Shown: positions 1 through 35,082 of the stretch, piece by piece
Layout: each line of letters opens with the position of its first letter
Numbering within the stretch: position 1 is the first letter of the stretch
From: Candidatus Omnitrophota bacterium
GTDB lineage: Bacteria; Verrucomicrobiota; Verrucomicrobiia; Limisphaerales; UBA1319
DNA length: 35,082 nucleotides
Direction of reading: 5' to 3'
Assembly (NCBI GenBank): GCA_023473405.1
Contig: JAMCZD010000408.1
Location: forward strand, 1 to 35,082
Notes under the pieces: model-generated
What the model saw: the letters and a program-made list of their open reading frames with translations, nothing else
What the model was told of the DNA's origin: nothing
Database searches by the model: none
Position numbers and translations under genes: made by a program

Positions 1-238
1 ATTGGGCCAGGACGTACTCGGGTTTGCCGGCTAGATTGTCTCTCCTCCTCCATGCCGGCCAATATGCGCCGGATGATTTTAGTCTGTAAATATCCTAAAA
101 TCAGGGTAATTTACGCGGCATGAGATGCTTTGATCGCAGCCGCCGACTTAGTTCATGGCCACTCGGTTTCCGCCCATGGAAAACGTCATTCCGAGCCGGC
201 AGGGGTACCAGTTGTTGATCCACTGGGGTAAGGCCGCC

Positions 239-1000
239 ATGCTTAAAGTCCCGCTCTCAACGCTCGTCAAGTATTGCGATCGGTTTCTGCAAATCGATCA
301 ATTCGACGATTGGCCGGGGGCGCTGAATGGACTGCAAGTCGAGAACAGGGGTTTGGTCAGCCGGCTGGCGGCAACTGTGGACGCCAGCCTGGCCACGATC
401 GAGCTTGCGGTCGCCAACCGGGCGAACCTGTTGCTCGTTCATCATGGCCTGTTCTGGGGGCCGGTCCAGCCATGGACCGGCAGGCGCATTGAATTGCTGC
501 GACTGCTTCTTGAGAACGACTTGGCGGTTTATAGCGCGCATTTGCCGCTGGATGTCCATCCGCGCGTCGGCAACAACGCCCGACTCTGCGCCGCCATTGG
601 GATCGAGAAATATCGTCCTTTTTTCTTTGACAAAGGACGTTATCTTGGATTTCGAGCAGCATTGAGCATCTCGCGCGACGACCTGGTCCGGCGCCTGGCG
701 CGGGCGTTGAACCGGGAACCGTTGGTGCTGCCCGGCGGACCGTCGCATTGCCGGCGAATCGGTGTGGTGACTGGCGGCGCGGGGGAACAATTGAGGCTGG
801 CTGCGGAGGAAGGCGTGGACACCTTTATCACCGGTGAAGGCCCGCACTGGACGTATGCCCTGGCGGAGGAGCTGGGCGTTAATGTTATTTATGGGGGTCA
901 TTATGCCACGGAGACCTTCGGGGTAAAGGCCCTGGCGGCCCATGTCGCCCGCAAATTCAAATTGGAGTGGCAATTTGTCGATCACCCCACGGGGCTATAG
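239..1000 (+). CDS. NIF3/YbgI-family dinuclear-metal-centre protein (GTP cyclohydrolase 1 type 2 homologue)
   Basis: ORF 155..1000. Family hallmarks in the translation: 'ALNGLQVEN' near the N-terminus, 'LLLVHHGLFW' (HHG metal motif) and C-terminal 'GGHYATE'. I moved the start to ATG 239 (MLKVPLSTL...) because NIF3 proteins begin about 30 aa before the NGLQV motif and GGGGTAAGG lies just upstream. ATG 155 remains possible. Confidence 0.8.
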   Translation: MLKVPLSTLVKYCDRFLQIDQFDDWPGALNGLQVENRGLVSRLAATVDASLATIELAVANRANLLLVHHGLFWGPVQPWTGRRIELLRLLLENDLAVYSAHLPLDVHPRVGNNARLCAAIGIEKYRPFFFDKGRYLGFRAALSISRDDLVRRLARALNREPLVLPGGPSHCRRIGVVTGGAGEQLRLAAEEGVDTFITGEGPHWTYALAEELGVNVIYGGHYATETFGVKALAAHVARKFKLEWQFVDHPTGL

Positions 1001-1427
1001 TGCATTAAGTTTAATAATTCATTCTTCGGGAGATTGCTAATGGGGTGATTTGGAGACAAAAAAGGTTAAGAGTTTGCCAAAGGCGGTGGAGTCGTTGCAC
1101 CCAGGCAATGCTATGGTTGGCTTACTATTATTTTTGATTATGAACGACCGGTTGAGGGAAAACCTTGAATTATCAGCAGTTCGGCGGGTCGCCGGATGCC
1201 GGCGCGCTTTTATGCGTGGGCGCCGAGCTTCCTTTGGCAGCCTGTCGGAAGGTCGCGCTGATGATTGGGGAAGGGGAAAGCGAAACCGGTGTCGTGAAAT
1301 CATCGAGACCGGAATCTCCAGCCGGCCCGGAACGGCCAACGGGTAATCCAGCGGGGCCACATGAACACCAGAGATTCAGGTTGCCCGGCGGGCAACCCCA
1401 TCCGGTTCAGATTAATCCACAAAGACT
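1001..1427 (+). promoter_or_regulatory. Long (427 nt) intergenic leader/promoter region upstream of the hydrogenase operon; function unknown
   Basis: No credible coding signal: only short, mutually overlapping ORFs on both strands. The 5' third is AT-rich. The 3' two thirds are GC-rich with local stems (1224-1255, 1286-1312, 1381-1395). It is much longer than any spacer inside the downstream operon. Confidence 0.3.
1084..1099 (+). promoter_or_regulatory. Candidate sigma54 -24/-12 element (CGGTGGAGTCGTTGCA)
   Basis: GG-N10-GC spacing with TTGCA at the -12 side, compared with the consensus TGGCAC-N5-TTGCA. The -24 flank is poor. It was found post hoc, and no enhancer-binding protein gene is in the window. 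Confidence 0.2.
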
Positions 1428-3461
1428 ATGGCTCATAGGCTAACTACATGCACCTTCTGCGGTGTTGGCTGCGGAATCTACCTCGAGACCGCGGGAAACC
1501 GGGTTATGGGTGCTTATCCGAGTATGTCACATCCGACCAACCAGGGCCGGATTTGCATACGGGGTTGGAATGTGCATGAGGTAGCCAGCTCGCCCGACCG
1601 TCTCAAGACGCCGCTCATCAAGAAGAACGGCCAGTTTCACGAGGCGAGCTGGGACGAAGCCCTTGGCTTGGTCGCACGGCGGTTGACCGAAATCCGGGAT
1701 CGTCATGGCCCGGACGCGCTGGCTTTTTTCAATTCGCCCCGGTGTTCGAACGAGGAGAGTTACCTGCTGCAAAAACTCGCCAGGGCGGTCATCGGGACGC
1801 ATAATGTGGACCATGGCACGGGGGTATATTGCAACAACAGCATTCACGTGCTTCTGGATATGCTGGGCTTGCCAGCCACCACAAACTCGATTGGGGAACT
1901 GGACCAAAGCGAAGTGATTGTGGTTGACGGGGTGGACCTGGCTCGGCAGTTGCCGACCATAGGCGGGCGGGTCATTCAGGCGCGGCTTAAAGGGGCCAAG
2001 GTCATCGTAATCGACACGCGGCGACATCGGCTGGCTGAGAACGCCGATTTTTTCCTCCAGGTCCGGCCCGGGACGGAGGTGCTGCTGTATGGCGCCATGG
2101 CGAAGGTCATTGTGGACCGCGGCCTGATGAATCTCCCGTTCATACACGCCCATTGCCGGCAATACGAGGACTTCCTGGATAAGGTCCGGGACTACGATCT
2201 TTTGTCGGCCGCCGATCTTTGCGGGGTGCCGGCGGACCTGATCGAGGCGGCCGCGCTGGCATATGCGGGCGCTTCCTCGGCGGCCCTGCTTTATTCGACG
2301 GGCATCGAGGCGCGCGGCAAGGAAAGCATACGCGCCATTGTGAACCTGGCGCTATTGACGGGCCAGATCGGGAAGCCGGGCGCGGGGCTTTATGCCTTGA
2401 CCGAGCACAACAATCTGCAGGGGGTTTGCGACATGGGGATGCTGCCGGACCGACTGCCGGGGTACCAACCCATCTCGAACGACGCCTTTCGGGCGCGCCT
2501 GGAATCGCTGTGGTCGGCCAAACTGCCGGTTCAAACCGGGCTGGGGGCGGGCGGTCTTTTTCAGAGCGGGGGCCGAAGCAAGATCAAGGCCCTTTGGCTT
2601 GGCCGCTACGATCCGGTCACGACCGCGCTCTTCGGGAATGTAGTTGAATCGCTTAAACAGCTCGAGTTGGTGGTAGTCCAGCATTTATTCATGACGGGAA
2701 CGGCGCAGTATGCGGATGTCATCCTGCCTGTGGTGGCATTTGGCGAGGAAAAGGTGTCGTTTACCAGCACCGATCGCCGGATTCAATTGGCCGAGAAAGT
2801 GATCGATCCCCCGCCCGGCCCGCGACCAGCTTGGGAGCAGATCACGCAATTGGCACGTCATTTGGGGGCGGACTGGAGCTATGCGAATACGTCCGAGATC
2901 ATGGACGAGATAGGCGAGGTGATCCCGTTTTACAGCGGGGCAAGCCATGAGAATCTGGCGCGGGACTACGGCCGGCAGTGGCCTTGCACGAAGGACAAGC
3001 CGCTGGGGACGCGGTACCTGTTTGAAGAGGGTTTAACCGGGCAACCTTTCAAGTTTCTGCCCATTGTCAAACCGGGGGCCACAACGGCGATTACGGCGGA
3101 CTATCCCCTGGCCTTGGTTTTCGGCCATTCACTTTACTACTGGAACCAAAACGTGTTGATCAAGCATAGCGAGACCCTGAAACGCGAGTATCGCATCCTT
3201 CTGCTCGATTACCCGGATGGATTTGTGGAGATCAACAGCGAGGACGCCCGGCAAATGGGTCTGCGCGACGGGCAGAAGATTCGGTTGCGCGCTCCGAGCG
3301 GTTCGGCCGTCACCTCCGCGCGGGTGACGCACGAGGTTAAGGCCGGCACGATCATCGTCCCGTTTTTTGTGCGCGAGGTTCAGAAGCAAATCCTGGGAGA
3401 AACCGCGGCCGACACCGGCATCTTAAAGCATCCGGTGTGTGTCCGGATCGAAAAGGTATAA
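1428..3461 (+). CDS. FdhH-like molybdopterin/tungstopterin (bis-PGD) oxidoreductase subunit with a non-canonical active-site region
   Basis: 677-aa ORF. N-terminal Mo/W-bisPGD-type 4Fe-4S motif 'CTFCGVGC...GRICIRGW' (C-x2-C-x3-C...C). It is colinear, from memory, with E. coli FdhF blocks ('LARAVIGTHNVD', 'NNLQGVCDMGMLPD', 'LELVVVQHLFMT...ADVILP'). The stop at 3459-3461 lies 2 nt before the next ATG. Confidence 0.85.
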   Translation: MAHRLTTCTFCGVGCGIYLETAGNRVMGAYPSMSHPTNQGRICIRGWNVHEVASSPDRLKTPLIKKNGQFHEASWDEALGLVARRLTEIRDRHGPDALAFFNSPRCSNEESYLLQKLARAVIGTHNVDHGTGVYCNNSIHVLLDMLGLPATTNSIGELDQSEVIVVDGVDLARQLPTIGGRVIQARLKGAKVIVIDTRRHRLAENADFFLQVRPGTEVLLYGAMAKVIVDRGLMNLPFIHAHCRQYEDFLDKVRDYDLLSAADLCGVPADLIEAAALAYAGASSAALLYSTGIEARGKESIRAIVNLALLTGQIGKPGAGLYALTEHNNLQGVCDMGMLPDRLPGYQPISNDAFRARLESLWSAKLPVQTGLGAGGLFQSGGRSKIKALWLGRYDPVTTALFGNVVESLKQLELVVVQHLFMTGTAQYADVILPVVAFGEEKVSFTSTDRRIQLAEKVIDPPPGPRPAWEQITQLARHLGADWSYANTSEIMDEIGEVIPFYSGASHENLARDYGRQWPCTKDKPLGTRYLFEEGLTGQPFKFLPIVKPGATTAITADYPLALVFGHSLYYWNQNVLIKHSETLKREYRILLLDYPDGFVEINSEDARQMGLRDGQKIRLRAPSGSAVTSARVTHEVKAGTIIVPFFVREVQKQILGETAADTGILKHPVCVRIEKV

Positions 3462-3463
3462 CC

Positions 3464-4552
3464 ATGCGAGCCAAAGTAATAGACCGCGCCGAGGTGCTGA
3501 AGATAGTGGACCTGCTCCGGAAGGACTACGAGGTGCTGGCGCCCTTTTGCGGGCGGGGTCGGGACACCTTCTTTGACATCGTTACCGACGAGAATCGCGA
3601 TCAAATCCAAATCCACGTTCCGAATCCTTATTATCCGCCGAAGCGTTTTGTGCTGCCACATATCGAGCGGTTGCTCAAGATCGAGCAGCACGATCACACG
3701 CTGCGGGTGGAGCCGACTTACGACGAGGAACCCCGCGCCATTTTCGGCATTCGATCGTGCGACGTTGCGGGGATATATCATTTGGACCGGTTTTATCTTG
3801 GCGGGAAGTTCCGTGACATTTATTACGAAAAGCGCCGCAAGAACCTCTTCCTGGTCAACATGGTCTGCACCGATCCCGAGCTAGATATCGACGAGGAATG
3901 CTTCTGTGTATGCGCCGATACCGGACCGGCGGCGCGGGATCATTTTGACTTGCAGTTGATGGACCTGGGCGCCGAGTTCATGGTGGTAGCCGGTTCGGCG
4001 CGCGGCGAAGCCTTGCTGGCGCATCCGCTGTTTAAGAATGGCACCGCCGAACACCTGGAGAAACGGCGCCGAATCCTCGAGGAAGCGCGAGGGCATTTCA
4101 AAAAGGCCAACAGTTGGTTCGCAGCCACGATTCGTTACATGACCCAGGACCGCATCCTGGAAAAGACCTGGGAGGAAGTCGGCCATCGTTGTCTCGAATG
4201 CGGCGGCTGCACCTACGTGTGTCCGGCGTGCACCTGCTTCAGCGTTACCGACCGCCAGGTAGGTCCCGGCGAGATCGAACGGATTCGGCTTTGGGACTCG
4301 TGCGCCCTGGGCGGTTTTACCCGCATGGCCGGGGGATTCAATCCGCGCCGGGCGGTGCACGACCGGAGGAATCGTCGATTCTTTCGCAAATTGGCCCATT
4401 ATTTTATCCAGCGCGAGTTATCCATGGCCTGTGTGGGCTGCGGCCGTTGTGTGGCCGTCTGCCACGGAGACGTGGGCATGCCCAGCGTTGTGGAAATGAT
4501 CCGGCGCGCCACGGCCGCAAACGAGAAACATGAACCCGTCACCAACGCCTAA
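3464..4552 (+). CDS. HydB/AsrA-like iron-sulfur protein (sulfhydrogenase beta / anaerobic sulfite reductase A family)
   Basis: I moved the start from 3437 to ATG 3464 (MRAKVID...), because 3437 would overlap the upstream gene. There are two ferredoxin-type cluster motifs near the C-terminus, 'CLECGGCTYVCPACTC' and 'CVGCGRCVAVCHGD'. Length and layout fit the HydB/AsrA family. Confidence 0.7.
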   Translation: MRAKVIDRAEVLKIVDLLRKDYEVLAPFCGRGRDTFFDIVTDENRDQIQIHVPNPYYPPKRFVLPHIERLLKIEQHDHTLRVEPTYDEEPRAIFGIRSCDVAGIYHLDRFYLGGKFRDIYYEKRRKNLFLVNMVCTDPELDIDEECFCVCADTGPAARDHFDLQLMDLGAEFMVVAGSARGEALLAHPLFKNGTAEHLEKRRRILEEARGHFKKANSWFAATIRYMTQDRILEKTWEEVGHRCLECGGCTYVCPACTCFSVTDRQVGPGEIERIRLWDSCALGGFTRMAGGFNPRRAVHDRRNRRFFRKLAHYFIQRELSMACVGCGRCVAVCHGDVGMPSVVEMIRRATAANEKHEPVTNA

Positions 4553-5378
4553 CGTATTTTTGCCGAAGATCGCGATCCTGGACCGAGTGGATTCGGAGAT
4601 CGACGATGTTAAGACTTTTTATTGGCATTTCAAGGACCCTGCCGATCAGGAGGCCTTCCGTGTATTCCGGCCCGGCCAATTCGCCCAGGTGTCGATTTTC
4701 GGGGTGGGCGAGTTTCCCGCCTCGCTCCCGCCGAGCCCGACGGAGAACGAATACTTCTTCACGATTCGCCAGGTCGGCAGTGTCACCGCGGCATTGCACC
4801 AGCTGAAGCCGGGCGCGGTTTTTGGCGTTCGCGGACCGTACGGCAATGGTTTTCCGATGGAAGAGTATTACGGGCGGAACCTGGTGTTTGTGGCTGGGGG
4901 GATCGGGCTGATCCCGTTGCGGTCCTGCATCGTATATGCCCTCCATTTTCGGAAGAAATACAAAAAAATACAAATCTTCTACGGGTCGCGCGTTCCGAAG
5001 GACTTGCTCTATCTCGAGACGCTGAGGAAATGGCAAAAGACCGAGGGATTCGAATGTCACCTCACGGTGGATCGATCGACGGAGGGTTGGAACGGTCCGG
5101 TGGGCGTGGTTGGCAGCCTGTTCAAGAAGCCCGGGGTGTCGGTTCCGGTTGAGAACACCGTCGCCTTTGTTTGTGGTCCTCCGATAATGTTCCGCTTCGT
5201 GATCCGCGACTTGAAAACCATGGGATTCGAGGACGTGAACATAGTTTCCACGCTGGAACGTTACATGAAATGCGGGGTAGGCAAATGCGGTCATTGCTGC
5301 ATCGGCGTGGCTTATGTGTGTGTCGATGGTCCTGTGTTCACTTACGCGCAAATCCAAAAGTTGGGAGAGGAAATCTGA
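4530..5378 (+). CDS. HydG/AsrB-like FAD/NAD(P)-binding oxidoreductase with C-terminal [2Fe-2S] (sulfhydrogenase gamma / PyrK family)
   Basis: 'FTIRQVGSVT' (FAD R-x-x-S/T motif), 'LVFVAGGIGLIPL' (GGxGxxP nucleotide motif) and C-terminal 'CGVGKCGHCC...CVDGPVF' cluster motif. It overlaps the upstream gene by 23 nt. Confidence 0.8.
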   Translation: MNPSPTPNVFLPKIAILDRVDSEIDDVKTFYWHFKDPADQEAFRVFRPGQFAQVSIFGVGEFPASLPPSPTENEYFFTIRQVGSVTAALHQLKPGAVFGVRGPYGNGFPMEEYYGRNLVFVAGGIGLIPLRSCIVYALHFRKKYKKIQIFYGSRVPKDLLYLETLRKWQKTEGFECHLTVDRSTEGWNGPVGVVGSLFKKPGVSVPVENTVAFVCGPPIMFRFVIRDLKTMGFEDVNIVSTLERYMKCGVGKCGHCCIGVAYVCVDGPVFTYAQIQKLGEEI

Positions 5379-5893
5379 TGCCTGACCTTCGACAGCAGTT
5401 GTCCAAGTGCCTACGGGGCCGGGTCTGCCTGATTGGCCTTGGCAACGAGGATTGGGGGGACGATGGATTTGGGCTGAAACTGGCCCGGGCCATTCATACC
5501 GGCAGCAGCGCGAATGTCTTCCAGGGAGGCACTTGTCCAGACCGGGTCCTGGCGAAGATGGTTCCGGGGCAATACGATCATGTTGTTTTTCTGGATGCGG
5601 TGGATTTCGGAGGTGCACCGGGGTCGGTGGTGTTGTTGGACGCAACGGAGATGTCCAGCCGCTTTCCGCAAATTTCCACGCACAAGATTTCACTTGGGCT
5701 GCTGGCGAAGTGGGTGGAGACCGGGAGCACGACGAAGGCTTGGCTGCTCGGTGTCCAACCCGCCTCGCTGAGGCCGGCGGCCGAACTCAGCGCCGAGGTT
5801 CGAGTCACTTTGGAGATACTTGAGAATTTGTTGGATGAAGTATTGGAGGCAGAGCCTCTAAAACAGGCCGAGGAATTGTTGGGTGTATCATGA
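5378..5893 (+). CDS. hycI: Hydrogenase maturation endopeptidase (HycI/HyaD family)
   Basis: The ATG at 5378 overlaps the upstream TGA (TGATG). 'CLIGLGNEDWGDDGFG', 'FLDAVD' and 'STHK' match the Asp/Asp/His pattern of HycI-type proteases. The track start at 5171 is rejected because it overlaps the hydG-like gene in another frame. Confidence 0.8.
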   Translation: MPDLRQQLSKCLRGRVCLIGLGNEDWGDDGFGLKLARAIHTGSSANVFQGGTCPDRVLAKMVPGQYDHVVFLDAVDFGGAPGSVVLLDATEMSSRFPQISTHKISLGLLAKWVETGSTTKAWLLGVQPASLRPAAELSAEVRVTLEILENLLDEVLEAEPLKQAEELLGVS

Positions 5894-7854
5894 CAGCTGA
5901 ACATGCCGTTTTTTATAGTTTCATAGTCTGCGCCTTGGGCGCACTGCTGACACTGTTTCTGGGGGGAAACCGCCGGGTCGCGGGCTGGACGGCCTTTGTG
6001 GCCGCGGGCGTTTCCAGTTTGCTGGTGTTATATGGTGCAGGCAAGACGTTGGTGTCGGGCCCGGAGGATGCGGTGTCGTTCCTGGCGCTGCCGCGGTATG
6101 GGCTTGACCTCAGGCTTTATGTGGACGGCTTGAGCGCGCTTTTTCTGGGGTTAATCGCCGTGATTGCGGTGTTGTCCGCGTTTTACTCGATAGCCTACAT
6201 GGAGAGCTACCCGGAGTATGGTGTGAGGCGTTACTATCCATGGTTCCTGTTATTTGTGGGGGCGATGTATGGCATCGTTTCCATCACCGATACCATGGTC
6301 GTGTTTTTCCTGTTCTGGCAGATCATGACTTTTGCATCTTATGCCTTGGTTCGGTTCGAGTATAAGAGGCCGGAGAATGTCCGGGCTGCCTGGAAGTATT
6401 TGATCATGATGCAGATCGCCTGCGTCCTGGTCATGCTTGGCGCGGCCATGTTGGCGCCCGCGCCCGGCGGTGCCGCGGGCGGAGAAGCCATAAACCGGTT
6501 CGACTTCGACGTCTTGAGCGCTCATTTGCCAATGCTTTTGCGCGATCACAGCGCCTGGGCAGCGGTTGCTTTCGCCCTTTTCCTGGCTGGATTCGGCATC
6601 AAGTTGGGCATGTGGCCGTTTGGCCAAATCTGGCTGCCGGACGCGCATCCGGCCGCGCCATCGCCGGTGAGCGCCTTGCTGTCGGGCGTGATGATCAAGA
6701 CTGGGGTGTATGGGGTGGCGCGTTGCTTTTTGTGGCTGGTGCCAGCGGCGGGTCAAAAGGATTATCCGAGTCAAGGCTGGGGAGTGCTGATTGCGGTCTT
6801 GGGAACGATAACCCTTTTTTCGGGCACCATGCAGGCGCTCAAACAGGAGCAATCCAAGCGTTTGCTGGCCTTCCACAGCATCGGCCAGGTTGGATATATT
6901 CTGCTGGGCTTGGGGACCTGCCTGGCCTTGATGTCACCCGCTAATCCGGCCGTTATGGCGATTGGCGTGATCGGGTTGTGCGGCGCCTTGTTTCACACCT
7001 TGAATCACGGCTTGTTCAAGAGCCTGCTGTTCATGAACGCCGGTTCGATGCTGCACGCCACGGGGACGCAGGACCTGAATAAACTGGGCGGTTTGATGAG
7101 ATACATGCCGCTGACGGCTCTAACCGCGCTGGTGGCATCCTTTTCCATCTCGGGAGTTCCCTTGTTCAACGGGTTTGCCAGCAAATGGATCCTTTACTCA
7201 GCGGCTATCCAGGGTGGCTCGACAGCCCGATACCTGCCAGCGTGCGCCCTGGTGGCGATTTTGACGAGCGCCTTGACCTTGGCTTCGTTTATAAAATTCT
7301 TTGGTGTCAGTTTTCTCTCCAGGACGAGCGCCAGGGTGAAAGAACGGGTGGCTCAAGGGCAGCCGCTCGAAGTCGGGCCGCTCATGCAAGCGCCCCAACT
7401 GATTTTGGCGGCGTGCTGTCTGTTTCTGGGGGTAGTCCCCGGCGTGGCCGTGCACATCATTGGACTGGCAATCGACCATAGCCGCCAAGGTCTGGGGGTG
7501 TTTCTGGCCAATGCGCCGATGCTGGGCAACGGTCCTTGGGGCGGACTGCATGATCCCCAGGGGAAGGCTGTCTGGATTCCACTGGCCATTGTTTTGGTTT
7601 TTGCGTGTTTATTTGCGTTCGTTCACGGAATCACCCGATTGGGCGGGGCCACCCGGAAGGCAGTTCCGCCCTGGTTATGCGGTTACGCGCTTGAGACGGA
7701 TGCGAATCGCTATGGTGCTCACAATTTCTACGGTGAAATCAAGCGTTACTTCCGCTGGATAGGCGGTTCCCCTGCCCCGCAGCCAACGCGGCCACAGGCT
7801 GAATCGGCTGTTTCCACCAATCTTCCACCCACAGCAGCCGGCCGAACCGGCTAA
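5890..7854 (+). CDS. hycC: Antiporter-like membrane subunit of a group-4 hydrogenase (HycC/HyfB/NuoL family)
   Basis: 654 aa and very hydrophobic. Family stretches: 'WPFGQIWLPDAHPAAPSPVSALLSGVMIKTGVYG', 'LAFHSIGQVGYILLGLG' and 'LFHTLNHGLFKSLLFMNAGS'. ATGA overlap with the hycI stop. Confidence 0.8.
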   Translation: MTAEHAVFYSFIVCALGALLTLFLGGNRRVAGWTAFVAAGVSSLLVLYGAGKTLVSGPEDAVSFLALPRYGLDLRLYVDGLSALFLGLIAVIAVLSAFYSIAYMESYPEYGVRRYYPWFLLFVGAMYGIVSITDTMVVFFLFWQIMTFASYALVRFEYKRPENVRAAWKYLIMMQIACVLVMLGAAMLAPAPGGAAGGEAINRFDFDVLSAHLPMLLRDHSAWAAVAFALFLAGFGIKLGMWPFGQIWLPDAHPAAPSPVSALLSGVMIKTGVYGVARCFLWLVPAAGQKDYPSQGWGVLIAVLGTITLFSGTMQALKQEQSKRLLAFHSIGQVGYILLGLGTCLALMSPANPAVMAIGVIGLCGALFHTLNHGLFKSLLFMNAGSMLHATGTQDLNKLGGLMRYMPLTALTALVASFSISGVPLFNGFASKWILYSAAIQGGSTARYLPACALVAILTSALTLASFIKFFGVSFLSRTSARVKERVAQGQPLEVGPLMQAPQLILAACCLFLGVVPGVAVHIIGLAIDHSRQGLGVFLANAPMLGNGPWGGLHDPQGKAVWIPLAIVLVFACLFAFVHGITRLGGATRKAVPPWLCGYALETDANRYGAHNFYGEIKRYFRWIGGSPAPQPTRPQAESAVSTNLPPTAAGRTG

Positions 7855-7868
7855 CCCCTGAACTTGCC

Positions 7869-9548
7869 ATGGTTGCCCGCGAAATTTTAGAAAAGATCAA
7901 GCAAAAATTCGGCCCCGCGATTCCACGCGCCGACCTGCCGGCGCCGGGCCGCCTGTTTATATTTGCGAATCCTTCCGCGCTGAAGGAAATCTGCCAATTC
8001 ATTTTCCATGATCTCAATGCGCGCTACGTCATCAGTATTGGCGCCGACGATCGACCCGTTTCGGGCCAGTTCATGGTGGCCCACAACTTTGCCTTTGATA
8101 ACCTTCACTTGTTATCGAGTGTCCTGACATACGTGGATGGCGAACCGCCCGTAGTCGACTCGATTTCCGGAGTGGTTCCGGCGGCCAATTGGGCTGAACG
8201 CGAGTTTCGGGACCTGGTCGGGATTCAACCCAAAGGCCATGCGTATCCGAAGCGCTTGATCCTGTCTGATGGCTGGCCCGAGGGGGTGCATCCATTGCGC
8301 AAGGATGTGCCTTGGAATTTTGTGCCGCCGAATTACGACGATCAAAAGGAATTCACCTTCGAGGACCCGCCCGAGGGTTGCGTGGTGGTTCCATTCGGGC
8401 CATTCCATCCCACGCTCGATGAACCGGCGCATTTCCGGCTTTACGTTGAGGGTGAAATGGTTCGGGGTTGCGAGTATCGCGGCTTCATGGCTCATCGCGG
8501 CATCGAGAAGCTGGCGGAATCGGTTCTGACCTACAACGAGATTCCGATGGCAGCCGAGCGCATCTGCGGCATCTGCGGCTGCGTTCACAACGTGGCTTAC
8601 GCCCAGGCGGTGGAACAGGCCGCGGCAATCCGTCCGCCGCCGCGCGCCGAGTATGTTCGCACGATCATGCTCGAAGTCGAGCGACTGCATAGCCACTTGC
8701 TCTGGGTAGGGTTGGCCAGTCACATCCTGGGCTTCGATACCCTGTTCATGCAGAGCTTCCGGATGCGCGAGCCGATCATGTGGATAGCCGAGAAGATCAG
8801 CGGCAACCGCAAGACTTACGCCCTCTGCACCATCGGCGGTGTGCGTTGGAACTTTACCCCGGAGCTCAAGGCTGAGTTGCGCCAGGTTCTCGATAAACTC
8901 GAAACCGAGTGGCGCGCCGCCGCCGATGCCATAAGCCGGGACCGCAACGTGCAGAAACGCACGCGCGGGATTGGCATTGCCGACCAGGCCTTGATTCGCA
9001 GGGCGGCCATGGTGGGACCGGTGGCACGCGCCGGCGGTGTGGACATCGATTGCCGCCGCGACCATCCCTATGCGGCCTATGACCAGGTCGAATTCAAGGT
9101 TATCGTCGAACCGGATGGCGATGTTTGGTCGCGCATTTTGGTCCGGGTGAAAGAAGTCTTTGAATCGATCAAGATTATCCGGCAATGCCTCGAAAAAATG
9201 CCCAATGGCCCCATCCAATTGGAAATCCGGGCCGAATTGCCGCCCGGCAGGATCGGCCTCTCATCGGTCGAAGCACCACGCGGTGAATCACATCATTTTG
9301 TCATAACCGGCGAGAATAACCGGCCGCGCCGGTGGCGGGTGCGGGCGCCAACATATCAAAACCTTCAGGGCATCCCGGCAATGATCAAAGACCAGCAATT
9401 GGCCGACATGACGATTACCCTGGGCAGCATCGACCCATGTTTCTCATGCACCGATCGGCTCGAGACCATTGACCTTCGTTCCGGACGGACCCGGGTGTAT
9501 TCGCAGGAGGAACTCGTCCGCCTGGTTCGCGCCCGAAAGGACTCATGA
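7869..9548 (+). CDS. hycE: Group-4 [NiFe]-hydrogenase large subunit, fused NuoC-NuoD type (HycE-like)
   Basis: 559 aa. N-terminal NuoC-like part ('ANWAEREFRDLVGIQPKGH'). NiFe ligand motifs L1 'RICGICGCVH' (8559-8588) and L2 'DPCFSCTDR' (9432-9458). A 29-aa C-terminal extension follows, typical of protease-processed HycE. Confidence 0.9.
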   Translation: MVAREILEKIKQKFGPAIPRADLPAPGRLFIFANPSALKEICQFIFHDLNARYVISIGADDRPVSGQFMVAHNFAFDNLHLLSSVLTYVDGEPPVVDSISGVVPAANWAEREFRDLVGIQPKGHAYPKRLILSDGWPEGVHPLRKDVPWNFVPPNYDDQKEFTFEDPPEGCVVVPFGPFHPTLDEPAHFRLYVEGEMVRGCEYRGFMAHRGIEKLAESVLTYNEIPMAAERICGICGCVHNVAYAQAVEQAAAIRPPPRAEYVRTIMLEVERLHSHLLWVGLASHILGFDTLFMQSFRMREPIMWIAEKISGNRKTYALCTIGGVRWNFTPELKAELRQVLDKLETEWRAAADAISRDRNVQKRTRGIGIADQALIRRAAMVGPVARAGGVDIDCRRDHPYAAYDQVEFKVIVEPDGDVWSRILVRVKEVFESIKIIRQCLEKMPNGPIQLEIRAELPPGRIGLSSVEAPRGESHHFVITGENNRPRRWRVRAPTYQNLQGIPAMIKDQQLADMTITLGSIDPCFSCTDRLETIDLRSGRTRVYSQEELVRLVRARKDS

Positions 9549-9579
9549 ACGAAATGGATTGCCTTGCCGAAAGGAAACT

Positions 9580-10506
9580 ATGAAGCCTGACTTGATAAAC
9601 ACGCTGGGTGGCGGTCTGCTGAACGTCCTGATCCTTCTGGTCACGGCACCGTTTTTCGAAGGTGTTCTGCGCAAGATCACCGCCATGATTCAGTCGCGCC
9701 AGGGACCGCCTCTCCTGCAGCCTTACTTCGACCTGCTTAAGCTGCTTGGAAAAGACGACCTCGAATCGGGGGAAAGCCCCGGCATGCAACGGTTTGCCGC
9801 TTGCTTGTCTCTTGCCTCCATTTTGGCCGTGGCGTGGCTTGTGCCGATGGTCGGGTGGCCGCCGCTGAACGGGGCGGGAGACGTTATTCTCCTGGTTTAC
9901 CTGCTGACCTTATGCTGCGTCTCGACTTTATTGGCGGGACTGGCTGCCGGCTCGACTTATTCGCTCATGGGCATAAGCCGTGAAATGATGACCATGATCA
10001 CGCTCGAACCGTTGTTCGTCGTTGCCATACTGGTCGGCGCGGTTCATACCCGGTCATTGCGGCTCGACGAGGTGCTCAGTGGATCGGTTTATGCAGCCGG
10101 GCATTTTCCATGGTCGGGTTGGATCATGCTGGTGGTCTTGCTGATTTCATTTCAGGCCTTGGTGAACCGCGTGCCTTTCGACATCGCCGAGGCGGAAACC
10201 GAGATCATGGAAGGGCCGCTGATGGAATACTCGGGGCCCAAGCTGGCCCTGTTCAAGTACGCGCAAATGTCGAAGCTCGTGGTATACAGCGCGCTATTCA
10301 TCGGTCTGTTCGTTCCCTGGGGATCGGGGCTGCCGTTCCCGGCGAACCTGTGCGTGTTTTGGCTCAAGATATTCGTGGTGGTTCTAGGCGTTACGCTGGT
10401 GGCAGCAACCCACGCGCGATATCGCATTGACCAGGCGATTCGTTACTTTGCCGGGTTATTGGGAGTAGCGTTCATTGCCCTGGTTCTTGCCGTTTATGGC
10501 TATTAA
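9580..10506 (+). CDS. hycD: Membrane subunit HycD/NuoH family
   Basis: I moved the start to ATG 9580 (MKPDLINTL...), which is preceded by AAGGAAA. The 9469 start would overlap hycE. Motifs: 'QSRQGPPLLQPYFDLLKLL' and 'PFDIAEAETEI' (NuoH/HycD). Polytopic hydrophobic profile. Confidence 0.85.
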   Translation: MKPDLINTLGGGLLNVLILLVTAPFFEGVLRKITAMIQSRQGPPLLQPYFDLLKLLGKDDLESGESPGMQRFAACLSLASILAVAWLVPMVGWPPLNGAGDVILLVYLLTLCCVSTLLAGLAAGSTYSLMGISREMMTMITLEPLFVVAILVGAVHTRSLRLDEVLSGSVYAAGHFPWSGWIMLVVLLISFQALVNRVPFDIAEAETEIMEGPLMEYSGPKLALFKYAQMSKLVVYSALFIGLFVPWGSGLPFPANLCVFWLKIFVVVLGVTLVAATHARYRIDQAIRYFAGLLGVAFIALVLAVYGY

Positions 10507-10575
10507 ACCTTGGCGGTATGAGATTGTCGTTGTCCAAAACCGGGTAATCCAAAACGTTTTTGATCGAGGTGCAAG

Positions 10576-11103
10576 ATGTCCGTAATCAGCAAATTTAAAG
10601 AGGCGTTGATCTGCCTGAAGGCAGGCCGGGTGACCCTGCCGTATCCCGCCAAGGCCAATCCGCCCCCCACCAGGTTCCGCGGCCGGCCCAAATTCGACGC
10701 CGCCAAGTGCATAGGTTGCGCCGGTTGCGCAAATAATTGTCCCTCCCGCGAAATCCTCGTGTTCGATGTTTGCCAGGAGATTCGCATTTTGAAATACCTG
10801 GGACGCCGCTGCACTTATTGCGGACGTTGCGCCGACGTGTGTCCGGAAAAGGCCATCACCATGACCAACGAATTCGAGAATGCAACCGACCGGATTCACG
10901 ATCTGGAGCAGCACCTCGAGTTATTCATGAGCACCTGCCAGCGATGCGGGCGTTGTTTCGAAGAACCCAGCCCGCTCGAACAATTGATGTTGAAAGGCTA
11001 TCGCTTCGACGACCTGGCCGATGAGCGCTGGGTCTTCCGGTCCCGTGCCTACCTGGAAAACGCGCCGGTGGTTCAAGACATTGACATCCAATTCGATCCG
11101 TGA
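10576..11103 (+). CDS. hycF: 2x[4Fe-4S] ferredoxin-like subunit HycF/NuoI family
   Basis: 'CIGCAGCANNCP' and 'CTYCGRCADVCP' motifs, plus an extra 'CQRCGRC'. At 175 aa it is similar in size to HycF. Confidence 0.8.
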   Translation: MSVISKFKEALICLKAGRVTLPYPAKANPPPTRFRGRPKFDAAKCIGCAGCANNCPSREILVFDVCQEIRILKYLGRRCTYCGRCADVCPEKAITMTNEFENATDRIHDLEQHLELFMSTCQRCGRCFEEPSPLEQLMLKGYRFDDLADERWVFRSRAYLENAPVVQDIDIQFDP

Positions 11104-11146
11104 TCCAACGGGCCGCTCGATTCGAGCGGACCAAGTCCTGTAAGTT

Positions 11147-11683
11147 ATGTTAAAGAATTTGTGCCAGAGAATGTTTGCCCGGTCACTCTGGGTGTATCAT
11201 GCCAACAGCGGGGGCTGCAACGGCTGCGACATCGAGGTGCTGAACGTGTTGACGCCCTACTACGACGTTGAGCGGTTCGGGATCAAACTCGTCGGTTCAC
11301 CCCGTCACGCGGATGTCATGCTGTGCCAGGGACCTGCTCTGCGCACTACTTCCAAGGCGCTCCGGCGCGCTTACGAGGCTATGCCCAGCCCGAAATTGGT
11401 TTTTGCCATTGGTTCCTGCGCATGCGGCGGCGGTCTGTGGTATGACACCTACAATGTCATCGGCCCCATTGAAAAGATCATCCCCGTCAATTATTTTATA
11501 CCCGGCTGCCCGCCGCAGCCTGAGGCAATCATTTATGGGGCGGCGGTCGCGCTGGGCCTGGTGGACAAGAAGGTGGCGCCGGTGCAATTCAAGCAATACG
11601 AACTGCCCATCCCCAGGTACCACCCGAAAGACCTGCGCCAGGCCGATGATATGGTAATTTACGAAAAGACCGAGCACGTCTAA
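11147..11683 (+). CDS. hycG: Group-4 [NiFe]-hydrogenase small subunit HycG/NuoB family
   Basis: Proximal-cluster cysteines 'GGCNGCDIE', 'GSCACGGG' and 'IPGCPP'. 178 aa. Confidence 0.85.
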   Translation: MLKNLCQRMFARSLWVYHANSGGCNGCDIEVLNVLTPYYDVERFGIKLVGSPRHADVMLCQGPALRTTSKALRRAYEAMPSPKLVFAIGSCACGGGLWYDTYNVIGPIEKIIPVNYFIPGCPPQPEAIIYGAAVALGLVDKKVAPVQFKQYELPIPRYHPKDLRQADDMVIYEKTEHV

Positions 11684-11685
11684 CC

Positions 11686-12024
11686 ATGCACGAGTTTCCC
11701 GAAGTCCAACAATTGGTGCGGGACGCCTTAACGCGTGTTCCCCAATCGAAACGCATCAGGCGTTTGGTAATCGCCATAGGTGAGGCTTCGGGGATCACGC
11801 CCGAAGGCATTGAGCATCACTTCCCCGCCGCAGCTCGAGGAACCCCGGCTGAGAACGCCGTCCTGGAATTCCAGCGCGAGAAACTGGCGGCACGCTGCGC
11901 TCATTGCGCCGCCGAGTTCAAGCCCCAGGGCATGGCGTTGGCTTGCCCACAATGCGGTTCAACTGAACTAACGATAACCGGGGGGCAAGGCGTGCGGTTG
12001 GCCGACATCGAAATCGGTTCCTGA
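11686..12024 (+). CDS. hypA: Hydrogenase nickel-insertion protein HypA
   Basis: N-terminal 'MHE' nickel motif and zinc site 'CAHC...CPQC'. 112 aa. It starts 2 nt after the hycG stop. Confidence 0.85.
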   Translation: MHEFPEVQQLVRDALTRVPQSKRIRRLVIAIGEASGITPEGIEHHFPAAARGTPAENAVLEFQREKLAARCAHCAAEFKPQGMALACPQCGSTELTITGGQGVRLADIEIGS

Positions 12025-12087
12025 ATTCAAAATATATTCCATTGGAAATCACTACCGCGCCGTTGACTCTGTGGTTATCATCGCCGC

Positions 12088-13065
12088 ATGAAACACACAA
12101 GTCTATCGGTCGTCCTCGTCATTTCATGGCTTTCCACCGGCGTCCTTTCCGCTGATCTGCGTGTTGGCATGATCGGTTTGGATACCTCGCACGTCATCGC
12201 CTTTACCAAGCTATTGAATGATTCCGGCGACAAGAATCACGTCCCGGGCGCTCGAGTCGTCGCCGCAGTCAAAGGCGGCAGTCCGGACATCGAGTCCAGT
12301 TGGAGCCGTTTGGAGGGTTACACCCGGCAGTTGCAAAACGATTTTGGGGTGAAGATCGTCGAAACCGTCGATGATCTATGCCGCCAGGTGGACGCGGTCA
12401 TGATCGAGAGTGTCGATGGCCGTCCGCACCTCGAGCAGGCGCGTCCGGTAATTTTGGCGGGCAAACCGGTCTTTATTGACAAACCGGTTGCCGGCTCGCT
12501 GCGTGACGCCATTGCTATCTATCGGTTGGCCAAGGAACATGGCGTCCCCTGTTTTAGCGCGTCCTCTTACCGCTTTTACGATGGCCTGGTCAAGCTGCGG
12601 CAGACCGACGTCGGCAAAATCCGAGGAGCGATTTCCTATGGTCCGTGCTATCTCGAACCGCATCATCCGGACCTGTTTTGGTACGGGGTGCACCCCACGG
12701 AAGCATTGTTTGCCGTACTCGGAACCGGCTGCCAAAGCGTTGTCCGCACTTCCACGCCCGACACCGACGTCGTTACCGGCACCTGGTCCGATGGCCGGAT
12801 CGGGATACTCTATGGAATCCGCAATGCCAGCAGCCCGCACAAGGTGATAGTCTTCGGCACCCAGAAGGTCGCCGAACAACAGGGCGACGGCGATTACACC
12901 CCGCTGGTCCGCGAGATTGTCAAGTTCTTCCAAACCGGTATTGCGCCGGCATCGCCGGAAGAAACCCTGGAAATCTTCGCCTTCATGGAAGCCGCCGACC
13001 AAAGCAAACGGGATGGGGGATGCCCGGTGCGAATCAGTGACGTGATGCAAAAGAATCGCGAATAG
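12088..13065 (+). CDS. Secreted Gfo/Idh/MocA-family oxidoreductase
   Basis: Signal-peptide-like N-terminus 'MKHTSLSVVLVISWLSTGVLSA'. A Rossmann start 'LRVGMIGLDTSH' and 'VFIDKPVA' follow, typical of the family. Confidence 0.6.
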   Translation: MKHTSLSVVLVISWLSTGVLSADLRVGMIGLDTSHVIAFTKLLNDSGDKNHVPGARVVAAVKGGSPDIESSWSRLEGYTRQLQNDFGVKIVETVDDLCRQVDAVMIESVDGRPHLEQARPVILAGKPVFIDKPVAGSLRDAIAIYRLAKEHGVPCFSASSYRFYDGLVKLRQTDVGKIRGAISYGPCYLEPHHPDLFWYGVHPTEALFAVLGTGCQSVVRTSTPDTDVVTGTWSDGRIGILYGIRNASSPHKVIVFGTQKVAEQQGDGDYTPLVREIVKFFQTGIAPASPEETLEIFAFMEAADQSKRDGGCPVRISDVMQKNRE

Positions 13066-13080
13066 CCGCCGCGCGTGGGG

Positions 13081-13665
13081 TTACTTTTCCCCCAACGTCA
13101 GCCGCAGGGTGGTCATATAGTTGCGCGAGACGGGTCCGATTTGAAAGTGGCTTGCCGACAAGGCCAGCCTCCGGAAGATCGCATCATACTCGGCGGCGCT
13201 TATCGGCCAGCAGCCAAGTAACCCTGCCGCCACTTGCCAGACGTAGTAATGCAACGCGTTAAATGATTTACCATCGGGCCGGCGGCGCAGATTCGAGTAG
13301 ACCTCCTCGAATTGACCGTCGGTCTGATCACCAAAGGCGTCGCCAAAGGTGAATAAATGCTTTTCAATAAAGTAGAATAAGGGCATGTATGCCGGTGGCG
13401 GACCCTTGTCCATCTCGCCGGGGGACGGTTTTTCTCTGCGGTATAACGCGCGTAGCGACGGCACTACCCAAAGGGCTGCCTTTTCCCCATCATACACCAA
13501 GACTTCGTCGCGCGCAGCGAGGTCCATTTTGTCTCTAATCATCTTCAAGCCGACCGTCAGCTTCCGATCATTGAGACCATCGGCGCGCACCACTTCCCTC
13601 AGTGTAGGATGCAGGTCTATCGCATCCATCACTGCTTGCACTTCCCGAACCTCGTCTTCTTTCAT
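13081..13665 (-). CDS. Hypothetical protein with no domain I recognise
   Basis: ORF 13081..13692 on the - strand. The track start at 13692 is a TTG. The ATG at 13665 is preceded by AAGAGG-N6 and is preferred (MKEDEVREVQ...). It is convergent with the Gfo gene (15-nt gap) and divergent from the giant gene. Confidence 0.55.
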   Translation of the reverse strand: MKEDEVREVQAVMDAIDLHPTLREVVRADGLNDRKLTVGLKMIRDKMDLAARDEVLVYDGEKAALWVVPSLRALYRREKPSPGEMDKGPPPAYMPLFYFIEKHLFTFGDAFGDQTDGQFEEVYSNLRRRPDGKSFNALHYYVWQVAAGLLGCWPISAAEYDAIFRRLALSASHFQIGPVSRNYMTTLRLTLGEK

Positions 13666-13901
13666 AGAATGCCTCTTATTGTACCTCACCAAGCTTTCGA
13701 TGCAACGTTTGTCTTGAATCCGCCCTGCCTTCCCCGCAAAGAAGAGCGGGGCAGACCTCCGATTTGCCGGTTAGCCGGGCCTCCGGCCCGGAGTCTCGGC
13801 ATCCCCAAAAGCGTCGAGCCAGAGGCTCCATGAACCGGCAGACCGGAGGTCCGTCCTACTCTTCGGCCTGAACAGTAAAAATATTTTGTTATTAGCTTGC
13901 A

Positions 13902-16900
13902 TTGATCAATGAACGCGTTAATTTGTTGCTCATAACAGGCACGAACATTGAATACGTGCGTACTCAGCCCGGAAACAACAAATTCGACCTGGAGGCTCTA
14001 GAGCCGCGTGTATTGCTTTCCGCCGATGGCACCGCTGGTCTCCTCGCGCAAAACCTGCCTCCCGGTTCGAGCCCTTCCCCTTCGGATGCTACGGAAGTAA
14101 TCATCGCCGAGATCGCTACTCCGGAACAGGATTGGGCTGCCGACGACTCCAAGGTCGCTTCCCGGGTTTCCGATATTTTTCAGGGTGTAATCCCCGAACC
14201 CATGTCCGCTCCCGCCAAAGAGACCGGGCAATCGGAGGATCGCCTCGAACAAGAACAGCCACTCGAGGAGGAGCCTGGCAAGCCGAACCCAACGGATAGC
14301 CCCGCTGAAAACGAACGGGGCATTTTTATAGGCACCTCGGAGGCGCGCGGCCGTTCGACTTTGGAGCAACTGACCGAGACACTTCGTTCCGCAAACGGCC
14401 CTCCGGCCGGTAATGCGGACGTGGTCCAGGCGGGTTTGGATTCCGGCGGCACAAATGATTCGGGAACAAGTCTCGAGACGCGCAGGCTAGTCAAACTGGC
14501 CGGCGGTGCGATGGGCGTAGAGGCGGCGCAAACGCCCGTCATTGTCCCGGGCGCACAGGCTGCCATCGATTCGGGTTTGAATAGTCTATCGCAGATTGGA
14601 AATTACCTTGATGGCGCAGGCGTCTTTGCCAAAGATTTACCGCTGGTTGGCATCAGCCTGGGAGACTTAGTCCAAGCCGGTTCTACTATTACTAATTCGA
14701 TCAAGTCCCAGATCAGCAGTCTCTGGGCCAGCCTGCCAACGGAGTCCGATGTAACTGACGCCATCCAGTCGTGGAATAACACAGTAGTCGCGGGGATCAC
14801 TATCACGGTCAACAGTGTTGCGGGTCATTATGGCGCTACTGATTCCGACCCATTCTGGTGGGACATCGATTTGGACTTGTCGCCCGCGCCGGTCAACCAA
14901 GCCCTGCAAAACATCAGTGGAGCATTGCTCGATGCCGCTTTTAGCTCTGCCCCGTCGGTCCAAGTCGAGAGCAAACTGAACCTGGACTTTGGCTTTGGCT
15001 ACGATAGTGGGTTCTTTTTGAAGTTGGACCATCTTACCGCTGAGGCAAGCGTAAATGTGGGTGGCTTGAGCGGGTTCCCGTTCAACCTGGCGCCTCCGGG
15101 AGGGCCGCTTTCGCTAACTGTGTCCAACGGTTCAGTGAACCTAACCGCTTCATTAAGCGCTACACCGGACGACAGTATTCTGAGTCCTAACGCCCTGACC
15201 GGCCCTCGGATCAGCGCCGCAACCTTGTCAACGGTAGCCGGCAGCGCGACCAACGTCGCCGATGCCTTCAACTTTGCCAAGTCCGGTTCGCTGGATGCGT
15301 TGTTTGCCTTGAACGGCGTCCTGATCGGTTACGCGGTCAATTTCTCGGGCACGCACACGATTCATATCCATACGGACAACCTCTTCGAGGACACGGAACC
15401 CGATTTGACGATGGTGGTTAATGGCTCGATACAAGCCCTGAACCAAACGATCACCGGCACGTTTACCCTCAAGAAAACCGCCACGGAAACGGTGCTCGAA
15501 ACGGCTAATGCAACCTTGGACTTGAATCTGGGCGCCGGCGGCTTCCAAAAGCGGGTCCTGCGGGCCGAGAACGGCACAGGCGCATTTCTCTTAATCGGAG
15601 AGGATTTTGCCGGCACGGCTTCCCTAACGATCACTCAAGGGCCCGATATACCCAACCTCAGCCTTTCCCACACCGAGGTGAATCTGGCGGTGAATACCTC
15701 CGGCGATTCCATTGCCACAATTGATGGCGGCACAGTTAATCTGCCTGCGGGGCCCTATTACCGGGTTTCGGGTCATGCGGCTGTTTCTTTGACGACCCCT
15801 CAAGCCAACTTGACGGCGGACGCCGTGTTTGAACCAAGGGATACCGATTCGAATCCGGCCAATGGTAACGAGGAAGTCGTGGTCGGCGTGGCCAACCTGG
15901 CTTTTAACCTCGGCGATGGTTCTGAGACTCTACTCGAGGTGTCAAACGGCTCCGGGGCGTTCGTGATCAGTCCCACCGGGATCACGGGCGTGGCCGTGGC
16001 GGAGGCGGCCCTCTCAGTTCCTGCGCTCGACTTGACGGGCGCGTTCACGGTGCTGCTTAACGACACCAATGCCTCATTCGCCGCCCGCGTGATCGAGGTC
16101 AATGGGGCGGCGGTGAGTATTCCGGCGCTGCCAAGCGGACCGTATCTTCGAGTCAGCGCTACCGGCGCGGTTGCGGGGCAACCCGCGCAATTAAGCGTGT
16201 TGGGTATCATGCTGAGCGGCGATTTCGTGTTCGAACGTAAGACGACCAATCATGGCAACCAGGTCGTCACTGTGGCGGCGGCAAATGTCAGTTTCAATCT
16301 CGGCTCGCTCACCAGCAATCTGATTAACGTTACCAACGGTTCGGGCGTATTCATCGTCACCGCGGATGGCATGGCGGGGCAAGGCAGCGTGGAGGTTGCT
16401 CTCGGTGTGCCCAATCTTGGTCTGAGCGGCTCGTTCTCGATTCGCCTTAATAACAACGCCAATGCCATTGACGAGACGGTGGATGTGAGCGGAAGCAACC
16501 AGCACATCGACCTCCCCGCCGGCCCCTACCTTCAGGTCAACGGAACGGGGGTCACCCTCACAGCGTTTGGGATTGCAATGACCGGCGACTACAGTTTCGA
16601 ACAACACCAAACGGCCGAGGGCGTCCAGTTGATTACGGTTCAAGCCAACAATGTCAGTTTTGACTTCGGCACCAGCGTCATCGAGGCGAATCATGGCCAG
16701 GCCCTTTTCCTGATAACGGATTCGGGCATGGCGGGACAAGGTTCGATTGACGTCGGCGTTCAGGCCTTTGGCGCCGGCTTTAACCAGCCATTCGATTGGT
16801 CATTCAACAACCTGACGGTACCGGTTGACGACTCCGTAAACACCGGGCCGGCCCCGGCGGCGTTTATTCCCGCACCGGGTTCGTCTGTCTTTTCAAACGG

Positions 16901-19900
16901 ATTTGCCTTGGCAGGCCCATCGCCCCCTCCCGGCCTAGAGTCGCTCTCACTCCCCGGCGGTCCATTCAACCGGCTCAGTTCTCATGGCCCGATAACCATC
17001 TCGGTGAATGTCGCCGGCCAGACCGAAGCGATCACCGGCGCGCTGGTGGTGACACTGGTGCACCCGGAAAGTGGTTCGGATTATGTGACGGTTGGAGTAT
17101 CCGACCTGAGCATGACCTTGGGCGCTGGCGCGGTAACCCTGGGCGTCAGCGGGGGAACAGGTGCGTTTGTTATTTATCCGGCTACGCCTTCGAAGCTGGC
17201 GGGTGAAGTCACGGTTGCCTCAGCGACGCTGAACGGCGCCTCGGCGGTGAGTATTGATGCGAAAGACCTGAAGCTCGAGCTGAACAATACAGGGGCCGAT
17301 GTCGGGACCCTGGATAGCCATGGCGTTTTGCAGCCGATTGTGGTCAGTATTTCCGATAATTCAGCCGACAATGTCAGTATCAAATTTGAAGGTGATTATT
17401 ACCACGATTATCTGGCCGCCGCCGGTTCAGCGAACATAGTCTTGACGGGCTTCGTGACCCTGGGCGGCAACTTCGCTTTTGAATTGTCCGACAGCGATTC
17501 GAATCAGCTCAAAGCGGCAGTGACCGATCTGCATTTTGACCTGAAAGCGGGGTCGCTGACCATCGCCTCCTTCAACAATGGCAGCGGGGCGTTTCTTATC
17601 GGCAGCGGCGGGTTGGCCGGGGTGGCGAGCCTCCAATTCGAGTCGGGGATTATCGGGATCAGCGGCGCCATTAGCCTCGAGGCAAACACCACGTCGTCCC
17701 CGGTGAATACGTCGATTACAACTGCCAGTGGCGTGACCGCTATCCACCTGGCGGATACCAACTACCTCCGCGTTGGAGTCCAAGGCTATCTGCACCTGGG
17801 GTCGGCGGCATTGCCGTTTAATTTTAACGTATCAGTAAACACCGGCACAGGCGAGGTAGAGTTCAGGCAGCAGGGAACCAATACACTGCTGGTTGCCATC
17901 TCGCCCACAGGGGAGATCACTACCGGCCTTTCCTTCTCCGACTTTGCCAAGCCGGACGCCTTTGGATTTGTCTCGATGCTGCGGCAATTGGGCGACTGGA
18001 TCGATTCATTCCGAAGCGCCAGCATATTCAACATCGAAATTCCGTTCACTGGAGGCAAGACGCTGGGCGACGCCTTTGATTGGTCGCAGCTCTTCCTGGA
18101 CAAGCTCTACAGTCACGTGGTGAGCGTCGAGCTCGAGTCAAGCCGCATTCGAGCGACGGACCCGGTCACCCACGCTCCGCTGACGGTGAGCGGGAACCTG
18201 GTGAATGCGCAATTCCAGATACAGCTCAATGATGAAACGCCCATTTTAGTTACTGTGAACGGCGCGTATGCCGATTTCAATGCACTGCTTGCCTTGCTTT
18301 CCAGCGCCTTGCCGGCGGCGCTGAGCGCACGGATCGAAGTCCGGAAGAACAAGGATGACCAGTTGGTTATCGCGCTCAAGGACGCCGAGATTGCCGCGGG
18401 GACTTCGCTGAACTTGGTTGCTGCCGATTCACAAATCAACGACCTCGGCTTCGGCCCGGGCGACAATGATCCCAGCACTGTAGATCAAGTCGGCATTTTG
18501 ACGGCGCGTTATAGCACCGAGGATTTCTTCGCGCAGCTTGCCTCCGTTTTGTTGGGCCCGGCGGTGTCTTATAACGCGGCGCAACAGGTTTACACTTACA
18601 ACGTCAATATATCCGATTCCTACTCGCAATCGGTGCCATTCAGCTTTAACCAGGACTTTGGCCCGATCGCCAGCGCGCAACTGGACGGAAAATTGACTCT
18701 CACCGGTACGGTCGGATTCAATTTGACCTTGGGTTTTGACCTGAGTGCGCGAGAGGTGCCGCGATTGCTTTCATCGAGCCTGGTTCCCGTGCCGGCCAAT
18801 GGCCAGATTAGCGATAATGCGCACTTCCAGATTTATATCAACGACGACCTGTCACCGCTCACGCTCACCCTTTCGAAGTCGGATACGAATGGCAATGGCA
18901 GCATCAGCGATTTGGCAACTGACCTGAATAATCTCTTTGGCACGGTTACCTACACTGGATTGGGCAGCCCCATTGAACTCGATCAGCTCATCATTGCCCA
19001 AGCCGCCGGGACGGGCTTGGCCATCTCCGCTCGGGATACCCAACTCGGCATTGTCAATCACCTCGCCGTCGTTTCACCCAAGAACGATCCTTTTGCCACC
19101 GAGCTGGGCTTTGGCGTTCAACTTAGCCCCGACGGTCAATATTTTCTGACGGCTTCAAACTCGACCATCAAAGGGTTGTTCATCGACCACGCCAGTCTTT
19201 CCGGCTCTCTCGCGATTACCACTGATACCTCCTACAATGCCAATGGGATCAGCGGCTCGCTCAAGTTCGGCTTTGTGGAAATCCAGGCGCAGAGCGGGCG
19301 CTTTGGCACCCTCGATTATGAAGGCAATCCAGCCCCATTAACCGCCAGCCTTTCGCTTGAAAACCGGACGACCGGCTCGACTCGTCTTTACCTGAGCGAT
19401 TTGATGAACGGGACTTCCTCGAACAACATCGCCAATATGGTGAATGGGCCGAATCTAGCCGGCAGTTTCCTGGCAGAGCTCGATGATATTACCGTGGGCG
19501 GACTGGGATTTTCGTTCCCGATCGGCAGTAATCCGAAGATCGGCGTGTGGATTCCGGACATCAAGAACCTTAATTACAATGCCGAACCTTATGATCCGGC
19601 TACTAATAACGAAGGCTTGTTCCTAGCCTATCCGGATATCGGTTACCTTCAGAACTTCACCAGCCTGAGCTTTACCCAAATCATTCAGGCGCTCCAGGCC
19701 ATCTCGACCAGTCTGAGCCAACTGAGCGCCTTTTCATTTTTGGACGACCGGCTGCCGTTGATCGACCTCAGCATCAACGACATGATCGACTATGCCTCGA
19801 AGTTTGCCGAATTGATCGGTAGCGCCGCCAACGGCGGGTCGCAATCTCTCCAGGACACTATTACCAACCTTAAAACCCAGGTCGACCACGTCCTCAACCT

Positions 19901-22900
19901 CGATCCCGATGTCCTGACCATCAGCTTGGACACCAGCGCGTCCGTGGCTCTCAAGTTCGATCTGAAGTATTCGGCCACATACGCGAACTCGCTTCCGTTC
20001 GCGCTCGATCTGAAGAAACTGGTGGCGGAGCTGGGCGGAACCAATGCCGCTGTAGCCTCCCTCCTCCAAGCGGCTACCACGCTCATCCAGGTGCAGGGCT
20101 CGGGTAACCTGACTGTCAGCGCCAGCGCCGCGCTGACCCTCGACTTCGGCCTTGACCTGTCCGATCCCTCGACCGTGCGGCCGTTCTTTTACGATACCAC
20201 CGGGGTGGTACTAACGGCCAAGGTGCTGGGCACCAACATCAACATCCAGGCATCACTCGGCGCGGTCGCCGGCATTTGGATTAAAAACGGTTCGCTGACC
20301 CTCGACGCGGACGGAAATCCCAATACTGGACCGGCCTCGGGCGATAAAGGCGCTACGTTCCGGCTTGGTTTGCGGGACAACAATGGCGATGGGCGGCATT
20401 ACTTCGATGAAGACTGGTTCAACCTCGATAACATCGACCTCCACCTGAAGGGCGGCGCCACCGCTACCTTGCCTATTTTCGCCCCGTTTGAATCTTCGCC
20501 TTTGGGTGGTCTGGACGACACCAACCATGACGGTTATCCGGATAATGACCTGGTGGTGGATATTCCTGACCTGGTCCGACTCTTTACTGAGACTCAGGCG
20601 GTATCGGGTGTCGCCGAAGTCCGCATTCCCGGTCCAAATAATGACTTCAGCATCACCCGAACCTCGAGTGACACGGATAACTTTACCGTTGTTTTCCAAC
20701 AAAATGCCGGCGTCGGGAACAGCGCTACGGCCGGCTTTTCGAGTAATACCCTGACGGTCCAGATCAACAGCGGGTCTACTACCGCCGCCGCGGTGCAATC
20801 GGCTATCCAGAACCTCGGCCAATTCACTGTCGCTTTCCTTCCCAATGATCCGACCGGACCGAATACCGGCACTGGCGTGGTAACTGTCGCCAAGCTCATC
20901 CTCGTTGCCCCGGACTTTTCAAAGTTGTTCGACAACCTCCAGTTGTGTGACCTCATCGCCAGCGAGACCGGACCTTTGCTCGATGGCTTGGACAAGTTGC
21001 TCGGCTCGATTCAGGACGGCCTGAATGCGGTCGTGCTGAACACGCGGTTGCCGCTGATCGGGGACGGCTTGGCCGGTGCCGCCAATTTCATTCAGGACTT
21101 CCGCAGCGGCCTGCTGAAGGAACTGCGTGACGAAGTAAAGGCAGCCGGCGGCAACGGTCTTACCGCCATCGAAAACGCGATCAAGAAGGCCTTCTGGAAC
21201 AGCCTTGGCCCCGGCGGGCTCGACCTTCTCGTAAATCCCAATACCCACTCCGCGTTTGATCCGGCTCAGGGATACAGCCAGCTTGATGTTAAGCTGGATT
21301 GCCAGAAGGGTTTGGTGGTGAATCTCGAGCTCAAGAAGGAAATCGCCCTTGTTGATACCAGCGGCAACCCGATCCAGTTCGATATCGGTGTGCCCGGCTT
21401 TGGTCTCGCGGTGGATGGCAACGTCAATGTATCGGTCGGGTTTGATCTCAAGTTCGGCTTCGGTGTAAGCCCCGAGGACGGTTTCTATTTCAATTCATCA
21501 GCCCCGGCGTCTGATCCTGAATTGACCCTCTTCTTCCGGGTCACTATCCCGAGCCTGCATTTCAGCGGCCAACTACTCTTCCTGCAGCTCGATGTTGCGG
21601 ACAACGCGGACGCGCCAAGCTTGTTTGACGGCCATTTTGCCGTCGATCTGCGCGACCCGAATAATGACGGCAAACTGACCTGGGCCGAAATGACGTCCAG
21701 TGGGACAAAGTTCTCGGATATTCTCAAAGCACAATTAGCCGCTGATGCACGAGTGAATCTCGATCTGGCCGCCAGCTTCGGCGGCAATACCGCTTTCCCT
21801 CGAGTATTAGCCCAGTTCCATCTCACCTGGCATTTCGATATCGTCAATGGTGCCGGCTCGCCCCAGATTTCCTTTAATAACGTCGAGCTGGACTTGGGAA
21901 CATTCATCTCCGACTTCATGGGACCGGTTCTCAAGCAGATTCAAAAGGTCACCCAACCGATCCAGCCCATCATCGACCTGGTCCAGGCGCGCATTCCCAT
22001 TCTCTCCGACCTGGCCGGACAAACGATTACCCTGCTCGACCTCGCCCAGTTTTTCGGTTTGCTCGAGCCGTCCACGGTGGATTTCATCTCTGATGTCGCC
22101 CAAGTCATCACCCTCATCAATAAACTCGACGGGCTCGGTGAAGGCACCATCCTGATCCCGTTCGGGTCCTTCAGTCTTAGCCCGGACTCGAGTGGCCAGA
22201 TGAAAACCCTTTCGGTTCTGGAAAACCTCAGCAGCATCAATCTCGGTCAAGCTATCAGCAGTGCCTCTGGTCCCGGGGTCAGCTCCACTTATCAGAGCGC
22301 CGCGGCCGGTTTTGCGGGGGACATCGGCAGCCTCCACAACTTCAGCATCCCCATCTTCGATCACCCCTCCGAGTTGTTCAACCTGTTCATTGGCAAACCG
22401 GTTCGCCTGGTCGAGTGGCGGATGCCAACGTTCAAATTCGAGTTTACTTATACCCAAAAGATACCGATTTACCCTCCTCTTTACGCTCAGTTCGGTGGCA
22501 GCATCGGAGCCGAGATCAATTTCGGTTTTGGCTATGACACCTTCGGCATCCAGGAATTCATCTCTGACCCAAATAAGAACCCGGCGGACCTTTTGGATGG
22601 CTTTTATATCTTAACTCAGGATGCCTCCGGAAAAGACTTGCCGGCTCTCAAGTTGACCGGCGAGATTTTCGCCGGCGCCTCGGTTGACCTGGTAATTGTG
22701 GAAGTAGGCGTTCGCGGTGGTGTATCGGCTACGGTCCAGTTCCTGTGGAACGATAACAGCGATAACGATGGCAAAATGCGGGTGAACGAGATCGCCGCCA
22801 ATGCGCAACAAGACCCGCGCTGCATCTTCAATATCGATGGCGAGCTTAGCCTGTTCCTCGAAGCTTACCTGAAGATTAACTTGTTCTTCTTCAGCATCGA

Positions 22901-25900
22901 TAAAACCTGGCGGTTCGCCGAAATCACTCTGGTTTCCTTCGACGTTCATTGTCCGGAGCCTGTCTTGGGCGAAATGAGCGGCAGCACGCTCACACTCAAC
23001 GCCGGCTCTCGTGCTTCCCTGCGCGAGTATGTCGACACTGCCGATAATTCTGAGACGTTCGTCGTCCGCCACGTGGACGGCACCGCTGGCAACGAAACCG
23101 TGGACGTCACCTGGAGCAACCACAAGAAAACCTTCACCGGGGTGGATAAAATCGTTGTCCTCGACGCCGGCCAGGGCGATGACGTTCTCGATTTTCGCAC
23201 CGTTCTTTCGCCCGTCGAGGCCAATGGCGGCGTGGGTAACGACACTATTTACCTCAGCGACGGCGCTAATTCACTGGCTGATGGCGGCCCCGGAAACGAC
23301 ACCATCATCGCCAGCTCTGCCGCCACAGCCACCGGCGTGGTCCTTCAAGGCGGCGATGGGAATGACACGATCACCGCCGGCACCGTTGCCATTACGATAC
23401 ACGGCAACGGCGACAATGATAGCATCACCGGTAGTCCAGAGGGCGATTCACTCTATGGCGACAACGGCGATGACACGATCGTTGCCGGTGACGGCGATGA
23501 CTTTGTCGATGGCGGCGACGGTAATGATACCATCGAGGCCGACGCCGGAAGCGATTTCGTCTTCGGCGGCGCCGGCGACGACCTCATCCGCGGCAACCGC
23601 GACGATGATGTCATCGACGGTGGCGACGGCTCCGACCAGGTCTTCGGCGGAGCAGGCAATGACTTGCTCATCGGCGGCAATGGCAATGACAAAATCTATG
23701 CCCACGGCGGAACCGATCTGTTGATCGGCGACCAGGTCGGCACCGTCAACAATCTCAATATTACGCAGGCAAACCTGGGTCCTATCAAGACTGCCCTCGC
23801 CGCTATCCCGTCTTCCGGCATAACCGCCAAGGGACTGACCGGCAGCGGTAATGATTTCCTGGTGGGCGGCGGTGGCAGCGATGTCATTTTTGGCGGCGAC
23901 GGCGATGACTTCCTTTACGGCGGCAACCTCGCCGCCAATGGCGATACCGAGGTCATCGAGGAAGATGGCAACGATTTCATCGACGGTGGACGCGGCAACG
24001 ACACGATCTTTGGTGATGACTCGATGGGCCGCACCGGCGACCGCGATACCGGCATAGCCATCAAATCAAGCATTTGGTACGACCTGAACCTGAACGGAAA
24101 ACGCGACTCGGACGAAACGGGATTTGGAGGCGTTACCGTGCAGTTGTTCACCGCCAGTAATCCGCCCGGCATCGGCTCACCTATCGCCACCGAAAAGACC
24201 GACGTGGACGGCGCCTTCGCCTTCCTCGGCCTCGATCCGAACAACTATATCCTGGTCTTTTCCCTGCCAACCGGTCTCGACTTCACCGCGCGAACCACTA
24301 CCAACGTGGGACAAGCCTCCGACGACAATGATGCCGACCCGAACGCGGGACCGACCCTGGGCCAAACCAACATCTTTAATGTCACCTACGACCAGACGTT
24401 TACCGCCGTTAGCGCCGGTTACACCGGCCCCGCCAAGGTTTCGATAACCGATAGTTCCGTAGCCGAAGGCAATACCGGCCAGGCACAACTGGTCTTCAAC
24501 GTCACCCTCTCCGGCCCGCAAGCCGCACCGGTCCAAGTCGAATATACAATCGTGGATGGCACAGCAACCGCTTCCAGCGGCGATTACGTTCCCATGAACG
24601 GCACCCGGACTTTGCAATTCGATCCCGGCCAAACCTCCAAGCAAATCAGTGTCCTGGTCAACGGCGACTCGATGTTCGAACCGGATGAACAGTTTCAACT
24701 CCAAATAGTCCGGTCCCAACGCATGGACTCCGGCGGGCCATTCAATTTGACACTGAGCCAACCCGTCATTCTCGGCACCATTATTAACGATGATCCTGTT
24801 CCAACCATCGCCATCCAGGACTACAATCCAACTCCGGATGAAACTGAAGGCACCCCTGCCACTTTCATCGTTACCCTGTCCAATCCAAGCCAATACCCGG
24901 TCTCGGTTGATTGGCGCACCGATTCCGCCCTGACATTCCAGGGCTTGCCCGCCACTGACGCCGCTGTTCCGTCCCCACTGCCTAATGCGGACTTTACACC
25001 CGGGAACGGGACCATCACCTTCGAGCCGGGCGTGACCAACCAGGTTGTCACTGTTGCTACTCTCGACGATGCCCTCGATGAGGATACTGAAAAGTTCTGG
25101 GTGGACCTGTTTAACCCAACTTATGCCGGGATTTCCGATAGCCGCGGCTTTGGCATCATTCGCGATAACGACGGGCCGGTGAGTGTTTCTATTGCACCGG
25201 TCACTCCTATTGGCGGCCTATTCCAAACCGAGGTTACCGAAGACCACACCTCGCCGGTTTTCGTCAATCTCGATGTCCAACTCTCCGCTCCCAGCGGCAA
25301 GGTAGTCACCGTTACTTTCGCTACTTCACCCGGAACAGCCGTCGAGGCGGTTTACTCCGGTAGTGCCGACCTGCCCGATTATGTTGGGATTCCAAATCCC
25401 GATATGCCTGACGCATCAAACCAGCTCGTGTTCGAACCTGGCGGCCCGCTGTCCCAGACTATCACCGTCCAGGTAAACCCGGATAATCGGGTCGAAGGTG
25501 ACCGGACGTTTTTCGTTAACCTTCTCAGCGCGGATAACGCCATAATCGCCGCTACACCTGCCTCTGAAGGCAATCATGTAACGGTCGTGATCAAGGATGC
25601 CGACACAGTTGCAAACGTCGATTACGGCCCCTGGAGCGTGCGGTTCAGTGATGCCAATTACACCGTTCAAGAACCAGTCAGTGGGACCGCCACAGCCAAT
25701 ATCACCCTCGTGCGTACGCCGGGTAGCTCCCAGGCCGTGGTTGTCTTTTACACCACTGACGGCACCGCCACCGGCGGCCTGGACTATGCGCCGGTGTTCC
25801 GGCAGTTGGTCCGGTTCGACTCGGACGAACTGACCAAGACCATCCCCATTACCATTTACTCCGATAATATCGTTGAAGGCGACGAAACCGTGCTGCTGTC

Positions 25901-28900
25901 GCTGCGGAATCCTACTGGAGGCCCGGTTCGCGCTCAACCCGACACGGCAACGCTGACAATCAAAGACGGCAATACGCCGGCCATTTATATCGTGCCGCCT
26001 GTCTTCTCTTTGATCCCGAACCTCTCATTCGGGATGTGGGAAGGCAGCTCCGGGGCTAATACCGCCCATAACTTTTACGTCTATCTCAAAGACCCCGCCA
26101 CTAACGCAACCTCGGTGGCCGGCCCGGGCGGAGTGACTATTCACTATCAAACCGTCAATCTTACTGCCATTGCCGGCCAGGACTACACCGCCGCCCAAGG
26201 CAGCGTGACCATACCCGCCGGCAGCAGTTCAGCGAGCATTCCGATCCAGGTGTTCGGCGATACCATAGCCGAGCTTAATGAGACCTTCGCCGTTCGCATC
26301 GCTACTCCAGTTGGCGCAACTCTCGAGCCTAAGGACAGCGTGGCTATTGCCACCATTTTCGATGACGATCTGACCCCTATCAGCGGCAATATCTTCTACG
26401 ACAACAATGGAAACGGTTTCAAAGACCTTAACGAAAAAGGTATCAAGAGCGTCACCGTCGACGTCAGCTATACCAGCGGTGTCACGCCGGTAACCAATAC
26501 CGTCCCCACCGATGCCAACGGAAATTACACCACGCAGGTCCTGCTCGGACAGGTTAGCCTAAAGGTCCATGGCGATACCGTCAAGTCGCCTTACAATGGT
26601 TACATACTCCTCGGATCAGGCTCGTACCAGACTACCACGAATAATGAATCACAGGTAATCAAATTCGAAGGCAACATTGGGCTTCCCGCTTTTGGCGGAG
26701 TGGGTTACCAAATCAATTCTACGTTCAGCGTGGTTCCGGACAGCAACAAGGACACGGGACGCGGCGGCACCGACGACACCATTTTCGGCGGACCCGGCAA
26801 TGACACAATCGACGCCGGCGGCGGCGATGACCACGTGGTAGGAGGCCATTGGATGACCGCTACCGATAATAATGTGCCCATCAACCAAGGCTCTTACGAT
26901 GCGGTCGTCACCGCCACGACAACCGCCCTTCATCCCGTTTATGACAGCGGTCCCATCTTCAGCGTTGACACGAGCAGCTTGAACACAGGCGGCTCGATCA
27001 AAGGCCAGGTCTGGCTCGATGCCAACAATAACGGGCAGCAGGATGCGGGCGAGCTGTTTACCGGCCAGGACGTCGTGGTGACCCTGTTCGATTGCGACGG
27101 TAACCCGGTAAACGCCTTGGTCACGAATACCGGCTCCTATTCGTTCACCGGTATTTATCTCCAGGCTTCCTCTAGCGAATACGTTGTTCAATTCGACCTC
27201 CCGAAAGGTTACACCTTCGTCAGCCCCGTGCCCGCCCCGCCTTCAGTCAACAGTGATGTCGTGGTTGGAGGAAGAACGAGCATCGTTACCTTGAGCACCG
27301 GAAGTCCATCGGTCACCGACCTTGACGCCGGCATCCGTCTGGCCGACGTCCAGCCAGTCCCTGGCCCGGGCAAGTTTGAGTTCGGCGATTCGGCATTCAG
27401 CGTTTCGGAGTCGGTCAAAGAGGGGCTGATCACCATTACTGTTGTGCGCGGCGATTCATTCGATCCCCGTCCGGTGGTTGTGCGGACCGAAGATGGAACA
27501 GCGGTTCAAGGCATAAATTACACTCGGGTTTCCATTCTGCTCTACTTTGGCGTGGGCGAAACCGTCAAGACCGTTGACGTCCCTATTATCGATACGGACT
27601 CGCTCGGATTCTGCACTGATCCGCTCGTCTTTCACCTCTCCCTGCGTGATCCGACCGGCCGCCCGCTCGATCAGGCTGAGGTCTATATCGGCGGTGATTC
27701 TTTCGGAGCCAACACTGACGATGATTCCATCCAGGGCGGTGATGATTGGGATATACTCATCGGCGACTCCGGCAATATCCCGGCACCCACCGTGATCGAT
27801 CCCAATCCGCCTTACAATAACCTGGGCGCCATTGTCTATTCCGGCGGGCCTGGCAAGGATATCGTCAACGGCGGCAATGGCCCGGACTTCATCAATGGTC
27901 AACTCGGTAATGACACTCTGGCGGGCAATGCCGGCCAGGATATCGTGAAAGCCGACTTGGGCAACGACATCGTTTATGCCGAACTGGATGACGACGTTAT
28001 CGATGGCGGTTACGGCTTCGATACGGTCATTTCCAACCGTGATGTTCCGATCGTCGAGTTGACCACCACCAGTCCAACCACCGCAACCTTGGTCCACAAG
28101 ACCAGCGCCGGCGCGCCCTTGAGCACCTTTAGCCTCTCGAGCATCGAGATGGCCCAACTATTAGGCGGACCGCGGGATAACACATTCAATCTCACCAGTT
28201 GGAATGGCTCAGCCTTCATCGCCGGCGATGGCGGGAACGATACCCTGCTGGTCACTAACGACGCCGACATGATTCTCGATGACGCCACACCGATCGAAGG
28301 GCTGTTCTTCTATTTACTCTATGGCTTCTTCAAAGACTCAGCCTTGAGCCTGCCCAATGGTTCAACTTACCAACTCGGGTCGCTCGAAAACGTTAGCCTT
28401 ACCGGCGGTCCCGGCGATAATACCCTCGATGCGTCGGGTTACTCACGCTCGGTCACCTTTGCCGGCCTGCGGGGCGACGATACCCTCATCGGTGGCGCCG
28501 GCGACGATACCTTCCGGTTTGATGCTGACACCCCGCTCGGCGCCGACACCGTCATTGGCAATGGGGGACGCGACACCCTCGATTTCTCCAGCACCACCAC
28601 GGATGTCACGGTCAATCTCGGGACCACAGCGCCAACCAGCCAGACCGTTAATCCAGACCTTAGCCTGAAACTGGTCGATCCCATTGAAAATGCCACCGGC
28701 GGCGCCGGTAATGACACGCTCACCGGCAACGCCCTGGACAACGTGCTCATCGGCGGTCCAGGCATCGATGTCTTGGCCGGCGGCCCGGGCAGCGAAACCT
28801 ACGTGTTCGACACCGACACCCCGCAAGGCAACAAGACGATTATCGAGAATATAGCCGACCCAGGTTTTGATACCTTGGACTTCTCCGGCACCGCCACCTT

Positions 28901-31592
28901 CCCGATAGAGCTTAACATGTCCATTGTCGGCAGTCCACAGGTGGTAAATCCGAACCTTACTATAACCTTGATTGGCGAAGGTATTGAACAGGTTATCGGT
29001 GGCGCCCTGGATGACGTTATTCGCGGCAACAGCAACAATAATACTCTGCGCGGCGGCCTTGGCAGTGACCTGCTCGATGGCAAGAGCGGCGACGACCTGC
29101 TCGATGGTGGTTACGGTAGTAATGACCTTATCGGCGGGCTTGGAGTGGACACCATCGATGAGCAGGGCGATACCAACTTTACCCTCACCGACACCAGCCT
29201 GAGCCGCGGGACCGGCCAGACTGAAACCTTGGATAGCATTGAGGTGGTAAACCTGACCGGCGGTCCTGGCTTGAATACCTTCAATCTCACCGGCTTTACC
29301 GGCACCGGCCAAATCAACGGTGGCGACAGTCCCACCCAACCTCGCGCCGATACCATCATTGCCGCTGCGAATGCGGATTTCCATTTGACCGATAGCGCCC
29401 TTGCCATCTCAATCAATTTCGCCCCCATTACCCTAACCGGCATCGATGTTGCCATTCTCTCGGCTGGTCCAGACGGGCATACACTCGATGCCGCCGGGTT
29501 CAGCGGCATCACGACGCTCAATGGCAGCCCAGCCAATGATGTGCTGATCGGCGGAAGCGGTCGCGACACCCTTAATGGCGGCCCCGGTGATGACATTTTG
29601 ACCGGCGGCCCCGGCAACGATTCTGTTGACGGTGGCACAGGCAACAATCAATTGGTCGAGACACGTGACGCTTTCATGTTCGTTCTCAAGAACAACAATT
29701 TTTTGACCGCTCTCACCTCCGCTCCCGGCAACGTGGAGTTTGATGTCTTGGCCAATATCCAAACGGCGGTTATCAATGGCGGCCCCGGCAATAACACCTT
29801 CGACGTGTCCGGTTGGACCGCTGGGAATCTGGCCGTCAATGGGGCCGGAGGCCTCGATACCGTTCAGGCCCAAGCCGCCACCAATGGAGATTCCATTACC
29901 CTCTCCGATGCTGCCATTTCATTCACCGGCGGCAGCGCCGCAATTTCTCTCGTCTCCATCGAGCGCGCCTTCCTTAATGGCAGCAGCGGAAACGATACCC
30001 TAGACGCCTCGGCATTCAGCGGCGACGCCTACCTCGCCGGCGGCGATGGCAATGACACCTTGATCCCCGGCTCGGGCCAATATTTGATCGATGGCGGCAT
30101 TGGCAACGATCGCGTCGTGTTCCGTCCATTCGGTTCTATACACACCGTCTATGTCAGCGGAAACGATGGTGTGGACACGTTGGACTTCTCTGCATTTGTC
30201 ACCCCTGTAACGGTTGACCTCTCCAGCACCGGGGCTCTTCAAACTGTCGCCCCTGGTCAACTCCAATTGTTCCTCCTCAGCGCCGACGTGGAAGCGATCA
30301 TTGGCAGCCCCGGCGCCGATACTCTTACCGGGAATTCACTCGATAACACCTTCAGCGGCGGGGGCGGCGCCGACACTATCGACGGCCAAAGCGGTGTTAA
30401 CACGATCATCGCTTCCGCCGACGCCGACTTCGTCCTGACCAATTCCTCCCTCACTATCGGCGGCGTGGTTAGTTCGCTAAACCATATCCAGGCTGCCCAA
30501 CTCACCGGCGGGCCCGGCGATAATTCGATCGATGCTTCCGCGTTTACCAGCTCGACAATCCTCGACGGCGGGGAGGGAAATGACACACTGGTCGGCGGCG
30601 CCGGAAACGATATTCTCATCGGCGGTTCTGGCAATGACACCCTGCGCGGCAACGCCGGCAATGATGTTTACCAATTCAACGCCGATCAACCGTCCGGCGA
30701 AGACATCATCTACGAGTCGCCTGGCGGCGCAAACGGCATCGATACCCTCGACTTCTCGGCCACTCAAAATGCTGGCGTAACAGTAGACTTGGCTTCCACC
30801 GGCCAACAGACCGTTCAATCCGCCAACCTTAAACTCACTCTCATCAACAGTGACAGCGTCGAAAATATCGTCGGCACGGATCAGACAGACCATCTCCTTG
30901 GTAACGCCCTCGATAACGGTTTCACCGGCGGACACGGAGGCGATGTCATCGATGGCCGGGCCGGCGCCAACCGCCTCAGCGAAATCCGTGATGCCGACTT
31001 CATTTTGACCGATACCTCGCTTGCCATTGCCGATGCCTCTGGAACCGAGACCAAAACTCTTGCCAACATCCAGAGGGTTATACTCGCCGGTGGCGCTGGC
31101 GATAACCTCATGAATGCGTCCGCCTTCACCGCCGGATCGGTCTTGCTCTACGGCATGGACGGAAACGACACCCTTTATGGAGGCTACGGTAATGACTTCC
31201 TCGTGGGCGGCAGTGGCAATGACAGCATTTATGGCGGCGCAGGCTCGGATATTCTCGCCGGTGAAGACGGCGACGACGTCTTGCAAGGGGCAGGTGCATT
31301 CAACCCGTCGCTCGGAACCGATGGCAACGATCAACTCTTCGGCGGCAAAGGCAACGATTCCTACCTGTTCGACTTGAGCTCAACTCTTACCCATCCGGGT
31401 ATACCCTTGGGAACCGATACGGTAACCGAAAATCTCGGCGAGGGCTACCAGGATACCTTGGTGGGAATCGGCCCCAGCGGGATCGCCGTAAACTTGTTCA
31501 GTGGCGCCCCGCAAAACTATTACGATTTGAACTCGGCCTTGATCCTGACCTTGGTCCTGGCCAATCCAGGTCAAGTCGAGTTCTCTTTTTAG
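13902..31592 (+). CDS. Giant (about 5,880-5,896 aa) secreted/surface repeat protein: LEPR-motif N-terminus, novel repeats, Calx-beta, SdrD-B-like and RTX domains
   Basis: A single uninterrupted frame of 17.7 kb. The in-frame stop TAG at 13893-13895 bounds the 5' end. There is no in-frame ATG before the LEPRVLLSA motif, so the start must be TTG 13902, TTG 13923/13926 or GTG 13956. The protein is very poor in Cys and rich in Asp/Gly/Thr/Asn. Sub-features below list the domain evidence. Confidence 0.9.
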   Translation: MINERVNLLLITGTNIEYVRTQPGNNKFDLEALEPRVLLSADGTAGLLAQNLPPGSSPSPSDATEVIIAEIATPEQDWAADDSKVASRVSDIFQGVIPEPMSAPAKETGQSEDRLEQEQPLEEEPGKPNPTDSPAENERGIFIGTSEARGRSTLEQLTETLRSANGPPAGNADVVQAGLDSGGTNDSGTSLETRRLVKLAGGAMGVEAAQTPVIVPGAQAAIDSGLNSLSQIGNYLDGAGVFAKDLPLVGISLGDLVQAGSTITNSIKSQISSLWASLPTESDVTDAIQSWNNTVVAGITITVNSVAGHYGATDSDPFWWDIDLDLSPAPVNQALQNISGALLDAAFSSAPSVQVESKLNLDFGFGYDSGFFLKLDHLTAEASVNVGGLSGFPFNLAPPGGPLSLTVSNGSVNLTASLSATPDDSILSPNALTGPRISAATLSTVAGSATNVADAFNFAKSGSLDALFALNGVLIGYAVNFSGTHTIHIHTDNLFEDTEPDLTMVVNGSIQALNQTITGTFTLKKTATETVLETANATLDLNLGAGGFQKRVLRAENGTGAFLLIGEDFAGTASLTITQGPDIPNLSLSHTEVNLAVNTSGDSIATIDGGTVNLPAGPYYRVSGHAAVSLTTPQANLTADAVFEPRDTDSNPANGNEEVVVGVANLAFNLGDGSETLLEVSNGSGAFVISPTGITGVAVAEAALSVPALDLTGAFTVLLNDTNASFAARVIEVNGAAVSIPALPSGPYLRVSATGAVAGQPAQLSVLGIMLSGDFVFERKTTNHGNQVVTVAAANVSFNLGSLTSNLINVTNGSGVFIVTADGMAGQGSVEVALGVPNLGLSGSFSIRLNNNANAIDETVDVSGSNQHIDLPAGPYLQVNGTGVTLTAFGIAMTGDYSFEQHQTAEGVQLITVQANNVSFDFGTSVIEANHGQALFLITDSGMAGQGSIDVGVQAFGAGFNQPFDWSFNNLTVPVDDSVNTGPAPAAFIPAPGSSVFSNGFALAGPSPPPGLESLSLPGGPFNRLSSHGPITISVNVAGQTEAITGALVVTLVHPESGSDYVTVGVSDLSMTLGAGAVTLGVSGGTGAFVIYPATPSKLAGEVTVASATLNGASAVSIDAKDLKLELNNTGADVGTLDSHGVLQPIVVSISDNSADNVSIKFEGDYYHDYLAAAGSANIVLTGFVTLGGNFAFELSDSDSNQLKAAVTDLHFDLKAGSLTIASFNNGSGAFLIGSGGLAGVASLQFESGIIGISGAISLEANTTSSPVNTSITTASGVTAIHLADTNYLRVGVQGYLHLGSAALPFNFNVSVNTGTGEVEFRQQGTNTLLVAISPTGEITTGLSFSDFAKPDAFGFVSMLRQLGDWIDSFRSASIFNIEIPFTGGKTLGDAFDWSQLFLDKLYSHVVSVELESSRIRATDPVTHAPLTVSGNLVNAQFQIQLNDETPILVTVNGAYADFNALLALLSSALPAALSARIEVRKNKDDQLVIALKDAEIAAGTSLNLVAADSQINDLGFGPGDNDPSTVDQVGILTARYSTEDFFAQLASVLLGPAVSYNAAQQVYTYNVNISDSYSQSVPFSFNQDFGPIASAQLDGKLTLTGTVGFNLTLGFDLSAREVPRLLSSSLVPVPANGQISDNAHFQIYINDDLSPLTLTLSKSDTNGNGSISDLATDLNNLFGTVTYTGLGSPIELDQLIIAQAAGTGLAISARDTQLGIVNHLAVVSPKNDPFATELGFGVQLSPDGQYFLTASNSTIKGLFIDHASLSGSLAITTDTSYNANGISGSLKFGFVEIQAQSGRFGTLDYEGNPAPLTASLSLENRTTGSTRLYLSDLMNGTSSNNIANMVNGPNLAGSFLAELDDITVGGLGFSFPIGSNPKIGVWIPDIKNLNYNAEPYDPATNNEGLFLAYPDIGYLQNFTSLSFTQIIQALQAISTSLSQLSAFSFLDDRLPLIDLSINDMIDYASKFAELIGSAANGGSQSLQDTITNLKTQVDHVLNLDPDVLTISLDTSASVALKFDLKYSATYANSLPFALDLKKLVAELGGTNAAVASLLQAATTLIQVQGSGNLTVSASAALTLDFGLDLSDPSTVRPFFYDTTGVVLTAKVLGTNINIQASLGAVAGIWIKNGSLTLDADGNPNTGPASGDKGATFRLGLRDNNGDGRHYFDEDWFNLDNIDLHLKGGATATLPIFAPFESSPLGGLDDTNHDGYPDNDLVVDIPDLVRLFTETQAVSGVAEVRIPGPNNDFSITRTSSDTDNFTVVFQQNAGVGNSATAGFSSNTLTVQINSGSTTAAAVQSAIQNLGQFTVAFLPNDPTGPNTGTGVVTVAKLILVAPDFSKLFDNLQLCDLIASETGPLLDGLDKLLGSIQDGLNAVVLNTRLPLIGDGLAGAANFIQDFRSGLLKELRDEVKAAGGNGLTAIENAIKKAFWNSLGPGGLDLLVNPNTHSAFDPAQGYSQLDVKLDCQKGLVVNLELKKEIALVDTSGNPIQFDIGVPGFGLAVDGNVNVSVGFDLKFGFGVSPEDGFYFNSSAPASDPELTLFFRVTIPSLHFSGQLLFLQLDVADNADAPSLFDGHFAVDLRDPNNDGKLTWAEMTSSGTKFSDILKAQLAADARVNLDLAASFGGNTAFPRVLAQFHLTWHFDIVNGAGSPQISFNNVELDLGTFISDFMGPVLKQIQKVTQPIQPIIDLVQARIPILSDLAGQTITLLDLAQFFGLLEPSTVDFISDVAQVITLINKLDGLGEGTILIPFGSFSLSPDSSGQMKTLSVLENLSSINLGQAISSASGPGVSSTYQSAAAGFAGDIGSLHNFSIPIFDHPSELFNLFIGKPVRLVEWRMPTFKFEFTYTQKIPIYPPLYAQFGGSIGAEINFGFGYDTFGIQEFISDPNKNPADLLDGFYILTQDASGKDLPALKLTGEIFAGASVDLVIVEVGVRGGVSATVQFLWNDNSDNDGKMRVNEIAANAQQDPRCIFNIDGELSLFLEAYLKINLFFFSIDKTWRFAEITLVSFDVHCPEPVLGEMSGSTLTLNAGSRASLREYVDTADNSETFVVRHVDGTAGNETVDVTWSNHKKTFTGVDKIVVLDAGQGDDVLDFRTVLSPVEANGGVGNDTIYLSDGANSLADGGPGNDTIIASSAATATGVVLQGGDGNDTITAGTVAITIHGNGDNDSITGSPEGDSLYGDNGDDTIVAGDGDDFVDGGDGNDTIEADAGSDFVFGGAGDDLIRGNRDDDVIDGGDGSDQVFGGAGNDLLIGGNGNDKIYAHGGTDLLIGDQVGTVNNLNITQANLGPIKTALAAIPSSGITAKGLTGSGNDFLVGGGGSDVIFGGDGDDFLYGGNLAANGDTEVIEEDGNDFIDGGRGNDTIFGDDSMGRTGDRDTGIAIKSSIWYDLNLNGKRDSDETGFGGVTVQLFTASNPPGIGSPIATEKTDVDGAFAFLGLDPNNYILVFSLPTGLDFTARTTTNVGQASDDNDADPNAGPTLGQTNIFNVTYDQTFTAVSAGYTGPAKVSITDSSVAEGNTGQAQLVFNVTLSGPQAAPVQVEYTIVDGTATASSGDYVPMNGTRTLQFDPGQTSKQISVLVNGDSMFEPDEQFQLQIVRSQRMDSGGPFNLTLSQPVILGTIINDDPVPTIAIQDYNPTPDETEGTPATFIVTLSNPSQYPVSVDWRTDSALTFQGLPATDAAVPSPLPNADFTPGNGTITFEPGVTNQVVTVATLDDALDEDTEKFWVDLFNPTYAGISDSRGFGIIRDNDGPVSVSIAPVTPIGGLFQTEVTEDHTSPVFVNLDVQLSAPSGKVVTVTFATSPGTAVEAVYSGSADLPDYVGIPNPDMPDASNQLVFEPGGPLSQTITVQVNPDNRVEGDRTFFVNLLSADNAIIAATPASEGNHVTVVIKDADTVANVDYGPWSVRFSDANYTVQEPVSGTATANITLVRTPGSSQAVVVFYTTDGTATGGLDYAPVFRQLVRFDSDELTKTIPITIYSDNIVEGDETVLLSLRNPTGGPVRAQPDTATLTIKDGNTPAIYIVPPVFSLIPNLSFGMWEGSSGANTAHNFYVYLKDPATNATSVAGPGGVTIHYQTVNLTAIAGQDYTAAQGSVTIPAGSSSASIPIQVFGDTIAELNETFAVRIATPVGATLEPKDSVAIATIFDDDLTPISGNIFYDNNGNGFKDLNEKGIKSVTVDVSYTSGVTPVTNTVPTDANGNYTTQVLLGQVSLKVHGDTVKSPYNGYILLGSGSYQTTTNNESQVIKFEGNIGLPAFGGVGYQINSTFSVVPDSNKDTGRGGTDDTIFGGPGNDTIDAGGGDDHVVGGHWMTATDNNVPINQGSYDAVVTATTTALHPVYDSGPIFSVDTSSLNTGGSIKGQVWLDANNNGQQDAGELFTGQDVVVTLFDCDGNPVNALVTNTGSYSFTGIYLQASSSEYVVQFDLPKGYTFVSPVPAPPSVNSDVVVGGRTSIVTLSTGSPSVTDLDAGIRLADVQPVPGPGKFEFGDSAFSVSESVKEGLITITVVRGDSFDPRPVVVRTEDGTAVQGINYTRVSILLYFGVGETVKTVDVPIIDTDSLGFCTDPLVFHLSLRDPTGRPLDQAEVYIGGDSFGANTDDDSIQGGDDWDILIGDSGNIPAPTVIDPNPPYNNLGAIVYSGGPGKDIVNGGNGPDFINGQLGNDTLAGNAGQDIVKADLGNDIVYAELDDDVIDGGYGFDTVISNRDVPIVELTTTSPTTATLVHKTSAGAPLSTFSLSSIEMAQLLGGPRDNTFNLTSWNGSAFIAGDGGNDTLLVTNDADMILDDATPIEGLFFYLLYGFFKDSALSLPNGSTYQLGSLENVSLTGGPGDNTLDASGYSRSVTFAGLRGDDTLIGGAGDDTFRFDADTPLGADTVIGNGGRDTLDFSSTTTDVTVNLGTTAPTSQTVNPDLSLKLVDPIENATGGAGNDTLTGNALDNVLIGGPGIDVLAGGPGSETYVFDTDTPQGNKTIIENIADPGFDTLDFSGTATFPIELNMSIVGSPQVVNPNLTITLIGEGIEQVIGGALDDVIRGNSNNNTLRGGLGSDLLDGKSGDDLLDGGYGSNDLIGGLGVDTIDEQGDTNFTLTDTSLSRGTGQTETLDSIEVVNLTGGPGLNTFNLTGFTGTGQINGGDSPTQPRADTIIAAANADFHLTDSALAISINFAPITLTGIDVAILSAGPDGHTLDAAGFSGITTLNGSPANDVLIGGSGRDTLNGGPGDDILTGGPGNDSVDGGTGNNQLVETRDAFMFVLKNNNFLTALTSAPGNVEFDVLANIQTAVINGGPGNNTFDVSGWTAGNLAVNGAGGLDTVQAQAATNGDSITLSDAAISFTGGSAAISLVSIERAFLNGSSGNDTLDASAFSGDAYLAGGDGNDTLIPGSGQYLIDGGIGNDRVVFRPFGSIHTVYVSGNDGVDTLDFSAFVTPVTVDLSSTGALQTVAPGQLQLFLLSADVEAIIGSPGADTLTGNSLDNTFSGGGGADTIDGQSGVNTIIASADADFVLTNSSLTIGGVVSSLNHIQAAQLTGGPGDNSIDASAFTSSTILDGGEGNDTLVGGAGNDILIGGSGNDTLRGNAGNDVYQFNADQPSGEDIIYESPGGANGIDTLDFSATQNAGVTVDLASTGQQTVQSANLKLTLINSDSVENIVGTDQTDHLLGNALDNGFTGGHGGDVIDGRAGANRLSEIRDADFILTDTSLAIADASGTETKTLANIQRVILAGGAGDNLMNASAFTAGSVLLYGMDGNDTLYGGYGNDFLVGGSGNDSIYGGAGSDILAGEDGDDVLQGAGAFNPSLGTDGNDQLFGGKGNDSYLFDLSSTLTHPGIPLGTDTVTENLGEGYQDTLVGIGPSGIAVNLFSGAPQNYYDLNSALILTLVLANPGQVEFSF
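13998..14024 (+). other. 'LEPRVLLSA' N-terminal motif (LEPR-XLL-type) of giant repeat proteins
   Basis: Read directly from the translation ('FDLEALEPRVLLSADG'). As far as I recall, this motif defines the N-terminus of very large repetitive proteins in PVC and related bacteria. Confidence 0.65.
15450..17800 (+). repeat. Six degenerate protein-level tandem repeats (about 118-153 aa each), family unassigned
   Basis: The recurring core 'N(G/H)(S/T/Q)GAF(L/V)I...G(M/I/L)AG...' starts near 15570, 15945, 16335, 16688, 17147 and 17572. It co-recurs with 'LPAGPY(L/Y)(R/Q)V' and 'GD(F/Y)xFE'. The DNA copies are diverged, with no identical repeats. Confidence 0.6.
23163..24051 (+). repeat. RTX (hemolysin-type calcium-binding, GGxGxD) repeat block 1
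   Basis: Runs such as 'GGDGNDTITAG', 'GDNGDDTIVAGDGDDFVDGGDGNDTIEADAGSDFVFGGAGDDLIRG' and 'GGAGNDLLIGGNGNDKIYA'. Confidence 0.85.
24052..24429 (+). other. SdrD B-like (SD-repeat B / CNA-B-like) domain 1
   Basis: 'IWYDLNLNGKRDSDETGFGGVTVQLF...TDVDGAFAFLGLDPNNYILVFSLPTGLDFT'. Confidence 0.65.
24430..26370 (+). repeat. Five tandem Calx-beta domains
   Basis: Each unit of about 115-140 aa shows the pattern 'V/I S I x D x x V x E G...', then 'V x Y x T x D G T A x x x x D Y', then 'F x x G x T x x x I x V', then a 'D D' end. Example: 'VSITDSSVAEGNTGQAQLVFNVTLSG...VEYTIVDGTATASSGDYVPMNGTRTLQFDPGQTSKQISVLVNGDSMFEPDEQF'. Confidence 0.8.
26371..26715 (+). other. SdrD B-like domain 2
   Basis: 'ISGNIFYDNNGNGFKDLNEKGIKSVTVDVSY...TDANGNYTTQVLLGQVSLKV'. 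Confidence 0.6.
26985..27335 (+). other. SdrD B-like domain 3
   Basis: 'IKGQVWLDANNNGQQDAGELFTGQDVVVTLFDCDGNPVNALVTNTGSYSFTGI...YVVQFDLPKGYTFVSP'. This is the closest of the three to the family pattern. A short RTX stretch 'GGTDDTIFGGPGNDTIDAGGGDDHVVGG' lies just upstream at about 26755-26860. Confidence 0.7.
27365..27690 (+). other. Calx-beta domain 6
   Basis: 'FEFGDSAFSVSESVKEGLITITVVRGDSFDPRPVVVRTEDGTAVQGINYTRVSILLYFGVGETVKTVDVPIIDTD'. Confidence 0.7.
27690..31380 (+). repeat. RTX repeat region 2 (about 1,200 aa) with an interspersed higher-order module
   Basis: Dozens of GGxGxD-type nonapeptides ('GGAGNDILIGGSGNDTLRGNAGNDVYQF', 'GGYGNDFLVGGSGNDSIYGGAGSDILAGEDGDDVLQG'). They alternate with 'ADFxLTDxSL...IExxxLxGGxGxNxxDxSxF' modules. 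A non-repeat tail of about 70 aa (31381-31589) ends in '...GQVEFSF'. Confidence 0.85.
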
Positions 31593-31599
31593 CCGAATT

Positions 31600-34500
31600 A
31601 TGAAACCGAAGCTTTTTCTATTCGCCTTCGCCTGGTTGACAACGGCGGCATTCACCGGAGGCCAGGCCGCTTCCTACTCGATTTCCCTCGCGCCCGGCTG
31701 GAACCTCATTGCCAATCAAGTCGACGGCGCCAATGGCAACGGCATTCGCATCATCATACCCGCCGCACCCCTGGGTTCACAACTGATGAAATACAACCTT
31801 GCTACCAAGAGTTTCGGCGCTATCGAGACTTACACCGCTGCCGCGGGTTGGTTGCCGGGAACTAACGTTCTGAATCCGGGTGAAGGAATCTACTTCTCCA
31901 ACAGCCTCTCGAGTACTTTCAACCTCACCATCAACGGCATCTCTCATACACCCGTTCTGCCGTTAAACATCGGACCCGGAACGGTTCTCGTTGCCCGTCA
32001 GACAAACGACGTCGCTACAATTGCCAATATCCTTGGCTATAACCCGCCCAATTTCACCATTGTCTATCGGTTCAACCCCGGCCATGGCTTCGATCCTGAC
32101 ACCCTGGCCTCGCCCAATTACACCATTTATACCTTGAAAGATGGTGCCTGGACTTCCCCGCCGGGCGCGCCCGTTGATATTCGCGTGGGCGAATCGGTCT
32201 GGGTTTCGACCAACGGTTCGCCCCCAACCATCGCTCTGCAGCCTCGAAGTCAATCGGTATGCCCGCGCGATAAGGTTGCGTTCACCATCCGCGCGACTGG
32301 CAGCGTGCCGCTCACGTATCAGTGGTTTCTGAATAATTCCGCCATTGCTGACGCTACCAATTCCAACTACGGCATCGCCACCGTCGAACCGCCTGACCTT
32401 GGCACTTATACCATCAAAGTCACCAATCCATTCGGTTCCACTGTCAGTTCCAATGCCACGTTGACTTTTGCCAATCCACCCGCTGCCGCCGGCCCGACCA
32501 ACACGGTGGCATACCCTGGTGACCCCGTCTCACTCACCACTGTGCCCTCTGGCGAAGGCCCTTTCTCGTTCGCGTGGTTCAAGAATGGCGTTCTATTGTC
32601 CGGACAAGTCACGAATGTGTTGGAGTTCCCTTCCGTCGGCCCATCGGATGCCGGGACTTATTGCGTTGTGGTTTATGGCTTTTGCGGCAGCGCAACCAAT
32701 TGTGCCACCCTGAAAGTGCTCCCCTCACCCTGCTGCGATAACAAATCCTGGATTACTTTTGATCAAGGCCGGATTCAGGCCCGCCGAGGGCACGCCATGG
32801 CCTATGACTCGGCGCGCAATCGCGTGGTGCTTTTCGGCGGTTACGGCCCCAAAACCCTCATGGGCGATACCTGGGAATGGGACGGTTCGACTTGGACCCA
32901 AGTGGCCACCGAAGGACCGAGCGCGCGCGCCTTCACCGCAATGGCCTATGATAGCCGGATACACCTGACCGTCCTCTTCGGCGGCAGTGACGCCAAAAGC
33001 CCACAGAATGACACGTGGACCTGGGACGGCACGCAATGGAAAAGACTCGAAGTCGTTGGGCCAAGCCTGCGTTCGGGCCACTCTATGGCTTATAATAGCG
33101 CTTTGGGTGTAACTGTCCTGTTCGGCGGACAATCACCTGATGGCGCTCCTTTGGGTGATACCTGGGTGTTTGACGGCAGCCGTTGGGCCCAGGTCAGCAC
33201 TGGCAGCACCAACCCCGAACCGCGCATGCGCTCCGCCATGGCCTATGGGAGTTCCCAAAACCAGACTATTCTCTTCGGCGGTTTTGGAAAGGATACCGTC
33301 CTTGGCGATACTTGGAATTGGGATGGCAAGCAATGGACTCGAGTTGCCAACAGCGGTCCTCCTGCCCGCGCCTTTCACGCCCTGGCTTACGATGACAACT
33401 GCGATCGCATCGTCCTTTTCGGTGGCGGCAAAACTTCGGCTTCGCCCATGGGCGATACCTGGGAATGGGATGGCAAGAACTGGGCCGAAAAAAAGGCCGA
33501 AGGCCCCAGCCCACGCACCGATCATGCCATGGCTTACGACAGTGCCACCGTTCAAACCATCCTGTTTGGCGGCATGCCCACGACCCAACTTCCGATGGCC
33601 GACACCTGGGCTTGGGGAATCAACCAGGGCCCGCTCCAAATTGTCTCCGTTTATGCTGTGTGCGAGGACAATCAAATCGTCATCACCTTCAGCTCGCCGG
33701 TTTCGTCCGCCTCAGCCACCAATCTCGCCAACTATCAACTTACCTGCGGCTCGACTCCAATTAGCATATCGCAAATCCTTCTTAACGAGGACGCGCGCAT
33801 CGTGACTCTAATTACCGATCTGCCTTTCCCGGTAACCTCGGGTTGCACCCTGTATGTGCATGGGGTTCGTGGTTTATGCGGCAACGTCATCAGGTCGGTC
33901 CAACAAGGACTCGAGTGTTCCCGCGAGCCTTGCGGTCTGGGCAGCGGCGGCACTGACTTCTGGCTGACTTTCCCCGGTAACTACGCCCCCGATCCAACCA
34001 ATCAACCCCAACTCAAATTGTTCATTGCCGGCGCCCCTGGAACCATTGGCGCCGTCGCCATGCCAGGCCTGGCCACTCCTTTCCTAGCCGGCTATGCCAT
34101 ACCCGCGGCCGGCGTAGCCACTGTCACTCTCCCCCGTGAAGCCGACCTGGCCAACGCCAACGAACTGATCGAGAAAAAGGGTATACACATAACCGCATCG
34201 CGCAGGGTCAATGTCTATGGCCATAACCATATCCGGTTTACCACCGATTCTTTCCTCGGCCTCTCGACTTCGGCGTTGGGCAAGGTCTACATGGTCCTGA
34301 CTTACCAAAACGTGTTCAATGCCGTGCCCGAGCTTAGCGGTTCCCAGTTCGCCATGGTTGCCACCCAGGATGGAACCACGGTCACCGTGGTGCCTTCGGC
34401 CAAAGTGGGAGCGCATCCCGCCGGTATCCCATTCACGGTTCCCCTCATGCGCGGTCAGACTTATCAATTGCGCAACACCCTTTCGGCCCCCGCCGACCTC

Positions 34501-35082
34501 ACCGGCACCATTATCGTTGCCGATCAGCCCATTGCCGTTTTCGGCAGCCATCAATGCGCCAACCTGCCCACCTCGACTACCTTCTTCGGCAACTACCTGG
34601 TCGAACAACTATTTCCCGCCAAAATGTGGGGAACCACGTTTGTCAGCGTCCCGCTCCGCACCCGCTCGAAAGGCGACACCTTCCGGTTCCTGGCCCTGTT
34701 CAACAATACCACCGTAACCACCAATGGAGTACCGATCCCTCACGCGATCAACCAAGGACGGTTCATCGAAGTCCAACTGGCGACCGGGACACAAATCAAC
34801 TCCGACAAACCCATCCTCGTTGCCCAATATGCCAATAGTTCCGATTTCGATAACGTCAAGAATGCCGATCCGTTCATGGTCCTGATCCCGCCCATCGGGC
34901 TTTTTGGCTCGAGCTACGTCGTTCAGACACCCACCGTCGATTTCACCGGTAATTTCATCAATATTATGGCCCCTGCCGCCGCAGTCGGTCAGGTCCGGGT
35001 CGATGGCGCGGTTATTCCCGCCGCCCAATTCTCGCCCATTGGCGCCAGCGGCTTTTCCGGAGCGCAAGTCTCCGTAGCCACC
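31600..35082 (+). CDS. Secreted multidomain protein, 3'-truncated by the window end (signal peptide, 2 Ig-like domains, 6-blade Kelch propeller, Ig-like linker, IgGFc-binding-like domain)
   Basis: This ORF is not in the supplied track. I read frame 1 codon by codon from ATG 31600 to 35082 (1,161 codons) and found no stop. It starts 7 nt after the giant gene's TAG. The N-terminus 'MKPKLFLFAFAWLTTAAFTGGQA/ASY' looks like a Sec signal. All listed - strand ORFs from 31963 to 35067 lie inside it and are shadows. Confidence 0.85.
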   Translation, partial: MKPKLFLFAFAWLTTAAFTGGQAASYSISLAPGWNLIANQVDGANGNGIRIIIPAAPLGSQLMKYNLATKSFGAIETYTAAAGWLPGTNVLNPGEGIYFSNSLSSTFNLTINGISHTPVLPLNIGPGTVLVARQTNDVATIANILGYNPPNFTIVYRFNPGHGFDPDTLASPNYTIYTLKDGAWTSPPGAPVDIRVGESVWVSTNGSPPTIALQPRSQSVCPRDKVAFTIRATGSVPLTYQWFLNNSAIADATNSNYGIATVEPPDLGTYTIKVTNPFGSTVSSNATLTFANPPAAAGPTNTVAYPGDPVSLTTVPSGEGPFSFAWFKNGVLLSGQVTNVLEFPSVGPSDAGTYCVVVYGFCGSATNCATLKVLPSPCCDNKSWITFDQGRIQARRGHAMAYDSARNRVVLFGGYGPKTLMGDTWEWDGSTWTQVATEGPSARAFTAMAYDSRIHLTVLFGGSDAKSPQNDTWTWDGTQWKRLEVVGPSLRSGHSMAYNSALGVTVLFGGQSPDGAPLGDTWVFDGSRWAQVSTGSTNPEPRMRSAMAYGSSQNQTILFGGFGKDTVLGDTWNWDGKQWTRVANSGPPARAFHALAYDDNCDRIVLFGGGKTSASPMGDTWEWDGKNWAEKKAEGPSPRTDHAMAYDSATVQTILFGGMPTTQLPMADTWAWGINQGPLQIVSVYAVCEDNQIVITFSSPVSSASATNLANYQLTCGSTPISISQILLNEDARIVTLITDLPFPVTSGCTLYVHGVRGLCGNVIRSVQQGLECSREPCGLGSGGTDFWLTFPGNYAPDPTNQPQLKLFIAGAPGTIGAVAMPGLATPFLAGYAIPAAGVATVTLPREADLANANELIEKKGIHITASRRVNVYGHNHIRFTTDSFLGLSTSALGKVYMVLTYQNVFNAVPELSGSQFAMVATQDGTTVTVVPSAKVGAHPAGIPFTVPLMRGQTYQLRNTLSAPADLTGTIIVADQPIAVFGSHQCANLPTSTTFFGNYLVEQLFPAKMWGTTFVSVPLRTRSKGDTFRFLALFNNTTVTTNGVPIPHAINQGRFIEVQLATGTQINSDKPILVAQYANSSDFDNVKNADPFMVLIPPIGLFGSSYVVQTPTVDFTGNFINIMAPAAAVGQVRVDGAVIPAAQFSPIGASGFSGAQVSVAT
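32221..32724 (+). other. Two tandem immunoglobulin-like (I-set-like) domains in the downstream ORF
   Basis: 'PTIALQPRSQSVCPRDKVAFTIRATGSVPLTYQWFLNNSAI...DLGTYTIKVTNPFGSTVSSNATLTF' and 'VAYPGDPVSLTTVPSGEGPFSFAWFKNGVLL...SDAGTYCVVVYGFCGSATNCATLKV'. Confidence 0.7.
32782..33615 (+). repeat. Six Kelch-type beta-propeller blades
   Basis: Six units of about 47-50 aa follow the pattern 'R..HAMAYDS....(V/I)(L/I)LFGG........DTW.WDG..W'. Examples: 'RRGHAMAYDSARNRVVLFGGYGPKTLMGDTWEWDGSTWTQV' and 'PRTDHAMAYDSATVQTILFGGMPTTQLPMADTWAWG'. Confidence 0.8.
33949..35082 (+). other. IgGFc-binding-protein N-terminal-like domain (truncated by the window end)
   Basis: It begins 'GTDFWLTFPGNY...LKLFIAG' and continues with 'IHITASRRVNVYG', 'IIVADQPIAVFGSHQCANLP', 'YLVEQLFPAKMWGTTF', 'INSDKPILVAQYANS' and 'DPFMVLIPP'. 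This resembles the FCGBP-N-like domain family as I remember it. Confidence 0.55.

What the first reader, a model, noticed from the sequence alone, without database searches (positions are those of the whole stretch)
1428..12024. Hybrid energy-converting hydrogenase operon: FHL-type group-4 core plus sulfhydrogenase-type NAD(P)H module plus FdhH-like subunit, with no HycB
Ten genes are packed with spacers of 0-70 nt or overlaps (TGATG at 5378, ATGA at 5890, a 23-nt overlap at 4530). The order is FdhH-like Mo/W subunit, HydB/AsrA-like 2x[4Fe-4S] protein, HydG/AsrB-like FAD/NAD(P)/[2Fe-2S] protein, HycI, HycC, HycE, HycD, HycF, HycG, HypA. The catalytic core has intact group-4 NiFe ligand motifs (L1 'RICGICGCVH', L2 'DPCFSCTDR'), so it is not an Ehr-type relic. 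In the textbook E. coli formate hydrogenlyase, the ferredoxin-like HycB wires FdhF to HycF/HycG. Here no HycB-like gene is present, and its position is taken by the beta/gamma diaphorase pair otherwise known from cytosolic group-3b sulfhydrogenases and from AsrAB. This predicts a membrane-bound hydrogenase with a single antiporter-like subunit that exchanges electrons with NAD(P)(H), and possibly with a second substrate at the Mo/W subunit. That would be ion-gradient-coupled NAD(P)H:proton oxidoreduction or a confurcating variant. I know of no biochemically characterised complex with this subunit set.
Basis: partly seen in the sequence, partly recalled or inferred. Interest (0 to 1): 0.75.

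Follow-up and report, generated by a model that had tools for sequence, protein, structure and literature searches.

The report
NAD(P)H-wired membrane hydrogenase, degenerate FDH subunit
This is a real, tightly packed operon for a membrane-bound nickel-iron hydrogenase that appears to draw electrons from NAD(P)H rather than formate, because its formate-dehydrogenase-like subunit has lost its catalytic residues; the same operon is widespread in soil bacteria, was noted in silico in a 2026 paper, and has never been studied biochemically.

Summary
Ten co-directional genes at 1428-12024 have the stated domains, junctions and intact NiFe ligand motifs. The 35-kb window has no HycB/HyfA homologue.

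The interpretation needs three corrections.

1. The "FdhH-like Mo/W subunit" lacks all three formate-dehydrogenase catalytic residues (Sec/Cys140 to Tyr/Phe, His141 to a variable residue, Arg333 to Thr). It has also lost 11 residues that FDHs share with NapA, in a pattern like cofactor-less NuoG. It keeps its [4Fe-4S] ligands. Formate is therefore an unlikely substrate, and the subunit may be a Mo-free scaffold.

2. The operon is not rare. The nine-gene core keeps the same order in all 85 loci examined, from five or more phyla including the cultured Fontisphaera persica. The scan found 171 stretches encoding a relative of the HydB-like protein in species-representative genomes.

3. The architecture is already in print. 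Takano et al. 2026 (PMC13582414) describe it in silico and propose confurcation. Earlier papers called it formate hydrogenlyase or "enigmatic".

My best reading (about 0.5) is an ion-coupled NAD(P)H:H+/H2 oxidoreductase. Its input module (SHI-type beta/gamma pair plus degenerate FDH) parallels complex I's NuoEFG.

It is still uncharacterised biochemically. I file it as a new member of a kind known only in silico. Interest is moderate.

The parts
1190..1204 (+). Terminator-like hairpin after the upstream NIF3-family gene. It probably marks the upstream limit of the transcription unit and leaves a leader of about 220 nt.
   Evidence: CGCCGG-ATG-CCGGCG followed by a T-rich tail. Terminator-like sites in the region are not more frequent than in shuffles, so this is weak. 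No Rfam match in 1000-1460 at E <= 5. No sigma-54-like site with <= 2 mismatches.
1428..3461 (+). G1: FDH-derived Mo/W-bisPGD-fold subunit (677 aa). It is cytoplasmic (no Tat signal), keeps the N-terminal [4Fe-4S] ligands, and has lost the catalytic residues.
   Evidence: Pfam and NCBIfam. Full-length match to F420-FDH alpha 9t1s_L, HDCR FdhF 7qv7_S and E. coli FdhH 1aa6. FdhH U140->Y, H141->C, R333->T. C8, C11, C15, C43 and R45 are invariant in 80 species. Position 134 is Y68/F12 and position 135 is C59/S12/G4/T2/R2/A1. 20 of 69 FDH-conserved columns are lost. NapA keeps 11 of those 20, and NuoG has also lost 16 of them.
3464..4552 (+). G2: sulfhydrogenase-beta (HydB/ShyB/AsrA)-like poly-FeS protein, 362 aa, with 16 invariant cysteines.
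   Evidence: Fer4_22 at 95 bits. ShyB, HydB and AsrA models at 147-159 bits, all below their cutoffs. The only PDB match is P. furiosus SHI beta 9nez_B, E = 4e-37, with all Cys motifs aligned. 16 Cys are conserved in 85/85 loci.
4530..5378 (+). G3: sulfhydrogenase-gamma (HydG/ShyC/AsrB)-like FAD / NAD(P) / [2Fe-2S] subunit, 282 aa. It overlaps G2 by 23 nt.
   Evidence: NAD_binding_1 and DHODB_Fe-S_bind. PRK08345 at 253 bits. SHI gamma 9nez_C at E = 1.6e-58, with GPYGNGF, GGxGxxPLRS and CGxGKCGHC aligned. C248, C253, C256 and C264 are invariant.
5378..5893 (+). G4: HycI-type large-subunit maturation endopeptidase. It lies between the input-module genes and the core genes (TGATG and ATGA overlaps).
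   Evidence: PF01750, and TIGR00072 at 87 bits, above its cutoff. Junctions.
5890..7854 (+). G5: single HyfB-like antiporter-type membrane subunit, 654 aa. TM7, TM8 and TM12 lysines are kept. The TM5 Glu is replaced by Gln.
   Evidence: PRK06521 (HyfB) at 398 bits. Alignment with NuoL/M/N, HycC and HyfB/D/F. The position is Q/M/L and never E in 88 orthologous HSPs. 8 of 85 loci carry two copies.
7869..9548 (+). G6: [NiFe] large subunit with a fused NuoC-like N-terminal domain (HycE architecture), 559 aa.
   Evidence: Pfam. Best solved relative is E. coli HycE 7z0s_E at 410 bits; MbhL scores 231 bits. 39.6% identity to HycE and 37.5% to HyfG. L1 and L2 motifs and the 29-aa C-terminal tail. The four Ni ligands are invariant in 68-70 loci.
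9580..10506 (+). G7: HycD/HyfC/NuoH-like membrane subunit, 308 aa.
   Evidence: PF00146 at 205 bits. 33-34% identity to HycD and HyfC.
10576..11103 (+). G8: HycF/HyfH/NuoI-like subunit with two [4Fe-4S] motifs, 175 aa, plus a C-terminal CxxCxxC motif.
   Evidence: PRK12387 and PRK08222. The eight ferredoxin-motif Cys are conserved in 62-63 of 63 loci, and C121, C124 and C127 are invariant. Alignment with HycF and HyfH.
11147..11683 (+). G9: HycG/HyfI/NuoB-like small subunit, 178 aa (one proximal [4Fe-4S]). It lacks the long N- and C-terminal extensions of E. coli HycG.
   Evidence: PF01058 at 104 bits. 46% identity to HycG and HyfI. C24, C27, C91 and C121 are invariant. Alignment.
11686..12024 (+). 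G10: HypA nickel metallochaperone. It is an accessory gene and not part of the conserved core.
   Evidence: PF01155 at 87 bits. It follows the operon in only 8 of about 61 loci that extend past G9.

Best explanation
The operon encodes one membrane-bound, ion-translocating group-4 [NiFe] hydrogenase. Its core is a minimal Hyc/Hyf-type set: a fused NuoC-NuoD large subunit, a NuoB-like small subunit, a NuoI-like 2x[4Fe-4S] subunit, a NuoH-like subunit and one HyfB-like membrane subunit.

Its electron-input module is not FdhF-HycB. It is a sulfhydrogenase-type diaphorase pair plus an FDH-derived subunit.

Proposed electron path: NAD(P)H <-> FAD and [2Fe-2S] in G3 <-> several [4Fe-4S] clusters in G2 (taking the place of HycB) <-> the two [4Fe-4S] clusters in G8 <-> the proximal [4Fe-4S] in G9 <-> the NiFe site in G6.

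The reaction NAD(P)H + H+ <-> NAD(P)+ + H2 would be coupled through G7 and G5 to ion movement. One direction would dispose of fermentative reductant as H2, helped by or feeding the membrane potential depending on H2 pressure. The other would reduce NAD(P)+ with H2 while conserving energy.

G1 descends from a formate dehydrogenase but has lost the catalytic triad and many residues associated with the bis-MGD site. It most likely serves as a [4Fe-4S]-bearing scaffold attached to G2, as the FDH-like domain of NuoG does in complex I, and not as a formate-oxidising site.

Shown here: gene content, ligand conservation, loss of the FDH residues, invariant synteny.
Inferred: the physical complex, the electron path, NAD(P)H as the partner, ion coupling, loss of the cofactor.
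For: - Domain and homology assignments for all subunits.
- The NiFe ligands, the C-terminal tail and an in-operon HycI protease point to an active hydrogenase.
- All FeS, FAD and NAD(P) motifs of G2 and G3 align with the structurally solved NADPH-oxidising SHI beta and gamma, and they are invariant across 82-85 loci.
- No HycB/HyfA is present.
- The order G1-G2-G3-G4-G5(-G5)-G6-G7-G8-G9 is unchanged in every one of 85 loci wherever the contig extends. These come from Verrucomicrobiota, Acidobacteriota, Methylomirabilota, Nitrospirota and Armatimonadota.
- The G2/G3, G3/G4 and G4/G5 genes overlap, which fits translational coupling.
- More distant Fdh-like relatives (38-61% identity), each with a different degenerate motif, are still followed by a HydB-like gene.
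- G1 has lost U/C140, H141 and R333.
- In 80 species the U140 position is Y or F, and the next position is C, S, G, T, R or A, so there is no conserved metal ligand.
- 11 of the 20 FDH-conserved residues that G1 lost are kept by the Mo enzyme NapA. Cofactor-less NuoG has also lost 16 of the 20 (Fisher p = 0.004).
- Invariant Gly334 and Gly402 of FDHs are an invariant Glu and Arg here.
- The G1 [4Fe-4S] ligands are invariant.
- Takano et al. 2026 report AlphaFold models of related clusters as one assembled complex, with the FeS network reaching the large subunit, SHI-gamma and the Fdh-like protein.
- Fontisphaera persica, a cultured carrier, ferments sugars. Related Limisphaera ferment with H2 as a product and have only group 3 and 4 [NiFe] hydrogenases.
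Against: - I could not test any protein-protein interface here, because no multimer modelling was available.
- The G5-G9 core has the same module set as ferredoxin-dependent Ech, so it could work without G1-G3.
- The replacement residues in the G1 pocket are themselves strongly conserved (G136, G138, Y140, E334 and R402 are invariant). That also fits a remodelled but functional site.
- Cofactor loss is inferred from residue patterns only. My identification of which FdhH residues touch MGD is from memory.
- The antiporter-like subunit lacks the TM5 Glu found in E. coli HyfB and HycC and in NuoL/M/N, so efficient ion pumping is not assured.
- NADH versus NADPH is not resolved. The 'GSR' after the second beta-strand is only a hint towards NADPH.
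Confidence: 0.5

Rival explanations
1. Three-site electron confurcating/bifurcating complex, as proposed by Takano et al. 2026. The FeS network branches from G2 to the NiFe site, to FAD/NAD(P)H in G3, and to a remodelled but active site in G1 that turns over an unidentified third substrate. H2 formation would then be driven jointly by NAD(P)H and that substrate.
For: AF3-based proposal for related clusters. The G1 pocket replacements are under strong purifying selection (Y140, E334, R402, G136 and G138 are invariant in 120 homologues). The G1 [4Fe-4S] and the Arg at the FdhH Lys44 position are invariant, as expected if electrons still pass through G1. G1 is kept at full length with all domains.
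Against: There is no conserved candidate metal ligand, since positions 134/135 are Y/F and C/S/G/T/R/A. 11 residues shared by FDH and NapA are lost, in a NuoG-like pattern. Closest outgroups carry mutually different degenerate motifs (Y-R-T, A-S-I, G-A-T, Y-D-L), which argues against one conserved new chemistry. No candidate substrate, transporter or substrate-linked gene lies in the window.
Confidence: 0.2
2. Two co-transcribed but physically separate enzymes. G5-G9 would be an Ech-like, ferredoxin-dependent, energy-converting hydrogenase. G1-G3 would be a soluble NAD(P)H-linked FeS flavoprotein, for example one that exchanges electrons with ferredoxin or another carrier and only feeds the hydrogenase functionally.
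For: G5-G9 contain exactly the six Ech modules. The G1-G2(-G3) association persists in relatives as distant as 38% identity, on contigs that end before any hydrogenase gene could be seen. No interface was tested here.
Against: The nine genes are never separated or reordered in the 85 loci examined, which were found through the HydB-like gene and its relatives and span five or more phyla. hycI sits between the two halves with overlapping stop and start codons. G8 and G6 are closest to HycF and HycE, which dock a HycB-type partner, rather than to other solved group-4 enzymes. Published AlphaFold models of related clusters assemble as one complex.
Confidence: 0.15
3. A genuine formate hydrogenlyase (formate -> CO2 + H2), as acidobacterial versions have been annotated ('fdhF, hyf operon', group 4a).
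For: G1's best models and best solved relatives are formate dehydrogenases. The large subunit is closest to E. coli HycE. Literature annotation.
Against: Sec/Cys140, His141 and Arg333 are all replaced, across 120 homologues and 80 species. TIGR01591 is below its cutoff. There is no HycB/HyfA. No formate channel or FhlA-type regulator is in the window.
Confidence: 0.05

Closest known systems
Group 4 [NiFe] hydrogenase clusters with a Cys/Sec-less Fdh plus SHI-beta/gamma homologues (Takano et al. 2026, Front Microbiol 17:1925269; in silico, assigned by HydDB to 'Group 4b')
   Same: The distinctive combination is the same: a group-4 core, an Fdh-like subunit lacking the Mo-ligating Cys/Sec, and homologues of P. 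furiosus SHI beta and gamma. The phyla overlap (Acidobacteriota, Methylomirabilota, Armatimonadota). Phylum-level HGT is frequent. The role is unknown.
   Different: That paper's typical 4b cluster has a HyfE-like subunit, several antiporter subunits and several ferredoxin subunits. This window has one antiporter-like gene, no HyfE and no extra ferredoxin. I could not verify that this large subunit falls in their subclade. Its L1 motif is CxxC, with no Sec variant among the 85 loci. The paper treats the Fdh-like protein as a possible third catalytic site. The residue pattern here points towards cofactor loss.
E. coli formate hydrogenlyase FHL-1 (HycBCDEFG + FdhF; PDB 7Z0S) and Hyf (hydrogenase 4), group 4a
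   Same: The large subunit has the same fused NuoC-NuoD architecture and is the best solved match (410 bits, 39.6% identity). HycD/F/G and HyfB/C/H/I counterparts are 31-46% identical. HycI-type maturation is present. An FDH-fold subunit is encoded alongside.
   Different: There is no HycB/HyfA, HycH/HyfJ or HyfE. The FDH-fold subunit lacks U140, H141 and R333. An SHI-type beta/gamma NAD(P)H module is added. HycE and HyfG are 70% identical to each other but only 38-40% identical to G6.
Pyrococcus furiosus soluble hydrogenase I (sulfhydrogenase, group 3b; PDB 9NEZ/9NF0)
   Same: G2 and G3 are homologues of its beta and gamma subunits, with all Cys, FAD and NAD(P) motifs aligned. These subunits carry the NADPH-oxidising function in SHI, as cited.
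   Different: SHI is cytosolic, and its beta/gamma pair feeds a group-3b alpha/delta hydrogenase. Here the pair is encoded with a membrane-bound group-4 core and an FDH-like subunit. NCBIfam equivalog cutoffs are not reached (159 vs 690 bits and 213 vs 600 bits).
Respiratory complex I N-module (NuoE/F/G), specifically the FDH-like C-terminal domain of NuoG
   Same: This is a 'works like' comparison. A flavin/NAD(H) entry site and an FeS relay are mounted on a NuoB/C/D/H/I/L-type module. An FDH-derived domain has lost the catalytic and cofactor residues but can keep the FS0/N7-type cluster. NuoG has lost 16 of the 20 FDH-conserved positions that G1 lost.
   Different: The flavoprotein is an FNR/PyrK-type FAD protein (G3), not NuoF/NuoE. 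The FDH-like protein is a separate polypeptide without NuoG's N-terminal FeS domains. The terminal site is NiFe (H+/H2), not quinone. This is an analogy and not membership.
Ech-type ferredoxin-dependent energy-converting hydrogenase (group 4e)
   Same: G5-G9 have the same minimal six-module composition.
   Different: Here the NuoC-like module is fused to the large subunit. The subunits are closest to HycE/F/G, and three extra input-module genes are invariably attached.
AsrABC anaerobic sulfite reductase
   Same: G2 and G3 score similarly against the AsrA and AsrB models (147 and 194 bits). A related cluster was annotated asrA/asrB in the literature.
   Different: No AsrC or sirohaem subunit is among the annotated genes. 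Both scores are below the curated cutoffs (323 and 289 bits).

Membership tests
Group 4 (energy-converting) [NiFe] hydrogenase | Large subunit of the NuoD/49-kDa type with both CxxC Ni-binding motifs (L1, L2) | tested here: met
   PF00346 and PF00374. RICGICGCVH and DPCFSCTDR. The four Cys are invariant in 68-70 orthologues.
Group 4 (energy-converting) [NiFe] hydrogenase | NuoB-like small subunit with one [4Fe-4S], a NuoI-like 2x[4Fe-4S] subunit, and NuoH-like and NuoL-like membrane subunits | tested here: met
   PF01058, Fer4 motifs, PF00146 and PF00361. Cys conservation.
Group 4 (energy-converting) [NiFe] hydrogenase | C-terminal processing of the large subunit by a HycI-type protease | tested here: inconclusive
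   A 29-aa tail follows the L2 Arg, and a HycI gene is in the operon. Cleavage itself cannot be tested with these tools.
Group 4 (energy-converting) [NiFe] hydrogenase | Ion translocation via conserved charged residues of the antiporter-like subunit | tested here: inconclusive
   TM7, TM8 and TM12 Lys are present, but the TM5 Glu is Gln (Q/M/L in all orthologues).
Formate hydrogenlyase (group 4a; Hyc/Hyf + FdhF) | FdhF-type formate dehydrogenase with Sec/Cys140, His141 and Arg333 | tested here: not met
   Y, C and T at these positions. Conserved as Y/F, variable, and T across the family. TIGR01591 scores 595, below its 666 cutoff.
Formate hydrogenlyase (group 4a; Hyc/Hyf + FdhF) | HycB/HyfA poly-ferredoxin linking FdhF to HycF | tested here: not met
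   No tblastn hit better than E = 0.14 anywhere in the window.
Formate hydrogenlyase (group 4a; Hyc/Hyf + FdhF) | Large subunit clusters with HycE/HyfG in phylogeny or HydDB | tested here: inconclusive
   HycE is the best solved relative (410 bits vs 231 for MbhL), but identity is only 38-40% against 70% between HycE and HyfG. HydDB and reference sets for 4b and 4f were not available.
Sulfhydrogenase / group 3b diaphorase module (beta + gamma) | Beta subunit with the Fer4_22 domain and the SHI-beta Cys pattern; gamma subunit with FAD, NAD(P) and [2Fe-2S] motifs | tested here: met
Sulfhydrogenase / group 3b diaphorase module (beta + gamma) | Encoded with, and serving, a cytosolic group-3b alpha/delta hydrogenase | tested here: not met
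   The only hydrogenase genes in the operon are group-4 type. NCBIfam equivalog cutoffs for ShyB/HydB and ShyC/HydG are not reached.
Sulfhydrogenase / group 3b diaphorase module (beta + gamma) | NADPH (rather than NADH) specificity | not testable with these tools
   The only hint is the sequence 'YGSR' after the second beta-strand of the NAD(P) domain. This is inference.
AsrABC anaerobic sulfite reductase | Sirohaem subunit AsrC encoded with AsrA and AsrB | tested here: not met
   No such domain in any operon or flanking gene scanned. The AsrA and AsrB scores are below their cutoffs.
Ehr/Mbx-type hydrogenase-related complexes | Loss of the NiFe-ligating cysteines | tested here: not met
   All four Cys are present and invariant.
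Takano et al. 2026 'Group 4b' clusters with Fdh-like + SHI-beta/gamma | An Fdh subunit lacking the Mo-ligating Cys/Sec, co-encoded with SHI-beta and SHI-gamma homologues and a group-4 core | tested here: met
   Description.
Takano et al. 2026 'Group 4b' clusters with Fdh-like + SHI-beta/gamma | HydDB assignment to 4b and placement in their subclade; HyfE-like subunit, multiple antiporter and ferredoxin subunits | tested here: inconclusive
   HydDB and their accession lists were not available. The window has one antiporter-like gene, no HyfE and no extra ferredoxin. 8 of 85 related loci have two antiporter genes.
Mo/W-bisPGD oxidoreductase (active, cofactor-containing) | A protein ligand to Mo/W (Cys, Sec, Ser or Asp) and conserved pterin-binding residues | tested here: inconclusive
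   There is no conserved ligand candidate. 11 residues shared by FDH and NapA are lost, as in NuoG. However, the fold is full length and the pocket replacements are conserved. Metal content cannot be tested here.

The most novel reading that the evidence does not exclude
The FDH-like subunit is a Mo-free, NuoG-like scaffold, and the complex is a proton-reducing counterpart of complex I. An FAD/NAD(P)H diaphorase recruited from a cytosolic sulfhydrogenase, plus a degenerate formate dehydrogenase, would together form an independently evolved 'N-module' on a Hyc-type membrane core. That would make it a living analogue of the proposed FHL-to-complex-I transition. It would also give abundant soil phyla (Acidobacteriota, Verrucomicrobiota, Methylomirabilota, Nitrospirota) an ion-gradient-coupled NAD(P)H:H2 valve that metagenomic surveys currently score as 'formate hydrogenlyase'.
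Probability: 0.35. Interest if true: 0.75.

Novelty: new member of a known kind. Interest (0 to 1): 0.55.

Why it matters
- No biochemically characterised group-4 hydrogenase is known to use NAD(P)H directly. An ion-coupled NAD(P)H:H2 enzyme would change how fermentative H2 release and H2 uptake are budgeted in peat, soil and groundwater, where the carrier phyla dominate.
- The operon is currently annotated as formate hydrogenlyase or as 'NADH-quinone oxidoreductase subunit C'. Metabolic reconstructions that infer formate-driven H2 production from it are therefore probably wrong.
- The degenerate FDH subunit combined with a recruited diaphorase gives a testable natural parallel to the origin of complex I's NuoEFG module.
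- A cultured, complete-genome carrier exists (Fontisphaera persica, CP116615.1), so the questions are experimentally tractable.

Tried and rejected
- **Moco or other riboswitch upstream of G1** (as a sign that G1 needs molybdenum cofactor). No Rfam match at gathering thresholds in the whole window, nor at E <= 5 in 1000-1460.
- **Sigma-54/FhlA-type promoter upstream.** No TGGCAC-N5-TTGC match with <= 2 mismatches. Sigma-70-like and terminator-like sites inside the operon are no more frequent than in shuffles.
- **Selenocysteine variants of the large subunit, as a link to the Takano subclade.** The two loci with no full-length G6 hit (L014, L030) turned out to have frameshifts with an intact CGICGC motif, not in-frame TGA. 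A fold of the 70 nt downstream of the second L1 Cys codon showed no obvious SECIS-like hairpin, and I did not pursue it.
- **HydDB-style subgroup assignment.** No 4b, 4c or 4f reference sequences could be obtained. Top-120 homologue lists are saturated by the same family. The Takano supplement is not held, and Greening 2016 is not held.
- **Group 4f (Ehf).** I considered it because the literature links 4f with fdhA. There is no evidence for it here.
- **Multimer modelling of G2 with G8 or G1.** Not possible with the single-chain predictor, so I did not spend structure jobs.
- **Biochemical characterisation in the literature.** Searches for a characterised NAD(P)H-dependent membrane-bound hydrogenase with this subunit set found none.

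Full report
**1. What is there**

| Gene | Coordinates | Assignment |
|---|---|---|
| G1 | 1428-3461 | Mo/W-bisPGD fold, FDH-like |
| G2 | 3464-4552 | Fer4_22; HydB/ShyB/AsrA-like |
| G3 | 4530-5378 | NAD_binding_1 + PyrK-type [2Fe-2S]; HydG/ShyC/AsrB-like |
| G4 | 5378-5893 | HycI |
| G5 | 5890-7854 | antiporter-like; best model HyfB |
| G6 | 7869-9548 | NuoC-NuoD fusion with NiFe motifs |
| G7 | 9580-10506 | NuoH/HycD-like |
| G8 | 10576-11103 | NuoI/HycF-like |
| G9 | 11147-11683 | NuoB/HycG-like |
| G10 | 11686-12024 | HypA |

L1 (RICGICGCVH) and L2 (DPCFSCTDR, followed by a 29-residue tail) are present. E. coli HycB, HyfA, HyfE and HycH find nothing in the 35-kb window.

The flanks are unrelated. 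They hold a NIF3-family gene, a Gfo/Idh/MocA oxidoreductase, and a 5,896-aa RTX/Calx-beta protein. Promoter-like and terminator-like matches inside the operon do not exceed the number found in shuffles. A terminator-like hairpin at 1190-1204 precedes it.

**2. It is a conserved, widespread unit**

The large subunit has more than 6,000 database relatives. The top 120 are 75-80% identical and come from Verrucomicrobiota, Acidobacteriota and NC10, including the cultured Fontisphaera persica. Contigs from three phyla show the same gene order.

A scan of GTDB species representatives with G2 found 171 stretches encoding a relative. The best 80 are 71-78% identical. They come from Verrucomicrobiota, Terriglobia and other Acidobacteriota, Methylomirabilota, Nitrospirota and Armatimonadota, plus MAGs labelled Chlamydiota and Methylacidiphilum.

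In all 85 loci the order G1-G2-G3-G4-G5(-G5)-G6-G7-G8-G9 is kept wherever the contig extends. Eight loci have a duplicated antiporter gene. hypA follows in only 8 of about 61 loci that reach that far. The first three genes are therefore inherited en bloc with the Hyc-like core, and the high identity across phyla indicates horizontal transfer. The beta/gamma pair is a routine part of this subgroup.

**3. The hydrogenase core**

G6 is closest to E. coli HycE among solved structures (7z0s_E, 410 bits; MbhL scores 231 bits). Identity is only 39.6% to HycE and 37.5% to HyfG, whereas HycE and HyfG are 70% identical to each other. The four Ni ligands are invariant in 68-70 orthologues. The cluster ligands of G8 and G9 are essentially invariant across the loci. 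With an in-operon HycI and a C-terminal tail, this looks like an active hydrogenase.

One oddity concerns the antiporter-like G5. It keeps the TM7, TM8 and TM12 lysines. The TM5 glutamate, present in NuoL/M/N and in E. coli HycC and HyfB/D/F, is Gln144 here. It is Q, M or L and never E in 88 orthologous alignments.

**4. The beta/gamma pair**

G2's only solved relative is P. furiosus sulfhydrogenase I beta (9nez_B, E = 4e-37). G3's best is SHI gamma (9nez_C, E = 1.6e-58). All cysteine motifs, the GPYGNGF and GGxGxxPLRS flavin/nucleotide motifs, and the CGxGKCGHC [2Fe-2S] motif are aligned. Sixteen cysteines in G2 and the [2Fe-2S] cysteines in G3 are invariant across 82-85 loci. The NCBIfam equivalog cutoffs for HydB/ShyB/AsrA and HydG/ShyC/AsrB are not reached, so these are relatives and not members of those named enzymes.

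**5. The 'FdhH-like' subunit is not a formate dehydrogenase**

G1 aligns end to end with F420-FDH alpha, HDCR FdhF and FdhH. At FdhH Sec140-His141 it reads Tyr-Cys, and at Arg333 it reads Thr. These changes hold in 120 close homologues.

Across 80 species, position 134 is Tyr (68) or Phe (12). Position 135 is Cys (59), Ser (12), Gly (4), Thr (2), Arg (2) or Ala (1). The four [4Fe-4S] cysteines and Arg45 are invariant. There is no conserved candidate metal ligand.

I then searched 1.8 billion cluster representatives. This gave 69 canonical FDH-type proteins with C-H-R and several nearer relatives with different degenerate motifs: Y-R-T, A-S-I, G-A-T and Y-D-L.

- Of 69 columns that are at least 90% conserved in the canonical set, G1 keeps 49. 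Canonical sequences keep at least 74%, with a median of 97%.
- Of the 20 lost positions, E. coli NapA keeps 11: K44, R138, C140, H181, G334, Q335, G453, D478, R581, N662 and D670. NapA is a Mo-bisMGD enzyme with another substrate.
- Cofactor-less E. coli NuoG has lost 16 of the same 20 (Fisher p = 0.004).
- Two glycines that are invariant in the canonical FDH set (334 and 402) are an invariant Glu and Arg in this family.

From this I infer that the bis-MGD site is remodelled and probably empty. The caveat is that the replacement residues are themselves strongly conserved, so a new ligand or function is not excluded.

Relatives down to 38% identity are still followed by a HydB-like gene. The degenerate FDH and the beta subunit therefore go together.

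**6. Mechanism**

The best-supported reading (about 0.5) is one membrane complex in which G3 takes or gives electrons to NAD(P)(H). G2 replaces HycB as the FeS hub. G8 and G9 carry electrons to the NiFe site. G7 and G5 couple the reaction to ion movement. G1 is a NuoG-like, cluster-bearing scaffold.

- Shown: the parts, their ligands, the loss of the FDH residues, the invariant linkage.
- Inferred: the assembly, the path, the nucleotide partner, the coupling, the cofactor loss.

Rivals:
- A three-site confurcating complex with an unknown substrate at G1 (0.2).
- Two separate enzymes, an Ech-like ferredoxin-dependent core plus a soluble G1-G3 (0.15).
- A genuine formate hydrogenlyase (0.05), which the active-site data argue against.

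**7. What is already known**

Takano et al. 2026 (PMC13582414) report that about half of the Fdh proteins in a large HydDB 'Group 4b' subclade lack the Mo-ligating Cys/Sec. Those clusters carry SHI-gamma and SHI-beta homologues. AlphaFold models show an FeS network branching to the large subunit, SHI-gamma and the Fdh-like protein. The authors propose bifurcation or confurcation among H2, NADPH and an unidentified substrate.

Matheus Carnevali et al. 2018 called a related Saganbacteria cluster (unclassifiable Mo-oxidoreductase + cooF + asrA + asrB + group 4 hydrogenase) 'enigmatic'. Hausmann et al. 2018 annotated an acidobacterial 'fdhF, hyf operon' as FHL, group 4a.

I found no biochemical work. 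I could not run HydDB or obtain 4b or 4f references, so the subgroup (4a-like versus 4b) is unresolved. The window's cluster is simpler than the 'typical 4b' cluster of that paper, with one antiporter gene, no HyfE and no extra ferredoxin.

**8. Verdict**

It is right about the hybrid architecture and the missing HycB. It is wrong to expect a working Mo/W site for formate, and it did not know that the operon is common and was recently described in silico. I file it as a new member of a kind that is known only from sequence.

What this analysis adds:
- Residue-level evidence that the FDH-like subunit resembles NuoG more than an enzyme.
- The invariant nine-gene synteny across five or more phyla.
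- The unusual TM5 residue of the antiporter-like subunit.
- A cultured carrier (Fontisphaera persica), which ferments sugars. Related Limisphaera species ferment with H2 as a product.

Noticed in passing
window 5890-7854 (G5), residue 144: The antiporter-like subunit has Gln where NuoL/M/N and E. coli HycC and HyfB/D/F have the TM5 Glu. Orthologues have Q (82), M (5) or L (1) and never E. The TM7, TM8 and TM12 Lys are kept. The consequence for ion coupling is unknown.
   Followed up: partly
window 13902-31592 (+): Giant 5,896-aa ORF with RTX nonapeptide repeats, Calx-beta and SdrD_B domains. The first 1,666 residues have no Pfam match. The Fontisphaera persica locus (L001 15895-21680, - strand) also has a >10,000-aa gene next to the operon.
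   Followed up: partly
window 13081-13692 (-): 203-aa ORF with no Pfam family at E <= 0.001, lying between the Gfo/Idh/MocA gene and the giant ORF.
   Followed up: no
window 1205-1427: Leader of about 220 nt between a terminator-like hairpin (1190-1204) and the G1 start. It has no Rfam match and no sigma-54-like site. I did not compare it across loci.
   Followed up: partly
L022 (Terriglobia MAG), upstream of the operon: A second, divergent HydB/HydG-like pair (34% and 41% identity to G2 and G3) lies immediately upstream of G1. It may belong to a neighbouring group-3b-type enzyme.
   Followed up: no
L014 about 14400-16000; L030 about 14370-16030: The large-subunit genes in these two MAG contigs are split across reading frames by frameshifts. 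The CGICGC motif is intact and there is no in-frame TGA. These are probably assembly errors or pseudogenes.
   Followed up: yes
window 10576-11103 (G8), residues 121-127: An invariant third Cys motif (CQRCGRC) follows the two ferredoxin motifs. E. coli HycF and HyfH have C-x2-C at the aligned place plus a later CPEC that G8 lacks. Whether it binds a metal is unknown.
   Followed up: partly
window 31592-35082: Only short ORFs of 221 aa or fewer are listed after the giant gene. An ORF running off the window end would not be listed. I did not annotate this region.
   Followed up: no
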